A DNA stretch of 64,000 nucleotides, taken from contig JALOPB010000003.1 of NCBI GenBank assembly GCA_025454115.1, positions 7,036 to 71,035 of the forward strand, given 5' to 3'. The stretch comes from Desulfobacterales bacterium. Lineage in GTDB: Bacteria > Desulfobacterota > Desulfobacteria > Desulfobacterales > SpSt-501. The position numbers and the translations under genes were made by a program. The notes below the pieces were generated by a model, which was not told the DNA's origin, made no database searches, and saw nothing but the letters and a program-made list of their open reading frames with translations. Positions 1-64,000 of the stretch are shown here, piece after piece (position 1 is the stretch's first letter; every line of letters starts with the position of its first letter).

Positions 1-13
1 TCAAGACCGCGCG

Positions 14-2011
14 TTAGTTCGCCAGCCAAGTGGTCAGAGGATAAGGGACGCAACCGCTCTCTCCGGCGTATCGGGCCAACTGCTGCACCAATTGATCCGC
101 CTGGGATTTGGGGACGGGAGGCGAAAAGAGGTATCCCTGGCCGAGTTCGCACGCCATATCCAGAAGGATGGCATACTGGTCGGGGGTTTCGATACCTTCG
201 GCCACTACGGTCATGCCGAGCTTGTGGGCCAGCGACACAATGGCCTCGACAATATTGCGATTGTTTTCAGGTTGGTCGATAATTTTAGAAATGAAGCTGC
301 GATCGATTTTGAGGGTGTCGATCGGAAGACGCTGCAGGTAGCTTAAAGAGGAATAACCGGTTCCGAAGTCATCGATAACCAGGCGGATGCCGTAATCCTT
401 GAGCCGCTGGGCCAGCCGCATGGTCTCCTCGGAATCCACCATCAATGCGGTCTCGGTGATCTCCAGCTTCAGAAGATGCGGGGGTAGCGACGATGCTTCC
501 AACGCGTCTCGGAGGTCATTCAGGAGGCTTGCCTGGAGGAAATGTCGACTGGAGATATTGACACTCACCGTCAGCTCCAGGTTGCCCTCCAGAATTTCCA
601 ACCAGTCTTTCAAGTCTCGACAGGCTTGTTCAACCGTATATCGCGTGATGGGGATGATCAGGCCGGTTTCCTCGGCCGTCGAGATGAACGAGCCGGGGTA
701 TACCATACCCAGTTGCGGATGGGGCCAGCGGATCAGCGCCTCAAACCCGACCAGAGCAGCGGTATCGAGACGTACAATTGGCTGATAGTAATTCTGGAAT
801 TGACCTTTATGGATGGCCTTGCGGAGGTCCGTTTCCTGTTGGAGCAGGTGCAAGGCTTTTTCATGCAGGGTTCGGTCGAAGATTTTGACCTGGGAGCGAC
901 CGCTTTCCTTCGCATGGTACATGGCCGCATCCGCATCGCGAATGATAGCCTCCGGCAGGTCATAATCCTGGGTGTGCAGGACGACGCCGAAACTGGCGGG
1001 GGCGAACACTTCCTTGCCGTGAATTCGGAAGGGCTTGCGCAGGGCGATCTGAAGCCTTTCGGCAATGGCGACGGAATAGTCGTCTGCCTCGATATCCTCC
1101 AATAGAACCACGAATTCATCGCCCCCCAGCCGGGCCAGGATGTCGATCTCGCGCAGGGATTCACGGATGCGCTCTGCAAAGGCCACCAACAGGTCGTCGC
1201 CGGCGCTGTGGCCCAGACTGTCGTTGACCAATTTGAAACGGTCGATATCCAGGTAAATGACCGCAAAATGGTAGTCCGGTCGTCGTTTGGTACGTTTGAT
1301 CGCCATGGTCAGATGTTCGACGAACAAGGCCCGGTTCGGCAGCTGCGTCAAGGTGTCGTGGAAGGCCTGGAAATAGATCTGGCGTTCGGCTTCCTTCAAT
1401 TCGGAGATGTCGGTAAACGACGCCACACTTGCATCCGTCTCGGGGATCGCCGCAAACGTGATCAAGACATCCTTGCGATTTTCCAGCTTGTCAATAAATT
1501 GACACCCCACGTACTTGCCGCCGACAATCGAAAGGGCACCCGTGGAAGGGGTTTCATCGCCGAAGAGAGTTCGTTGGCCTTTGTCATCGATGAAGTCCAG
1601 CCAGGACTTCCGGTTTTGGACTTCCCTGCGGCTGAATCCCGAAATGGCGACGAACTGAGAATTCGCCAGCGAAATGCGCATGTCTTTCTCGATGATGATA
1701 GTGGCGGCACCGGTGTTTTCAAATATCGTTCGGTATTTCAGCTCTGAGTTGCGCAGTTCCTCGGTTCGGTCCTTGACTTTCTGCTCCAGGGTTTCGTTCA
1801 TTTCCTGCAAGGCGCGTTTGGAGCTGTTGATGTTGTTGACCAACACCTGCGTGCAACCGCTGATGAGCAGAATGATGCCGATCGTGATGAAGATGGTGAG
1901 ATGGCTACCCTGAAGAAGAACTTCAAAGTAAAAGTAGAAAAGGGAGGCGCCCCCGCCGATGATGAGCAGGCCGGCTTTATCGATTACAGATGAATGACCG
2001 GCAGCAGCCAC
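14..2011 (-). CDS. Membrane-anchored PAS-GGDEF-EAL protein (c-di-GMP synthesis/hydrolysis)
   Basis: 665-aa ORF with a GTG start. It has N-terminal hydrophobic segments and a PAS-like region. The GGDEF motif is RLGGDEF, with RxxD (REID) five residues upstream. EAL-domain motifs EALIRW, DDFGTGYSSL and QGYLFS are present. Confidence 0.9.
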   Translation of the reverse strand: MAAAGHSSVIDKAGLLIIGGGASLFYFYFEVLLQGSHLTIFITIGIILLISGCTQVLVNNINSSKRALQEMNETLEQKVKDRTEELRNSELKYRTIFENTGAATIIIEKDMRISLANSQFVAISGFSRREVQNRKSWLDFIDDKGQRTLFGDETPSTGALSIVGGKYVGCQFIDKLENRKDVLITFAAIPETDASVASFTDISELKEAERQIYFQAFHDTLTQLPNRALFVEHLTMAIKRTKRRPDYHFAVIYLDIDRFKLVNDSLGHSAGDDLLVAFAERIRESLREIDILARLGGDEFVVLLEDIEADDYSVAIAERLQIALRKPFRIHGKEVFAPASFGVVLHTQDYDLPEAIIRDADAAMYHAKESGRSQVKIFDRTLHEKALHLLQQETDLRKAIHKGQFQNYYQPIVRLDTAALVGFEALIRWPHPQLGMVYPGSFISTAEETGLIIPITRYTVEQACRDLKDWLEILEGNLELTVSVNISSRHFLQASLLNDLRDALEASSLPPHLLKLEITETALMVDSEETMRLAQRLKDYGIRLVIDDFGTGYSSLSYLQRLPIDTLKIDRSFISKIIDQPENNRNIVEAIVSLAHKLGMTVVAEGIETPDQYAILLDMACELGQGYLFSPPVPKSQADQLVQQLARYAGESGCVPYPLTTWLAN

Positions 2012-2280
2012 AGAACCTCGCGATAGATGAACGAACCGTCCGGAATCTAATTGCTATATCGTCCTGAAGAGGTCGGAGCTTGAGCCTATTCGATCCAAAG
2101 AAAAAGGACAAAGCCGTCATGACTCTGTCCTCTTCCTTCGGCTTCCCACGATGCCGTTATTCTCGTGGGGAAATCTTCTCAAGCATTGGTTGTTGGAAGC
2201 CCGCCAGAAAAGATGCACGCACACCTGAGAAGCCTTAGCTGGGATGAGATATTTCAATATTTATGCCAAAATTCATAAAT

Positions 2281-2310
2281 ATTATATTTCAAATTAATTC
2301 AAAATGTTGA
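2281..2310 (-). promoter_or_regulatory. Candidate sigma70-type promoter for the PAS-GGDEF-EAL gene (TCAACA-N18-TATAAT on the minus strand), implying a leader of about 265 nt
   Basis: The plus strand reads attata at 2281-2286 and tgttga at 2305-2310, inside the only strongly AT-rich patch of the 366-nt intergenic region. Match made by eye only. Confidence 0.3.
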
Positions 2311-2378
2311 CAAGGTGTTGAAACGCAGCCGCATCAGGCGTTCGACGTGACGCGTCAAAATTCCGTTAAGCCGCCTCC

Positions 2379-3416
2379 TCAATTTGCCTTGCGGCCGCTG
2401 CGGTCGGGCCGATCAGGGCCGAGCTGGTAATGCTGAACCGCGCGGTTGTGATCGACCAGGTTCGCTGAAAAATGGTGGGTTCCGTTGTTTTTGGATACGA
2501 AAAAGATAAAATCGGTTTGAGCCGGATAGAGCGCGGCCTTCAAAGCCTCTTTCCCGGGGCTGGCGATCGGCCCGGGCGGCAGGCCGCGGATGATGTAGGT
2601 GTTGTAGGGAGTCGGCGTTTCAAGGTGCTTGCGGGTGAGATTTCCATCGAAATGGGGGATGCCGTATATGACCGTCGGGTCCGTTTCAAGCCGCATGCCG
2701 CGTTTGAGGCGGTTGTGAAAAACGGATGAAATGAGTGGTCGCTCGGATGGATCGCCGGTTTCCTTTTCAATAATGGACGCCAGGGTCACCGCTTCATGCA
2801 GAGTAAAACCGAGCTCCAACGCACGACGCTCCCACTCCGGCGGACATGCGGAGCGGAACGCTTGCAGCATGGCCGTCAGGATTCCGTCCGCCGCGACGGT
2901 CCGGGGGAAAAAATAGGTTTCGGGAAACAGATAGCCTTCCAGGGATGACGCCGCGATTCCCTGCGCTCGAACATAGGCGGGATCTTTGGCGCGCCGGACA
3001 ATGTCATCAGCCTGAGCCAGGCCGGCTTTCTCGATCTGGTCGGCGATTTGCACAATCGTGAGGCCTTCGGGAACGGTCAGTCGATGAAGCCGCACCAAGC
3101 CTTTTGACATCCGTTCCAGGATGTCATGCGGTGACATGAAGGATGTTAGGCTGTATTCGCCAGCCTTCAGGCGGCGATCGTATCCCTCCAGGCGAGCCAG
3201 CACCCTGAATTTAAGGGCGCTCTTGATCAGCTGATGACGCTGTAGCGCTTCGGCTGTCGCGGCCAGGGACTGGCCCGGTGGCACGGTGAGGTGGTGTTCG
3301 TACCATTCCGAGCTTGCGGCCGTGCGGGCGAACGCCCCAAGATCGAAATAGATCAAAAGGGCGGCCGCTATCAACAGACCGAGCACGGCGGCTAGCAGCA
3401 TCATTATTTTCTTCAT
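2379..3416 (-). CDS. mltG: Endolytic murein transglycosylase MltG (YceG family)
   Basis: 345 aa with an N-terminal TM helix (MKKIMMLLAAVLGLLIAAALLIY). YceG-like core with LASIIEKETG (catalytic Glu region), SVFHNRL and YNTY motifs. Confidence 0.9.
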   Translation of the reverse strand: MKKIMMLLAAVLGLLIAAALLIYFDLGAFARTAASSEWYEHHLTVPPGQSLAATAEALQRHQLIKSALKFRVLARLEGYDRRLKAGEYSLTSFMSPHDILERMSKGLVRLHRLTVPEGLTIVQIADQIEKAGLAQADDIVRRAKDPAYVRAQGIAASSLEGYLFPETYFFPRTVAADGILTAMLQAFRSACPPEWERRALELGFTLHEAVTLASIIEKETGDPSERPLISSVFHNRLKRGMRLETDPTVIYGIPHFDGNLTRKHLETPTPYNTYIIRGLPPGPIASPGKEALKAALYPAQTDFIFFVSKNNGTHHFSANLVDHNRAVQHYQLGPDRPDRSGRKAN

Positions 3417-3521
3417 CGCGTGTTCCTGTCATGCTTCGGTTGACCAGCAGATGGTACCATCCGAGGTATCCATTAAATAAATTAAGGTGATTCTTCGAGG
3501 TTTGTCAAAGGTCTGTTTTCC

Positions 3522-3550
3522 TTGACTTCCATTGCCTCGGAAGATAGGAT
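3522..3550 (+). promoter_or_regulatory. Candidate sigma70-type promoter of the oxidoreductase operon (TTGACT-N17-TAGGAT)
   Basis: ttgact at 3522-3527 and taggat at 3545-3550, about 100 nt upstream of the ATG at 3654. Confidence 0.3.
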
Positions 3551-3653
3551 CTCTGGATTACGGCGCCCACGATTGGATAGGCATTCGGCGTCACGCGCCG
3601 GGTTAATACCACCGCTAACTAGCACCCACATCAGGATATCAAAGGACGAATCA

Positions 3654-3860
3654 ATGGCCAAGCCCAAGCTGAAGCAGCATCACATCAATCGAGATTGGTG
3701 CAAGGGCTGCGGGATTTGCGTGGAACTGTGCCCCAAGAACGTGCTCGAATTGGATGACCAGGATAAGGTGGTTGCTGTGCGGCCTCAGGACTGCATCTGC
3801 TGCCGGCTGTGTGAGCTGCGCTGCCCAGATTTTGCAATCGAAGTGGAAACACAGGAGTAG
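3654..3860 (+). CDS. 2-oxoacid:ferredoxin oxidoreductase delta subunit (2x[4Fe-4S] ferredoxin)
   Basis: Two CxxCxxCxxxCP motifs (CKGCGICVELCP and CICCRLCELRCP). The internal ATG at 3654 is preceded by aaaggacgaa, so the upstream part of track ORF 3522-3860 is probably not translated. Confidence 0.85.
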   Translation: MAKPKLKQHHINRDWCKGCGICVELCPKNVLELDDQDKVVAVRPQDCICCRLCELRCPDFAIEVETQE

Positions 3861-3866
3861 GACTCT

Positions 3867-5015
3867 ATGGGAAAAACCATCAAATTCGTGCAGGGCAATG
3901 AAGCGTGTGTCGAGGCGGCACTTTATGCCGGGCTGGATTTTTATGCCGGCTATCCGATCACGCCCTCGACGGAGATTGCCGAACATCTGGCCTACCGCTT
4001 GCCGCAGATCGGAGGCAAGTTTCTGCAGATGGAGGACGAAATCGCATCGATTTGCGCCATCATCGGCGCGTCGCTCACCGGGCGCAAGGTCATGACCGCC
4101 ACGAGCGGCCCCGGGTTTTCGCTGATGCAGGAAGCGTTAGGGTATGCGATCATGGCCGAGATCCCTTGCGTGATCGTGGATGTGCAGCGCGGCGGGCCCT
4201 CCACCGGCATTCCCACCCACGTCAGCCAGGGGGACGTGAACCAGGCGCGCTGGGGCACCCACGGCGACCACGCCATCATTGCCTTGACGGCCTCCAACCA
4301 CCAGGATGTGTTCGCGATCACGGTGGAGGCTTTCAACCTGTCCGAAACTTACCGGACGCCGGTGATCCTGTTGTTCGACGAAGTCGTGGCCCACATGCGG
4401 GAGCGACTGGTCATGCCGGAACCTGGTGAGATTCAGCTGGTGGAGCGGCTGAGGACATCGGTGAAGGAGGGCGTCGACTACCATCCCTACCTCCCGCGGG
4501 AGGACGGGCGGTTGCCGATGTCGGATTTCGGCGGGGTGCACCGGTACAATGTGACCGGGCTGGTGCATGACATGTGGGGCTTTCCTTCGACGGAGCCGCG
4601 CGTGGTGCATGCCCTGTTGCGGCATCTGGTGGACAAACTGGAAAACCGCACCAACGAGCTGGCCCGCTTCAAGGAGTTCTTCCTGGAGGATGCCGAGATC
4701 ATCCTGATCTCCTACGGCTCATCGGCGCGGTCGGCGCTGCACGTCGTCGAAGAGCGGCGCCAGCGCGGCGAACGGTTAGGACTGCTGGAATTACAGACGC
4801 TTTGGCCGTTTCCGCGGGACATCGTGCGCAATCGCTGCGCCGGCGCCAAGGCGGTGGTGGTCGTGGAAATGAACATGGGGCAGGTGATGCAATCGGTGAA
4901 GCTGGCGGTGGAACACCCCGATCGGGTGTTTCTGGCCAACCGCATCGACAGCGTTTTCATTACACCCGCGGACATCATCAATATCCTGCGAATCATTCAA
5001 GGCAAAGGGGTCTGA
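3867..5015 (+). CDS. 2-oxoacid (probably 2-oxoglutarate):ferredoxin oxidoreductase alpha subunit
   Basis: 382 aa. KorA/OorA-like N-terminus GNEACVEAALYAGLDFYAGYPITPSTEI. Sits in a delta-alpha-beta-gamma gene order. Confidence 0.85.
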   Translation: MGKTIKFVQGNEACVEAALYAGLDFYAGYPITPSTEIAEHLAYRLPQIGGKFLQMEDEIASICAIIGASLTGRKVMTATSGPGFSLMQEALGYAIMAEIPCVIVDVQRGGPSTGIPTHVSQGDVNQARWGTHGDHAIIALTASNHQDVFAITVEAFNLSETYRTPVILLFDEVVAHMRERLVMPEPGEIQLVERLRTSVKEGVDYHPYLPREDGRLPMSDFGGVHRYNVTGLVHDMWGFPSTEPRVVHALLRHLVDKLENRTNELARFKEFFLEDAEIILISYGSSARSALHVVEERRQRGERLGLLELQTLWPFPRDIVRNRCAGAKAVVVVEMNMGQVMQSVKLAVEHPDRVFLANRIDSVFITPADIINILRIIQGKGV

Positions 5016-5018
5016 TCG

Positions 5019-5825
5019 ATGGCAGTCAAGGACTATTTGAGGGAACGGTTTTTCCCGCACCTTTGGTGTCCGGGGTGCGGTCATGGAGAAGTTCTCGGCG
5101 GCCTCATCCGGGCGATCGAGAACCTGGGCCTATCCAAGAACGAAATCGTAATGGTGTCGGGGATCGGCTGCTCGTCGCGTATCACCGGCTATGTGGATTT
5201 TCACACCATGCACACCATCCATGGCCGGGCCCTGGCCTTTGCCACAGGCGTCAAGCTCGCCCGCCCGGAACTCAAGATCATCGTGCCGATGGGCGACGGG
5301 GATGCCTTGGCGATCGGCGGCAACCACTTTATTCACGCGGCGCGACGCAATGTGGACATGACGGCGATCGTCATGAACAATCGCATTTACGGAATGACCG
5401 GCGGTCAGTTTTCACCGCTGTCCGGAGCCAACATCAGCGCCTCCACGGCGCCCTATCGCACGATCGACAAAAGCTTCGACGTGGTGGAGCTGTCGAAAGC
5501 GGCTGGGGCTACGTTTGTGGCGCGCGCCACCAGCTATCACGCCCAGCAGATGACGGAGGTCATCGAGAAGGCCATCATGCACAAGGGGTTTTCGGTCGTT
5601 GAAGTGCTGACCCAGTGTCCGACCTATTTCGGGCGCAAGAATAAGATCGGGGATGCCCCGGAGATGATCAAATGGTTCAAGGACCACACCACTCCGATCG
5701 GATCGAAGGCCAAGCAGGAACACCCGGACCTCATCGAGCGTGGCATCTTCGTCCAGCAGGAGGGGCCGGAGTACTGCGAGGAATATCAGAAAATCGTCGA
5801 GCGGGCGATGAAAGGGCGCAGCTGA
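5019..5825 (+). CDS. 2-oxoacid:ferredoxin oxidoreductase beta subunit (TPP-binding)
   Basis: 268 aa. Motifs WCPGCGHG, GIGCSSR and the TPP motif MGDGDALAIGGNH. Confidence 0.9.
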   Translation: MAVKDYLRERFFPHLWCPGCGHGEVLGGLIRAIENLGLSKNEIVMVSGIGCSSRITGYVDFHTMHTIHGRALAFATGVKLARPELKIIVPMGDGDALAIGGNHFIHAARRNVDMTAIVMNNRIYGMTGGQFSPLSGANISASTAPYRTIDKSFDVVELSKAAGATFVARATSYHAQQMTEVIEKAIMHKGFSVVEVLTQCPTYFGRKNKIGDAPEMIKWFKDHTTPIGSKAKQEHPDLIERGIFVQQEGPEYCEEYQKIVERAMKGRS

Positions 5826-6370
5826 TGGAACGGTGCAGACTGGTGTTTTCAGGTTCGGGGGGGCAGGGGGTCATCACGGCCGCCATCATTCTCGCGGAGT
5901 CGGCGGTCCTGTGCGAAGGGCTGAATGCGGTCCAATCCCAGTCATACGGCGCCGAGGCTCGGGGGGGGGCGACGCGTTCCGATGTGATCATTGCGGATAC
6001 CCCGATCTACTATCCGAAAGTGCTTCAGCCGAATGTTCTGGTTTGCCTCACCCAGGAAGCCTACAACCGGTTTTCCGCGATCATTCGACCGGGGGGGCTG
6101 CTGATCACCGACAGCCGCTACGTCAAAATCCAGCGCAAAGTGGATGCCCTTCAGCGCGAGCTTCCCATCTACCGGACGGTGATGGAGCAGATCGGCAAAC
6201 CGATTGTTTTCAACATTTGCATGCTCGGCGCACTGATCGCCTTGACGGATGTCGTCAAACCGACCTCTATAATCAATGTGCTGGAGACCCGCGTTCCGTC
6301 GGATTTCTTAGAAATGAACCAGAAGGCCCTTCAATTGGGGATGGATTTGGCTGGCCGTACAAGCGGATGA
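5825..6370 (+). CDS. 2-oxoacid:ferredoxin oxidoreductase gamma subunit
   Basis: Its ATG overlaps the beta-subunit stop (TGATG). Motifs FSGSGGQGV and QSYGAEARGG. The track ORF start at 5672 lies inside the beta gene and is not used. Confidence 0.85.
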   Translation: MERCRLVFSGSGGQGVITAAIILAESAVLCEGLNAVQSQSYGAEARGGATRSDVIIADTPIYYPKVLQPNVLVCLTQEAYNRFSAIIRPGGLLITDSRYVKIQRKVDALQRELPIYRTVMEQIGKPIVFNICMLGALIALTDVVKPTSIINVLETRVPSDFLEMNQKALQLGMDLAGRTSG

Positions 6371-6432
6371 GAAACCGCCGCGATCGCACCGTGTCCAGCG
6401 GATGCGTTCAGGGGGCCGGTTCGAGCCCGGTT

Positions 6433-7191
6433 TTACCGAACCGCGGCGATATACCACGACCAGAGCTCGGTTCCGATGAAGAGATAGGCGATAGCGCCCA
6501 CCGCCAGGAAGGGGCCGAAGGGAACCGCCAATTTCATGTTGCCGCGGCGGCGGAAAATCAGGGCCATTCCCGCCAATGTGCCGGTAAGGGACGCGACGAA
6601 GATCGTGAACAGAACGCCTTGCCAGCCCAGGAAAGCGCCGATCATGGCGAGCAGCTTGATGTCGCCGCCGCCCATGCCCTCGCGTTGCGTGATCAGCTGG
6701 TATCCCCAGGCCACCAGAAAAAGACTGCCCCCTCCTGCCAGAATGCCGATCAGCGATTCGAGCGGGGAAATCAGTCCGGGGCCGAAGCTGGCGGCCAGGC
6801 CGACCGGAATGCCCGGCAGGGTGATCGCGTCAGGGATGATCCGATGGTCCAGGTCGATGAAGGTGATGATGAGCAGCGCGGCGATCAGCGCAAACATCAG
6901 CACGGCCTGCCCGCCAAAGCCGAACCGGGCGACCGCCATGGCAGCGAAGGCTCCGCTGAGGGTTTCAACCAGCGGATAGCGCAGAGGGATCCGCGCTCCG
7001 CAATCACGGCAGCGGCCTTTCAGGAGCAGATAACTCAGTACGGGAATGTTGTCGAGGGAGCGGATCGAATGACCGCACTGCGGACACCGGGAGCGGGGCC
7101 GAACGATGGACTGCGATACCGGCAGCCGGTAAATACAAACATTGAGAAAGCTGCCGACGATCATACCGAAGATGAAACCGACCCATTCCAT
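6433..7191 (-). CDS. pilD: Prepilin peptidase / N-methyltransferase (A24 family)
   Basis: Motifs CPQCGH...CRDCGA (two CxxC pairs), IDLDHRIIPD and GGGDIKLLA, with multiple TM helices. Start taken at MEWVGFIFG. Confidence 0.9.
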   Translation of the reverse strand: MEWVGFIFGMIVGSFLNVCIYRLPVSQSIVRPRSRCPQCGHSIRSLDNIPVLSYLLLKGRCRDCGARIPLRYPLVETLSGAFAAMAVARFGFGGQAVLMFALIAALLIITFIDLDHRIIPDAITLPGIPVGLAASFGPGLISPLESLIGILAGGGSLFLVAWGYQLITQREGMGGGDIKLLAMIGAFLGWQGVLFTIFVASLTGTLAGMALIFRRRGNMKLAVPFGPFLAVGAIAYLFIGTELWSWYIAAVR

Positions 7192-7489
7192 AGCCGCTCC
7201 TGCGTCGTAGGACTTGACCGGCGAGGTTTTTTCGCCTAGAAGGCATTGTCCGCCGGCGGACCACACCGTTACGATTGTCAATTTCGAAATAGGTGTTATT
7301 ATTTAAATTTTAATCGACTCGGCGGCTTACCGGTTAAAGGATGGTACCACCGAGCAGACGATTCGGTGCCGCCCGGAAAAGCGCCTGATTTTTGCATTAT
7401 AAGCTGATTTCGGATATTTGCCTACCAAAAACTTCCCGCGTAAAGGCTTCCCGAACGGCGTTACCCCAGAATGTGTGGCAGGAGCAAGC

Positions 7490-9907
7490 ATGGCAGAGGC
7501 AGACCGCGACGACTTGATCAGTATTATCGAAGAAGACGACAAAACGACTGAAATTCCCACAAACCTCCCACTGCTTCCCGTCCGGGATGTGGTGATTTTT
7601 TCGGATATGCTGCTGCCGCTGTTCGTCGGACGTGAGAAATCGGTGCATTCCGTGGAGGACGCCGTAAACGGGAACGGCTTCGTGTTTCTGGCGACCCAGA
7701 AGGACCCGACCGTTGAGAACCCGTCCCAGGACGATATCTACCGCACCGGCACCGTCGGGCGCGTGCTGCGCATGCTTAAACTGCCCGACGGCCGCGTGAA
7801 AGTGCTGGTTCAAGGATTGACCAAGGGAAACATTGCGAAGTTCGTCCGCAAACGATCCCCGTACCGCGTCCTGATCGATCTGCTACCCGAGGAGCCGGTG
7901 GAGAAGGTGACGCTGGAAGTGGAAGCGCTGATGCGCAATGTGCGCGAGCAATCCGAGAAAATTTTGGCGCTGAGGGGTGAGATCAATCCCGACATCATCT
8001 CCATCCTCCAAAATGTCGACGATCCCGGTAAGCTCGCTGATTTAGTGGCGTCGAATCTGCGGCTTAAAATCGAAGACGCCCAGTCCCTGCTGGAGATCCT
8101 GGAACCGGTTGCGCGGTTGAAACGCATCAACGATCTGCTGTCGCGGGAGTTGGAGCTGTCCGCCATGCAGGCCAAGATCCAGTCGGAAGTGAAGGATGAG
8201 ATTTCGAAAAGCCAGCGCGATTATTACCTCCGTGAGCAGGTGCGCGCCATCTACCGTGAATTGGGCGAGCACGATGAGCGGTCGACGGAAATAGACGAGT
8301 ATCAACGCAAGATCAAGAAAGCCCGCATGTCCAGGGAGGCCAATGACGAAGCGTTGAAGCAGCTCAAACGACTGGATCAGATGCATCCGGATTCAGCCGA
8401 ATCCAATGTCATTCGGTCTTATCTTGATTGGTTGGTGGAGATGCCTTGGAGCAGATGGTCCGCGGACGTCATCGATATCCGCAAGGCACGCCAAATTCTG
8501 GACCGGGAGCACTACGGCCTATCCTCGGTGAAAGACCGCATTCTCGAATACCTCAGCGTGCGCAAACTGAACCCGCGCATGAAAGGCCCCATTCTGTGCT
8601 TCGTGGGTCCGCCGGGGGTCGGGAAGACATCTCTGGGGCAGGCCATCGCGCGTGCCGTCAAGCGCAAGTTCGTGCGCATTTCCCTCGGCGGTATCCGGGA
8701 TGAAGCCGAAATCCGTGGTCACCGCCGCACCTACATCGGCGCACTGCCGGGTCGCATCCTCCAGGGGCTCAAACAATGCGGCACCAGCAATCCCGTTTTC
8801 ATGATGGACGAGATCGACAAGCTGGGTGCGGATTTTCGCGGGGATCCGTCCTCGGCGCTGCTGGAGGCTCTCGATCCGGAGCAGAACTATGCATTCAGCG
8901 ACCACTACCTGAATCTGCCGTTTGACTTGTCGCGGGTCATGTTCATCCTGACGGCCAACCTCACCGACACCATCCCGTCGGCGTTGCTCGACCGGATGGA
9001 GGTCATCTCCCTATCGGGCTATACCGAAGAGGAAAAAGTTGAAATCTCCCGTCTCCACTTGATTCCGCGCCAAATCCGCGAGAACGGATTGAAGCCCAAG
9101 CAGGTCACGATCAGTGAAAAAGCCTTGCGGCAGATTATCGCTGAATACACCTCCGAGGCGGGTGTTCGGAATCTGGATCGGGAATTCGGCAACATCTGTC
9201 GTAAAGTCGCCCGCCGCATCGCCGAAGGCCAGCGGCAGCCGGCCGGAATCACGCAGCAAAGTCTGGCAAAATACTTGGGACCGGCCAAGTACGTTCCTGA
9301 AATGGACCAGGAAGTCAGCCAGATGGGGCTTGCAACCGGTCTGGCATGGACTCAGGCCGGGGGCGAAGTGCTTTACGTCGAAGCCTCGCTGATGAAAGGC
9401 AAGGGCGATCTCATTATTACGGGCCAGCTGGGTGAGGTCATGCAGGAATCCGCCCGGGCCGCCGTGACGTATGCGCGCGCCTACGTAAAACAGACCCGCA
9501 TCAAGCGCAGCGGGCTTGATACGCAGGACGTGCACATTCATGTGCCTGCGGGCGCCATACCGAAAGATGGCCCCTCGGCGGGGGTCGCGATGGCAACTGC
9601 GCTGGTCTCGATCTTGAGCGGCCATGCGGTGCGAAATGACGTCGCCATGACGGGCGAAGTCACTCTTCGAGGGCGGGTGCTGCCGATCGGCGGTCTCAAG
9701 GAGAAAGCGCTCGGAGCCGCGAGGGCCGGCATCAAGGCCGTGATCATTCCCAAGAAAAATGTGAAAGATCTCGTGGAAGTCCCCCATAACCTCAAACGCC
9801 GGCTGAAATTTATCCCCGTTAAAACCATGGAGGAAGTTCTCGAGAACGCCCTCGAACCGGAGAGCCCCCGGAAGCCGCACAGTCAACGCAAATCGATGCG
9901 GCGGTGA
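7490..9907 (+). CDS. lon: ATP-dependent Lon protease
   Basis: N-terminal LON domain (LPLLPVRDVVIFSDMLLPLFVGR), Walker A GPPGVGKTS and catalytic-Ser motif PKDGPSAG. The ATG at 7490 is preceded by ggcaggagca. Confidence 0.95.
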   Translation: MAEADRDDLISIIEEDDKTTEIPTNLPLLPVRDVVIFSDMLLPLFVGREKSVHSVEDAVNGNGFVFLATQKDPTVENPSQDDIYRTGTVGRVLRMLKLPDGRVKVLVQGLTKGNIAKFVRKRSPYRVLIDLLPEEPVEKVTLEVEALMRNVREQSEKILALRGEINPDIISILQNVDDPGKLADLVASNLRLKIEDAQSLLEILEPVARLKRINDLLSRELELSAMQAKIQSEVKDEISKSQRDYYLREQVRAIYRELGEHDERSTEIDEYQRKIKKARMSREANDEALKQLKRLDQMHPDSAESNVIRSYLDWLVEMPWSRWSADVIDIRKARQILDREHYGLSSVKDRILEYLSVRKLNPRMKGPILCFVGPPGVGKTSLGQAIARAVKRKFVRISLGGIRDEAEIRGHRRTYIGALPGRILQGLKQCGTSNPVFMMDEIDKLGADFRGDPSSALLEALDPEQNYAFSDHYLNLPFDLSRVMFILTANLTDTIPSALLDRMEVISLSGYTEEEKVEISRLHLIPRQIRENGLKPKQVTISEKALRQIIAEYTSEAGVRNLDREFGNICRKVARRIAEGQRQPAGITQQSLAKYLGPAKYVPEMDQEVSQMGLATGLAWTQAGGEVLYVEASLMKGKGDLIITGQLGEVMQESARAAVTYARAYVKQTRIKRSGLDTQDVHIHVPAGAIPKDGPSAGVAMATALVSILSGHAVRNDVAMTGEVTLRGRVLPIGGLKEKALGAARAGIKAVIIPKKNVKDLVEVPHNLKRRLKFIPVKTMEEVLENALEPESPRKPHSQRKSMRR

Positions 9908-9945
9908 TCGGGCCGGAGGCGGCGGAATCGGAAAGCACTCGCGAA

Positions 9946-10674
9946 ATGCAATTACCGGAATGCAGGATTCTAGCCGTTGACTCGGCCACACGCAGCTGCA
10001 GCGTGGCCGTGCGGGTGGGGGATCGGCTGGCGGCCGAAACGACGGTCGTATCCGACCGCACCCACTCCGTGCACCTGATGCGCATGATCCGGGAGGTGCT
10101 GGTCCTGGCGAATTCAAACCTTGCCGCGCTCGACGGATTGGCGGTGTCCGTCGGCCCCGGATCGTTTACCGGTCTGCGCATTGGAATCAGCACGGTCAAG
10201 GGGCTGGCGCTGGCCGGCGGAAAGCCCTGCGTCGGCGTCTCGAGCCTGGAGGTGCTGGCCTCCGGGTGTCTGCCCGGAGGCCGTGGCATTTGGGCGCTCA
10301 TGGACGCTCGCAAGGGCGACGTTTATGCCGGGCATTACCGCGAGTGCGATGGAGGTCTGGAGCGGGTGGCGCCGGAGGGGCTGCTGCCGCTGGAGGCGGT
10401 GCTGCGCACGGTCGACACGCCGCATGTGTTCGTCGGAGACGGCGCGCAACGGTATCAGGCGCGTATCCGGGACGTTCTGGGCGAGCTGGCCGCTTTTGCC
10501 CCGGCGGAGCACCATTTTCCGCGAGCCGGGATACTCGCGCGCCTGGCGCTGCCGCATCTGGCCGGCGGCCGGAGCCTTGAAGCGGGACGGATCGAGCCCC
10601 TCTACCTGCGCCAATCGGATGCGGAGCTGCAGCTGCGCAGTGCATCGGTCGAAGGCGACGAACGGAAGCCCTAA
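9946..10674 (+). CDS. tsaB: tRNA t6A37 biosynthesis protein TsaB (YeaZ)
   Basis: N-terminus RILAVDSATRSCSVAV, then GPGSFTGLRIGISTVKGLA. An alternative GTG start at 9904 overlaps the lon stop codon. Confidence 0.8.
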   Translation: MQLPECRILAVDSATRSCSVAVRVGDRLAAETTVVSDRTHSVHLMRMIREVLVLANSNLAALDGLAVSVGPGSFTGLRIGISTVKGLALAGGKPCVGVSSLEVLASGCLPGGRGIWALMDARKGDVYAGHYRECDGGLERVAPEGLLPLEAVLRTVDTPHVFVGDGAQRYQARIRDVLGELAAFAPAEHHFPRAGILARLALPHLAGGRSLEAGRIEPLYLRQSDAELQLRSASVEGDERKP

Positions 10675-10692
10675 CATATCCATAAGTATTCA

Positions 10693-10721
10693 TTGACAAA
10701 ACAAGAAATGAAAAATATATA
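10693..10721 (+). promoter_or_regulatory. Candidate sigma70 promoter for psd (TTGACA-N17-TATATA)
   Basis: ttgaca at 10693-10698 and tatata at 10716-10721, in an AT-rich 95-nt intergenic region. Confidence 0.4.
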
Positions 10722-10770
10722 ACTAATTTTTTTGCAAACCTAATAATCGCGACGTTTGAGAACTGCCGAC

Positions 10771-11460
10771 ATGGATGAATTCAGCTGGTCGGACCCCCCC
10801 AGTCGATGGGCGTTCCCGATCGCCAGAGCCGGGTATCCGCTCCTGTTTGGAGCGGCCTTTGTCACTCTGGTGTTGGCTCTCTTGGGCCTGACACCGCTGG
10901 CGCTGGCGGCGCTGGCCGGAACGCTGTGCATCGCCGGTTTTTTCAGAGACCCGGATCGGTTGATCCCCAGCCGGCCCGGGCTGGTGGTCTCTCCGGCGGA
11001 CGGACGGGTGATTTCCGTGGAGCGGGTCAGCGGCAATCCCTTTTTCAACGAAGAAATGCGAAAAGTCAGCATTTTCATGTCGGTCTTCAACGTGCATGTC
11101 AACCGCATTCCGACCGAGGGCCGGGTCTTTCACGTCCGCTATCAACCGGGCCGGTTCGTAGCGGCGGACCGCGCCGAGGCGTCCATGCGCAACGAACACA
11201 ATGCCGTTTTCCTGGAAACCAGCTATGGGAGACGGCTGTGTGTGGTGCAGGTCGCCGGATTGATCGCACGGCGCATCATCTGCATGGTCCAATCGGATGA
11301 AACCGTGCGTCGGGGTCAGCGGTTCGGCATGATTTGCTTCGGTTCGCGGCTGGATGTTTACCTGCCGCCGGATGTCGCTCTGTCCGTGTCGGTGGGCGAT
11401 CGGGTCCGGGCCGGAACCTCAATTCTCGGCAGTTTTTCCGAAATCGACACGCACCGATAA
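10771..11460 (+). CDS. psd: Phosphatidylserine decarboxylase proenzyme, short (Asd-type) form
   Basis: N-terminal TM helices, then motifs SPADGRV, SIFMSVFNVHVNR and the self-cleavage region FGSRLDVYLP. Confidence 0.85.
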   Translation: MDEFSWSDPPSRWAFPIARAGYPLLFGAAFVTLVLALLGLTPLALAALAGTLCIAGFFRDPDRLIPSRPGLVVSPADGRVISVERVSGNPFFNEEMRKVSIFMSVFNVHVNRIPTEGRVFHVRYQPGRFVAADRAEASMRNEHNAVFLETSYGRRLCVVQVAGLIARRIICMVQSDETVRRGQRFGMICFGSRLDVYLPPDVALSVSVGDRVRAGTSILGSFSEIDTHR

Positions 11461-11585
11461 TGCATCACATGCTTCAGGCGACCGCAACCATATCGGCATC
11501 GCGAGGCGCCGGCCGGTCGTGGAACCGGATGCACTGCCGGCTTTGATGCCCCAAAGGCGGGCGTTGACGTTCAGGAGGGGATAAA

Positions 11586-12608
11586 ATGGGATCCAAACAG
11601 TTTCATGTGGCCGTTGTGGGAGCAACCGGCGCGGTCGGCAACCAGATGATCGCCTGTCTCGAAGAGACGAACTTTCCGGTCAAACGCCTTACCATGCTGG
11701 CATCGTCGCGTTCCGTCGGCCGGCCGCTCCGGTTCCGGGGCGACTCCATCGAAGTGCAGGAACTCACCGAGCGATCGTTCAAGGGCATTGACATCGCGCT
11801 GTTCTCGGCCGGCGGCAGCACCAGTGAGACATTCGCTCCGATGGCCGCTCAAGACGGATGCGTCGTGATCGACAACTCGAGCGCTTGGCGCATGGACCCG
11901 CAGGTTCCGCTCGTGGTGCCCGAAGTCAATCCGCATGCCGTGGCCCAATATACGCAGAAGGGGATCATCGCCAATCCAAACTGCTCAACGATTCAGATGG
12001 TGGTCGCCTTGAACCCGATCCACCAAACGTTCAGGATTCGCCGCGTTGTGGTGTCCACCTATCAGTCGGTATCGGGCACCGGTAAAAAGGCCATTGACGA
12101 GCTGTTCAACCAGACGCGGGCGATGATCAACTTTCTGGATGTCGAGCGGTCGGTCTATCCGCACCGCATCGCTTTCAACTGCCTGCCGCACATCGACAAG
12201 TTTCTCGACAACGGCTATACCAAGGAAGAAATGAAGATGGTCAACGAAACCCGCAAGATCATGGAAGCTCCGGCGCTGGCTGTAACGGCGACCACGGTGC
12301 GGGTACCGGTCTTTTTCAGTCACAGCGAATCCGTCAATGTGGAAACCGAACGGCCCTGCCCGCCGGAGGAGGTCCGTCAGGTATTAGCCACCGCCCCTGG
12401 GGTCCGGGTGGTCGACGACCCCTCGCAGAACCGGTATCCGCTAGCGACGGACGCTGCCGGACAGGATCTGACGCTGGTCGGGCGTATCCGCAGGGACGAA
12501 TCCGTTCCGAACGGCATCAATCTGTGGATCGTTGCGGACAATATCCGCAAGGGCGCAGCCACCAATGCCGTTCAGATCGGCCAGATACTGACGCAGACGT
12601 ATTTGTAG
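11586..12608 (+). CDS. asd: Aspartate-semialdehyde dehydrogenase
   Basis: Motifs VAVVGATGAVG (NADP-binding), active-site NPNCSTIQM and VDNSSAWR. 340 aa. Confidence 0.95.
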   Translation: MGSKQFHVAVVGATGAVGNQMIACLEETNFPVKRLTMLASSRSVGRPLRFRGDSIEVQELTERSFKGIDIALFSAGGSTSETFAPMAAQDGCVVIDNSSAWRMDPQVPLVVPEVNPHAVAQYTQKGIIANPNCSTIQMVVALNPIHQTFRIRRVVVSTYQSVSGTGKKAIDELFNQTRAMINFLDVERSVYPHRIAFNCLPHIDKFLDNGYTKEEMKMVNETRKIMEAPALAVTATTVRVPVFFSHSESVNVETERPCPPEEVRQVLATAPGVRVVDDPSQNRYPLATDAAGQDLTLVGRIRRDESVPNGINLWIVADNIRKGAATNAVQIGQILTQTYL

Positions 12609-12661
12609 ACCGGTGGCGCAACCGTTACGTGAAACTGCCATTCGACATCAGGAGCGAAACG

Positions 12662-13129
12662 TTGGAACGAATCCCCGTCACTCCGGAAGGCTATGCGGCC
12701 ATCCGGCGAGAACTTGAGAATCTAAAGCGCGTGGAGCGCCCCGAAAACATTCGAGCGATCGAGGAAGCGCGGTCCCACGGCGATCTGAGCGAGAATGCGG
12801 AATACGCGGCCGCCAAAGATCGCCAGGGGTTCATCGAGGGTCGCATCATTGAGCTGGAATACAAAATGGCGTGCCTGGAGATCATTCACCCGCACAACCT
12901 GCCCAAGGACCGGGCGGTGTTCGGCAGTCGCGTCCGGCTTGAGAACCTGGAAACCGGGCAGGATGTGGAATACCAGTTGGTGGGTCCCGACGAGTCAGAT
13001 GTGGGAAACGGACGCATTTCCATCGCCTCCCCGCTGGGCCGGGCTATCCTGGGAAGGAAACCCGGGGACGAGCTGGTGATTGATGTGCCGGGTGGCAAGC
13101 GCACCTACGAACTGGTTGAAATCTGTTAG
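12662..13129 (+). CDS. greA: Transcription elongation factor GreA
   Basis: Motifs IPVTPEGYAAIRRELENLK, AREHGDLSENAEY-like and SPLGRAILGRKPGD. There is no in-frame ATG, so a TTG at 12662 preceded by caggagcg is the best start. The upstream part of track ORF 12524 overlaps asd. Confidence 0.85.
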   Translation: MERIPVTPEGYAAIRRELENLKRVERPENIRAIEEARSHGDLSENAEYAAAKDRQGFIEGRIIELEYKMACLEIIHPHNLPKDRAVFGSRVRLENLETGQDVEYQLVGPDESDVGNGRISIASPLGRAILGRKPGDELVIDVPGGKRTYELVEIC

Positions 13130-13159
13130 ACCCCAATCCATTTACGGAGGATACAAAAC

Positions 13160-13366
13160 GTGGCACGGATCACGGTTGAAGATTGTCTGAAAAAAGTCCC
13201 TAACCGCTTTCAGCTGGTTAACATGGTCGCCAAGCGAGTGCGGCAGATTCGAGAAGGATCCGACTATTTGGTCAGCTCACCCAAGAACGAAGATGTGGTC
13301 ATTTCCCTGAGAGAGATTGCGGCTGGGCGAATCGTTTCGAGGGAGCCCAAGCCAGACGAGGAATAG
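13160..13366 (+). CDS. rpoZ: DNA-directed RNA polymerase omega subunit
   Basis: Sequence MARITVEDCLKKVPNRFQLVNMVAKRVRQI. 68 aa with a GTG start. Confidence 0.9.
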   Translation: MARITVEDCLKKVPNRFQLVNMVAKRVRQIREGSDYLVSSPKNEDVVISLREIAAGRIVSREPKPDEE

Positions 13367-13373
13367 CGGTCAT

Positions 13374-14105
13374 TTGTCCGGCCCTGGTTATGCATACAAG
13401 GCGCTCAATCGCGCCGTTGGCAAAGCCATTCATGATTATGACATGATCCGGGACGGGGATCGGATCCTGGTGGGGCTCTCCGGCGGGTCCGATAGCCTGG
13501 CCCTGCTGTGGATGCTGGCCGAGCGTCGGCCGCGAATCCGCATCACTTACCATCTGGAGGCGGCTTATCTCGATCCGGGCTTCGGCGGGCACGCCGCTGA
13601 AGCGCTGAAGCCCTTTTGTGAGCGCTTAGGGGTTTCGCTGCACAGCGAAGTAACCGATTTCGGTGTGGTGAGTCACGGTCCGCTGAATCGTGAAAATCCC
13701 TGTTTTCTATGTGCACGCTTACGCCGTAAACGGCTTTTTGAAATCGCAGCGGAGCTGGACTGCCGAACGCTGGCGCTGGGCCACAACCGAGACGACGTCA
13801 TCGAGACCCTTTTTCTGAATATCTGCTATGCGGGCGAAATCAGCACGATGCGACCGGCCCAGGACCTGTTCAGCGGGCGTTTCAGGGTGGTTCGGCCCAT
13901 GGCCTACGCCGATGAGCAACTCATCCGGCGGTTCGTGAACGAATGGGATCTGCCGGTCACCACGAACCCCTGTCCGTCGGCCGGCCGCTCTCGAAGGGCT
14001 GAAATCAAGGATCTGCTTCAACAACTTTACCGCAGCAACCGCAAAATCAAAGGCAATATCTTCCGAGCCATGCGTCATGTGAAGCCGGAGTATCTGTTGA
14101 AGTGA
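13374..14105 (+). CDS. TtcA-family PP-loop ATPase (tRNA thiolation)
   Basis: PP-loop GLSGGSDS, plus CFLCARLRRKRL and LALGHNRDD. The start is uncertain: a TTG at 13374 lies just after the rpoZ stop, while the track start at 13317 overlaps rpoZ. Confidence 0.75.
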   Translation: MSGPGYAYKALNRAVGKAIHDYDMIRDGDRILVGLSGGSDSLALLWMLAERRPRIRITYHLEAAYLDPGFGGHAAEALKPFCERLGVSLHSEVTDFGVVSHGPLNRENPCFLCARLRRKRLFEIAAELDCRTLALGHNRDDVIETLFLNICYAGEISTMRPAQDLFSGRFRVVRPMAYADEQLIRRFVNEWDLPVTTNPCPSAGRSRRAEIKDLLQQLYRSNRKIKGNIFRAMRHVKPEYLLK

Positions 14106-14878
14106 GCATGCGGGACGTCCAAAACGACAGGGATTTTCGAAACATTCCGATCAACCAGGTGGGGATCAAGAACCTGCGTTATCCCGTCCGCGTGCGGGAC
14201 CGACGCGATGGGTTCCAGCACACCGTGGCCACGATCAATATGTTCGTCGACCTGCCGCACGAATACAAGGGCACCCACATGAGCCGCTTCGTGGAAATGC
14301 TGCACGACTTGAAGCCGGAAGTTTCTCTCCAAAAATTTTCGGTCATCCTCGACCATATGAAAAAATTTTTAAACGCGGCCTCCGCTCACCTGGAAATGGC
14401 CTTCCCCTATTTCATCGAAAAAAAAGCGCCGATCAGCATGGCCACCGGACTGATGGACTACGCCTGCCGGATCGTGGGGTCGAGCGACGCCTCCGACAAA
14501 GTGGATCTCATGTCCGAGGTGGTGGTGCCCATCACGTCCGTATGCCCGTGTTCGAAGGAAATCAGCGATTTTGGCGCTCACAACCAGCGGGGAGAGGTCC
14601 GGCTGCGCCTGCGCTTTAAAAAGTTCATCTGGTTGGAGGACATGATTGAACTGGTAGAATCCACGGCGTCGAGCGACGTTTACTCGGTTCTAAAGCGAGT
14701 CGATGAAAAATGCGTCACCGAACGCGCCTACCAGAATCCCAAGTTTGTGGAGGATATGGTTCGCGACGTGGCCAAGCGCCTGGTCGCGGACCCCAATATC
14801 ACCTGGTTTTCGGTCAGCGCCGAAAACTTCGAGTCCATTCACAACCACAGCGCCTACGCTCATATCATTTCCGGGTAA
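14102..14878 (+). CDS. folE2: GTP cyclohydrolase FolE2/MptA (type IB)
   Basis: Motifs DVQNDRDFRNIPINQVGIKNLRYPV, KGTHMSRF and SVCPCSKEIS...AHNQR. The GTG at 14102 overlaps the upstream stop codon. An alternative ATG lies at 14108. Confidence 0.85.
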   Translation: MSMRDVQNDRDFRNIPINQVGIKNLRYPVRVRDRRDGFQHTVATINMFVDLPHEYKGTHMSRFVEMLHDLKPEVSLQKFSVILDHMKKFLNAASAHLEMAFPYFIEKKAPISMATGLMDYACRIVGSSDASDKVDLMSEVVVPITSVCPCSKEISDFGAHNQRGEVRLRLRFKKFIWLEDMIELVESTASSDVYSVLKRVDEKCVTERAYQNPKFVEDMVRDVAKRLVADPNITWFSVSAENFESIHNHSAYAHIISG

Positions 14879-14926
14879 GATCGAGTGCCAGGCGAGGGAG
14901 GCCCTTGCGAGAGTCGACCGTGCGGG

Positions 14927-15364
14927 TCAGCTGTCGAGAATCAGTGTGACCGGGCCCTCGTTGATGAGTGATACGGCCATGAGCGCCTGAAAACGCCCGG
15001 TCTGGACACAGACGCCCAATGCCCTCGTTTGCCGAATGAAATGCTCGTAAAGATCGGTCGCCCGTGCCGGCTCGGCGGCGTTGATGAAAGACGGCCGTCG
15101 GCCCTTGCGGCAGTCACCCAGCAGGGTGAATTGAGATACGACCAGCATTTCTCCGCCGATATCCAGCAGCGAGCGATTGAGCTTCCCATCCGCGTCCTCG
15201 AAAATCCGCAAATGAACAATCTTGCCGGCCAGATACTCCGCGTCCGTGGAGCTGTCGGCCTTCGAAACCCCGAGCAGGACCAACAGCCCGTTGCCAATGC
15301 GGCTGATCATCTCATGCTGGACCCGGACCGATGCTTCACTGACTCGTTGAACCACGGCACGCAT
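14927..15364 (-). CDS. dtd: D-aminoacyl-tRNA deacylase
   Basis: N-terminus MRAVVQRV, plus SQFTLLGD and [10 protein letters not shown]. Start taken at the internal ATG at 15364. Confidence 0.9.
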
Positions 15365-15389
15365 GCTGCCTCCTGCCGACCGCGTTCCG

Positions 15390-17654
15390 TCAACCCCTTG
15401 GCTTTTTGAGAAGCTGCTCAAACGGATTGTGAAACGGCCGAGGCGATCCACCCCGGGCCGAAGGATTCGGTCTGGAACGGGGGGGTGCGGCCGCGGGCGG
15501 ACGGGACCGTTCGCGCCGCTCGGCGCCCGTTTTCATCGAAAGGGCAAAGCGGCGACGTTCGGTGTCCACCGAAAGCACCGTCACCTCCACCTTTTGATGC
15601 ACTTTGACCAGCTCCAGCGGGTTTTTTACGAAGCGATCCGACAGCTCGCTGATATGAACGAGCCCGTCGTGGTGCACGCCGACATCCACAAAGGCGCCGA
15701 AGGCGGTGACGTTTGTCACCATGCCGGGCAGGCGCATGCCGGGAGTTAAATCGGCAAGATCGGAAATATTTCGGGCAAACGCAAACAGCTCAAACTCGCG
15801 GCGCGGATCCCGCCCGGGCTTTTCCAGCTCGGTCAGAATATCTTGCAGGGTCGGCAGCCCTTGAGTCGGACTGACGTAACGAGACAGATCGATCTTCGTC
15901 CGCATCTTGGGATCGGCTAATAAGATTGACATGCTGCACCCGATATCGGAAGCCATGGCTTGAACCAACGGATAACTCTCCGGGTGGACGGCACTGGCGT
16001 CGAGGGGGTTATCGCCGCCCCGAATCCGCAAAAAGCCTGCGCATTGTTCGAACGCTTTAGGGCCGAGGCGAGGGACGTGCAGCAACTCCGTGCGGGATCG
16101 AAAAGGGCCGTGGGCATGGCGGTAGGCCAGGATGTTCTGGGCCAGCTGGGGTCCCAGACCGGATACGTAAGTGAGAAGCTCCAGGCTGGCCTGATTTAAA
16201 TCGACGCCGACACGGTTGACACAACTGATCACCACATCGTCGAGAGCCTGTCGAAGAGCCGCGGGGTCGACATCGTGCTGATATTGCCCGACACCGATGG
16301 ACTTGGGATCGATTTTAACCAGCTCCGCTAGCGGATCCATGAGGCGCCGTCCGATGGACACCGTCCCACGGACGGTCAGATCGAGATCGGGGAATTCCAG
16401 GCGAGCCGTCTCAGAGGCTGAATAGATCGATGCACCGCTCTCATCCACCTGAACCACGGCGAGGCCGGCAGGCAGCGCGAGGGATCGCAGGAACTGGTCG
16501 GTTTCGCGTCCGGCCGTGCCATTGCCGACGGCGATCACCTCGATGCGGTCGTCCGCGACCAGCTGCAGGATGGTTTGGGCGGCTTCGCTGCGTTGGCGGT
16601 CGGAACCGTGAGGGAAGACGGTTGCGTGGTGCAGCAGGCGGCCCTGCTCGTCCAGACAGGCTAATTTGCAGCCGGTCCGGAAACCGGGGTCGACCGCCAG
16701 GACCCGCCGCGGTCCGAGCGGTGAGGCCAGCAGCAACTCCCGCAGGTTTTCGGCAAAGACCCGGATGGCTTCGGCATCGGCCCGTACCTTGATCGCCAGC
16801 CGCAGCTCCGTTTCCAGGGAACGGCTGAGCAGACGCCGATACGCGTCGTGTGCCGCCGTACGGACCTGCTCGGCATCCGCCGCCGTTCCCTTGACGAACA
16901 TCGCGTCGAGAAGGTCGAGCGCTTCGGCTTCCGGCGGCAGCCAGGATAGGTTCAACACCTCTTCGCGTTCGCCGCGGCGCATGGCGAGCACGCGATGGGA
17001 CGGTGCGGAGACCGCCGGTTCTTCCCAGTCGAAATAGTCTCGGAATTTGGCCCCGGCCGCCTCCATTCCGGATGATACGTTGCTGATGAGCTTTGCATGC
17101 TGCCAGAAATAATCGCGCAAACGGGTGCGTGCCGCTGCGTCTTCGTTGATCATTTCAGCGATAATGTCTCGAGCGCCGGCCAGGGCATCCTCAATCGACT
17201 CCACCCCTTTTCCCGAATCAACGAATTCGGCAGCAGCCGTTTCGGGGAGGGTGCCCTTCTGGTCGAATATCAACCGGGCCAGGGGATCGAGCCCTTTCTC
17301 TCTCGCCGCCATGGCCCGGGTGCGGCGTTTCGGCCGGAACGGCAAGTAGAGATCCTCCAGCGCAGCCATGGTTTCAGCGGCGAGCACCTTGGCCTTCAAT
17401 TCATCGGTCAGGTGACCGTGCTGAGCCAGCGATTTCAGGATCGATTCGCGTCGGTCATTCAGCTCGCGCAACTGGTCGAGGCGGTCGCGGATTCCGCCAA
17501 CGGCGATTTCATCCAGACTTCCCGTTGCCTCCTTGCGGTAGCGCGCAATAAACGGAATGGTAGCGCCCTCGGCCAGTAGGGCGGCAACGGCTGCCACCTG
17601 GGAGGGGTGGATGGATAGTTGCTGAGCGATGAGGTGGATCGAATCGATGGACAT
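15390..17654 (-). CDS. tex: Tex-like transcription accessory protein (S1 RNA-binding domain)
   Basis: Motif [10 protein letters not shown], a YqgF/RuvC-like core, an HhH region and a C-terminal S1 domain ([16 protein letters not shown]). The ATG at 17654 has an aaggag upstream. An alternative ATG lies at 17675. Confidence 0.95.
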
Positions 17655-17879
17655 GAAACTCCTTGCAGGGGTCATTGCGATGACCGGTTTCCTAGAATGA
17701 CAACGGAGCTGCTCCTTTAGCTGCGCTGGTCGGGAAAGTCAAGCCATGCGCAGTCGCTTCATCCATGCAGTGCCGGCTCACCCGATGGTCGAAATCTGCT
17801 CAAGCAACGGACCGTTCGGACCGATAATCCCATCAGGCCGTTTCGGCCCACCATTGATGCATCAGACGGTGTCCGCGGA

Positions 17880-20462
17880 ATGAACTGGAACTCCTGGCAC
17901 TTCCCCAAACGCCGCCCCCAGACCCAGTTGCAGCGCAAGCTCCAGCTGGCCTTCGGGCTTTTTTTCCTCCTGCCCGTTGGGGGGTTTATTTTTTTCAGCC
18001 AGCGTTACGGCATCCTGGGAGATGAATATGTTCCTTATTTTCTGCTTGGCTTCCTGGTATGCGCCTATATCGGATACGGCATCCTCAAGAACCTGTTCCA
18101 GCGCATCACCGTCCTGTCGAACGCTGTGCGGTCCTCCCCGATGATGGTTTCGAGTGCGGACGGGGCATCTCTGCCTGCCGATGAACTGCATGCCATCGCC
18201 CAGTGCTTTCAGTCCATCCGGAATCACTTCGGTCAAACCGTTCAACAACTCGAAAAAAAGTCCGCCGGCATCTCGGTGCTCAAGGACCTGTCCGAGCTGT
18301 GCTATGTTACCTTTGACACGGAGGAAATCCTTTACGTGATGCTGGAGCGAGCGCTGCTGCTGACCAACTCGGATCTCGGGTCGGTGTTGACCCTCGATCC
18401 GTCCGAGCCGAAGGCGTTTCGGGTCAAGGCCACCATCGGCCTCGGAGAGCATGTCAAATCCGGCGACCGTATCGATTTCGATTCCAGCATCGCCAAGTAC
18501 GCGGTCATCAACAAATCACCGCTGGTGGTGGAAAACATCGAAGCAGATAAGCGCTTTGGCCGATCCAATCTTCCCCACTATGGTTCGAAGTCTTTTGTAT
18601 GTATGCCGATCAAGACCAGCAAGACCATTATCGGCGTGCTCACGATTTCCACCAGCGATGCCCAGCGGCGATATTCCCAGGACGAAAGCGAACTGTTGAC
18701 GCCGCTGCTGAGCAATGCCGCCTTTACGTATGAAAACCTTCGCCTGCTCCGGGAGAACGATCGCGCCGCCGTCTGCCTCCGGACCGTCGACCGGATGGTC
18801 AAGCTGCTGAACTCGAGTTTTCGAGACGGCGATCTCATTCACACGGTGCTGCACGAGCTTCACGGCACGCTACCGTATGAGGCTGCCGGTATTCTCGTGA
18901 AGGATGAAACCAAAGCCAAAACCCTCTGGGTCAAAGAGTGGGTCAGTTTCACCGCCAGCACGGTGTTGAGGCATTCTGAGCATACCTATGAGGGCTCGGT
19001 CATCGAGAAAGCCCTGCAACAGGAATCCTGCATGATTCTGGAAGCCCCGCCGGGCGAGGTGACGCCGTTGGACCAGGCGCTTTTCCCAACGCCTGGCGCC
19101 GGCAGCTGTTTTTTAGCTCCGCTGAGGACGGGAGGCCGGATCCTGGGCATTCTGGTAATGGTTGCACGCAACGGCGAGACGTTCCGGGAAGCGCAGAATC
19201 TGGTCAGCTGGATCGCCGGCGGACTGGCGTTGGCGGTGGACCGCAATCGACTGCTGGGCGCCGTTCTCAAGCGCACGCAGGAGATGGAAACCATTCGCCA
19301 AGTCGGCGGGGCGCTGGCGTCCTCGACCTTCGACATGAACAAGGTCCTGCAATACACGATGGACATGATTCGGGAGGTGGTCAATGTCGAGGCCGGGTCC
19401 CTGCTGTTCTTGGAAGGCCAGGAATTGGAGGTGGCGGTAGCGTTCAACGGGAGCCTGCCGGCACTGCAGACGTTTCGGCTCAAACTGGGTCAGGGTATCG
19501 CCGGGTACGTGGCGGCACGCGGTGAGGCGGTCATCGTCAACGACACCGAAAAATCCATGCAGTTCTTCCCGGTGATCGATGAGGTGTCCGGCTTTCGTAC
19601 CCGTTCGGCGCTGTGCGTTCCCATGATTTCCCAGGGCCGGGTCACCGGGGTCATCGAAGTGCTGAACAAGGTATCCGGGCACTTTGACACCAACGACCGC
19701 GATCTGCTGCAGGCCATTGCGGCATCGGTCAGCATTGCGCTGGAGAACGCGCGCTTATACAAAAAAACGGTAGCCGCCGCCGAGCATGAACGCGATGTGC
19801 GCCGCCTGTTTCAAACCTTCGTGCCGAAGGAAGTCGTGGACAAGATCATCCATGGCCTGGAGGGCGGCAAACCGGTCATTGAAGAAGTCAAAACGATCAC
19901 GCTGCTGAACATCGACATCCGTGGATTCTCACGGATCGCCCAGCAGATCGGCCCTCCGAAGACGGTGGCGCTGTTGAACCGGTTTTTCGAAGCGATGGGC
20001 GATTTGGTGTTTAAGCATCACGGCATTGTCGACAAATATATCGGCGACGGGTTCCTGGCGGTTTTCGGGGCGCCGGTCTCCAGCGTCGCCGATCCGGACA
20101 ATGCCCTGCAGGCGGCGCTCGACATGAAGCGTTCGCTGGCGGACTTGAACCTGCGGCTGAACCGTGAGATGGGGCGCACCATCGAAATGGGAATCAGCGT
20201 CCATACCGGTGAAGTAGTGGCCGGCAACATCGGCTTCGAGAAAAAAATGGATTATACCGTGATCGGCGATGCGGTCAACACCGTGTTTCGGCTGCAAGGC
20301 CTTGCCAGAGCCTTCCCAAACGGAATTCTGATCAGCGATGCGACCTTGCGGGCGGTGCGCGCCCGCCCCGCCGTGAATGCAGTCTCCCTGCCGGCGGATT
20401 TTCCAGCCGACCTCGGCGGCCTGAAGGTTTACGAACTGCTCGAACTTGACAAACCCGCCTGA
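17880..20462 (+). CDS. Membrane-anchored multi-GAF class III adenylate/guanylate cyclase
   Basis: 860 aa with two N-terminal TM helices and three GAF-like blocks. The C-terminal cyclase domain shows LNIDIRGFSRI, KYIGDGFLAVFGAP, GISVHTGEVVAGNIG and YTVIGDAVNTVFRLQ. Confidence 0.9.
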   Translation: MNWNSWHFPKRRPQTQLQRKLQLAFGLFFLLPVGGFIFFSQRYGILGDEYVPYFLLGFLVCAYIGYGILKNLFQRITVLSNAVRSSPMMVSSADGASLPADELHAIAQCFQSIRNHFGQTVQQLEKKSAGISVLKDLSELCYVTFDTEEILYVMLERALLLTNSDLGSVLTLDPSEPKAFRVKATIGLGEHVKSGDRIDFDSSIAKYAVINKSPLVVENIEADKRFGRSNLPHYGSKSFVCMPIKTSKTIIGVLTISTSDAQRRYSQDESELLTPLLSNAAFTYENLRLLRENDRAAVCLRTVDRMVKLLNSSFRDGDLIHTVLHELHGTLPYEAAGILVKDETKAKTLWVKEWVSFTASTVLRHSEHTYEGSVIEKALQQESCMILEAPPGEVTPLDQALFPTPGAGSCFLAPLRTGGRILGILVMVARNGETFREAQNLVSWIAGGLALAVDRNRLLGAVLKRTQEMETIRQVGGALASSTFDMNKVLQYTMDMIREVVNVEAGSLLFLEGQELEVAVAFNGSLPALQTFRLKLGQGIAGYVAARGEAVIVNDTEKSMQFFPVIDEVSGFRTRSALCVPMISQGRVTGVIEVLNKVSGHFDTNDRDLLQAIAASVSIALENARLYKKTVAAAEHERDVRRLFQTFVPKEVVDKIIHGLEGGKPVIEEVKTITLLNIDIRGFSRIAQQIGPPKTVALLNRFFEAMGDLVFKHHGIVDKYIGDGFLAVFGAPVSSVADPDNALQAALDMKRSLADLNLRLNREMGRTIEMGISVHTGEVVAGNIGFEKKMDYTVIGDAVNTVFRLQGLARAFPNGILISDATLRAVRARPAVNAVSLPADFPADLGGLKVYELLELDKPA

Positions 20463-20517
20463 TCCCTTTAGGCTTTTCTTTTCAAATGACTTCATTCACG
20501 ATTCCCCTGGAGAAAAC

Positions 20518-21087
20518 ATGCCGAGCACCTATGACGGCTCCTTAAAGGGACATTTTCTGGTGGCGATGCCCGGGTTGGCCGACCCCAATTTCGCGCAGAC
20601 GGTCACGTGCATCTGCGAACACAACGAACTGGGGGCCATGGGGATCGTGGTCAATCGTGTCCACGACGACCTGCTCGCCCGGGATATCTTCGACGAATTG
20701 TCGATTGGCGGCGAGATGCACGCCAAGGCCATCCCGGTGCATGCCGGTGGCCCCGTGCACAGCGGCGAGCTGTTCATCCTTCACGGCCGGCCATTTGAGT
20801 GGGAGGCCTCCCTGATGGTGACACCGTCTCTGGCGCTGACCAACACCCGGGATATTCTCGAAGCCATCGCCGCCGGGCACGGACCGAAGACGTTCATGAT
20901 CAGTTTGGGCTGCGCCGGATGGGGTCCGGGGCAGTTGGAGGCGGAAATAAAGGAAAACGCATGGCTGACGCATCCGGTGTTCGAAGAGCCGATTTTCGTT
21001 CTTCCGGTGGCGGTGCGCTGGGAGGAAACTCTGCGCCGCATGGGAGTCAACCCGGCCATGCTATCGGACACCGCGGGGCATGCGTGA
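20518..21087 (+). CDS. YqgE/AlgH family protein (UPF0301)
   Basis: Sequence LKGHFLVAMPGLADPNFAQTVTCICEHNELGAMGIVVNR. Start taken at the ATG at 20518. Confidence 0.85.
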   Translation: MPSTYDGSLKGHFLVAMPGLADPNFAQTVTCICEHNELGAMGIVVNRVHDDLLARDIFDELSIGGEMHAKAIPVHAGGPVHSGELFILHGRPFEWEASLMVTPSLALTNTRDILEAIAAGHGPKTFMISLGCAGWGPGQLEAEIKENAWLTHPVFEEPIFVLPVAVRWEETLRRMGVNPAMLSDTAGHA

Positions 21088-21095
21088 AATTCGCG

Positions 21096-21242
21096 TCAGT
21101 CCTTGCTGGTTTCTTTGGCTTTCGGCTTCTTTTTCTTTAGACAGGCCTTGTCCCGACGGACAAACGCACAGAGCTTGGGATTGTAGTATTCTTTGCAGTT
21201 CAGCGGGTTATAGAGAGGACATTCAGGATGTTTCTCGGACAT
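21096..21242 (-). CDS. Small (48 aa) 4-Cys protein with a lysine-rich tail, function unknown
   Basis: Full sequence MSEKHPECPLYNPLNCKEYYNPKLCAFVRRDKACLKKKKPKAKETSKD. Four Cys residues are spaced 7-8 residues apart. A ggggaa lies about 9 nt upstream of the ATG. It fills the gap between convergent and divergent neighbours. Confidence 0.4.
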   Translation of the reverse strand: MSEKHPECPLYNPLNCKEYYNPKLCAFVRRDKACLKKKKPKAKETSKD

Positions 21243-21426
21243 ACGCCGACATTCCCCTTGCGGTCGATGACTTCTTACCGCCGCGCCGATAGTCGACAAG
21301 GATGCCGCTATCTCTTGATACCGTCGCTGAGCCTATATCATATCTAAAAATCCCTTACAAGATGATAGCCAATTGCGGCCTTGGTCGGAAGCGGCCGAAT
21401 TCTCGGACAGGCTGGAACCAACGGTG

Positions 21427-23685
21427 ATGACGGTTATGGACGGTTACGGGCATCAGAAAAGCACCATGCTGCAGATCAATCAAGATGTCGGCTCGCTCTT
21501 TCAGGTCGCTCGATCGATTCCCGGGCTTGCGGACGTGAGCTTCGGCGATTGGGAGAAGACCTGCGCGGAGTTACCCGGGCAGCTGAACGCGCCCATCATC
21601 CGCGTCGGCGTGGTGGGACCCATCAAGTCCGGAAAAAGCACCTTCCTGAACGCCTTGCTTAAAGGCGATTTCCTGAAGCGCGGGGCCGGCGTGGTGACAT
21701 CGATTGTGACGCGGGTGCGGGCGGGGGAACGCCTGCGGGCCACATTGTACTACAAGTCCTGGGACGAAGTGAACGCCGACATGGAGCAGGCTCTGGTGTT
21801 GTTTCCTTCGCTTCACTGGCGCTCTGCCGAAGATCGGTTCGATATCCGCCGGGAGCCGGAGCGTATCGAGCTTCAGCAGGCGCTGAACGCGTTAAACGCC
21901 GACCTCCGAATTTCCGAAGACACTCGCAACCACAATATGGTGCTGCTATCCTGCTATCTGAAAGGGTATGACGCGGTTCGTCCGTTCATGATGGACCAGC
22001 AGGCCGTCCGGCATTATGAGGCCGAGCGGTTTAAGGAGCACTGGAAATTCACGGGGAACGAATCATTGGCAGTATATCTTCGCGACATCCAGCTGGACAT
22101 CGATTCCGGCGTCGTCGGCGGCAACATTGAAATCGCGGACTGCCAGGGCAGCGACTCTTCCAACCCCTTGCATCTGGCCATGATCCAAGACTACCTGCGG
22201 TCGGCTCATTTGCTGATTTACGTCATCAGCAGTCGCACCGGTCTCCGTCGTGCCGACATCAAGTTTCTCACCATGATCAAGAAAATGGGCATTCTTGACA
22301 ACACGCTTTTTGTGTTGAACTGCGATTTCAGCGAGCACCCGTCCCTCGACGACCTCAAGACGCTGACGGGCCGGGTATCCGATGAGCTGGCGCTCATCCG
22401 GCCACGGCCGGAGGTGTATGCCTTTTCCGCCCTGTTCAACCTGTTCGATTCCCAGAATGCCAACCTGGCGGAGCGCGACCGGCGACGGATGGATCATTGG
22501 AGGGCCGAAGCGGATCTGGTGGGCTTTTCCGACCACGAAACCGGCCGATTTGCCGGCCGCTTCAATCTGATTTTAGAGCGTCAGCGATATGCACTTCTGC
22601 TGCAAAATCCCATTGAGCGGCTGGGCAGCATCGCCGCCGGCATGTCGCATTGGATCGGGGTCAATCGCGATATCCTCTCGCGGGATGCCGCCAGCGCCCG
22701 TAACGTCTCTGAGCGCATTCGGCGGCATCGGGAACGATTCGAGCAGATCCTGGCGGCGTTGAAAAGCTCGTTGTCCGGGAAGATACCCGCGATCAAGCAG
22801 GAAGTGGCCCAAGACGTCAACCGCTTTTTGACGCCGCGCTCCGGCGAGATCGTCGCCGCCATCGACACCTTTATTTCCGGCTATCGGCTGGTTCCGGACA
22901 GTTACATGGAGCGCTTACGCCATTCCGGATTTTTTCAGACATTGTACCATGTGTTCCAGGTGTTTAAACAGGCACTGGATTCGTTCATCACCGAGCACAT
23001 CAATCCGGCAATCATCCGGTTCATCGCCACGGAAGAAGCTAAAATTCGGGATGCGCTGGAATCCGTTGCGATGCCCTATCAAAGCCTGATCGACGATGCT
23101 TACACGGAGTTTTGCAGCCTCATGTCGCAGTTGGGTATTTCGATCGACTGCACCGGCCCGGAAAGCATCGGGATACCCAGCGTTGAAAATCTGCTGCGGC
23201 AAGCCGGGCTCAACGTCCCCCCCCTCGCCACGACCATTGGCTATACCGCACGCATCCGAACCGAGGCCGTCCTGCGGCGAGGGCTCTACCGAACGGTGAG
23301 TGGATTAAAAAAAATCATGAAAAAACCGGTGACGCGCGATGAGGACGATGCGAAGGCCATACAGGAGGCCATGCGGGCGATTAAGCGCGAAACCCGGCAG
23401 TCGCTGGAGTTCCACCTGAAGGATTATCAAGAGAACCTCAAGTTCCGATACCTGTTTCGTCTCGCTGATACGGTCGCACAGCGTTTCGAACAGGCGGTCG
23501 GGCAACAGCTTGAGGCTTATTCGGCCGATTTCGGCATTCTGGCGGAGCGTCTTGGCACTCAGCAAGGCGACAAGGAAAGCGCCGCCGCGCTGCTGGACGA
23601 TATGCACCTGCGCTGTCGGAAAACCAGCGAAGCCCTCGCACGGCTGAAAGGGGACCTTTCCGAGGCGGTGCAACCCAGCGCCTGA
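21427..23685 (+). CDS. Bacterial dynamin-like GTPase
   Basis: G1 motif VGVVGPIKSGKSTFLNALL, G3-like IADCQGSDS, G4-like LNCDFSE, and a long helical C-terminal part. The start is uncertain (TTG 21373, GTG 21424, ATG 21427 or ATG 21436). Confidence 0.7.
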   Translation: MTVMDGYGHQKSTMLQINQDVGSLFQVARSIPGLADVSFGDWEKTCAELPGQLNAPIIRVGVVGPIKSGKSTFLNALLKGDFLKRGAGVVTSIVTRVRAGERLRATLYYKSWDEVNADMEQALVLFPSLHWRSAEDRFDIRREPERIELQQALNALNADLRISEDTRNHNMVLLSCYLKGYDAVRPFMMDQQAVRHYEAERFKEHWKFTGNESLAVYLRDIQLDIDSGVVGGNIEIADCQGSDSSNPLHLAMIQDYLRSAHLLIYVISSRTGLRRADIKFLTMIKKMGILDNTLFVLNCDFSEHPSLDDLKTLTGRVSDELALIRPRPEVYAFSALFNLFDSQNANLAERDRRRMDHWRAEADLVGFSDHETGRFAGRFNLILERQRYALLLQNPIERLGSIAAGMSHWIGVNRDILSRDAASARNVSERIRRHRERFEQILAALKSSLSGKIPAIKQEVAQDVNRFLTPRSGEIVAAIDTFISGYRLVPDSYMERLRHSGFFQTLYHVFQVFKQALDSFITEHINPAIIRFIATEEAKIRDALESVAMPYQSLIDDAYTEFCSLMSQLGISIDCTGPESIGIPSVENLLRQAGLNVPPLATTIGYTARIRTEAVLRRGLYRTVSGLKKIMKKPVTRDEDDAKAIQEAMRAIKRETRQSLEFHLKDYQENLKFRYLFRLADTVAQRFEQAVGQQLEAYSADFGILAERLGTQQGDKESAAALLDDMHLRCRKTSEALARLKGDLSEAVQPSA

Positions 23686-23698
23686 GCCGGGTCGGGCG

Positions 23699-25423
23699 TC
23701 AACGACCGATCTGAGACAGCCGCGTTCGCGCGAATTCGATGCCGGGATCCAGGCTCAGGGCTATCTCATAGCAGTCCCTGGCCTTGGCGATTTGCCCGAG
23801 GGCCTGATAGTTGACTCCGAGGTTGGCATGGTCGATGGCTGAACTCGGATCCAGCGCGATCACCCGCTGAAAAGCCGCTACCGCCTCCTCATGGTCGCCG
23901 CGTTTGAAGTGACAGAATCCGATCAGGTTATGAATATCCGTGCGCTCCGAATCGATTTCTAAGCCCTTGCGTAGAAATCCAAGCGCTTCCTCAAATTGGC
24001 CGACCTCTTTGTGAGCCAGCCCCAGGTAACTAAATATGCTAGGCGCTTCCGCCGGATCCGGGTTCAGCTCCAAAGCACGCTGGAAGTGCAAAATCGCCGG
24101 TTCCGGCTCGGCCGCCCTCAGCCGAACCAAGCCCAGGTAAAACGGAATAAAGTATTTCCCGGGAAGGTCCGAGTCGATGCGCTCCAGCGCGGCAATCGCC
24201 TGGCCGGTGGGCAGTGTTTCAGCGGCATGCTTGGCCGCAAACATTAGCACGCTGGTGCTTCGCGATCGTTCTCGGAAATGGGCTCCCGGAACGATGGTGT
24301 AATATGCCGGGACTTGAATTCCGGGGTGTTGGGTTTCAACCAGCAACACCTCAAGTCCGCGGCGGGCCAATGCCTGAATGCAGCTTTCGATTTCGATACG
24401 GATGTTGGAGTGGGACAGGTCGGGTAGGCTGGACAGCGCCACCTTGGCGCCGGCATTGGTCACATAGCCCGCATCCGCCAAATTTCGGAACTTGGGAAGT
24501 CCGCTGGCGACATAGTTGGCGCCGGAATTGAAATCACCGGCCAGTTGGGCCACTTCGGTAAGCGCCCGACTCAAGGCTTTTTCTGGGCTCGGTGTCGTGC
24601 CGGCGGTCCAGACGATTTCACTGGTTTGCGGATGGGTTTGAGGATCATACGCCAGCACGCCTACCGTGGGGATTCCGGTGTCGAGGGTGAAATCCGAAAT
24701 GAACAGGCGGATTCCGCACTGGCGGTATTTGCCCAGCATGTCGACGACCAGAGGGTCTTGTGCGGATTCGGGGCGGATCGCCGGAACGCAACGTCGTTCG
24801 TGGCTGATGATGGATGACACATGGCGCTCCACGATTTCGCAGATGCCTTGCAAAATAGCCTCTTCCCTGCAATTGCCTGCAGAGGATCCATTGAATTCGT
24901 TGATGGCGAAAAACCAGTCGAACGGGATCATGACGGTCTGGTTTCGGGTCAGGTTGAATGCCCGGGTCCATTTGAAAGAGAGAGATTCAAAGATACGGCG
25001 GGCGGCGGGCAGATCTTCTGAGGCATCGTGAACCGAACCGGCGATGCTCTCAAAGGCGATGGCAGGTTCGTGGAGAGCGCTGAGGGGGCCTTCCGTGAAA
25101 TGCGCCGGAGTTTGCATGAAGCTGAACAGACTGAACCGTTCGGCCAGTTCCATTACGGCGCTCGCCTCAGCCTGCGCTGGCGTGGCGCCTTTTCCCATTT
25201 GTTTGCGGGTACCGATGACGCGTTGTGCATCCCGGCCACAACGGCTCAAGTAGACCGGGATTCCGAGGCGACCGTTATCAATTCGAACCGTCTCTTTAAG
25301 AAGGTCTAATGGTCCCGCTTTAAGCGTTTCACGAAACCGTTTGAGGGTTTCTTCGGGAGGGATCACCTTGTCCTGGTCCCGGGTATCGGTTTTAAACGCA
25401 TCCGCTAGCTTCAGCTCTTGCAT
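23699..25423 (-). CDS. ycaO: YcaO-domain protein with C-terminal TPR repeats
   Basis: YcaO signatures MGKGATPAQAEASAVMELAERFS and SSAGNCREEAILQGICEIVERH. The C-terminal region of about 170 aa has 4-5 TPR-like repeats (FQRALELNPD..., FLRKGLEIDSE..., FQRVIALDPS..., YEIALSLDPG...). The ATG at 25423 has aaaagga 7 nt upstream. Confidence 0.85.
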   Translation of the reverse strand: MQELKLADAFKTDTRDQDKVIPPEETLKRFRETLKAGPLDLLKETVRIDNGRLGIPVYLSRCGRDAQRVIGTRKQMGKGATPAQAEASAVMELAERFSLFSFMQTPAHFTEGPLSALHEPAIAFESIAGSVHDASEDLPAARRIFESLSFKWTRAFNLTRNQTVMIPFDWFFAINEFNGSSAGNCREEAILQGICEIVERHVSSIISHERRCVPAIRPESAQDPLVVDMLGKYRQCGIRLFISDFTLDTGIPTVGVLAYDPQTHPQTSEIVWTAGTTPSPEKALSRALTEVAQLAGDFNSGANYVASGLPKFRNLADAGYVTNAGAKVALSSLPDLSHSNIRIEIESCIQALARRGLEVLLVETQHPGIQVPAYYTIVPGAHFRERSRSTSVLMFAAKHAAETLPTGQAIAALERIDSDLPGKYFIPFYLGLVRLRAAEPEPAILHFQRALELNPDPAEAPSIFSYLGLAHKEVGQFEEALGFLRKGLEIDSERTDIHNLIGFCHFKRGDHEEAVAAFQRVIALDPSSAIDHANLGVNYQALGQIAKARDCYEIALSLDPGIEFARTRLSQIGR

Positions 25424-25513
25424 CACAGATTCCTTTTCCGGCCGCGCCTGCCTTGGTCGACGCTGGTGGCGTCCGGGTTCCGCCAACTCCGGCGGGAAAA
25501 TTGTTATTTTTCA

Positions 25514-25542
25514 TTGACCGCGTATAAATAATTTGTTAAAAA
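25514..25542 (+). promoter_or_regulatory. Candidate sigma70 promoter of tRNA-Ala (TTGACC-N17-TAAAAA)
   Basis: ttgacc at 25514-25519 and taaaaa at 25537-25542. This predicts a transcription start a few nt before the mature tRNA 5' end at 25555. Confidence 0.45.
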
Positions 25543-25554
25543 GAAAATTTGTGT

Positions 25555-25627
25555 GGGGATGTAGCTCAGCTGGGAGAGCGCGGCGTTCGCAACGCCGAGG
25601 TCAGGGGTTCGATCCCCCTCATCTCCA
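25555..25627 (+). tRNA. tRNA-Ala (anticodon CGC)
   Basis: A full 73-nt cloverleaf was drawn by hand. The acceptor stem is GGGGATG/CATCTCC with G3:U70, the anticodon loop is TTCGCAA and the T-loop is TTCGATC. The 3' CCA is not encoded. Confidence 0.9.
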
Positions 25628-25689
25628 CATGAAAATAGAAACCGGTTTTGTCGGCAGCGCGATGGGCGTCTCGCCTTGAAACCCCACAT

Positions 25690-25722
25690 CGGGTGGTCTT
25701 GCCAGGGCCGCCCGAATTTTTT
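25690..25722 (+). terminator. Rho-independent terminator after tRNA-Ala
   Basis: Stem cgggtgg / ccgcccg (one G:U pair) with an 11-nt loop, followed directly by aatttttt. Confidence 0.5.
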
Positions 25723-25789
25723 AGCTGGGGCTGGCGGGGTACCGACGGGCATTTGAACGGCGTTGAACCAGAGAAAGCAGCAAGCGGCC

Positions 25790-26377
25790 ATGAACCGAAA
25801 AGTCGAATTGGAGCGCAAAACCCGGGAAACCGCCATTCGGGTCAGCGTGGACCTGGATGGCGTCGGGCCTCCCCAGGCCAGCACCGGGATTCCTTTCTTC
25901 GACCATATGCTGAACCTGTTTGGAACTCACGGCTACATCGACATGACGATTCACGCCCACGGCGACCTCGAAGTCGACTCGCATCACACGGTCGAAGATG
26001 TCGGTATCGTTTTGGGCGACGCAATCCAAACAGCCTTGGGCGATCGGAACGGAATTCGCCGATACGGGTTTGCGGTTACACCCATGGACGAGGCGTTGGC
26101 CACAGTGGCCATCGATCTATCGCGTCGCCCCTACCTGGTATTTCATGTCCCGTCCGGCGAGGGGACCGGGCCGACCTTTAATCGCAGCCTCGCCAAGGAA
26201 TTTTTCCGAGCGCTGGCCAACCATATCGGAATGAACCTGCACATCACCGTGCCTTACGGGGAAAACGAACATCATATCCTGGAGGCCGTCTTTAAATCCT
26301 TCGGGCGTGCGCTTCGGCAGGCCGTGAGCATCGATGAACGCATATCCGGTGTGCGTTCATCGAAAGGCATGCTTTAA
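25790..26377 (+). CDS. hisB: Imidazoleglycerol-phosphate dehydratase
   Basis: Motifs ERKTRETAIRVSVDLDG, FFDHML, DSHHTVEDVGI and NEHHILEAVFKSFGRAL. Confidence 0.95.
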   Translation: MNRKVELERKTRETAIRVSVDLDGVGPPQASTGIPFFDHMLNLFGTHGYIDMTIHAHGDLEVDSHHTVEDVGIVLGDAIQTALGDRNGIRRYGFAVTPMDEALATVAIDLSRRPYLVFHVPSGEGTGPTFNRSLAKEFFRALANHIGMNLHITVPYGENEHHILEAVFKSFGRALRQAVSIDERISGVRSSKGML

Positions 26378-26422
26378 GCCGATTTTCCACCTACTTTTTA
26401 TATCAGAATTGACGATGCTGCC

Positions 26423-27184
26423 ATGTTGGTTATTCCCGCCATCGATTTGAAGGACGGCAAGTGTGTTCGGTTGATACAGGGCCGAATGCAGGACGAAACC
26501 GTATACTCGAACGACCCGGAGGCGGTCGCCCGGCGTTGGGTGGATGCTGGGGCGGAGATGTTGCATGTCGTGGATCTGGACGCTGCCGTTCAAGGAACGC
26601 CTTGCCACCAGACCCAGATCGCCGCTATCGTCCGGGCTGCCGGCGTCCCGGTGCAGGTGGGCGGAGGGATGCGTAATGTCGGTGCGGTAGCGGCGGGTTT
26701 GGCGTCAGGCGCGCAGCGTGTGATTATCGGGACGGGGGCCATCGAAAATCCGGCATTCGTTCGGGAAGCCTGCCGCGCCTTTCCCGGCAGAATCGCCGTG
26801 GGCATTGACGCCCGCCAGGGGTGGGTCGCGATTCAAGGCTGGACCCGAACGACGGAGACGCTGGCGGTCGACTTGGCGCGGCAGTTGGAAGACGTGGGAG
26901 TGTGTGCGCTCATTTTTACGGACATCCAGCGGGATGGCATGCAGACCGGCCCGAACATTGAAGAAACCCGAAAGCTGGCTGCATCCGTTCATATTCCGGT
27001 CATTGCTTCCGGCGGGGTGGGGCGGCTGGATCATATCCGCAGTTTGATGGCGTTGGAAGCGGTCGGGGTAACGGGAGTCATTACGGGCAAGGCGCTTTAT
27101 AGCGGAGAGGTGCGCTTTGAGGAGGCTTTGGCGTTGACCCGATCCGAGCGCTCGGGGTCGACGACCGCTGCGGTTCGCGCCTGA
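26423..27184 (+). CDS. hisA: ProFAR isomerase HisA
   Basis: N-terminus MLVIPAIDLKDGKCVRL, plus LHVVDLD, GGGMR and IASGGVG. Confidence 0.9.
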   Translation: MLVIPAIDLKDGKCVRLIQGRMQDETVYSNDPEAVARRWVDAGAEMLHVVDLDAAVQGTPCHQTQIAAIVRAAGVPVQVGGGMRNVGAVAAGLASGAQRVIIGTGAIENPAFVREACRAFPGRIAVGIDARQGWVAIQGWTRTTETLAVDLARQLEDVGVCALIFTDIQRDGMQTGPNIEETRKLAASVHIPVIASGGVGRLDHIRSLMALEAVGVTGVITGKALYSGEVRFEEALALTRSERSGSTTAAVRA

Positions 27185-27191
27185 AGCGGGA

Positions 27192-29045
27192 GTGTGCGCG
27201 TTGGCAGGTCATATTCCCGAAGATAAGATCACTGAGATCCGGCAGGCGGTGGATATTGTCGACGTCATTGCCGAGTCGGTTCTGTTGAAGAAGAGCGGAA
27301 AAAATTTTAGCGGGCTCTGTCCGTTTCACTCCGAAAAAACGCCATCGTTTACGGTGAGTCCCGATAAACAGATTTTTCACTGTTTCGGGTGTGGCGCCGG
27401 GGGCAATGTCTTCAGTTTCGTCATGAAACGGGACGGGGTCGGCTTTGCCGACGCGGTGCGCAACCTGGCTGCGCGTGCCGGCGTGGCGATTCCGGAACGG
27501 CCGCTATCCTCGCGTGCGGTGCGCCAGAGTAGCGAACAGAGCACGCTCTTCGAACTGAACCGATTGGCGGCGGATTATTTTCGACAGACGCTGTTGCATC
27601 AGAGCGCCGGCAAACCGGCGTTGGACTATCTGGCCCGGCGAGGATTGACCCGACAAAGCATTGAACAGTTCGAGTTGGGATACGCCCCCAAGGGATGGGA
27701 TCATCTGCTGGGATACATGGCCCGCAAAAAATTTTCAGCCGGCGTGCTTGAAAAGGCTGGCCTCGTGATTCCGCGGCGGGGCGGCGGCGGCCATTACGAT
27801 CGTTTTCGGGATCGTATCATCTTCCCCATCCATGACGAAGTGGCCCGGGTGGTCGGGTTCGGGGGGCGGGTGATGGATGATTCAACCCCGAAGTATCTGA
27901 ATTCCCCGGAGACGCTCGTTTACACCAAGCGCCGGGTGCTTTATGGTCTGAATCGGGCCAAGGATGCCTGCCGGTCTGCGGGATCGGTGTTCATTGTTGA
28001 GGGCTATCTGGATCTGATCGCGCTGCACCAGCACGGCATCCCCCATGCCGTGGCTACGCTGGGGACGGCGCTGACGGCTGAACAGATCCGGTTGCTGACG
28101 CGCTATGCCGGTCGAATGGTGCTCGTTTACGATTCGGACGAGGCCGGCATTCGATCGGCCCGGCGCTGTATCGATCTTTTCTGGAAAGAGCATGTGGACT
28201 TTCGGCGCGACGACGTCTTTCGAGAGGAACGCGCCGATACGCGGATTCTGGTGTTGCCCGAGGGACACGATCCCGACTCGTTTCTGAACGCCCAGGGCGT
28301 CGATGCGTTTCGTCGCCTGGCGCAAAGCGCGCCGGGGGTTATTACCTTCGTGATGAACCAGGCCGTTTTGCATCACGGGTTGAGTACCGAGGGCAAGATC
28401 CGAGTCGTTGCGGAATTGCAGCCATATTTAGCCGCCATCAACGATACCGTTGCGCGAGCGCTGTATGTTAAACAGCTTGCCGAGCGCATCCGACTGGAGG
28501 AATCGGTCATCTTGGACCGCCTGAAGACCCACGCCGCGCCGATGACCGCGCCCGGGCCCGGCGTTCCGGTTTCGGGTGCGTCCGTCTCCCAGCCGGTCGC
28601 AGCCGATGAACGGTTCGAGCAGCGGATCATTGCCATGATGCTGCAATTTCCGGAAATCCTCCCGGAGATCGTCAAGAATGGAATTACGGATTTTTTTTTG
28701 TATGCGCATTTAAAATCCGCCGGAGAGACCATTTTACGCCATCGCCTTCGGTCTCCGGACCAGCTCCCGGAACTGCTGGCCCGTATTGAGGAGGGAACCC
28801 TCAAACAGACCCTGGTCGCGTTGGCCATGAGTGACGAAAACTGGACGCGCAAGGGATGTCGCGCGTTTTTACGGCGGTTCGTGGAAAGCCGTCAGAAACA
28901 GGTGGACGGGCGTTCGATGCAGGCGGCGATTGAAGCGGCCGAACGCGAACATAATGAGGCAGAAGTAATGCGCCTGCTGAGTGAAAAGCAAAAGTTGGCC
29001 GTTCGGCGCGAGAAACAGAAAATGTCGGCGTTGCGCGAAAAATAA
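27192..29045 (+). CDS. dnaG: DNA primase
   Basis: Zinc-finger region [36 protein letters not shown] motifs [10 protein letters not shown] and YDSDEAG, and a C-terminal helicase-interaction region. GTG start. Confidence 0.95.
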
Positions 29046-29083
29046 TGCCCGCACCGCTGGAGGATTCGGGGAGACACCACGAT

Positions 29084-30967
29084 ATGTCCAAGAAATCTGC
29101 CACCCAGAAAAACACCGCCCAAAAACCCGCCAAACGCCCGGGCGCTCCGAAGAGGGCGGTTGTGGCAAAGAGCCCCAAGGGTTCCAAGCGTCCCGCCGCG
29201 CCGGGGATAGAGGCGGACGGTGGAAAAGCACTGGAAAACAAAGTCAGCAAAAAAGCGATTCAGGAGCTGCTGTCGAAGGGCAAGAAGCAGGGGTTTCTCA
29301 CCTACGATGAAATCAACGAACTGCTTCCAGAGGACATGCTCTCTCCCGAACAGATCGACGAGACGCTGATGCTGTTTGATGACAACGGCATCGAAGTGGT
29401 GGACGAGAAACAAAATAAGAAGATCGTCAAACTGAAAAGCACGGCCGAGAGTAAAATCGTCAACGAGGAGATCGACGGGGGCGATTATGGGTCCGTGACC
29501 GACCCGGTCAAAATGTATCTGCGCGAGATGGGGATGGTGACGCTGCTCAGCCGCGAGGGCGAAGTGGAAATCGCCAAAAAAATCGAGGCGGGAGAGCAGG
29601 AGGTGCTTCGCGCCTTGCTGGAATCGATTATCGGCGTGGAGGCCATCATCGAGTTGGGTGAAAAAATCGAGACCGGCGCTTTGCGGCCGAAGCATGTGTT
29701 GCGGGACATCGATGAGGGGGACACGTATAACGATGAGGTGGTTCAGACCGAAAAATTTCTCGAGACCATCCGTCAGATCAAGGCGCTCCATCAGCAGACT
29801 CGAGACCAGCGCGCGAAGGCGTTCGCCGCCACGGGCGATGCGGAGGAGCAGCGCAAGGCCAAACGAAACTTGCAGCGCTGGATATCGGACATATTCAACC
29901 TTCTCAAAGACTGGCGGCTGGAAGCCAGCGTGATCGAGGAGATCGAAAGCAAAATTCAACAGGAAATCGAGTGGTCCGAATCCGTCACGAAAAAAGTAGC
30001 AAAGTGCGCCGACCGATTCAGCGCCTCCGTCAAGGAACTACGAGACCACCTTACGTCCAAGACCGCCTTTTTGAAGTGGGCCAGCGGCCGTTGTGATACG
30101 ACGAAAGATGAGCTGACCGGTGCTTATGCGGACATCCGCCAGCAGATGGAGAAACATGCCGCCCGAGAGCTAGAGATATGCGCCAACAGCCGGGCGCTAA
30201 AACGCATCATGACCAGTGTGGATGAGGGGCGTTTAAAAGCCAAACTCGCGAAAAGCGAACTCACCAAGGCGAATCTTCGATTGGTGGTCAGCATTGCCAA
30301 AAAATACACCAACCGTGGCTTGCAGTTTTTGGATTTGATCCAGGAGGGCAACATCGGTTTGATGAAGGCCGTAGACAAATTCGAGTATCGGCGCGGTTAC
30401 AAGTTCAGTACATACGCCACCTGGTGGATCCGGCAGGCCATCACCCGAGCCATCGCCGACCAAGCTCGAACGATTCGCATCCCGGTTCACATGATTGAGA
30501 CCATCAATAAGTTGATTCGCACGTCGCGTTACCTGGTTCAGGAGCAAGGGCGGGAACCCACTCCGGAGGAAATCGCCGAAAAAATGGAGATCCCGCTGGA
30601 AAAGGTCCGCAAGGTGTTGAAGATCGCTCGTGAGCCGATTTCCCTGGAAACTCCGATCGGCGAGGAAGAGGACAGCCATCTGGGGGATTTCATCGAGGAT
30701 AAGAAATTCATGCTTCCTTCAGAAGCGGCCGTCAGCATGAACCTAGCGGAGCAAACTCGAAAAGTGCTGGCCACGCTCACGCCGCGTGAAGAAAAAGTAT
30801 TGCGGATGCGATTCGGCATTGGTGAGAAGGCCGATCACACCCTGGAGGAGGTCGGACAAGATTTTGCCGTGACCCGCGAGCGTATCCGGCAAATCGAAGC
30901 CAAGGCGCTGCGGAAACTGCGTCATCCCACCCGCAGCCGTAAGTTGAAGCATTTTATTGAGACCTGA
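29084..30967 (+). CDS. rpoD: Primary RNA polymerase sigma factor RpoD
   Basis: Region 2 motifs [38 protein letters not shown] and [16 protein letters not shown]. Region 4 motif [30 protein letters not shown]. An alternative start at 29045 overlaps the dnaG stop (TAATG). Confidence 0.97.
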
Positions 30968-31016
30968 GCCGCCGGGATCGGCCCACAGCGGCTGCATCGC
31001 TGCCGACGCACGAATC

Positions 31017-31045
31017 TTGACAAACCTATAGCCAGCCGATAAACA
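31017..31045 (+). promoter_or_regulatory. Candidate sigma70 promoter of the CAU tRNA (TTGACA-N17-TAAACA)
   Basis: ttgaca at 31017-31022 and taaaca at 31040-31045, about 20 nt before the tRNA 5' end. Confidence 0.4.
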
Positions 31046-31066
31046 GACTGCGGCGGCAAGCGTTTG

Positions 31067-31139
31067 GGGCCCATAGCTCAGCTGGTAGAGCCACCGGCTC
31101 ATAACCGGTCGGTCCCTGGTTCGATCCCAGGTGGGCCCA
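31067..31139 (+). tRNA. tRNA with CAU anticodon (elongator Met, or lysidine-type Ile2)
   Basis: A 73-nt cloverleaf was drawn by hand. The acceptor stem is GGGCCCA/TGGGCCC, the anticodon loop is CTCATAA and the T-loop is TTCGATC. It is not an initiator, because position 1:72 is paired and the anticodon stem lacks the GGG/CCC run. C4:G69 and C5:G68 resemble E. coli tRNA-Ile2. CCA is not encoded. Confidence 0.85.
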
Positions 31140-31281
31140 TCGCTCTGCCAAAATCATCCGGGGGCTTGCTTTGAAAAGCCTCAACGCAAGGCGTGGGTTG
31201 ACCCAATCCGCGCCTTATTTCATCCCGGTCTTCCGGGAGCCGGCATATCTCCGATCCGGCGAGGTCGCACATTGTCGTGCC

Positions 31282-32094
31282 ATGCAGCTGTTGCTTGCGG
31301 ACATTATTGAAGTGTTGGAGCACATGGCTCCGCCATCTTTGGCCGAAGGGTGGGACAATGTCGGCCTTCAAATCGGAGATCCGCACCGCTGGATCAACTC
31401 GGTGTGGGTTGCGCTGGATCCTGGGCCGGACGTCGTAGCGGCGGCTTGTCGCTCCCAAGTCGATCTGCTCATCACGCATCATCCTCTCTTTTTCCATCCG
31501 GTCCAGCGGATTCAAACCGACATGCCGTTAGGGGCCGTCATTGAGCAGGCCGTCCGGCACGGCCTGGCCATCTATTGCCTGCACACCAATTGGGATGCCG
31601 TCTCGGGCGGACTCAACGACATGCTGGCGCAGCGTTTGGGACTGCGCCATCTGAGGCCGCTGAGGCAGTCGCAGGAGGCCAGCGATCGCCACCGTCACGG
31701 CCTCGGACGAGTCGGAACACTCGCGCGCGTCAAGGATCTTTGCGATCTGGCCCAGGAGGTCAAGCAGCGCCTGGGGGCCGTGGCGGTACGCTTGGCGGGT
31801 GATCCGAGGCTGAAGGTCCGACATGTGGCGCTGGCGACCGGAAGCGGCGGCAGCCTGGTCGGCGACTTTTTAGGCACCGAGGCGGAAGTATTCATCAGCG
31901 GCGATTTGCGTTATCATGAGGTTCGCGACATTGAATATGCCCGGCGTGGGGTGATTGATGTGGGCCACTTCCATTCCGAGCACCTGACGGTCGACGCCAT
32001 CGTACAACGGTTGCGGCGCGCTTTCAGGCGGCGTGACCCACGGCTTCGGATTCAGGCATGCGCGCTGGAAAAAGATCCATTCTCGGTGGTATGA
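31282..32094 (+). CDS. Nif3-like dinuclear metal-centre protein (YbgI/GTP cyclohydrolase 1 type 2 homologue)
   Basis: Motifs AEGWDNVGLQIGD, DLLITHHPLFF, HTNWD and IDVGHFHSE. Start taken at MQLLLADIIEVLE. Confidence 0.85.
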   Translation: MQLLLADIIEVLEHMAPPSLAEGWDNVGLQIGDPHRWINSVWVALDPGPDVVAAACRSQVDLLITHHPLFFHPVQRIQTDMPLGAVIEQAVRHGLAIYCLHTNWDAVSGGLNDMLAQRLGLRHLRPLRQSQEASDRHRHGLGRVGTLARVKDLCDLAQEVKQRLGAVAVRLAGDPRLKVRHVALATGSGGSLVGDFLGTEAEVFISGDLRYHEVRDIEYARRGVIDVGHFHSEHLTVDAIVQRLRRAFRRRDPRLRIQACALEKDPFSVV

Positions 32095-32169
32095 CGCCAG
32101 CGCCGGTACGCTGCCGAGCCTTGAGGGCACTCCATGAGATAACCCCCGGAAATTAGGAGGACGGCACCC

Positions 32170-32900
32170 ATGCCCAGTAACATCCGGCAACAGATTTCCT
32201 TGCTGGTCAAACTTCAAGAGGTTGAATTGAGCATCCAGCGAACCCTGTTGGATTTGAGTCGGGTGGAGGGGCGCACGGCGGAACTGGACGCTCAGCTCTG
32301 CGAATTTGAGACCGCCGTTGAATCTGGGAAAGCGCATATCCTGGAGCTTAGCAAGCGCATCCGTGCACTTGAATCCGATCTGCAAACGGTCCAGGGCCGG
32401 GTCGAGAAGAGCCAAGAAAAACTGCGTTCGGTGAAAACCAACAAGGAATACCAGTCCGGCTTGAAAGAAATCGATGATCTCAGCGCCATCGGATCCAAAA
32501 TCGAAGACGAGATCTTAGCGGGGATGGAGCAGGTGGAGGTGGCCAGTGCTTCGGTCAAAGACCATCAGGCCCGGTTGAATGCCCAGGCCGGCTTGATCCG
32601 GGCTGAAAAAGAAAGTGTGCTGAGGGACGCAGAGCAGGCCCGACGCCGACTGGAGGGGATGAGGGCCGACGCAACGGCGCTCACGGATCGAATTGCTGCG
32701 GAGGCTCTGGCGCTTTACCGGCGCGTGAAGGCCAAGAAGGCCAATGGGGTCGCTATTTGCCCGGTTTCCGCAGAAGTCTGCGGCGGTTGCCATGTGAACA
32801 TTCCCCCCCAGATGTACAACGAACTTCAGCGGGTTGATCGCTTGAAGAATTGTCCGAACTGTGAGAGGATCATTTACTGGGACGAAGACCAGAACCGGTC

Positions 32901-32907
<7 letters not shown>
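32170..32907 (+). CDS. Coiled-coil C4 zinc-ribbon protein (COG1579-type, typical Nif3 neighbour)
   Basis: A long heptad-rich region, then the C-terminal CPVSAEVCGGCHVNIPPQ...CPNCERIIY. Confidence 0.75.
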
Positions 32908-33215
<308 letters not shown>

Positions 33216-33307
33216 GGCCGGCTCTGGCTCATCCCATCATCAACATACAAACCGAACCGGCGATATGAAACGTTCGCAGGGGGCATCCTTCATTCATTCA
33301 GGAATCC

Positions 33308-34642
33308 ATGGATCCCATTCCACAGCATTGCTCGGAGACATCCATATCTGCGTCCGACGCTAAATTTGCCGAAAAGATCAGCGTTTTTTCGCATGATTTT
33401 TTGAAATGCACTCTCTATCTCGTCGGCCGGTCTTCGAACAACGTGCGGTTTACGCAGAAATTTTATTCAACGCTGGCCTCATCCTCGACGCTGTTAGAAG
33501 ACTTTCTTGATTACCACGGCGCGAAAAACAACAAGAAATGGTACCTTTTTCGCGAATTGACCGCCGGCATGCGTCATATTGGACTGGCCTCCAATTTCCA
33601 GAAGCATATCTCCAACCGGTTGCGCTATTATGATCTGCCGGATAGCGTGGACTTCGAACGCGAAGGGGAAGAAAGCCTGCGTTTTCTCAACCAATGCCTG
33701 CAGAAAATGGCGCCGGTGGCGCTGAACGAGGCCCAGCGCTTGGGGATCGACCTCCCAGAGGATCGATTTCAAGATGCCGATTTTCCGAGTATCCAGACGA
33801 CCGACTTGCTGGCGTACGACATTGATGACGAGAACCGCAACGAGCAGAAGCAGAACATCGTCAAAATCGCCAGCGAATTCCTCAACTTGGTGAAGAATTT
33901 CGATCAGATCAAATTTTACGAGCACTACAGCCATCAGGAGATTCTGGGAATCGTTCCCGACAAAGTCAATGAAGTCGAAGTGCGTCGTTACGAGATGCTG
34001 GTGCACAACCTGCAGTCGTCCTTTGACACGTACGTGATCCACGGAGGGTTTCGTTTCGGGAACCGGAAGCTCAAACAACTGCGCGGTTTCTTCTCTGTTG
34101 TGTTTCATCTGCTGCAGATGGTCGGCCGGCTGCTGCATTTCTACGAACGGCATCTCCATGAAGCTGGATACAAGAATACGTACAAGCGTGTCCAGGACGA
34201 GTTGGCGATGGTGGTGGCACCTGAACGGCTGCTCGACTGCACCATGAATTATGGCCTTTATTACGTCTGCCATTTCCTCGCGTTGGGCAAAGAGCATGCC
34301 CGGATGATTCTCAACGAAAACATCGAGCGTGGACTGATACGAGTCGGGGTCCCTCAGAAGCTCGGCTTCCACGCCCGGCCCAGTCTGCTGGTGGCCAAAA
34401 TCGTCCAATATTACGGAGGCCAGGTCGAACTCGTCGTCGGTGAGGACCGGTTTGATGCCAGCAGCGTTCTGGACATCCAATGGGCCGGCGGTAAAATTCA
34501 AAAAGAAAACCTAAGGGAAGTGGTGTTCGAAGGGGATTCCCGGACGCTCAAGGACATCGAGATCCTCTCCGCCGTCAATTATGGTGAAGATATGATGGGA
34601 AAAGGGGTTCCGCTGCCGAAAGAACTAAAGTATTTGAGGTGA
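33308..34642 (+). CDS. Uncharacterised 444-aa protein with a C-terminal HPr (PTS phosphocarrier) domain
   Basis: The last ~90 aa, VGVPQKLGFHARPSLLVAKIVQYYGGQVELVVGEDRFDASSVLDIQWAGGKIQKENLREVVFEGDSRTLKDIEIL, match the HPr pattern, with the GxHxRPA His site and a Ser region. I do not recognise the N-terminal ~340 aa. Confidence 0.7.
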   Translation: MDPIPQHCSETSISASDAKFAEKISVFSHDFLKCTLYLVGRSSNNVRFTQKFYSTLASSSTLLEDFLDYHGAKNNKKWYLFRELTAGMRHIGLASNFQKHISNRLRYYDLPDSVDFEREGEESLRFLNQCLQKMAPVALNEAQRLGIDLPEDRFQDADFPSIQTTDLLAYDIDDENRNEQKQNIVKIASEFLNLVKNFDQIKFYEHYSHQEILGIVPDKVNEVEVRRYEMLVHNLQSSFDTYVIHGGFRFGNRKLKQLRGFFSVVFHLLQMVGRLLHFYERHLHEAGYKNTYKRVQDELAMVVAPERLLDCTMNYGLYYVCHFLALGKEHARMILNENIERGLIRVGVPQKLGFHARPSLLVAKIVQYYGGQVELVVGEDRFDASSVLDIQWAGGKIQKENLREVVFEGDSRTLKDIEILSAVNYGEDMMGKGVPLPKELKYLR

Positions 34643-34691
34643 ATATGATTTCACTCACCGCTCCGACCGCCGAAATCTGGTGGGGCATGGG

Positions 34692-35447
34692 ATGAGTTCC
34701 GATCCGGCCGGCCCAGATAGGGTCTATGCTCTCATCGTCGCTGGCGGAAAGGGAGCGCGTTTCAGCCGTGGCTTGCCCAAACAGTACGTCGCGCTGGCCG
34801 GGGTGCCGATTCTTATACGAACGCTGCGGGCCTTTGACGAATGCGACGTCATCGATCGGCTGATCGTAGCGGTTCCGCCGGAAGATATCGCCTTTGTACG
34901 GGATACGATCATCGGCCCTGCCGGTTTGTGCAAAAGCGTTTCGGTGATTGCCGGAGGGCCGCGGCGCCAGGATTCGGTGTTCAACGGGCTGGCAACCATC
35001 CCTCTTGAAGCCTCCCTGGTGGTGATTCATGACGCCGTGAGGCCGCTGGTGACCGGCGAAGTGATCACGGCCTGTGTGGATGCCGCGCGGAGGTACGGGG
35101 CCTGCATCGCCGCCCTGCCTGTCTGGGACACCCTCAAGCGAATTTCAGACTCCGGTTGCATTGAAGCCACTTTACCTCGCGAGCGCGTATGGATGGCCCA
35201 GACCCCCCAGGTGTTTCGGCTCGACCTTATCCGGGCAGCACACGAGCGCGCTCACCGCGAAGAGGTACCGGTCACTGACGACGCCAGCATGGTGGAACGC
35301 ATGGGAGCAGCGGTTCACGTGGTGCCCGGCAGCCAGCGCAACATCAAAATCACCACGCTCGAGGATCTGGATTTGGCTGCGGCCCTGCTGGGTGCCCCAG
35401 AGGCTTCATCCGGCAACCAACGAAACCCCGTCGCCGCGGATGATTGA
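34692..35447 (+). CDS. ispD: 2-C-methyl-D-erythritol 4-phosphate cytidylyltransferase
   Basis: Motifs ALIVAGGKGARFSRGLPKQY, VIHDAVRP, TLKR and QTPQVF. An alternative GTG start lies at 34680. Confidence 0.9.
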   Translation: MSSDPAGPDRVYALIVAGGKGARFSRGLPKQYVALAGVPILIRTLRAFDECDVIDRLIVAVPPEDIAFVRDTIIGPAGLCKSVSVIAGGPRRQDSVFNGLATIPLEASLVVIHDAVRPLVTGEVITACVDAARRYGACIAALPVWDTLKRISDSGCIEATLPRERVWMAQTPQVFRLDLIRAAHERAHREEVPVTDDASMVERMGAAVHVVPGSQRNIKITTLEDLDLAAALLGAPEASSGNQRNPVAADD

Positions 35448-35609
35448 CACCGATTTTTTCCGTTTTTATTTTATTGAATTGGGTGACTGTGGATGTAGGC
35501 TGAATCACCGTGACCAGATATGGGCTTAAGAGCGGCGCGTTCTTGGTGAAGCCCTAAGCCGTATCATTTTCTATGCGTCCGGCGCGGACCCGCCCGGATC
35601 GGAGGAGGA

Positions 35610-37244
35610 ATGGAGATGCAAGGCGCGAACGGAAAGGGAGAACCGGCGAAAGACATGGCTAGTGAGGCCTATCTGAGGCAGTTGCGCGAAACATTTGAGC
35701 AACTGCCTAACGATATCCCGTTGCTGCTATTCGTTGACCGGAGCCGTGATAATGTTTTTGCTCAGGCGACCCGTCAGGTGATCCGTGCGTTCCGCGAACT
35801 CAGCCAGCGGATCACATTGAAGGAATACGATCTGGCGCATGAACTGGCACGTCGCTATCAGGTCGAGAGCTCTCCAACCCTGCTCATCGCTCCCGGAAAG
35901 TACGCCATCCGGTGGCTGGGAGCTCCCATGGGTGAGGAAGCGCGGACTTTTCTCGAGACGATGATCCTGGTCGGTTCGGGACGGAGCAACCTCAGCGACC
36001 AGTCGCGCAACGTGATCCGGCGCATCGACGCGCCGCGCCGTATCAAAGTGTTTGTCAGCCCCACGTGCCCGTATTGTCCGCAGCAGGCGGTCAATGCCGT
36101 CAAAGCCGCCATCGAACTGCCGGAGCAAATTTCACTGGAGATCATCGATATCCAATGCGAGCCGGACTTGGCAAACCAATATTCGGCACAAAGTGTTCCT
36201 CAAGCCTTTGCGAATGATATCTTAATCGGTCACGGTGCTCAGCCCGAGGAGGTGTTCGCGCTGTCGCTTCAGAAATTAGAACCCCAGACCCTTTTTATAC
36301 CGGAAAGCGATGCCGAACAGGTGGAGACCGATGTGCTCATCGTGGGCGGGGGGCCCGCCGGCTTGACCGCTGGCATCTACGCCGAGCGCAGCGGTCTGAA
36401 AACCGCCATCGTTGAACGCCAGGCCCTGGGCGGCCAGGTGGCCACCACCCCGGTCGTCGAAAACTATCCCGGATTCACATCGGTGGGCGGAAAAACGTTG
36501 GTTGACATCATGGTGAGCCATGCACTGCAATATGTTCAGATTTTTCCAGGAGAAGGCGTGTTGGACATCCAGTACGGCTCCCCCATTGTCGTTCAGACCA
36601 GTCGCCGGAAGTTCTTGACCAAGACCGTACTGCTCGCCACCGGAGCGAATCACCGCCCGCTTAACGTACCCGGTGAATCCCGACTCGCCGGCCGCGGAGT
36701 CAGCTATTGCAGTACTTGCGACGGTCCCTTGTTCAAGGGCAAGGATGTGGTGATGGTCGGCGGGGGAAATAGTGCCGTCACCGAGGCCCTGCATCTTTTT
36801 CACATGGGGGTGAAGGTCACTTTAATTCATCGCCGAGACAGCTTCCGAGCCCAGGAATTCCTCACTCGGCAGGTGGTCGACAATCAAATCCCTGTGCTCT
36901 GGAATTCAGAAATTCGGGAAATCCAAGGTGAGGAACGGGTGCGGGAAATCGTGGTTTTCAACCATGCCACCCAACATACGACGACCCTCCCGACCGACGG
37001 AGTATTTATCGCCATTGGCTACGAACCGGCGGTGGAACTGGCCCGGAAAATGAAGCTCGACCTTACCGAGGACGGCTACATCAAGCAGGACGGCCGTCAT
37101 CGCACCAGCCGGCCGGGCATCTACTGCGCTGGCGATGTTGAAGGCGGCTACAAGCAGATCGTCACCGCTTCCGGCCAGGGTGCCGAAGCTGCCATGACGA
37201 TATTCGAGGACCTGATCAACCCATACTGGTTGCAGGCGAGGTAG
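35610..37244 (+). CDS. AhpF-like fusion: PDO/glutaredoxin-like double Trx-fold N-terminal domain plus thioredoxin-disulfide reductase
   Basis: The N-terminal region has a single CPYC in its second Trx fold, as in AhpF. The reductase half shows FAD motif VLIVGGGPAGLTAG, redox CSTCDG and NAD motif VVMVGGGNSAVTEA. An alternative ATG lies at 35616. Confidence 0.8.
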   Translation: MEMQGANGKGEPAKDMASEAYLRQLRETFEQLPNDIPLLLFVDRSRDNVFAQATRQVIRAFRELSQRITLKEYDLAHELARRYQVESSPTLLIAPGKYAIRWLGAPMGEEARTFLETMILVGSGRSNLSDQSRNVIRRIDAPRRIKVFVSPTCPYCPQQAVNAVKAAIELPEQISLEIIDIQCEPDLANQYSAQSVPQAFANDILIGHGAQPEEVFALSLQKLEPQTLFIPESDAEQVETDVLIVGGGPAGLTAGIYAERSGLKTAIVERQALGGQVATTPVVENYPGFTSVGGKTLVDIMVSHALQYVQIFPGEGVLDIQYGSPIVVQTSRRKFLTKTVLLATGANHRPLNVPGESRLAGRGVSYCSTCDGPLFKGKDVVMVGGGNSAVTEALHLFHMGVKVTLIHRRDSFRAQEFLTRQVVDNQIPVLWNSEIREIQGEERVREIVVFNHATQHTTTLPTDGVFIAIGYEPAVELARKMKLDLTEDGYIKQDGRHRTSRPGIYCAGDVEGGYKQIVTASGQGAEAAMTIFEDLINPYWLQAR

Positions 37245-37367
37245 GCCCTGCCACGAGGCGGCAGTCGATGGCCGGAACGGGTGAGTGGCCGCCTGAATCT
37301 GCAGGCAGGCTGAAAGGAGGCCAGGCGCTGCTGCGCAACGCAGCGGATTCGTCTCATGCTGCCGGGC

Positions 37368-38510
37368 CTAAATGATGTTCAAGCGCTCCGCCGCCGCGTT
37401 GAGCGTTTCTTCCTTTTTGGCGAAGCAGAAGCGCAAGACGTTGTGGTCGTCGCCGCGGTGATAAAATACCGAGGGCGGAATGGCGGCCACACCGTATTCC
37501 ATCGTCAAACGTCTGGCAAACTGCATTTCCGGCTCTTCCGAAATCTGACGGTAGTCCAGCAGCTGGTAATAGGTCCCGTGGCAGGGGAGGGGGCGAAACC
37601 GGGATTTACGGATCAGATGGAGGAATCGGTCGCGTTTGGCCTGGTAAAACGACGGAAGGCTCAGGTACCGTTGGTTGTCTTCCAAGAATTCGGCATACGC
37701 ATGCTGAATCGGCGTGTTGACCGCAAAGACCATATATTGGTGAATTTTGCGGAACTCATCGGAGAGCGGGCGCGGAGCGAGGCAGTATCCGACTTTCCAT
37801 CCGGTGGTGTGGTAGGTCTTGGCGAAAGAGTTGATGACGAAGCTGCGCTGTCTCAGTTCGGGATGGCGCGACATGCTTTGGTGGCTTAACCCATCGAACA
37901 CGATATGTTCATAAACTTCGTCACTGAGAATGAGTACCGGCGTGGGGCGCAGGATCGCAGCCAGGGTTTCCAGGTCCTTTGCGCTTAACACCGCGCCACT
38001 GGGATTGTGCGGGAAGTTCAATATGATTAAACGGGTTTTCGAGTTGATCAGACGCCTGAAGGCATCCCAGTCGATCCGGTAGGAGGGGAAATCCAACGCA
38101 GCATATACCGGTATGCCGCCGTTCAGCCGGACGATCGGCGCATAGCAGTCATAAGCCGGCTCTATTAGAACCACCTCGTCGCCCGGGTGGATCATTGCCG
38201 TTACGGCCGTGTAGATGGCCTGGGTGCCGCCGGTCGTAATCGTGATCTCCGTCGCAGGATCATAGATCGCGCCATACAGCTGGCGAGTCTTCGTGGCAAT
38301 GATCTCCCGCAGGGCGCCGACACCCTGCATGGGAGCATACTGATTATGGCCTGCGCGGATGTATTTGGCGACGAGTTCCTTCAGCTCCATGTGGGTGTCA
38401 AAGTCCGGAAAGCCTTGGGAGAGGTTGATGGCGCCGTGCTGGAGGGCCAGTCGGGTCATTTCGGAGAAGATGGTTAAGCCGATTTCAGGCAGTTTGGAAG
38501 TAATGACCAT
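37368..38510 (-). CDS. Class I/II PLP-dependent aminotransferase (YbdL/methionine aminotransferase-like)
   Basis: Motifs INLSQGFPDF, NPSG, the PLP-Lys region SFAKTYHTTGWKVGY and RFCFAK. Confidence 0.9.
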   Translation of the reverse strand: MVITSKLPEIGLTIFSEMTRLALQHGAINLSQGFPDFDTHMELKELVAKYIRAGHNQYAPMQGVGALREIIATKTRQLYGAIYDPATEITITTGGTQAIYTAVTAMIHPGDEVVLIEPAYDCYAPIVRLNGGIPVYAALDFPSYRIDWDAFRRLINSKTRLIILNFPHNPSGAVLSAKDLETLAAILRPTPVLILSDEVYEHIVFDGLSHQSMSRHPELRQRSFVINSFAKTYHTTGWKVGYCLAPRPLSDEFRKIHQYMVFAVNTPIQHAYAEFLEDNQRYLSLPSFYQAKRDRFLHLIRKSRFRPLPCHGTYYQLLDYRQISEEPEMQFARRLTMEYGVAAIPPSVFYHRGDDHNVLRFCFAKKEETLNAAAERLNII

Positions 38511-38611
38511 GGTCGTTCTGATATCCTATGCAGTATGATAAGGGTCGGCGCAGCGCAGCGATCCGGCGTTACACGCTTTTCTAATTAGCGGCCGGTCCAC
38601 CGGGCGCTCGG

Positions 38612-39100
38612 ATGCGGAGTGTGGAGCGGCGCATCGATCCCTCAAAATCGATGGAATGCATGAGTCCTACGAGTGGGATAGCTTATCCGGGCCGACCACG
38701 GGTGGCGGTCGGTGCCATCGTCTTCAAAGATGGGCGCATTTTGCTGGTCCAGCGGGGCCATCCGCCAGCCGAGGGGTATTGGGCCATTCCTGGTGGCAGT
38801 ATTGAACTCGGCGAAACGCTCCAGCAGGCGGCTCAGCGCGAAATTTTTGAAGAAACCGGCGTGAGCATTCAGGCGCGTGATCCGGTGTTTACGTTTGACG
38901 TCATCGAAAGAGATCCGAACGGTGTCGTCCGGTTTCACTACGTGGTGGTGGATCTGATGGCGGATTATGTGGATGGAACCCCGCAACCGGCCGGCGACGC
39001 TGCGGGCGCGCGTTGGGTTTCTCCGGCGGAATTACCTCGCTTGAGGGTCAGTCCCGCCACCCTCGATTTGTTGAAACGCCGATTTCATTTCGGCGATTGA
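38612..39100 (+). CDS. NUDIX hydrolase
   Basis: Nudix box GGSIELGETLQQAAQREIFEETGV. The true start may be an internal ATG at 38651 or 38660. Confidence 0.9.
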   Translation: MRSVERRIDPSKSMECMSPTSGIAYPGRPRVAVGAIVFKDGRILLVQRGHPPAEGYWAIPGGSIELGETLQQAAQREIFEETGVSIQARDPVFTFDVIERDPNGVVRFHYVVVDLMADYVDGTPQPAGDAAGARWVSPAELPRLRVSPATLDLLKRRFHFGD

Positions 39101-39126
39101 AGATCCCTGCGAACGCGGCCCCGCTT

Positions 39127-40644
39127 TCATTCCTGGGTGAGTTCAATTTCAACCCGTCGGTTCTGCTGTCGGCCTTCAGGGCTGTCGTTTGATGCAATGG
39201 GGTTTTTGGGACCTAGCCCCACAGCCATCAGGTGGGAGGCGTTGACCCCCTTGCCGGCCAGATAGCTCTTGATCGAATTGGCTCTGAACTGGGAGACACT
39301 CACGTTGTAGGTAACCGAGCCCACGGAATCCGTGTAACCTCGTATGCTGGCCTTCAGTTCCCGGCGAGATTTGAGAAACAGCGCAATCTGGTCAAGAGCT
39401 GCCAAGGCTTCTGAGGTAAGCTCGTTGGAATTGTAAGGAAAGAAGATCATCACCCGGCCGCGCGAAAAAGGGTTCGCGGCGAGCGCGTCGGAGGAAACCG
39501 GCTCCGGACGGCTGCCTGAGGCAGCGACGGCAACGGGTGGAATCGGCTTCGTTGAGGATGGATCTCTAGAGGCTTCCTCGGTTTCAGCGGCGGCTGGAGG
39601 TTCAGTTGCCATCGATGGGTTGGAAAGCCCCTTGTACGTTTGGGGGGCGATATCCTCCAACGACCATCGCTGGGACTCCTGGGAACGGTATTGGTAGATC
39701 ATGAAGCCGGCGAAACCCAAGAGCAGCAGGACGACCAGCACCACCGGCATTTTCCAACCAGACGCTCGGGTCGAAGCCGTTGATTCGGCGGATGCAGCCG
39801 AGTAATCGCTGAAGGCACTACTGCCTGGTAGAGTTGAGGCACTCGGCAGACGCAGTTCTTTTTCGCATTCCTGGATCAGTTGATGATCAATGGATTTTGC
39901 ACCCGCGGCATACCCCGTCAACAACGCATGATCGCAGATGATGTTGATCAATCGTGGATAGCCGCGTGAAAACGAATGGATCTGCCGAATCGCCGCTGAG
40001 GTGAAAATGTCCTTCTGCGCTCCGGCTACTTTCAAGCGATGGCGAATGTAAAGCGGGGTTTCGAGGTCCTTCAGCGGCTCGATGTGGTAGCTAACCGTAA
40101 TTCGCTGACGGACCGCCTTGCTGCGTTCGTCCAACAGAATTCGGTTGAACTCGGTCTGGCCGACGAAGAAAATATTGATCAGTTTGCGGTTCTCAAGCTC
40201 GATATTCGACAGCAGTCGGATCTGTTCGAGCATCTCAACCGTGAGTCGCTGCGCTTCATCGATGACCAACAGCACTTTTTGTCGAGTGGAATACGCCTTG
40301 AGCAAAAATTGCTTGAATTCGATCAGGAATTCGCCTTTCGAAGCGAAGCGACGATTCATGCGGAACTCGACGGCCAGAAAATTGAAAAAGTCGACCGTCT
40401 CCATGCCCGGATCCGGGATGGTCGCCACGATGGCGGCCACGTCAATGGTCTTGATCAGCAGTTTGATCAGGGCCGTTTTGCCGGTTCCGACATCGCCGGT
40501 AAGCAGGAGGAAGCCCTTGTCCTCCAAGATGCCGTACTTGAGGGTCGCCAGCGCCTCGGCGTGCTTTTCTCCCAGCCACAGGAATTTCGGATCCGTGGTG
40601 ATTTGGAAGGGCTTTTGCGTTAGCTGGTAAAATGAGAGATACAT
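39127..40644 (-). CDS. ExeA/GspA-like AAA+ ATPase with a TM helix and a periplasmic OmpA-like peptidoglycan-binding domain
   Basis: The N-terminus reads MYLSFYQLTQKPFQITTDPKFLW...LLTGDVGTGKTAL (Walker A), with LLVIDEAQ as Walker B. A TM helix is WKMPVVLVVLLLLGFAGFMIY, followed by a Pro/Ala/Ser linker. The C-terminal OmpA_C-type motifs are RGYTDSVGS...NVSVSQFRANSI...NRRVEIEL. Confidence 0.8.
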   Translation of the reverse strand: MYLSFYQLTQKPFQITTDPKFLWLGEKHAEALATLKYGILEDKGFLLLTGDVGTGKTALIKLLIKTIDVAAIVATIPDPGMETVDFFNFLAVEFRMNRRFASKGEFLIEFKQFLLKAYSTRQKVLLVIDEAQRLTVEMLEQIRLLSNIELENRKLINIFFVGQTEFNRILLDERSKAVRQRITVSYHIEPLKDLETPLYIRHRLKVAGAQKDIFTSAAIRQIHSFSRGYPRLINIICDHALLTGYAAGAKSIDHQLIQECEKELRLPSASTLPGSSAFSDYSAASAESTASTRASGWKMPVVLVVLLLLGFAGFMIYQYRSQESQRWSLEDIAPQTYKGLSNPSMATEPPAAAETEEASRDPSSTKPIPPVAVAASGSRPEPVSSDALAANPFSRGRVMIFFPYNSNELTSEALAALDQIALFLKSRRELKASIRGYTDSVGSVTYNVSVSQFRANSIKSYLAGKGVNASHLMAVGLGPKNPIASNDSPEGRQQNRRVEIELTQE

Positions 40645-40726
40645 GCCATGCCCGCGCCTAAATGGGGTCAGTCGAGCCGCTCTGTTTCCGGCAGCGGCGG
40701 CGAATTGATCAAAAAACGGGTTGCGT

Positions 40727-41284
40727 TCAGCGTGCCCGGATAAATCCTCGTCCGTAGTAAAAATAGATGGCGATCCAGAGAATGAAAAACAGAAGTAAAT
40801 AAGCAGTTCGTTGCCGAATCAATTTTTCCCGGCGCTTGTCGACAAGGTTCGCTGAATTTTTAAGCTCGCGCTTGACGATATCGAGCTCGTTCAGCAAACC
40901 GTCCACATCGGCCGTTTCGGAATACGCAACCAGCCGCTTGGACTTATTCTCGAAATCGCGGACGCTGTAGGCATCGAACATGATCTTCTGCTTTTCCGTC
41001 AGATACGATACTTCATGGATCTCCTTGGCCAGCTCCGCACAGTAAAACTTCCGATAAGGATTTTTTTTCGGGGCCTCGCCCAGCTGTCGGGTCCGCCGTT
41101 CGATTCCACCATCCAATTCGGTTGAGATTTCACCCAGGATTCGGTCCAAGTCTTTAATGGCGCTGTGATTTTTGAGCAGATCTTCACCGGAGAACGCCGA
41201 AACGAAAAATATAAGCAATCCAGACGTCAGGCAGCTAGCAAGGATCTTGAAAATAATAACGAGATCCCGGTTCAATCTGGGCAT
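40727..41284 (-). CDS. Hypothetical membrane protein (N- and C-terminal TM helices flanking a coiled-coil region)
   Basis: 185 aa. TM helices LVIIFKILASCLTSGLLIFFVSAF and AYLLLFFILWIAIYFYY. AT-richer by eye than its neighbours. Preceded by a near-consensus promoter and an aaagga SD. No family recognised. Confidence 0.5.
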   Translation of the reverse strand: MPRLNRDLVIIFKILASCLTSGLLIFFVSAFSGEDLLKNHSAIKDLDRILGEISTELDGGIERRTRQLGEAPKKNPYRKFYCAELAKEIHEVSYLTEKQKIMFDAYSVRDFENKSKRLVAYSETADVDGLLNELDIVKRELKNSANLVDKRREKLIRQRTAYLLLFFILWIAIYFYYGRGFIRAR

Positions 41285-41367
41285 TTCCCGGTTATCCTTT
41301 CACCCGACGAAAGCAACTTCAGGAAGACAAATATAACTCTCTTATATTACAATACAAAATATTATAA

Positions 41368-41396
41368 ATTTTATCGAAAAGCTTACCGCGTGTCAA
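41368..41396 (-). promoter_or_regulatory. Near-consensus sigma70 promoter (TTGACA-N17-TAAAAT) for the 40727-41284 gene and probably the downstream ExeA-like gene
   Basis: The plus strand reads tgtcaa at 41391-41396 and atttta at 41368-41373. Read on the minus strand this is TTGACA-17 nt-TAAAAT, about 85 nt upstream of the ATG at 41284. Confidence 0.5.
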
Positions 41397-41442
41397 TACG
41401 ACGGCCCGGTATTGCCCGGAAAGCTGGAGCACAGCGGGGATT

Positions 41443-42270
41443 TCATCGAGCCATATCGGATTCTTGGGCGGCTTTCAAGTTTTGTCGAATCTGATCAACA
41501 TCGTTGGACTCTCCCATATGTTGTTCCACCCAATCCGGCGGTTTGTCGAAGTCCCGCGCCAATGCGTTCAGGGCTTCGTGGAAACTGTCGTAGCTGGTAT
41601 CCGGTCCGGTCATATATTTCTGAGCGCGTCGGGGGTTGTAAAATTCAATGACGCCTCCCGGCAGGGCAGCCGAAGTCATTTTGGCGGAGGCCGAATCCGA
41701 GAGGCGCGATGCCAGCGTTTCCCGCACCTCGCTCAGTTCGTTGCTGTCGCCCAGGTTTTCCTCGATCCAGGACGTTGACCGGTTGAACTCTTCCGCCAAG
41801 GCTGAAATGGCATCCCGGAATGTATCATGTTGACGGGTGGTACTGCTCCAATATTTTTTAGGCCGCCGCGGGTCGTAAAATGCGATACCTTTAGGCTTCG
41901 GGGGTGTTGACGCCGATGGGGTTTCCAATTTCGGCGCCGGAGCGGGTCGTCTGCTGGGCGCCTGCGAAGAGTCGGCTTCCTGGGCATTCTTCGAATCCAG
42001 CTCCGGCTCGACGGTTAAACCTTTTTCGATACGTGCCACATCGGACTTGCGATAGATCAACAGCCCCCCGTCATATTCACAGTGGACTTCATCGCCTTTT
42101 TCCCAGGCGCTACCCTCACATAAGGTTCGCATTCCATCTTGAAAGTAAATCGTGTCCGCGGCGATCGCAGCCAAACCTCCGAACCAAACTGAAAATCCGA
42201 CCAGGGCAGCCACCCGCAACGGCAGCAGGCGTTGCCGGTTTATCTCATTATTCCTCGATGCATCCGTCAT
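41443..42270 (-). CDS. Secreted or anchored protein with a small N-terminal beta-type module and a tandemly duplicated ~58-aa domain, function unknown
   Basis: Signal/anchor LLPLRVAALVGFSVWFGGLAAIAA, then a Pro-rich linker. Two homologous blocks follow: FYDPRRPKKYW...FRDAISALAEEFNRSTSWIEENLGDSNELSEVRETL and FYNPRRAQKYM...FHEALNALARDFDKPPDWVEQHMGESNDVDQIRQNL. Confidence 0.6.
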   Translation of the reverse strand: MTDASRNNEINRQRLLPLRVAALVGFSVWFGGLAAIAADTIYFQDGMRTLCEGSAWEKGDEVHCEYDGGLLIYRKSDVARIEKGLTVEPELDSKNAQEADSSQAPSRRPAPAPKLETPSASTPPKPKGIAFYDPRRPKKYWSSTTRQHDTFRDAISALAEEFNRSTSWIEENLGDSNELSEVRETLASRLSDSASAKMTSAALPGGVIEFYNPRRAQKYMTGPDTSYDSFHEALNALARDFDKPPDWVEQHMGESNDVDQIRQNLKAAQESDMAR

Positions 42271-42396
42271 GTTGGGGATTGCCTTAGAAGACTATAGCTG
42301 AGCGACTGTACGTGTAACCATAACAGTTTTTGAAATTGAACGAAAGAGCGGGTGCGTCGCGACTCGATTGAGGGCGGGTTTGAAAGCAAAGAAGGA

Positions 42397-42786
42397 TCAG
42401 GAGGGAGCGCTTTCGGTTTGGCCTTTGAGCGTATCTCTGACTGTTCTTAGGAGCTCCTGCCGGTCGATGGGCTTCGAGAGGGTATAGGTTGCCCCCAGCT
42501 TCTTTGCCCCGCGCAGATAGCCATCCGGACGATTCAAGCCCCCTCCAGACATGGCAATGATTTTTATGAAAGAAAATTCCTTTTTCAGCTCAAGAATCAT
42601 CCCGATCCCATCCTTGTTGGGCATGATGAGATCGGTAATGATCAGGTCCGCCGGCTTTTCACGGAAACATCGGATCCCCTCCACACCATCCGAGGCTTCG
42701 TCCACGGCATAGCCTGCACGCTCTAAAACGAGCCGGATCATGGACCGAATGGGGGCTTCATCATCAATTATCAGGATGCGTTCCAT
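42397..42786 (-). CDS. Stand-alone CheY-like response-regulator receiver
   Basis: Motifs ILIIDDE, the phospho-acceptor region DLIITDLIMP, IIAMSGGG and LSKP. 129 aa with no output domain. Confidence 0.9.
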   Translation of the reverse strand: MERILIIDDEAPIRSMIRLVLERAGYAVDEASDGVEGIRCFREKPADLIITDLIMPNKDGIGMILELKKEFSFIKIIAMSGGGLNRPDGYLRGAKKLGATYTLSKPIDRQELLRTVRDTLKGQTESAPS

Positions 42787-43051
42787 ATATGTTTTGTTCG
42801 GACGGAATTCTACAAACGGATGACAAACAGGTTTTATAATATATTAGACCATAATTCCGGCCAGGTTTCAACCCCGCGTGGCGGCGGACCTGCATGCGCA
42901 TGAATAGAATCGTCGATCCGTGCGCCGCCGCCGATCATCCCGATACCAGCTGATTTCCTTTAGATTTTTATCAAATTGCCGAATATAAGAGCATGTCCCG
43001 GCAGGTTCGATCGATGGGTTTCGGATCCAGGCCGTAACGACGATCTAAACG

Positions 43052-43960
43052 ATGAACGGCACCCATTCAAATTTCTACGATTCCTCGCATGCCATCGGCA
43101 TGACCATCGGTAACGCGACTATCGTGAAGGAGCTGGCACGTGGAAACATGGGGATCGTCTTTATTGCCTATCAATCTAATTTGAAGCGTCGCATCGCGGT
43201 GAAAGTGCTGCCGAAATGGTTGTGTACGGATGAATCCATCCGCCGCTTTGAGCAGGAAGCCGAGGCCGTTGCCGGACTATCGCACCCGAACATCGTACCG
43301 ATTTATGACATTGGAGAGACTGAGCAGTTTCGATATTTCACCATGCAGTTGATCGATGGAATTCCCCTTTCGGCCGTTCTCGAACGAATTTCAAGACATA
43401 TCCTTCCATCCCGACGCATCCTTCCGTTGAAAACAACGCTATCGGTTCTTCGGCAACTGATCGAGGCGCTGGGGTATGCGCACAGTCGAGGCGTGATCCA
43501 TCTCGACATCAAACCCGAGAATGTTTTGATGTGCACCGACGCGCACATCCCGATTATCACCGATTTCGGGATTTCCAGATGGGTCGGTCGTTCCAGCGAA
43601 GCCGACTCGGTGCTGCGAGGAAGCCCTCTATATATGGCCCCGGAGCAAGTCGCTCTTGAACAAACCGATGCCCGCACGGATATCTATGCGCTCGGCGTGC
43701 TTCTTTTCCGGCTGCTGGTCGATAAGCTGCCGTTGGTTGCGTGTGCTTCCTATACCGATCTGCTCAGAAGGAAATTCAACAAGCAAACGATTTTTTCCCG
43801 GCGTCCGTCCCAGGTCAATCCACGGCTCAATTCGGAAATCGATGCCATCGTGGCCACTGCAACGGCGTCCGACCTGCGGCAGCGATATCCGTCCGGCAGC
43901 CAGTTTTGGGATGCCTTGCGCAGTTACAGACGCAAATTCCTGGACGGTGATGAAACATGA
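43052..43960 (+). CDS. Soluble Hanks-type Ser/Thr protein kinase (non-RD)
   Basis: Motifs RGNMGIV (G-loop), IAVKVL (catalytic Lys), EAEAVAGLSHPNIV, HLDIKPENVL (HLD instead of HRD), TDFGIS and YMAPEQ. There is no TM or sensor domain. Confidence 0.9.
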   Translation: MNGTHSNFYDSSHAIGMTIGNATIVKELARGNMGIVFIAYQSNLKRRIAVKVLPKWLCTDESIRRFEQEAEAVAGLSHPNIVPIYDIGETEQFRYFTMQLIDGIPLSAVLERISRHILPSRRILPLKTTLSVLRQLIEALGYAHSRGVIHLDIKPENVLMCTDAHIPIITDFGISRWVGRSSEADSVLRGSPLYMAPEQVALEQTDARTDIYALGVLLFRLLVDKLPLVACASYTDLLRRKFNKQTIFSRRPSQVNPRLNSEIDAIVATATASDLRQRYPSGSQFWDALRSYRRKFLDGDET

Positions 43961-46140
43961 TACCATTGCGTTCCAGTAAGAAGGGCCATCACAAAGCCGG
44001 CAAGTCCTTCGTGCTCATGTTCAATCGTGTTTCCATGTACGGCCCGGGGCATCCCTATTCGGTTCAGGCAGTAGAGGAATTTTACCGGTCCATCCGTGAT
44101 TTGCTGCAGATCGCTTCACCCGTGGTGTTGATATACCGTCGGGGGCAGTTTTTCCTGGAGGACGAGCCGCTGGATCCAAGCCTGAATTATTTCAAGATGG
44201 CGTCCCACTTTAAAAGGGCGCAGGTAACATCAATTGCTGTGTTTCAGGATGTTCAAAAGCGTGAAGTGGAAGATTTTATAGGGATATTTTTAGACACGCG
44301 TAACTACCCGACAGTCGATCGGATAAAAGCCGCCGCCGAATCGGTGTCGATCGCCCACATCCGCATCAATCATATTTCCTATCGGAAGGTGAGCGAAGAT
44401 GATCGCATCGTATCAAAATCAACCGTCGTCAATACAGAGACCCTCAGCAATAAATTGAACGCCTCTCAGCAGTACCAGGAAGCCCTGGGGATGATCGCCG
44501 GAAAATTGCTCATGGAAGAGGTCGACCAGGAGTTGTGTTTGAAACGGCTGATCACCGACCCGTTCGCCTACTCGATAAACCTGGTTAGCCAAGAGGTGAC
44601 CGAGCGGAGCCGTGGGACGAAAGATGTTCAACGTCCGGTTTACTCCATTAGCGGGCATTTGGCGGCGTTGGGCCATGAAATCAAGAACGTGTTATCCGAC
44701 GGCTCGGGGATCAGCCTTTCGGACCTAGCCGCTGCCTTGGTAAAGATGAAGCATGGGCTCCAGGATGCGATAAAAGCACAGCGGTCCTTGGGCGCCTGGC
44801 TGGATCCGTCAGAGACCGTCTATCAGCAAGCCGAAGACCTATCGGATACCGTCATACTGGAGTTGATAAAAAAAGAATACCAGCACGGCCGGACACCCGT
44901 AGCGCGGCTGGCCTTTCTGCTACAGCGAATCGTTGCGACGGAACCGGAGTTGCGTCGGCTTCTGCCCAAGATCAGGGATAGCCTCGTTGCCGAAGGCATG
45001 CCGCTGTCAGTTTTCTGGGAACTCATCCAGCACCTGGGCCAGGATCGTCAGAATGCACCGTTGGCCGAATGGCTCCATCAAGGCGCTGAGGCCATCGGAA
45101 TGAACGCAGGCGATTTGATGAGCCGCTGGAAAGCGGATCCCTCCCGCCTGACTCAGTTTTTATATTTGGCAACCGAAATCGAGCAGCAGGCGGGCAGTGC
45201 TCAACCGCTGTGCGACATCCTGGTTGAATATATTGAACGGTTCAAACCGAAAATGATTAACGTTGGAGCCGACCCGGAGGCAACCAGCGGTAGACAGCTT
45301 CGAAATCTGGCCGCTTTATTCAATGCCCAGCTGGTCGAAGGCTTGCGCGGCCAGGGGACGGACTCTCAGCTCATCAATCAGGTGGAAAAACGATTAGCGG
45401 AAAGGCTGGACGCCAGCGTCCAGGCGATACGCACTGAACTGGCGGCATACCACGCATCGATCGGCACTCAGGATCTCCGTCAAGCGACGCTGCTGCAACG
45501 CCTGGAGGAAGGGCTGAGCGACGATCAGGAGCTAAAGCGGATTCTCAAAGAAATTCGATCCAGCAGCGAAGGGTCGCGGTGGGACGAAAACGACTTCCAA
45601 CAGATTTTCGAACGGATACAAACTGCTAGGAATAATCGTCGGAAGAAAATTATCGCCCTCCATGATCTTATTTTCAATAAAGAGATTACCTTCGCGCTGT
45701 TGGAAAAGGAGATTTCACGTTCGGCCAGGTATGGGACCAGTTTAAGCGGAATCACCTTTTCCGTTCTTCACATGGTCGCGCCCGGCACGGCTCCAGACAA
45801 CGGCACCGAGCCGACCGAAGCGCTCCTTGCATTTTTGCAGGCGATCCAGCAACGGTTGCGCACGGCAGATTGGATGGGGACGTTGAGTCATGGGCTTTTT
45901 ATTGCGGTATTGCCGATGACGACCGTCAAAGAGGCGCACCTCACCGCCCGGCGGTTGATGAAACATATCAATTCGAAACCGGGTGCCCCCCCGGGTCCGG
46001 CCGGTCCGGCCAAGCTCGCCGGATCGGTGGTTCATTATGACCAACAAACCATTGCCAACGCCGATGCGTTCATTCGTTGCGCCAGCCGTGAACACGCGGA
46101 AATGATCCAGCGGCTGCGCAATCTGCAGGAATTCATGTAG
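43957..46140 (+). CDS. 727-aa protein of unknown family ending in a degenerate (inactive) GGDEF-like domain that retains an RxxD I-site
   Basis: The ATG overlaps the kinase stop (ATGA). The C-terminal region FALLEKEISRSARYGTSLSGITFSV...LQAIQQRLRTADWMGTLSHGLFIAVLPMTTVKEAHLTARRL follows the GGDEF-domain pattern. SHGLF replaces GGDEF and the metal-binding DxD region is missing. RTAD sits five residues upstream of SHGLF. Confidence 0.6.
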   Translation: MIPLRSSKKGHHKAGKSFVLMFNRVSMYGPGHPYSVQAVEEFYRSIRDLLQIASPVVLIYRRGQFFLEDEPLDPSLNYFKMASHFKRAQVTSIAVFQDVQKREVEDFIGIFLDTRNYPTVDRIKAAAESVSIAHIRINHISYRKVSEDDRIVSKSTVVNTETLSNKLNASQQYQEALGMIAGKLLMEEVDQELCLKRLITDPFAYSINLVSQEVTERSRGTKDVQRPVYSISGHLAALGHEIKNVLSDGSGISLSDLAAALVKMKHGLQDAIKAQRSLGAWLDPSETVYQQAEDLSDTVILELIKKEYQHGRTPVARLAFLLQRIVATEPELRRLLPKIRDSLVAEGMPLSVFWELIQHLGQDRQNAPLAEWLHQGAEAIGMNAGDLMSRWKADPSRLTQFLYLATEIEQQAGSAQPLCDILVEYIERFKPKMINVGADPEATSGRQLRNLAALFNAQLVEGLRGQGTDSQLINQVEKRLAERLDASVQAIRTELAAYHASIGTQDLRQATLLQRLEEGLSDDQELKRILKEIRSSSEGSRWDENDFQQIFERIQTARNNRRKKIIALHDLIFNKEITFALLEKEISRSARYGTSLSGITFSVLHMVAPGTAPDNGTEPTEALLAFLQAIQQRLRTADWMGTLSHGLFIAVLPMTTVKEAHLTARRLMKHINSKPGAPPGPAGPAKLAGSVVHYDQQTIANADAFIRCASREHAEMIQRLRNLQEFM

Positions 46141-46238
46141 CACCGGTATGAAAGGAGCGGCGAGGCTAGCCGTGGAAGCGTCGCAAGACGGCCGAGGGGA
46201 ACGCAACCGAAACCGTTGAAACCGGCGAGGAGTTAAAA

Positions 46239-46979
46239 ATGGCGATTTTATCATTGCGGTATCGTGGCAACGAATTGCGCAATTTTCCGATCGGGGTCGG
46301 GGATTCATTTGTCATCGGCCGGCATCCAGTCAATGACATTGTAATCGACAACCTGGCGGTGTCGTTCCAGCACGCAAAAATTGAATCCATTGGCGATGAA
46401 TTCCTGCTGATCGATTTAAAGAGTGAAAACGGCTCGTTTGTCAACGATCAGCGCATCAAAGCGCATTGGTTGATCGATGGAGACGAGATCACCATCGGGA
46501 AGCACTGCCTGATGTTTGCCAATCCGAAGAGCAACCACGTCTGTACTTCCGGGCCTGAGTCGATCATTAAGACCATGCAGATCGACACGGAAAGGCTTAG
46601 AGCGCTGCTCAGGCAAGACCGACCGCAGCCTCCATGCGATGCGCCTGCCCCCAAGACGTCAGCGCTCGATGATCGAGTCGGCCTCAAAGCACTATTGGTG
46701 GTTCTGTCCGGGGAGAAAAAAGAACTGATTTTAGGCGATACACCGGTCCGGATCGGCAAAGCGGCGAATGCCGATATCGTTGTACGCGGGTTCGGGGTTG
46801 GGTCGACAGCGGCGGTGGTGAATCGCCTGCCTGACGGTTGGTATCTCAGCTATGTCGGAGGACTGGCCAAGATCCGCGTGAATCGGGTGCCGGTCAAGAG
46901 CTCCATCAAGCTCCAGCGGTTAGATGTCATCCGCCTGCGAGGCACCATGATCCAGTTTCTGCTTTCGGCCGGCGGCTGA
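46239..46979 (+). CDS. Tandem FHA-domain protein (first FHA canonical, second degenerate)
   Basis: FHA1 is FVIGRHPVNDIVIDNLAVSFQHAKI...LIDLKSENGSFVND, with the conserved GR, SxxH and NG residues. The second block, VRIGKAANADIVVRG...RVNRVPV, is FHA-like but lacks the Ser/His pair. A gaggag SD lies 7 nt upstream. Confidence 0.8.
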   Translation: MAILSLRYRGNELRNFPIGVGDSFVIGRHPVNDIVIDNLAVSFQHAKIESIGDEFLLIDLKSENGSFVNDQRIKAHWLIDGDEITIGKHCLMFANPKSNHVCTSGPESIIKTMQIDTERLRALLRQDRPQPPCDAPAPKTSALDDRVGLKALLVVLSGEKKELILGDTPVRIGKAANADIVVRGFGVGSTAAVVNRLPDGWYLSYVGGLAKIRVNRVPVKSSIKLQRLDVIRLRGTMIQFLLSAGG

Positions 46980-46995
46980 ATTATCATGAGCCAGT

Positions 46996-49155
46996 TTAGA
47001 TCGTGGTGGCCAGCGAAAGTTCATCATTGGATAGCAGGTTCGGGCTGGGCGTCTCTTCCGCGAAGCTATACCAATCCTCACGGCACATGGTCTTCAGCAC
47101 GCAATTGAACATGAGCAGAAGCAACTCGTGCGCATTCAGCCGGGGAATCGTTCCGCTTTCCAACGTGCCGATGATTTGAGATTTGCGGTCCATGAGGGCT
47201 TTCAACATGGCGAGGTGGTGCAGAAAGCGCTCGGTCGACCTGAGCGCGTCTGATGCGGAGGCGGGATCAAGCTGCATTTTGTCCTGAAGGGCCTTTAAAA
47301 TCTGTCCGATTCGCCGCTGGGAAGCCTTCAACAAGTGTTCGGCGGAGCGATCGAATAAGAGATCACCGGTGACGACCTTGAAGACCATCACCAGGGCCGC
47401 ATGCCAATCCTGAAAATGCAGCACCCAGGCGGGGTCGGCGAAACAGGCTTGCAGGGCCGGGTTGGGAAACAGGTGCGAGGGGGTGGCGTAATAGGGGGTG
47501 CCACCCAGCAAGGGCTGTTTAAGCGCGGCGCCGTCGGAGGGGTCGAGGTAGACCGCCGTTTCCACATCGATGAAACCTAACGAATAATCCGAAGCCGACC
47601 GCAAAAACGCCGGGTAGTTCTGCGGATCGCCGGCGACCAGAAGATTGTCAGGCTTCAGGTCCCGCATGGCCACCTTCTTTTCACTGAGCCAGGCGAGCAG
47701 GTCCAATAGATTGGCAATGATGCCGGATATGATTTGGCGGTTCTGCTCCAGGCAGAGGCGTGCCGTGAAGGCGCGGACGGCAGCGAGATAAGCATCCACG
47801 GCTTCGCGGTATTTATCGAACCAGCGCGTGAAGATCGCCGCGATTTCCTCCGCCATCCGACCGGAGACCGATGAATCGGATTCGCCGAGGTCCTGTTTCT
47901 CCAGATAATTCAAAAACCATTCCTGGATGCGGTAGGGGGTCACGGTGGCGGACTTCCCGCTGTTTTTTATCAGTTGGCGCACTTCGGCTTCGCATTGGTG
48001 ATAGAGGTCGCGAATTTCAAAGCCGACCGATTCGTTTTGCTCGCCGTAACGTTCCTTGAATTTCGCGGGATAGCGGATTAGATCAGCGGTAGAATTGATT
48101 TCCGACCGAATCGGATCCGCCAGGTCATGAAGGTTGTCGATAATGTGACTCAGGAAGTAGTAGCGTGAAAGGTCCATGAAGAAGACAAAGGTGCCGCTGA
48201 TTTTCAGATTGTCCTGATGGGCCGGGGTTTTTCGAAGCCAGGTGATGTATTTCTCTTCCAGCAGGTCGAGCGTGGAGCCCGGGGGAGGCTGCAGGTGATG
48301 GATCTGGCTTAAAATGACGGACACCCTGGGAACGATGCACTCCTTCGGGCTGAGCCGTTCGACAATGTGGCGCTCTTTTTTGATGCTGGCGACGTAGTCC
48401 TCGAAATCCGTAATCGGCTTGGGGGGTATTTTGACGACCAGATGGCGATCAAAGATCACATAGTAACATTTGCTTTTACTTCCGCTATCCTCGCCCAGAG
48501 GTCCGAGTGTCATGCGCCGCCTGGTCCACTCTCCGCCGTTCTTCACCCGCAGCTCATAGACATGGCTGGATCCGGCAAGCACGGACGGCAGCTGGACAAA
48601 GTCCGCCGGCACCTCCGGCCCGAAACCCAGCTGCTGACGATACAACCCTAAAAAGAAGCGCACGACGTCCGCACGGTTGGGCATTTCCGGGCTGGGTTCT
48701 TTGATCGGAGCAGCTGGGCAAACCGCGTGCTTTATTCGGGGGCGTGTTCGGACCCAGCGCAACGTCAGCACCAACGCGATCGGGAAAGCCACGGCACCGA
48801 TCAGCGACCACCGGATGGGAGCGGACAGGCTCGTCAGCGCAAGGCCATCCTGGATCAGCGGATGAATGGCACTCACCGCACGGACCGCTGTGCTCGAAAT
48901 TCGACCGCCCGTCGTTTGCAGCCAGATGGAGAGGCTCTGTTTCTCAATGGAATGGATTTCCGTCAGGCTGACAAAGCGGATTTCTTTGTCGTTTTCATAG
49001 AACAGATCGGCTCCAGACTCCCACATCCGGTCGACGGGAATCATCTGGCCGTTTTTCAGCTGGATGATATTACGATCCAGCTGATCCCTGACCGGAACAG
49101 CCACCATCATGGCGATGATCGCCAGAGCGCCTAAACAAATTTTCCACTTCCGCAT
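46996..49155 (-). CDS. Bitopic membrane protein with a small periplasmic module and a divergent protein-kinase-like cytoplasmic domain
   Basis: Signal anchor ICLGALAIIAMMVAV and a second TM helix IRWSLIGAVAFPIALVLTL. Kinase-like motifs are HLVVKIPPK, KKERHIVERL, AMRDLKPDNLLVAGD (catalytic loop), GFIDVETAV (in the DFG position) and GGTPYYATPS (in the APE position). Confidence 0.6.
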   Translation of the reverse strand: MRKWKICLGALAIIAMMVAVPVRDQLDRNIIQLKNGQMIPVDRMWESGADLFYENDKEIRFVSLTEIHSIEKQSLSIWLQTTGGRISSTAVRAVSAIHPLIQDGLALTSLSAPIRWSLIGAVAFPIALVLTLRWVRTRPRIKHAVCPAAPIKEPSPEMPNRADVVRFFLGLYRQQLGFGPEVPADFVQLPSVLAGSSHVYELRVKNGGEWTRRRMTLGPLGEDSGSKSKCYYVIFDRHLVVKIPPKPITDFEDYVASIKKERHIVERLSPKECIVPRVSVILSQIHHLQPPPGSTLDLLEEKYITWLRKTPAHQDNLKISGTFVFFMDLSRYYFLSHIIDNLHDLADPIRSEINSTADLIRYPAKFKERYGEQNESVGFEIRDLYHQCEAEVRQLIKNSGKSATVTPYRIQEWFLNYLEKQDLGESDSSVSGRMAEEIAAIFTRWFDKYREAVDAYLAAVRAFTARLCLEQNRQIISGIIANLLDLLAWLSEKKVAMRDLKPDNLLVAGDPQNYPAFLRSASDYSLGFIDVETAVYLDPSDGAALKQPLLGGTPYYATPSHLFPNPALQACFADPAWVLHFQDWHAALVMVFKVVTGDLLFDRSAEHLLKASQRRIGQILKALQDKMQLDPASASDALRSTERFLHHLAMLKALMDRKSQIIGTLESGTIPRLNAHELLLLMFNCVLKTMCREDWYSFAEETPSPNLLSNDELSLATTI

Positions 49156-49317
49156 TTTAAGTCCCTAGAACCCGGCCAGCGGGGTTGAGGTTCCTGAATT
49201 TATAATCGGTCCTCTCGGACGATCCTTGAGGATTATTTCAGGGCATCCCTTTACGGTCCGAGCGACCTGGGTCGGATAGGGTTTTCGGATCACACGCTGG
49301 AGCCACGGACTGCAGCA

Positions 49318-49347
49318 TTGACCCATCGCCGGCAATCATTGTATGGT
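49318..49347 (+). promoter_or_regulatory. Candidate promoter of the Mut7-C operon (TTGACC-N18-TATGGT)
   Basis: ttgacc at 49318-49323 and tatggt at 49342-49347. Confidence 0.3.
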
Positions 49348-49365
49348 CATTCGACGAATCAGCTT

Positions 49366-49377
49366 AGTGAGCTCACT
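49366..49377. promoter_or_regulatory. Perfect 12-bp palindrome AGTGAGCTCACT between the candidate -10 and the start codon (possible operator)
   Basis: Read directly from the sequence. It lies 16 nt upstream of the ATG at 49393. Confidence 0.3.
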
Positions 49378-49392
49378 GCTCGAACGACACGG

Positions 49393-49857
49393 ATGCCAAT
49401 CACTTTTGCCGCAGAAAAAACGTTGGGTCGGCTGGGAAAATGGCTTCGAATGATGGGGTTCGACACCCTTTCGGAAACGGAATACCCACGGGGGACGTTC
49501 AAGCGGTGTATCGGTCTTGATCGGATTTATCTCACCCGGACCAGGAAGTTGATAGACGTGCCGGTGGGGCTTAGAACCATTTTTATCCAGGCCAATCATC
49601 CCGCCGAACAACTCGTTGAATTGGTTCGGAAAGCCGCTATTCGCCGAGAGGATATCCGACCGTTCTCGCGCTGCATCCTTTGCAACGAGCCAATCGTGGC
49701 CATTGCCAGACATGCCGTGCGCGAGTCGATCCCTGATTTCGTGTGGAATACCCAGGCGAATTTCAGCTCCTGTCCGAAATGTGGGCGTGTGTATTGGCGG
49801 GGAAGCCACACCGAGCGTGCATGGAAGCAATTGATGGGCCTGTTTAATGAAATTTGA
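49393..49857 (+). CDS. Mut7-C (DUF82) PIN-like nuclease-domain protein with a C-terminal zinc ribbon
   Basis: N-terminus FAAEKTLGRLGKWLRMMGFDT (the family signature), plus CILCN...CPKCGRVYWRGSH. Confidence 0.75.
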   Translation: MPITFAAEKTLGRLGKWLRMMGFDTLSETEYPRGTFKRCIGLDRIYLTRTRKLIDVPVGLRTIFIQANHPAEQLVELVRKAAIRREDIRPFSRCILCNEPIVAIARHAVRESIPDFVWNTQANFSSCPKCGRVYWRGSHTERAWKQLMGLFNEI

Positions 49858-50632
49858 ACGGAAAGTCTTTGCGCTGGAATCCCGCCTGAGAAACTGCCGT
49901 AACGTAGTTACGTTAGGGGTTCGCACCAACTTCAATGAATATCCGCCCGAGGATCGGGATGAGATTCGAAAGGCGGACATCATCTACTACCCGACTACTT
50001 TTTATGCAGATTTGTTCAATGTGATCGGCAAACAGACATTTCCCAGCTACCATACCTATAAATGCGTTCAGGACAAGATCAAACAGACGGCTCTATTTAA
50101 TTTGCTGGGAATTCCTCATCCGCGAACCCGCATCTTTTATGGGAAACGCCAGAAACAGAGTATCCTCCAGCATTTTAAATTTCCATTCATCGCCAAGATT
50201 GCTCGCGGATCGGCCCGGGGCCGAGGGGTTTATTTGATCCGTGACCGCGAAAGCCTGGACCGCTACAGCGAGCGTAACACCGTCGCTTATGTTCAGGACT
50301 ATCTTCCCATGGATCGCGATATGCGAATCGTCGTTATCGGACGCCGCATCGTTCATGCCTATTGGCGGATTGCGCCGGATGCCGACTTTCGCTCCAATGT
50401 ATCTCTAGGTGCAACGATCTGTCTGGATCCGGTGCCTGAAGCAGCTCTGCGGCTGGCCGCGCATACGGCTCAGGCGTGTGGCTGGGATGATGTCGGTATC
50501 GATGTTCGCCAGTTTAACGGCGATTTCTATGTTCTGGAGGCCAATATGAAATACGGCCGGGAAGGCTTTCGAAACGCCGGGATCGACTACTCCCGGTTGA
50601 TGGAGGACATGATTGAACGCTGTGAAATCTGA
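49847..50632 (+). CDS. RimK-like ATP-grasp ligase
   Basis: Motifs FPFIAKIARGSARGRGVYLI, YVQDYLP, DMRIVVIGRRIVHAYWR, FRSNVSLGA and VGIDV...FYVLEANM. It overlaps the upstream gene by 11 nt. Confidence 0.8.
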   Translation: MKFERKVFALESRLRNCRNVVTLGVRTNFNEYPPEDRDEIRKADIIYYPTTFYADLFNVIGKQTFPSYHTYKCVQDKIKQTALFNLLGIPHPRTRIFYGKRQKQSILQHFKFPFIAKIARGSARGRGVYLIRDRESLDRYSERNTVAYVQDYLPMDRDMRIVVIGRRIVHAYWRIAPDADFRSNVSLGATICLDPVPEAALRLAAHTAQACGWDDVGIDVRQFNGDFYVLEANMKYGREGFRNAGIDYSRLMEDMIERCEI

Positions 50633-51803
50633 GCCACCGGACTTGCGATCGATCCGGGCGCTTCTTGACCGGAAAGAGGAGCAGAACCTGTCACCCCATG
50701 CCACTCCCAACTCGCATGCCGTCCGGCGAGGAGAAGAAGCGTCGCTGACCGAAGGGTACCGCCAGGCATTTTCCGTGGATGTGGACCGGATCCTTCACTC
50801 GCGCGCTTACACCCGTTATATCGACAAGACCCAGGTCTTTTATTTGATCCGCAACGATCACATCACTCACCGGGTGCTGCATGTTCAGCTGGTTTCGAAG
50901 ATCGGCCGATCGATCGGTCGTTTTCTCGGACTGAATGAAGATCTCATCGAAGCGATTGCATTGGGCCACGATATCGGCCATACGCCGTTCGGTCATGATG
51001 GCGAGCGCTTTCTTTCCCAGCTCTGCCAGGAGCATGGCATCGGTTCGTTTCATCACAATGTTCAAAGCGTTCATTTTTTAGACTGGGTGGAACGCAAGGG
51101 CAAAGGCTGGAACCTGTGCCTGCAGACCCTGGACGGGATCTTGTGCCACGACGGCGAGGTCCACACGCCGGCGCTGGCGCCGCATCGGAATAAATCCTTT
51201 GCCGACCTGCAGACGGAAATGGCCTCCAAAGCCGGTGGCCTCGATACGGACCTGGTCCCGATGACATTGGAGGGCTGCGTCGTTCGGATGGTTGACACCG
51301 TTGCGTATATCGGCCGCGATATCGAGGATGCCATCCGCCTGGGCCTCATTCGACGCGTCGAATTGCCTGCCGCCAGCGTGGCGGTGCTGGGGGATACCAA
51401 TGGAACCATTGTCTTTCGTCTGGCGGCCGACATCATCCGGACCAGCTATGCAAACGATTTTGTCGCCTTCAGTCCCGAAGTGTCCCAAGCACTCAAACAG
51501 CTGAAGGGATTCAATCTCGAGCGGATTTACCTGAATTCCCGGATGAAGCCGAACTCCGATCGACTTCGGGAGCTTTTCCAGCGCTTGTTTGATCGATTTC
51601 TTGAAGATTTTGAAAAGCAGCGCACGGACTCAGTCATTTTCCAGGGATTTTTAAACGGGATGTCCGCCGATTACCTGGAACGACATCGGCCGGCCGAGGT
51701 CGTGCGGGATTTCATCGCCGGCATGACGGATCGATATTTTCTGGATCTCTGCCCTGAGGCTCTGCGGCCAAACTACCTGCCAGGCGGAATCGAGACCGGT
51801 TGA
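50613..51803 (+). CDS. dGTPase-like HD-domain triphosphohydrolase
   Basis: Motifs FSVDVDRILHSRAYTRYIDKTQVF, HITHRVLHVQLVS, LGHDIGHTPFGHDGE and AGMTDRYF. There is no in-frame ATG near the N-terminus, so the start is TTG 50613 or GTG 50622. It overlaps the ATP-grasp gene. Confidence 0.85.
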   Translation: MNAVKSEPPDLRSIRALLDRKEEQNLSPHATPNSHAVRRGEEASLTEGYRQAFSVDVDRILHSRAYTRYIDKTQVFYLIRNDHITHRVLHVQLVSKIGRSIGRFLGLNEDLIEAIALGHDIGHTPFGHDGERFLSQLCQEHGIGSFHHNVQSVHFLDWVERKGKGWNLCLQTLDGILCHDGEVHTPALAPHRNKSFADLQTEMASKAGGLDTDLVPMTLEGCVVRMVDTVAYIGRDIEDAIRLGLIRRVELPAASVAVLGDTNGTIVFRLAADIIRTSYANDFVAFSPEVSQALKQLKGFNLERIYLNSRMKPNSDRLRELFQRLFDRFLEDFEKQRTDSVIFQGFLNGMSADYLERHRPAEVVRDFIAGMTDRYFLDLCPEALRPNYLPGGIETG

Positions 51804-51847
51804 CGCTGTACCCGGCCCGCATCTCCGTGCGCACGAACTCGAATGGG

Positions 51848-52585
51848 ATGATCGAACCAAGGACCTATCGAACCCGGCTCGATCGCCGGCGTCTGACGGC
51901 CTTTGAGGTCACGGTGAAGGAAACCGACCTGCACGTTCAGGCGCGGTGTGATTTGAGCGCGTTGACCCGGGACCTGATTCTGGAGCAGCGGGGATACCTG
52001 GAGGCTTACATTCGACAGCACCCCGGTTTTGTCTCGGCATTGACGCCCTGGCCGCTGAGCGGACCGGCACCGAACATCGTATCCGACATGATTGGAGCCG
52101 GCATCCACGCCGGGGTGGGACCCATGGCGGCCGTGGCCGGAGCCGTGGCCGAGCACGTGGGCCGGGGGTTACTGGCGCATACGCCGGAGGTGATCATTGA
52201 GAACGGGGGAGACATCTTTCTCCAAACCGCCGAAGCGGTGACGATAGCTGTTTTAGCCGGAACGTCACCGCTCAGCCTGCGGATCGGCATTCGCACCGGC
52301 GGGCGGAACGATCCGATTGCCGTATGCACATCGTCGGGTACGGTAGGGCACTCGCTCAGCTTCGGCCGGGCGGATGCCGTGTGCGCGGTGTCGCGGTCCG
52401 GTGCGCTGGCCGATGCGGCCGCCACTGCCATCGGCAACCGGATTCAATCCAAGCAGGACATTCCCGCCGGAATCGAATTCGCCAAACGCACCCCCGGTGT
52501 TCTCGGCGTGCTGATCGTGGCGGCTGATAAAATGGGGGTCTGGGGGGCCGTGGAGGTGGTCACGCTGGACCGAAAAAAAGGTTGA
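51848..52585 (+). CDS. UPF0280 family protein (ApbE-like superfamily)
   Basis: Motifs RTYRTRLDRRRLTAFEVTVKETDLHVQA, GVGPMAAVAGAVAE, ENGGDIF and SSGTVGHSLSFGRADA. An alternative TTG at 51800 overlaps the upstream stop codon. Confidence 0.7.
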   Translation: MIEPRTYRTRLDRRRLTAFEVTVKETDLHVQARCDLSALTRDLILEQRGYLEAYIRQHPGFVSALTPWPLSGPAPNIVSDMIGAGIHAGVGPMAAVAGAVAEHVGRGLLAHTPEVIIENGGDIFLQTAEAVTIAVLAGTSPLSLRIGIRTGGRNDPIAVCTSSGTVGHSLSFGRADAVCAVSRSGALADAAATAIGNRIQSKQDIPAGIEFAKRTPGVLGVLIVAADKMGVWGAVEVVTLDRKKG

Positions 52586-52689
52586 GTTTTCGGAGCAAAC
52601 CGATTAAATTAAATAGATATGCTAACCCACCGGTAATTTTGACAAAAATTTGTACGCCCCAAACCGGCTGCGATGAGCAGCCATAACGG

Positions 52690-53292
52690 ATGGATATCCG
52701 GAAGAAAGCGCTGGACATGAAGACCATGTGGGCTCCTTGGAGGATCGAATACATCCTCGGAGCCAAAGAAAAAGGCTGCGTATTCTGCAATGCCCTTTCG
52801 GTGAGTGATGGGCTCACTCTGTACAAAGGCGAGAGCACCCTGGTGGTCATGAACAAGTACCCCTATAACAACGGGCATCTGCTGGTGGCTCCCGTGCGGC
52901 ACCTATCGGCGCTGGACGAACTCAAACCAGAAGAAATGGGAATTCTTCTGGCGACCGTCGAGCAGTCCGTTGCAATTCTCAAGAAAGTCATGCGTCCGGA
53001 AGGTTTCAACGTCGGTTTGAATCTTGGAAGAGTTGCCGGGGCCGGGATCGAAGAGCATCTCCATTTTCACATCGTCCCGCGCTGGTCCGGCGACACCAAC
53101 GCGCTGGCGGTATTTGCCGATGTGCGGGTGATCCCGCAGCATCTTCAGGAAACGTTCGCGCTGCTAAGGCCCCATTTTCGGACGATCAACCTTCCATGCA
53201 CGCCGAATGCCGCGCAGACGGCTTCTGTTTCGACGACAAGCAAGAGGCCGCATTTCCGGAAAGGACCGGCGCGCGTCGCCCGACGGGTCTAG
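52690..53292 (+). CDS. HIT-family nucleotide hydrolase/phosphorylase (Ap4A-phosphorylase-like)
   Basis: Motifs WAPWRIEYI, CVFC, VVMNKYPYNNGHLLV and the histidine triad HLHFHIVPR. Alternative ATGs lie at 52717 and 52726. Confidence 0.85.
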   Translation: MDIRKKALDMKTMWAPWRIEYILGAKEKGCVFCNALSVSDGLTLYKGESTLVVMNKYPYNNGHLLVAPVRHLSALDELKPEEMGILLATVEQSVAILKKVMRPEGFNVGLNLGRVAGAGIEEHLHFHIVPRWSGDTNALAVFADVRVIPQHLQETFALLRPHFRTINLPCTPNAAQTASVSTTSKRPHFRKGPARVARRV

Positions 53293-53378
53293 CCGGGATC
53301 ACGGCGTGATCGAACCGCATCGACGCGTGGCGCTATTCCTGGTTTGGGCGTTTTCGCGCACCTCGATGGAGAGCTGGG

Positions 53379-53768
53379 ATGACTAAAACAAAGCTATTTT
53401 TCTGGGCTGTGATCATGGGTGGGTTGGGGTTAGTGGTCTTTCAGAATGAAGGATACTTTTTGGAAACCCAGCAGGTCTTGCGCCTGAATGTTAAGGTGTT
53501 TCCGGAATACCGGTCTCCCAACCTGCCGTTGGTGGCCTTCCACTTGCTGTTTTTCATTTTCGGGCTGATCGTGGCCACTTTGTTTAATGCCCTGAACCGC
53601 TGGCGTCGGCGCAAGGCCATATCGCGACTGACGGCGGAGACAGCCGCCCAACGCCAGGAGATGGAAACCCTGATAGCCGAACTGGCACGACTGAAAGGTG
53701 AACCCCCGCCTGGTCCGGCATCCGGTCCGCTTGAAACGTCGGTTACTTCACCGGTTGTGCAAGGCTGA
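53379..53768 (+). CDS. Small 2-TM protein with a coiled-coil tail (LapA/DUF1049-like)
   Basis: TM helices LFFWAVIMGGLGLVVF and LVAFHLLFFIFGLIVATLF, followed by RWRRRK and a heptad region. Confidence 0.45.
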   Translation: MTKTKLFFWAVIMGGLGLVVFQNEGYFLETQQVLRLNVKVFPEYRSPNLPLVAFHLLFFIFGLIVATLFNALNRWRRRKAISRLTAETAAQRQEMETLIAELARLKGEPPPGPASGPLETSVTSPVVQG

Positions 53769-53808
53769 GGTACCCTCCGGATTATACGGCACTGGCCTGC
53801 ATTCGTTC

Positions 53809-56460
53809 ATGACGCTTTCCAAATCAACCCCCATGCTGCAGCAGTATCTGGCCATCAAGGGCGATTACCCGGATGCCATCCTCTTTTACCGCATGGGAGA
53901 TTTCTACGAGATGTTTTTCGAGGACGCCGAACTCGCCTCCGGCATTCTCGAAATTGCGCTGACCTCCCGCAACAAGAACGATCCGTCACCGGTTCCCATG
54001 TGCGGAGTCCCGCATCGCGCCGCAACGGGTTACATCGCCCGGCTGATTGAGCGGGGATATAAGGTAGCGGTCTGCGACCAGGTGGAAGATTCGGCCGCCG
54101 CCAAGGGCCTGGTTCGGCGCGAAGTCGTACGCGTTATGACTCCCGGCATGATCATCGACGAGGAGTTTCTGGACGCGCGCACGAATAATTTCATTCTATC
54201 CGTTTGCCAGATGAAAGGCGTATGCGGGCTTGCCTATCTGGACCTGTCCACCGGAACCTTTCGTGTCACCGAAACATCCCAGCCTGACCAGCTGATAGAC
54301 GAGGCTCGGCGGGTGAGCCCGCGCGAGATCCTGATGGCCGAAAGCACCCGCGGAAACGTCCCCGAAGCCTGGATTCAGCGCCTGCCCGCCCTGTTTAGCG
54401 ATGTCGCTTTCAGCTATATCGAAGACCATGCCTTCGATTATCGCCGCGCGTACGACCGGCTGACCGAACAGCTGGGCACGCTGACGCTGGAAGGTTTCGG
54501 CTGCGAATCGTTTACCGCTGGAGTGAGCGCCGCCGGGGCACTGATTTTTTATGCCGGTGAAACCCAGAAACAGAAAACGACGCACCTGAGGCAGCTCGAA
54601 ACTTACTGGTTGAACCGCTGCCTGGTGGTGGATGACGTTAGCCGCCAAAACCTGGAGCTGATCCGCAACATTCGCACGGGCACCCGCCGCGGGACGCTAC
54701 TGAGCGTTCTCGATCACACCCGTACGGCCATGGGCGCACGGCTCCTGGCCGATTGGCTGCGAAGCCCGCTGAGTGAGCCTGGCGAGATCGAATTGCGCCT
54801 GGCCGCCGTCGCTGAGGCCAGGGAGCGCGAAGGGCTGCGTCGCGAGTTGCGGGAGCGTCTGAAAGACATCCAGGACCTGGAGCGGCTTGGTAGCAAAACG
54901 GTGATGGGCCAGGCGCATGCGCGCGACCTGCTGGCGTTGAAAACGTCGCTGCAGGCGCTGCCGGCGCTTTGGGCCGCGCTGGGCGGGTTCGGTGCAGAGC
55001 TCTACCGGCCTGCCGAAACGATCGATGCGCTCACCGGCCTGGCGGCATTAATAGACCGCGGCGTGCGTGAAGACGCCCCCATCACGTTGATGGAAGGCGG
55101 ACTGATTAAAACCGGTTTCAACCCGGAACTCGATGAATTGGTGCGCATCAGCTCGGATGCCAAAGGCTATCTGGCTCAATTGGGGGTGCGTGAAAAGGAG
55201 CGTACCGGGATCACTGCGCTCAAGGTGAGCTTTAACAAGGTGTTCGGCTATTACATCGAGGTGCCCAAGAGCCGGGCGGCTGCGGTGCCGGCGCACTATA
55301 TGCGTAAACAGACGCTGGTCAATGCCGAACGTTTTATCACCGAGGAGCTCAAGCAATTCGAAATGAAAGTCTTGGGTGCCGAGGAGCAGCGGGCCGTTCT
55401 CGAACACCGGCTGTTTTTGGGCATCCGGGATGAAGCCGCGCGGCTTCATCCCAAAATACTCTCGGTCGCCCGTTTTCTGGCCCGGCTGGATTGCCTGTTG
55501 AACCTGGCGGAGGTGGCCGCCCAGAATGGATACTGCCGGCCGCAGATCTCGGAAGACGGCACCCTTCGAATCGAGGACGGCCGACATCCGGTGGTCGAAA
55601 AAATGATCACCGCGGAGCGCTTTGTGCCCAATACCATCGAGATGGATGATGTCGCCCAGCAGGTCCTGATCATCACAGGCCCCAACATGGCCGGCAAGTC
55701 GACGGTCCTGCGCCAGGTGGCGCTTGCGGTCATCATGGCGCAGATGGGCAGCTTCGTTCCGGCCCGCAAGGCCGCCATCGGCATGGTTGATCGGATCTTT
55801 ACCCGTGTCGGTGCCCTGGACAATCTTTCCCAGGGGCAGAGCACCTTCATGGTCGAGATGCAGGAGACCGCCAACATCCTGCACCACGCGACCGAACGCA
55901 GCCTGGTCATCATGGATGAGATCGGACGCGGAACCAGCACGTTCGACGGTTTGAGCATCGCCTGGGCGGTGGCCGAATACTTACATGACCTGCGTCATCG
56001 GGGTGTCAAAACCCTTTTTGCCACTCACTACCACGAACTCACCGAGCTGGCCGAACGCAAGCCCCGGGTCAGCAACTTCAACATTGCGGTTCGGGAGTGG
56101 AATGACGAGATTATTTTCTTGCGCAAGCTGGTATCCGGTGGCACCAATCGCAGCTATGGCATTCAAGTGGCGCGGCTGGCCGGCATCCCGGATGAAGTGA
56201 TCGCGCGGGCTAAAAAGATCCTCTGGCGAATCGAAAACGGGGAGCACGGCGCCGTGGGGCTGGACCTCTCTACGAAGGCCGGCCGGTCTGCTCCCATGCA
56301 ACTTGACCTGTTCCGGCCGGCGAGCAGCCAGGTGGTCGAAAAACTGCGTGAGTTGGATATCACACGGATGTCGCCGATCGAGGCATTGAACCTGCTCAAC
56401 CGGCTTCAGGAAATGGCCCACCAGGAAGGCGGTGCCAGCTCGCCGCCTGGAAAAAATTAG
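53809..56460 (+). CDS. mutS: DNA mismatch repair protein MutS
   Basis: N-terminus TPMLQQYLAIKGDYPDAILFYRMGDFYEMF, Walker A GPNMAGKST, plus DEIGRGTSTFDG and THYHEL. The track ORF start at 53698 overlaps the previous gene. Confidence 0.97.
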   Translation: MTLSKSTPMLQQYLAIKGDYPDAILFYRMGDFYEMFFEDAELASGILEIALTSRNKNDPSPVPMCGVPHRAATGYIARLIERGYKVAVCDQVEDSAAAKGLVRREVVRVMTPGMIIDEEFLDARTNNFILSVCQMKGVCGLAYLDLSTGTFRVTETSQPDQLIDEARRVSPREILMAESTRGNVPEAWIQRLPALFSDVAFSYIEDHAFDYRRAYDRLTEQLGTLTLEGFGCESFTAGVSAAGALIFYAGETQKQKTTHLRQLETYWLNRCLVVDDVSRQNLELIRNIRTGTRRGTLLSVLDHTRTAMGARLLADWLRSPLSEPGEIELRLAAVAEAREREGLRRELRERLKDIQDLERLGSKTVMGQAHARDLLALKTSLQALPALWAALGGFGAELYRPAETIDALTGLAALIDRGVREDAPITLMEGGLIKTGFNPELDELVRISSDAKGYLAQLGVREKERTGITALKVSFNKVFGYYIEVPKSRAAAVPAHYMRKQTLVNAERFITEELKQFEMKVLGAEEQRAVLEHRLFLGIRDEAARLHPKILSVARFLARLDCLLNLAEVAAQNGYCRPQISEDGTLRIEDGRHPVVEKMITAERFVPNTIEMDDVAQQVLIITGPNMAGKSTVLRQVALAVIMAQMGSFVPARKAAIGMVDRIFTRVGALDNLSQGQSTFMVEMQETANILHHATERSLVIMDEIGRGTSTFDGLSIAWAVAEYLHDLRHRGVKTLFATHYHELTELAERKPRVSNFNIAVREWNDEIIFLRKLVSGGTNRSYGIQVARLAGIPDEVIARAKKILWRIENGEHGAVGLDLSTKAGRSAPMQLDLFRPASSQVVEKLRELDITRMSPIEALNLLNRLQEMAHQEGGASSPPGKN

Positions 56461-56534
56461 GCGCCGAGCTATGGAAAACTTTAGATTTTTACGGTAAACT
56501 GATCTGAAACGTTGGCAGATCAACGATATGGTTC

Positions 56535-58688
56535 ATGATGCATAGATCGCTTTGCTCCGTCTTAGTTTGTCTCTTCCTGTTCATTGCGTTCTGCGGGGTC
56601 GGCCAAGCCGTCGGCGCGGGGATCAGCGATGCGTTTTTCGACGCCGAAGCCTGCGGCCGCGAGTTGCGGAAAAACCTCCAGAAAAACAAGGTCCGGTCGA
56701 ACTGGACGCAATGCATCGACAAGTTCCAGTCCGTCTACCGTCAGGATCCCAAGGGGCCATGGGCACCCGCCAGTCTATTCCATTGCGGCGTACTTTACAT
56801 GGAAATGTCCAGGGGATTCCGGAGCGATGCCGACAAAAAAGCCGCTGCGGATCTGTTTGAGCAGCTCCAGAAGAGATTTCCGGACAGTGGCTACCGGGAC
56901 AGGGCCGCTGCGGAGCTCCAGAAACTCAATGCGGCTGCCGGTGCAGCGAGAGAGGAAGCCCCTGCCCGAGAAATTTCCCGCGGAACGCCGGTTCCGCCTG
57001 AAAAAGAGAAACAGAAAAAGCGTACCGATGCGAAAACCGTTCCACCGGCGGCAGCGGCATCCGCGGGTGCCGGGGGCCCATTTGTAAAGGCGGATGCTTG
57101 TTTTCAAAAGTTGCGCGGCAGCCAGCCCACCGAAAGCAGCCGCCGAGAATGGATGCTGTGCATCGGCCGATTTCGCAATGCCTACCTGGAGGACCCGACC
57201 GGGCCTATGGCCGCTCAGGCGCTTTATTTGGAAGGGGTCCTCTATCAGGATCTGCATAAACGCCTGAAATTCGATTCGGACCTGCGCGCCGCCCGCGAGA
57301 ATTTTGAAAAAGTCGCCAAGGAATTCCCCGATAGCCCGTTCGCAGCCAAGGCTGCCCAAGAGTTGAAGGCCATGCGACCGGCTCCCCGGCCGCTGCCGGA
57401 AACGATGGCGCGCAGACCCGCTTCGCCACCGATGCCCTCCTTTCCGAGCGAGCCGGCCGCGCCGGTCCCGTCGGAAATCATTCCGGAAACCTTTAAACCG
57501 GCTGAGGGCGAGGAGGGGCTTGCGATCGTGCAGGACCTGCGGCATTGGTCCAACCCGAACTACACCCGGGTCGTGGTCTACGTCGATCGTGAGACCGAAT
57601 TTACACACCGGCTGCTGAAAAAAGATCCGACCATTGAAAAGCCGCCGCGGCTTTATGTGGACTTGAGCAGCAGCACCCTGGGCGGCGGCAAGCAGAAGAC
57701 CATTCCGATCAACGACGATCTGCTCAGCGATGCACGCGCGGCGCGTTACACCCTGGACTCCGTGCGGGTGGTGGTGGACATCAAGTCCTTCGACACGTAT
57801 AAAGTCTTTTCGCTGCGCGATCCGTTCCGCATCGTTATCGATGTCTGGGGGCGCAACGGCACGGGGGCGGTGGCCTCCGAACGGGAGGAGGATTCTGCCC
57901 CGCCGCCCGGTTCGGCGGTCGAACGCAGCCGGAAGGTCCCGCGTGGAGCCCTGGCCCGGCAGCTCGCCCTGGGGGTCCGGCGCATCGTCGTCGACCCCGG
58001 TCACGGCGGCAAAGATTTCGGCGCCCCCGGTTTCATTCCGGGCGTCCATGAAAAAGACGTGGTGCTGGAAATTTCCAAGCGCGTGGCCCGCAAGATCCGC
58101 GAGGAGATGAACCTGGAGGCCATTCTGACCCGCTCCGAGGATCGTTACCTGACCCTGGAGGAGCGCACGGCTTTCGCCAACACCCGCGGGGCCGACCTGT
58201 TTGTCTCCATCCATACCAATGCCTCGCGCGACCCGCGCGCCTACGGGACCGAGACCTATTTCCTCAACCTTGCCACCGACGACGAGTCCATCCGCGTGGC
58301 CGCCATGGAGAACGCCACGTCCACCAAAAACATCAGCGATCTGCATTCCATTCTCAACGATCTGCTCAAAAACGCGAAGATCAACGAATCCAGCCGCATG
58401 GCCGAGATGGTGCAATCGTCACTGGTAAAAAACTTGAATCGCAGGGGCTACGACCGCGTCAAGGACAAGGGGGTGAAACAGGCGCCCTTTTACGTGTTGC
58501 TGGGCGCCCGCATGCCCTCGATCCTGGTCGAGACCGCCTTCATCAGCAACCGCGAGGAATGCCGCCTGCTGACCACCGCCAGCTATCAGGAGCACCTGGC
58601 CGAATCGATTGTGCAGGGATTGCGCAGTTACATCCGGGAAATCAACCCGACGGCCTTCAGCGAGCCCGCACCGGGCTCATCGGGATAA
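56535..58688 (+). CDS. N-acetylmuramoyl-L-alanine amidase (AmiC-like) with a duplicated N-terminal helical module and an AMIN domain
   Basis: It has a signal peptide and two ~100-aa repeats, each ending in FPDS. An AMIN-like block follows (VQDLRHWSNPNYTRVVVYVD...LYVDL). The Amidase_3 core shows IVVDPGHGGKDFGAPG, SIHTNA and ETAFISN. Confidence 0.9.
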   Translation: MMHRSLCSVLVCLFLFIAFCGVGQAVGAGISDAFFDAEACGRELRKNLQKNKVRSNWTQCIDKFQSVYRQDPKGPWAPASLFHCGVLYMEMSRGFRSDADKKAAADLFEQLQKRFPDSGYRDRAAAELQKLNAAAGAAREEAPAREISRGTPVPPEKEKQKKRTDAKTVPPAAAASAGAGGPFVKADACFQKLRGSQPTESSRREWMLCIGRFRNAYLEDPTGPMAAQALYLEGVLYQDLHKRLKFDSDLRAARENFEKVAKEFPDSPFAAKAAQELKAMRPAPRPLPETMARRPASPPMPSFPSEPAAPVPSEIIPETFKPAEGEEGLAIVQDLRHWSNPNYTRVVVYVDRETEFTHRLLKKDPTIEKPPRLYVDLSSSTLGGGKQKTIPINDDLLSDARAARYTLDSVRVVVDIKSFDTYKVFSLRDPFRIVIDVWGRNGTGAVASEREEDSAPPPGSAVERSRKVPRGALARQLALGVRRIVVDPGHGGKDFGAPGFIPGVHEKDVVLEISKRVARKIREEMNLEAILTRSEDRYLTLEERTAFANTRGADLFVSIHTNASRDPRAYGTETYFLNLATDDESIRVAAMENATSTKNISDLHSILNDLLKNAKINESSRMAEMVQSSLVKNLNRRGYDRVKDKGVKQAPFYVLLGARMPSILVETAFISNREECRLLTTASYQEHLAESIVQGLRSYIREINPTAFSEPAPGSSG

Positions 58689-58726
58689 AATCGTCAACGC
58701 ATCAACTGGCTCGAAGAAGGAGAACC

Positions 58727-59518
58727 ATGGCTTACGAAAACATTCTGTTCCAGGTGGATCAAGGGATCGCTACGATCACCTTCAACCGGCCCAAGGCGCT
58801 GAACGCCTTGAATCAGGCCCTGCTGGCGGAGCTGTCCAAGGCATTGGACGACATCGCCGCAGACGAAGGCGTCCGGGTGCTGATTTTGACCGGTTCGGGT
58901 GACAAGGCTTTTGTGGCCGGAGCGGACATCACTGAGCTGGCGACCTTTACGGCGCTTCAGGCCAAAATTTTCTCGCGGGCCGGGCATGCCATCATCGCGA
59001 AGCTGCAGGAGCTGCCGGTGGCCGTGATCGCAGCCGTAAACGGCTTCGCACTGGGAGGCGGCAGCGAAATCGCACTGGCCTGCGATTTCATCTATGCCGT
59101 CGAGAATGCCAGGTTTGGGCTGCCGGAAATCAACCTCGGACTGATTCCGGGGTTCGGCGGCACCCAGCGGTTGCCGCGGCTGGTCGGCGCGAACCAAGCC
59201 AAGGAGCTGATTTTCACCGGCAAAATGATCGGCGCGGCCGAGGCGGCGCAGATCGGCCTGGTCAACAAGGTCGTTCCCTCCGGCGCCCTGATGGAAGAAG
59301 CGCTGAAGACTGCCCGCGATATCGCCGCCAAAGGGCGGGTTGCGCTGCGGGCGGTCAAACAGGCGATCAACCATGGTCTGAACACGGATCTTGCCACTGG
59401 CTGCGCCATTGAAACCGATGCGTTCGCGCTGACCCTGGCGAGCGCGGATGCCAAAGAAGGCACCGCGGCGTTTTTGGAGAAGCGCAAAGCGGTATTCACC
59501 GGGAAGCTGCAGGGGTAA
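58727..59518 (+). CDS. Enoyl-CoA hydratase (crotonase family)
   Basis: Motifs ITFNRPKALNAL, LTGSGDKAFVAGADI, AVNGFALGGGSEIALACD, PEINLGLIPGFGGTQRL and EGTAAFLEKR. A gaaggag SD is present. Confidence 0.9.
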   Translation: MAYENILFQVDQGIATITFNRPKALNALNQALLAELSKALDDIAADEGVRVLILTGSGDKAFVAGADITELATFTALQAKIFSRAGHAIIAKLQELPVAVIAAVNGFALGGGSEIALACDFIYAVENARFGLPEINLGLIPGFGGTQRLPRLVGANQAKELIFTGKMIGAAEAAQIGLVNKVVPSGALMEEALKTARDIAAKGRVALRAVKQAINHGLNTDLATGCAIETDAFALTLASADAKEGTAAFLEKRKAVFTGKLQG

Positions 59519-59537
59519 GGGAAGGGTTCGGGATGCA

Positions 59538-59606
59538 GGGTTCAGGAAAAAAGCTGGCCGTGCTATTGCCGGTCCTGAACCCCGGATCCTGATTCTTTTT
59601 CCTGAA
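59538..59606 (+). promoter_or_regulatory. Structured intergenic RNA with two mutually exclusive helices, upstream of a small membrane-protein gene
   Basis: Positions 59538-59547 (gggttcagga) pair perfectly with 59573-59582 (tcctgaaccc). The overlapping segment 59541-59551 (ttcaggaaaaa) pairs perfectly with 59596-59606 (tttttcctgaa). Both pairings were checked base by base. Confidence 0.35.
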
Positions 59607-59617
59607 GGCTTGTCGAT

Positions 59618-59866
59618 ATGGATGAGAACACGAAAGCCACGCTCCAACTCGTTTGGGGGCTTCTGCTGGTGACGGCCGGAGTGGGGCTGCTTTTCCGTAT
59701 CCCTGAAGTGATGCCCCAGATACGGCAAATCGAATCCTTCTCCGGGGCCATTCCATTCATCTATTTTTGCATGTATTTCATCGCCGTGTTTCTGATCGCC
59801 GGCGGCGGACGCAAGCTATACCTCCACGGCCGTCGCCTGCTCTCGAAAAGCCCGCCGCGAAACTGA
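59618..59866 (+). CDS. Small (82 aa) 2-TM hypothetical protein
   Basis: TM helices LQLVWGLLLVTAGVGLLF and IPFIYFCMYFIAVFLIAGG. It fills an otherwise empty 380-nt gap. Confidence 0.45.
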   Translation: MDENTKATLQLVWGLLLVTAGVGLLFRIPEVMPQIRQIESFSGAIPFIYFCMYFIAVFLIAGGGRKLYLHGRRLLSKSPPRN

Positions 59867-59900
59867 GCCGCCCATTTGGCTTTCCGGAAGTGATGAACGG

Positions 59901-61745
59901 TTAGCCAGTCCCGCGATACCTTGCTTCGGCGGCCTCCATGAATTTACGCAGTTGCGCTTCATAGTGACTCCGATCGCCGCTGGCCAGCGCCAGTGCGCGC
60001 CTTCCGACCTCTACCGCCTGCCCATAGTTGGCGTTGGCAAAGTAGCTTTCCGCCAACGTGTCCAGGATGAAGGCGGACTGCTCCAATTGAGCCGCCCGCT
60101 GAGCCAGTTCCAGCGCGCGGGGTGGGTCGCGCAGACCCTCGTCGGTGCAGGTGGCGAGCAGCCAGGCCAGGTTGTTGAGCACCTGGGGCTGGTCCGGTCG
60201 CAGGGCCAGGGATTTTTCATAGGCCTGTTTAACCTCAACGAAGTTCTGGCGCCGGTAATACAGGTCACCCAGCAGACCGTAGAGGCTGGGGTTTTCCGGA
60301 GCGCGTTCGATCTCACGCAGGATGACAGCGGCAATGAGATGATCTCCCAGTTTGGCGCCCATCGACCCCATGTTGAGCTGATAGCCGAATGCGGCCAGCA
60401 GCGCCAGCCCGGCCAGATAAAGGCCGATTGCACGACGGACGCGGGTATCGTGGCGCCGGATCCAGCTTCGGTCCTGTTCGCACTTTCTGAGGAAATCGAT
60501 GCGCTCGCGGATGCTGAAGTGGTGCCAGTTGGGACGATCGGCCGGCTGGCCGCTGGTCAGGGAGATCTTGTGAAAGGTGGAGATCAAGGCGGCGGCGCTG
60601 TCGAACAGCGAAAAAACGTAGCCATCCGCCTGACGCTCGAAGTTGCGCATGAAGAAACCGAACACGTAGCGGAAATAGACCAGGAAGACGCAGATGATCA
60701 TCGCGCTGAAGACGATGGACGTCACCATCCCGGGGTTGGCCCCGGAGCGATGTACGAGCCTCCATGCGGGTTCGACGAAAATCATCGCGTACACGGTGAC
60801 ATCGAAGGTAACGTACGAAAGGACCAAATAGCCCGCAAAAAACAACAGATAAAACAACAGGTGCTTTTTCTTGATGTGGCCGATCTCGTGGCCGATCACG
60901 GCGTCGATCTCTTGCGGTGCGAGCAGGCTGAGCAGCGCGGGGGTGACCAGAATATAACGAAATCGCCGGATCAGGCCCATCACGCCGGCGGTGATCATTT
61001 TACCGCCGAACAGCGGCCAGTACAGAATATCGTTGTAGGCCATGCCGGCTCTTCGGCACAGCTGCTCGATCCGCTCGCGCTGGTGGCCGGGGGGCATCGA
61101 CCGGCAGCGCCAGAACGTCTTGATCATGAGCGGTCCCGCCACGGCGACCACGGCCAGAAAGGAGCAAAAATAGACCGTCTGACCCTCGGTGGTGGCCAGA
61201 AGCGCCTTGACACCCGGAAGCGGCAGGGCCTGGATCAGGTCGGCGATTCCCGAAAGCAGCAGCCAGGGAAGCAGAATGGGCGCCGAAAACGAGATATTGG
61301 AACCGATGTACTCCCCGCGTGTGAATTGGGGATGATACAGTTTGCGGTAGGCGTTGTAGGCGCAGCCCCAGACGATGCCGAGGTAGCCCATGAAAAGCAA
61401 CAGAAAGACGAATGCCTGCAGGGTCGGCCAGCGGTTGAACAGCGGCAGGTGGTTCACGTGCGAAGGCAGGTTGAGCGCGTAAATGTCCAGTGCAAAAATC
61501 GCCACGGCCAGAATCGAGCTGCGCAGCTGTGTCGCGTGGAACAACTGGTCCAGGCGCGCGAAGCCCACCCGCGTCATCTGGCGTTCGATGCGGCGGAACA
61601 TGATGAGCGTGAGCCCCGCAAACGCCAGTGAAAGCCCACCGAACAGGAAAAGACTTTCCAGACCGCTGAACGTGGGATCCTCGGGGGGCTGGTAGGTCAG
61701 GTAAATGAGCAGGACCAGTATGAAGTAGATGAAGTTTCCGTACAT
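59901..61745 (-). CDS. M48-family (HtpX/Ste24-like) membrane zinc metalloprotease with C-terminal TPR repeats
   Basis: Multiple N-terminal TM helices, zinc motif IGHEIGHIKKKH, and C-terminal TPR-like repeats (YEKSLALRPDQ..., LELAQRAAQLE...). Confidence 0.8.
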   Translation of the reverse strand: MYGNFIYFILVLLIYLTYQPPEDPTFSGLESLFLFGGLSLAFAGLTLIMFRRIERQMTRVGFARLDQLFHATQLRSSILAVAIFALDIYALNLPSHVNHLPLFNRWPTLQAFVFLLLFMGYLGIVWGCAYNAYRKLYHPQFTRGEYIGSNISFSAPILLPWLLLSGIADLIQALPLPGVKALLATTEGQTVYFCSFLAVVAVAGPLMIKTFWRCRSMPPGHQRERIEQLCRRAGMAYNDILYWPLFGGKMITAGVMGLIRRFRYILVTPALLSLLAPQEIDAVIGHEIGHIKKKHLLFYLLFFAGYLVLSYVTFDVTVYAMIFVEPAWRLVHRSGANPGMVTSIVFSAMIICVFLVYFRYVFGFFMRNFERQADGYVFSLFDSAAALISTFHKISLTSGQPADRPNWHHFSIRERIDFLRKCEQDRSWIRRHDTRVRRAIGLYLAGLALLAAFGYQLNMGSMGAKLGDHLIAAVILREIERAPENPSLYGLLGDLYYRRQNFVEVKQAYEKSLALRPDQPQVLNNLAWLLATCTDEGLRDPPRALELAQRAAQLEQSAFILDTLAESYFANANYGQAVEVGRRALALASGDRSHYEAQLRKFMEAAEARYRGTG

Positions 61746-61772
61746 GGCGTCTTTGAAAGAATCCGCTGCCGG

Positions 61773-62303
61773 CTACTCGCGGAAGAAGCGCTCCTTTTCG
61801 CTGTAAATACATCCGCAGTACTTCTGGCGGTAGAGGCCGAGGCGTCGGGATTCATCCACGCCCTGTTTCCACCCGGGCCGGAAGTCTCGGTAATGGAACG
61901 GGACGCCCAGCGATCGCCCGACGCATTCGCCGATCTCTCGGATCGGGTCGTGCTTTTGGTAGCGGCTATAGAGCAGGGTGGTTGAAAAGGCGTCGAAGTT
62001 GCCCTGGCGCGCCAAGGCGGCGGTAGCCTCCAGTCGCAGACGGTAGCAGATGAGGCAGCGCTCGTCTTCGTGATACACCAGGCTGCGGATGAACCCCTCC
62101 AGGTCGTAGCCCGGCTGCCAGATCATCTCCAGGCCGACCCGGCCGGCATAATCCTGCAGGGTATTTTGACGGCGCCGACATTCGGAAAAGGGGTGGATGT
62201 TATGGCGGTAGAAGAAGCCGGTGACGGCCGTTCCGGCCGAGCGCAGCTCGGCCACCGGCACGATCGAGCAGGGAGCGCAGCAGATGTGCAGCAGGAGTCT
62301 CAT
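61773..62303 (-). CDS. queH: Epoxyqueuosine reductase QueH (DUF208)
   Basis: N-terminus LLLHICCAPCS and C-terminal YCGCIYSEKERF. Confidence 0.85.
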   Translation of the reverse strand: MRLLLHICCAPCSIVPVAELRSAGTAVTGFFYRHNIHPFSECRRRQNTLQDYAGRVGLEMIWQPGYDLEGFIRSLVYHEDERCLICYRLRLEATAALARQGNFDAFSTTLLYSRYQKHDPIREIGECVGRSLGVPFHYRDFRPGWKQGVDESRRLGLYRQKYCGCIYSEKERFFRE

Positions 62304-62992
62304 GATCGTTCTCCGAAAATCGCCGTGCCGATGCGCACGAGCGTCGCACCCTCGGCGACGGCGGCCTCGAAATCACCGGTCATGCCCATGGACAATTCCT
62401 GCATGCCGACGTTCCCGATTTGTTCAGCGTCGATGCAATCACGCAGCCGGCGCAGCTCGGCGAAGAACGGACGAACCTTCTGCGGTGCATTGAAATACGG
62501 CGGCAGAGTCATGAGCCCCCGGACCGCGATGTGCTCGAGCGCCGCCGCACGGCGGATGAGCGGCAGTGCGTCCTCCGGCGCCACCCCTGATTTGGATTCC
62601 TCGCCGGCGACATTCACCTGGATGAGGACGGCCTGGACCTTGTTGATCTTTTGGGCGCAGCGGTCGAGCTCCATGGCCAGGCGGTAGGAGTCCACCGTGT
62701 GGATGAGATCGAACATCCGGACGGCATATTTGGCCTTGTTGGTCTGGAGATGGCCGATGAAGTGCCATGTCACCGGAACCTCCTGGAGAGCGGCGTATTT
62801 GTCGTGTGCCTCCTGAATGTAGTTTTCGCCGATGTCGGACACGCCGGCGGCGACCGCCTCCCGGATGGCCGCGGGCGGGAAGGTCTTACTAGCCGCAACC
62901 AGACGGATTTCTCCAGCAGATCGGCCCGCAGCGGCCGCTGCGGTTCGGATGCGGGTGATGAGGGCGTCCAGTCGTTCGGCGATGGTGTTCAT
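62300..62992 (-). CDS. yggS: YggS-family pyridoxal-phosphate homeostasis protein
   Basis: Motifs LVAASKT (PLP Lys), WHFIGHLQTNK, SMGMTGDFE and VRIGTAIFG. The stop overlaps the queH start. Confidence 0.9.
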   Translation of the reverse strand: MNTIAERLDALITRIRTAAAAAGRSAGEIRLVAASKTFPPAAIREAVAAGVSDIGENYIQEAHDKYAALQEVPVTWHFIGHLQTNKAKYAVRMFDLIHTVDSYRLAMELDRCAQKINKVQAVLIQVNVAGEESKSGVAPEDALPLIRRAAALEHIAVRGLMTLPPYFNAPQKVRPFFAELRRLRDCIDAEQIGNVGMQELSMGMTGDFEAAVAEGATLVRIGTAIFGERS

Positions 62993-63627
62993 GGACCGGT
63001 CGCTGCGCTTTCGTCGTGAAGGGGGTGCGGCCGGTCGAAGCCGATCACCTGCTCACGAAGCAGGAATTCGACGACTTCACACACCGGCAGGCCGACCACG
63101 TTGGTGTAGGAACCGTTGATGCGTTTCACCAGAAAAGTGCCGATGCCCTGAATGGCGTACGCACCGGCTTTGTCGAAGGGCTCGCCGGTCTGGATGTACC
63201 ATTCGATTTCTTCGTCCGTCAGGGTCTTGAACAGGACATCCGTCCGCACGACGTCGGCAAACATGCGCCCGGCGCATATCCGGCAGATGCAGTAACCGGT
63301 CAGCACCTGGTGCAGGCAACCGCTCAGGCGGCGCAGCATGTCGCGGGCTTCCGAGGTTGATTCCGGTTTGCCCAGGATGCGGCCTTCGGCCACCACCACG
63401 GTGTCGGCACCGATCACCCAGCTATCAGGGTACTTCTGTGCGATGTCCGTGGCTTTGGCCACGGACAGTTCCCGAACATAATCATCCGGAGTTGCCGCGG
63501 TAACGGAGGCTTCGTCCAATCGACTCGGAATGACGGCAAACCGCAGGCCGGCCCTTTCGAGCAGGTAACGGCGCCGCGGCGACTGCGAAGCCAGAATGAT
63601 TTTGGTTTTGAGTTCAGATACTTTCAT
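62989..63627 (-). CDS. maf: Maf-family nucleoside-triphosphate pyrophosphatase
   Basis: Motifs ILASQSPRRRYLL, GADTVV, KAGAYAIQG and NVVGLP. The stop overlaps the yggS start. Confidence 0.9.
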   Translation of the reverse strand: MKVSELKTKIILASQSPRRRYLLERAGLRFAVIPSRLDEASVTAATPDDYVRELSVAKATDIAQKYPDSWVIGADTVVVAEGRILGKPESTSEARDMLRRLSGCLHQVLTGYCICRICAGRMFADVVRTDVLFKTLTDEEIEWYIQTGEPFDKAGAYAIQGIGTFLVKRINGSYTNVVGLPVCEVVEFLLREQVIGFDRPHPLHDESAATGP

Positions 63628-63655
63628 GAAATTTGTTTAGCAAATGACATCACGT

Positions 63656-63684
63656 TTGACAAGGCTGTGCCCCAGACATAATAA
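63656..63684 (+). promoter_or_regulatory. Candidate sigma70 promoter (TTGACA-N17-TAATAA) for the partial gene at the window end
   Basis: ttgaca at 63656-63661 and taataa at 63679-63684. Confidence 0.4.
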
Positions 63685-63729
63685 CAAGCTTTCACCTTCG
63701 GGCTGAATGGCTGATAAGAACGGGGACAC

Positions 63730-64000
63730 ATGCAGAAAGTCTGGATCATCGGCGGCGGGAAATTCGGACTGCGAGCAGCCGAAACCATCGGCAGCGCGGG
63801 TGCGGCAGCCGACATCCTCATCGTTGATAAGGACCCGCGTCGGTGCCGGAAAATTGAAGACAGGGGCTTCCATGTGGTTGAAGGCGACGGAGTCGAGTTT
63901 CTAAAAAGCCGTCTCGAAAGCCCCCGTCAAAGGCAATGGATCGTGGCGGCCGCTCCGATTCATGTGGCCTATGAATGGATGCGGGCATGTCTCCCCGGCA
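63730..64000 (+). CDS. Partial (5' end only) TrkA-N/Rossmann-type NAD-binding domain protein
   Basis: This ORF is not in the supplied track because it runs off the window. I translated it by hand from the ATG at 63730 as MQKVWIIGGGKFGLRAAETIGSAGAAADILIVDKDPRRCRKIEDRGFHVVEGDGVEFL... and found no stop before position 64000. Confidence 0.5.
   Translation, partial: MQKVWIIGGGKFGLRAAETIGSAGAAADILIVDKDPRRCRKIEDRGFHVVEGDGVEFLKSRLESPRQRQWIVAAAPIHVAYEWMRACLPG

Follow-up and report, generated by a model that had tools for sequence, protein, structure and literature searches.

A Ser/Thr kinase paired with a degenerate GGDEF protein is one of three modules probably brought together in a lineage of Desulfobacterales

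We found that a block of eight genes (g1 to g8) in a 64,000-nucleotide stretch of DNA from a Desulfobacterales bacterium (the window) probably consists of three modules, each conserved independently, that came to lie side by side in one lineage within a core region of the chromosome. Comparison of sequences suggests that the block is likely neither an island nor a single system. Only module B (g5-g6 plus g7) is a conserved, undescribed signaling unit. The block, 39127 to 49155, runs exactly from the stop of g1 to the start of g8. A first-pass annotation had counted nine genes; we counted eight, the number also obtained by calling genes independently on a contig with 99.9% identity. Most of its domain calls held when we assigned the block proteins by Pfam and NCBIfam profiles. 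The block consists of the following.

39127-40644, minus strand: g1, a 505-aa ExeA/GspA-like AAA+ ATPase (Pfam AAA_22, 85 bits) with one hydrophobic, probable TM helix and then a presumably periplasmic OmpA-like peptidoglycan-binding domain (OmpA, 69.8 bits)
40727-41284, minus strand: g2, 185 aa, two hydrophobic segments, no family match; the tightest partner of g1 (tblastn, neighborhoods)
41443-42270, minus strand: g3, 275 aa, a probable exported protein with an N-terminal module of ~46 aa and two tandem repeats of ~70 aa (BLASTP, hhalign)
42397-42786, minus strand: g4, a 129-aa stand-alone receiver, acceptor Asp present (Response_reg, 81 bits)
42787-43051, between divergent genes: the 265-bp g4/g5 intergenic region (GC, 0.483), junction of modules A and B
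43052-43960, plus strand: g5, 302 aa, a soluble Ser/Thr kinase of the Hanks type that consists of the catalytic domain alone, with an HLD (non-RD) loop (Pkinase, 137.6 bits)
43957-46140, plus strand: g6, 727 aa, an unannotated family with an N-terminal alpha/beta domain, a long helical region, and a C-terminal degenerate GGDEF domain (homologue search, AF2)
46239-46979, plus strand: g7, a 246-aa double-FHA protein, the first FHA canonical and the second degenerate-looking (FHA, 86.4 bits, two stretches)
46996-49155, minus strand: g8, 719 aa, a probable membrane protein that joins a small periplasmic module to a divergent, kinase-like cytoplasmic domain (Pkinase, 22 bits)

The comparison set held 91 related loci, and we searched 80 g6-anchored loci by tblastn with all window proteins. 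The kinase was found in 74 of the 80, each time directly upstream of the g6 homologue, and the FHA protein in 25. Matches to g1, g2, g3, g8, and the housekeeping flanks were confined to 5 to 7 loci, the same close relatives. De novo clustering of the neighbors at the g6-anchored loci gave no further widely conserved gene. All eight genes were adjacent only in five close relatives (L001, L002, L003, L017, and L069; g6 63 to 67% identical), and these also keep the flanking genes (thioredoxin-reductase-like, aminotransferase, NUDIX, Mut7-C, RimK, and HD) in collinear order. Because the housekeeping flanks are collinear in the same five genomes, the full eight-gene adjacency points to recent common ancestry, not selection.

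In more distant genomes, we found a three-way split. L084, L086, and L090 carry module A at a NUDIX/aminotransferase/TrxR/IspD/rpoD flank without module B or C, and neither accompanies the g3-g2-g1 core in L085 or the g2-g1 core in L091. The kinase, g6, FHA, and g8 were absent within 10 kb in the distant genomes that have module A at the NUDIX/aminotransferase flank. About 0.87 Mb lies between g1 and the g6 homologue in CP070746.1, and 78 kb separates modules A and C in JBBFLI010000005.1. Homologues of g8 adjoin AMMECR1 and Mut7-C/RimK/HD genes without module A or B, and g5-g6 travels on its own. The claim that this is one co-conserved block is thus essentially refuted.

The first-pass annotation had read the block as a single phospho-Ser/Thr circuit anchored in the envelope: the two kinases are the writers, the FHA protein is the reader, c-di-GMP is a possible gate, and there is coupling to the peptidoglycan-anchored ATPase; in the full eight-gene version, the output would reach the receiver too. 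Consistently with this, every member is a regulatory or envelope protein, and the window, its almost identical sister assembly, and five species related to it all retain the adjacency. The proteins g3 and g8 also have a small periplasmic module in common, which was missed by pairwise comparison of their N termini (E value, 0.38) and recovered by profile-profile comparison (hhalign, 91%; E value, 1e-6; 46 columns). However, the three modules are apart in every genome examined outside the clade, and the adjacency within it carries no extra information, since the housekeeping flanks are equally conserved there. The shared module, moreover, persists in g8 homologues that are distant from module A. 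We consider a single circuit very unlikely. Coupling to the ATPase g1, the receiver g4, or the kinase-like g8 found no backing in the comparative data. What survives of the proposed circuit is its g5-g6-g7 core, for which the evidence is the near-universal kinase-g6 pairing, the FHA, FHA-EAL, GAF-HD-GYP, and PP2C neighbors, and an invariant RxxD motif.

Module A (g4-g3-g2-g1) is an envelope module. The 2-TM protein and the AAA+/TM/OmpA ATPase form its core, and the duplicated exported protein and the stand-alone receiver usually come before them. Orthologues of g1 with 56 to 61% identity share this setting, g2-g1-(NUDIX)-aminotransferase, and modules B and C are not part of it. By tblastn, g2 is 68 to 78% identical and directly upstream of g1 in L084, L085, and L086; the g2 slot of L090 and L091 holds an unannotated gene of 182 to 184 aa. 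We found no match for g2 in Pfam, NCBIfam, or PADLOC; its two hydrophobic segments are present as described, and so is the near-consensus promoter in front of it.

41368-41396, minus strand: sigma-70-like promoter match upstream of g2, TTGACA-17-TAAAAT, read from 41396 to 41368 (11/12 matches; a consensus match only)

Orthologues of g3 are 41 to 47% identical in L084, L085, and L086, and the internal duplication was confirmed by BLASTP (39% identity between the repeats; E value, 1e-20). The receiver g4, in which Response_reg was the only domain found, has a 76% identical counterpart at the equivalent position in L084 and L086, and a 129-aa Response_reg gene fills its slot in L090. In other genomes, rfbC/polysaccharide or nucleoside genes occupy the DNA upstream of the module A receiver. 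Like ExeA/GspA and the XrtA/PEP-CTERM-associated TIGR03015 proteins, g1 has a full-length AAA_22 ATPase, a TM helix, and a periplasmic peptidoglycan-binding domain. In contrast to them, it scores under the TIGR03015 cutoff in NCBIfam (257.8 against 324.5 bits), its periplasmic domain is OmpA-like and not of the PG_binding_1 type, and its conserved partner is the 185-aa 2-TM protein. As noted before, no secretin or pilus genes were seen in the annotated parts of the window, nor were GspB or exosortase genes.

Module C is g8, a family of at least 473 homologues of typically ~814 aa with AMMECR1 and Mut7-C/RimK/HD genes as conserved partners elsewhere. Its divergent kinase fold was borne out by an RDLKPDN loop and a weak Pkinase match that scored under the 31.7-bit cutoff. 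Relative to a 99.9%-identical assembly, the window gene has a 288-bp in-frame deletion (96 codons).

These observations bear on a second reading, in which the modules were ancestrally independent, module B was inserted between A and C, and regulation is now shared, for example, via the g4/g5 intergenic region. That divergent 265-bp region does join g4 and g5, the arrangement is stable in six genomes (g6 63 to 100% identical), and a PilZ gene upstream of g2-g1 in CP070694.1 hints that module A may respond to c-di-GMP. Full adjacency in the window and five species leaves room for such a lineage-specific functional link. Adjacency is the sole evidence, however, and the same clade conserves unrelated flanking genes as well. 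The loss of AMMECR1 and of 96 g8 codons in the window lineage looks like rearrangement scars rather than selection. We regard shared regulation as unlikely. The block had also looked AT-rich. GC is indeed lower in the block (0.541, against 0.583 in the remainder), but the difference is small (1-kb window standard deviation, 0.030) and is no island signature, since distant genomes show g1 to g4 in synteny with housekeeping genes.

Of the three modules, B alone behaves as a signaling system complete in itself. Its kinase g5 has K49, HLDIKPEN at 150, DFG at 171, and APE at 196; the non-RD assignment stands for the window, with HLD in just 6 of 59 family members (window included) and HRD in 51. 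Most loci have -4 to +27 bp between the kinase stop and the start of g6, and in the window, the translational coupling noted earlier is visible as an ATGA overlap at 43957-43960. The divergences of kinase and g6 are correlated (Spearman, 0.68). We considered whether module B could be an anti-phage defense kinase system, since two PADLOC kinase models, PD-T4-6 and mad6, give g5 high scores (E value, 2.6e-63). These models match any Hanks kinase domain, however, and g6 and g7 had no PADLOC matches. Module B also lies in a core, syntenic chromosomal region with housekeeping neighbors, and its kinase and g6 diverge in step. A defense role is highly improbable.

Two FHA stretches were matched in g7, as first called, although the second lacks, by eye, the usual GR, S-x-x-H, and NG residues. 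In ~19 loci, the next gene downstream of g6 encodes the double-FHA orthologue, and all of these loci belong to the clade with g6 at least 42% identical to the window protein; some FHA-domain gene lies within ~3 kb of the g6 homologue in ~25 of the 80 loci in all. In other clades, the neighbors of module B include FHA-EAL, GAF-HD-GYP, PP2C, and FHA-GAF-HisK genes. FHA-EAL and GAF-HD-GYP genes are directly downstream of the pair in four loci, and c-di-GMP phosphodiesterase genes adjoin it in just four to six.

The partner protein g6 has no match in Pfam or NCBIfam; its homologues form 91 clusters and occur in 155 species genomes. The full-length AF2 model (pLDDT, 73.9; pTM, 0.32) does not fix the domain arrangement. 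We distinguished the following parts.

43957-44376, plus strand: N-terminal domain, residues 1 to 140 (AF2 pLDDT, 88; pTM, 0.81)
44386-44403, plus strand: KVSEDD, residues 144 to 149 (family consensus, K-V-T-x-D-D), a candidate phosphoacceptor site in a predicted disordered linker
45679-46137, plus strand: GGDEF-fold domain, residues 575 to 727, with SHGLF replacing GG[D/E]EF (Foldseek, family profile)
45859-45870, plus strand: R635-T-A-D638, an RxxD inhibitory-site motif that with R666 (45952-45954) makes up a putative primary c-di-GMP I-site triad (alignment)

The N-terminal domain had no PDB fold match by Foldseek (best E value, 0.6). Its profile found 985 representatives, and in the best-scoring 150 of these, the domain is nearly always N-terminal, mostly in proteins of ~650 to 750 aa. 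The linker (residues 141 to 167) has a pLDDT of <50; of 73 sequences, 62 have T at position 146, 8 (window included) have S, and 3 have A, and 70 have D at position 148.

The reading of the C-terminal domain as a dead GGDEF was confirmed only indirectly, by homologues, family profile, and predicted structure. PF00990 matched 6 of 22 homologues, the family profile found the DosC GGDEF domain in the PDB (E value, 8e-8), and the domain model matched isolated GGDEF domains (Foldseek PDB E value, 5e-7; TM, 0.73 to 0.76). None of the GG[D/E]EF residues occurs at the aligned positions across 73 g6-family sequences, and the DxD/FK-region residues, as aligned to DosC, are absent from the family. The RxxD I-site, in contrast, is intact as claimed: R635 and D638 are present in 73/73 sequences, and R666, invariant in 51, aligns with the AER-IR arginine of DosC, the third I-site arginine (I-site as defined in PMC7288161). 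The triad is invariant though the proteins are just 26 to 30% identical overall. From this pattern and the accessory genes of other lineages, we infer that g6 may be a c-di-GMP-sensing regulatory partner of the bare kinase.

Alternatively, the GGDEF-like domain may not bind c-di-GMP, and g6 would be a pure scaffold or kinase substrate or would bind GTP or ATP. Degenerate GGDEF domains are known as GTP sensors or ATPases (PMC7288161), the family consensus has Lys at the place of the fourth I-site residue, R313 in PleD, and most loci have no c-di-GMP enzyme beside the pair. However, the triad has stayed invariant at such low overall identity while the GTP- and metal-binding motifs were lost, and the FHA-EAL and GAF-HD-GYP genes of four loci lie directly downstream. 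We hold this alternative to be rather unlikely.

Like the degenerate-GGDEF receptors of the PelD/PopA/SgmT type, g6 has the GGDEF fold, has lost GG[D/E]EF, and has kept RxxD and a downstream Arg (PMC7288161, PMC7112168). Unlike them, it has 570 unrelated N-terminal residues (the domain without a PDB fold match and the long helical region), its gene is obligately paired with that of a Hanks kinase, and it has no polysaccharide-synthase, ClpXP-adaptor, or histidine-kinase context; its binding of c-di-GMP is putative. Phosphothreonine control of GGDEF proteins has precedents. In Bdellovibrio DgcB, a phosphopeptide-activated FHA-GGDEF protein (PMC6733907), FHA phosphothreonine recognition is wired to a GGDEF-domain protein, as in module B, and the DgcB structure 6hbz is among the Foldseek matches of the g6 domain. 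DgcB is an active cyclase with its FHA fused in cis, whereas module B has a dead GGDEF, a separate double-FHA protein, and a kinase in the operon. In Pseudomonas aeruginosa SiaABCD (PMC7647112, PMC8457831; PDB 7e6g), an operon likewise controls a stalk-plus-GGDEF protein by Thr phosphorylation and dephosphorylation. SiaD is the top structural match to the g6 domain, and some lineages have PP2C phosphatases beside module B. SiaB is not known to be a kinase of the Hanks type, and the phospho-switch protein of that operon is SiaC. SiaD is an active cyclase, unlike g6, and a SiaC-like gene is absent at module B. The writer, reader, and eraser logic of PknB-GarA/OdhI and type VI secretion PpkA-Fha1-PppA is also shared, and the first g7 FHA scored best against OdhI in NCBIfam. 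In module B, however, it is the 727-aa GGDEF-like protein, not the FHA protein, that is the invariant partner, and g5 has no sensor or membrane domain.

We propose that g6 would be the sensory or regulatory subunit of the sensor-less kinase g5 and possibly also its substrate. Binding of c-di-GMP at the fossil I-site would change the conformation or oligomeric state of g6 and so the kinase output, and phosphothreonine marks on g6 or other targets would be read by g7. In other lineages, the reader may be an FHA-EAL protein or an FHA-histidine kinase, PP2C would be the eraser, and an EAL or HD-GYP enzyme encoded next to the pair would feed back on c-di-GMP. Several observations weigh against this mechanism: FHA genes adjoin only about one-third of the loci and c-di-GMP phosphodiesterase genes far fewer, the fourth I-site residue is replaced by Lys in the consensus, the conserved linker Thr is Ser in the window g6, FHA domains preferring phosphothreonine, and RxxD invariance could stem from a structural or protein-contact role instead of nucleotide binding. 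On balance, we favor this mechanism for module B together with the three-module explanation of the block, arguing for the mechanism from guilt by association. Module B is the novel and interesting part of the block, a bare kinase translated together with an unannotated 727-aa partner.

We found eight genes at 39127-49155, one fewer than the nine claimed in the first-pass annotation, and a separate gene call on a contig with 99.9% identity (GCA_025490995.1) gave the same count.

Genes of the block: coordinates, strand and product
g1, 39127-40644, minus strand: 505 aa; AAA_22 domain, transmembrane (TM) helix and OmpA domain
g2, 40727-41284, minus strand: 185 aa; two hydrophobic segments; no family match
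g3, 41443-42270, minus strand: 275 aa; no family match
g4, 42397-42786, minus strand: receiver domain alone
g5, 43052-43960, plus strand: Hanks kinase
g6, 43957-46140, plus strand: 727 aa; no family match
g7, 46239-46979, plus strand: two FHA domains
g8, 46996-49155, minus strand: 719 aa; weak kinase-like match

Profile searches of the block proteins showed that the earlier domain assignments were mostly correct; for g2, g3, and g6, we obtained nothing usable from Pfam, NCBIfam, or PADLOC. We also recovered the near-consensus promoter (a TTGACA-17-TAAAAT match at 41396-41368 on the minus strand), the internal duplication in g3 (E 1e-20), and the ATGA overlap of g5 and g6. Parts of the block had been described as looking AT-richer than the flanks. 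Its GC content is indeed lower than that of the rest of the window (0.541 versus 0.583), but the dip is small, and we consider the signal weak. We rejected the reading as a low-GC or horizontally acquired island, since the dip amounts to about 1 to 1.5 SD and g4-g1 are collinear with housekeeping genes in distant genomes. Taken together, these data partly confirm the original observation: the genes and domains are present, the count is eight, and the GGDEF call on g6 is indirect.

The first-pass annotation had interpreted the block as one signaling system, to be judged by whether its genes are conserved together in other genomes. We chose g6, the most distinctive protein, as the anchor for a neighborhood comparison. 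Scanning one genome for each GTDB species with a profile, we identified 155 genomes with g6 relatives; the scan yielded 80 loci, each extending up to 10 kb to either side, against which we compared each window protein by tblastn. We found a g5-type kinase directly upstream of g6 in 74 of the 80 loci; in the remaining 6, the sequence upstream of g6 was too short. Of the 80 loci, 25 contained an FHA protein, and g1, g2, g3, and g8 were present in only 5 to 7. De novo clustering of the neighboring open reading frames (ORFs) revealed no further widely shared gene. The complete set occurred in five loci (L001, L002, L003, L017, and L069), all from close relatives, whose g6 proteins are 63 to 67% identical. 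Collinearity in these five loci extends to the thioredoxin-reductase-like, aminotransferase, NUDIX, Mut7-C, RimK, and HD flanks. Thus, all eight genes occur together only where the housekeeping flanks are collinear and are split elsewhere, which argues against a single co-inherited system; on the annotation's own measure of co-conservation, the one-system interpretation does not hold. An alternative linkage of g4-g1 to g5-g7 seemed possible in L009, where an ExeA-like gene lies 3.4 kb from g7. We rejected it because this gene encodes a 281-aa AAA-only paralogue without g2, g3, or the OmpA domain.

The genes g4-g1 (module A) stand alone in other genomes. We found g1 orthologues with 56 to 69% identity in the order receiver/g3/g2/g1/NUDIX/aminotransferase/TrxR-like/IspD...rpoD/dnaG, and three such loci (L084, L086, and L090) contained no kinase, g6, FHA, or g8 gene within 10 kb. 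The complete genome CP070746.1 has g1 at about 6.33 Mb and the g6 homologue at about 5.46 Mb. The receiver g4 (PF00072, 81.1 bits) has DD8-9, D52, and K105 visible in its sequence and no output domain. g1 scored 257.8 bits against TIGR03015 over residues 1 to 264, below the curated cutoff of 324.5. It resembles both ExeA/GspA and TIGR03015, the XrtA/PEP-CTERM system-associated ATPase, in combining AAA_22, a TM helix, and a peptidoglycan-binding domain, but that domain is of the OmpA type instead of the PG_binding_1 type. We found no type II secretion genes within 10 kb on either side or among the annotated ORFs of the window. In a second complete genome, CP070694.1 (L091, 8570-11563), a 98-aa PilZ gene precedes g1 and an unannotated gene of 182 aa that occupies the g2 position. 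The PilZ gene stands in place of g3 and the receiver, and module A is reduced to the other two genes. This neighbor hints that module A itself may respond to c-di-GMP. Upstream of the receiver in L084 (1-7746) and L086 (1-7748), we observed rfbC and polysaccharide or O-antigen-type genes, including a glycosyltransferase, a sulfotransferase, a Wzm/Wzt-like ABC transporter, and Bac_transf; module A may therefore have a role in envelope polysaccharide. In other genomes, mobile elements break into or adjoin module A: an insertion sequence (DDE transposase) lies between g3 and g2 in L090 (7342-9128), and a reverse transcriptase gene (PF00078, RVT_1) lies about 3 kb upstream in L085 (4854-6179). The window also differs from the sister assembly (GCA_025490995.1) by a 36-bp indel at 38588-38589, a short distance upstream of where the NUDIX ORF starts (38612).

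g8 (module C) likewise occurs without the other genes. After its homologues comes AMMECR1, and on their flanks are Mut7-C/RimK/HD/HIT/LapA/MutS, the genes of the window's right flank; modules A and B are absent there. Modules A and C lie 78 kb from each other on contig JBBFLI010000005.1. g8 scored 22 bits against Pkinase (PF00069; cutoff, 31.7). It has RDLKPDN without the His, IDVE instead of DFG, and no G-loop; PF00069 is carried, in precomputed matches, by many more distant members of its family, which comprises at least 473 proteins, typically of about 814 aa. Compared with GCA_025490995.1, g8 contains a 288-bp in-frame deletion at 47341-47345 (L087, 13388-13673), which leaves 719 aa instead of 815. 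The apparent shortening is thus internal and not a C-terminal truncation. The missing segment is flanked by two mutually similar stretches, and the deletion could reflect strain variation or assembly collapse. In related species, an AMMECR1 gene of about 200 aa follows g8 (L069, 13148-13750), and in more distant genomes g8 is repeatedly paired with AMMECR1 (once Memo-AMMECR1). AMMECR1 is missing from the window and the sister assembly, where g7 and g8 are convergent and 16 bp apart (46979-46996). The periplasmic module said to be common to g3 and g8 was supported by hhalign (91%, E 1e-6) but not by pairwise BLASTP, which was not significant. It is a small, beta-rich N-terminal module of about 46 residues after the signal or anchor (g3, 41443-42270; g8, 46996-49155), has no Pfam model, and is kept in g8 homologues far from any g3. 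Elsewhere in the window (21373-25486), convergent genes encode a YcaO-TPR protein and a dynamin-like GTPase. The same two genes, again convergent, adjoin the g8 homologue in L083 (4762-8807) and are another conserved pair.

Outside the block, the window consists of ordinary core-chromosome genes (Lon, Tex, YceG, POR, dnaG-rpoD, and MutS). Given these surroundings and the fact that modules A and C stand alone elsewhere, we concluded that the "island" is the place where two syntenic core blocks meet, with g5-g7 (module B) between them, an arrangement confined to one narrow clade. As proposed, it would have been a large new envelope signaling system; its disproof spares the pursuit of an accidental adjacency.

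Module B is conserved in its own right. g5 scored 137.6 bits against PF00069 (cutoff, 31.7) and has all key catalytic residues (K49, HLDIKPEN at 150, and DFG at 171). As annotated, it is a non-RD kinase with HLD in its catalytic loop, a feature of only 6 of 59 kinase family sequences, the window's g5 included; the others have mostly HRD. It consists of the catalytic domain only, with no sensor or membrane segment. In most loci, g6 starts at a distance of -4 to +27 bp from the kinase stop, and the divergence of g5 is correlated with that of g6 (Spearman 0.68). At least 155 species-level genomes carry this two-gene module; almost all of them are labeled Desulfobacterales, Desulfatiglandales, or related Desulfobacterota. 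g6 itself has 91 homologue clusters, the named ones from Desulfobacterales or Desulfobacterota metagenome-assembled genomes (MAGs). We concluded that the kinase/GGDEF-like(/FHA) unit is a real, conserved, unannotated module of known phospho-Ser/Thr and c-di-GMP signaling parts. We also considered an anti-phage kinase system. g5 matched PADLOC PD-T4-6 and MADS only in the generic kinase domain, g6 and g7 had no PADLOC match, and the context is core chromosome. With neither system-specific partners nor a defense-island setting, we consider this reading very unlikely.

The g6 family is absent from Pfam and NCBIfam. An AlphaFold2 model built from a 51-sequence alignment (mean pLDDT, 73.9) predicted two alpha/beta domains, one N-terminal (residues 1 to 140; pLDDT, about 90) and one C-terminal, separated by a disordered linker followed by a long helical region. 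Because a Foldseek search with the whole model gave GGDEF matches only, we modeled the N-terminal domain alone (pLDDT, 88; pTM, 0.81). Foldseek found no PDB match for it (best E, 0.6). Searched against 1.84 billion proteins, a profile of this domain found 985 representatives. The domain is almost always N-terminal in the 150 of these with the best scores, and most of the 150 are about 650 to 750 aa; therefore, the architecture is fixed. The distant members also had no Pfam matches.

The call of a dead GGDEF domain at the g6 C terminus stood on indirect grounds. g6 itself did not match PF00990 even at E≤1, but 6 of 22 homologues, and no more, did (best E, 1.7e-6), the family profile matched the GGDEF domain of DosC (E 8e-8), and the predicted structure matched isolated GGDEF domains in the PDB (Foldseek E, 5e-7; TM, 0.73 to 0.76), with SiaD as the top match. 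The former GG[D/E]EF position reads SHGLF in the window, and the GG[D/E]EF residues are absent at the aligned positions across 73 family sequences. The metal-binding DxD/FK region of DosC aligns to FSVLHM, and the DxD/FK residues are missing. By alignment and model, the g6 C terminus is thus predicted to be a GGDEF fold that has lost its catalytic motif. The c-di-GMP inhibitory site (I-site) of GGDEF domains consists of an RxxD five residues before the GGDEF motif and a downstream Arg (R359, D362, and R390 in PleD) (PMC7288161). R635 and D638 of g6, which form an RxxD, are invariant in 73 of 73 family sequences. R666, also invariant, aligns with the third I-site arginine (PleD R390) and lies 28 residues after D638, the same spacing as R390 after D362. 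g6 therefore has the residues expected of degenerate I-site receptors, an RxxD before the former GGDEF motif and a downstream Arg. Through this retained candidate I-site, its C-terminal domain may be likened to the receptors PelD and PopA.

The FHA protein g7 scored 86.4 bits against PF00498 in two stretches. GR, S-x-x-H, and NG can be seen by eye in the first FHA domain but not in the second. A double-FHA gene lies directly downstream in the clade with g6 proteins at least 42% identical. In other lineages, other genes adjoin the kinase-g6 pair.

Accessory genes adjoining the kinase-g6 pair, with the loci in which they occur
FHA-EAL: L044 and L064
GAF-HD-GYP: L048 and L053
PP2C: L024, L033, and L044
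FHA-GAF-histidine kinase: L058 and L074

These genes are phosphothreonine readers or erasers and c-di-GMP phosphodiesterases, and it is mainly because of them that we place the pair at a phosphothreonine/c-di-GMP node. The window also contains other nucleotide-second-messenger genes, one for a canonical GGDEF-EAL protein (157 and 260 bits; 14-2011, minus strand) and one for an adenylate/guanylate cyclase with a GAF domain (17880-20462, plus strand).

We propose that g6 may serve the sensorless kinase g5 as its regulatory and sensory partner and may also be one of its substrates. According to this model, g6 would read c-di-GMP at the retained I-site, and FHA proteins would read the resulting phospho-marks. 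A candidate acceptor is the conserved K-V-T-x-D-D motif in the disordered linker. The idea that FHA docks at the conserved T146 is weakened because the window's g6 has Ser at this position. Wiring between phosphothreonine and GGDEF proteins is known from Bdellovibrio DgcB (PMC6733907) and SiaABCD (PMC7647112, PMC8457831). In those systems, the cyclases are active and phosphorylation controls the cyclase, which is the direction opposite to that proposed here; in contrast, the GGDEF domain of g6 is dead, and its invariant partner is a Hanks kinase. In the literature, we searched for a described kinase/degenerate-GGDEF/FHA operon and found no match. Only tentatively, and with the odds against it, do we suggest that the pair is a new class of second-messenger-gated Hanks kinase holoenzyme, in which a sensorless kinase would be controlled by a dedicated partner whose fossil GGDEF I-site reads c-di-GMP and whose N-terminal domain is one without a PDB match; in the sulfate-reducing Desulfobacterota, lineage-specific FHA-EAL, HD-GYP, and PP2C proteins would connect Ser/Thr phosphorylation with the turnover of c-di-GMP in a feedback loop.

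The useful lead that is left is the tightly coupled g5-g6 module, in which g6 joins a domain without a PDB fold match to a dead GGDEF domain with an invariant inhibitory site. Relatives occur in MAGs assigned to Desulforapulum autotrophicum, Desulfosarcina, and Desulfatibacillum. These taxa have cultured members, and the mechanism may therefore be testable in culture. If it holds, the module would connect c-di-GMP with Hanks-type Ser/Thr phosphorylation by a direct and dedicated route.
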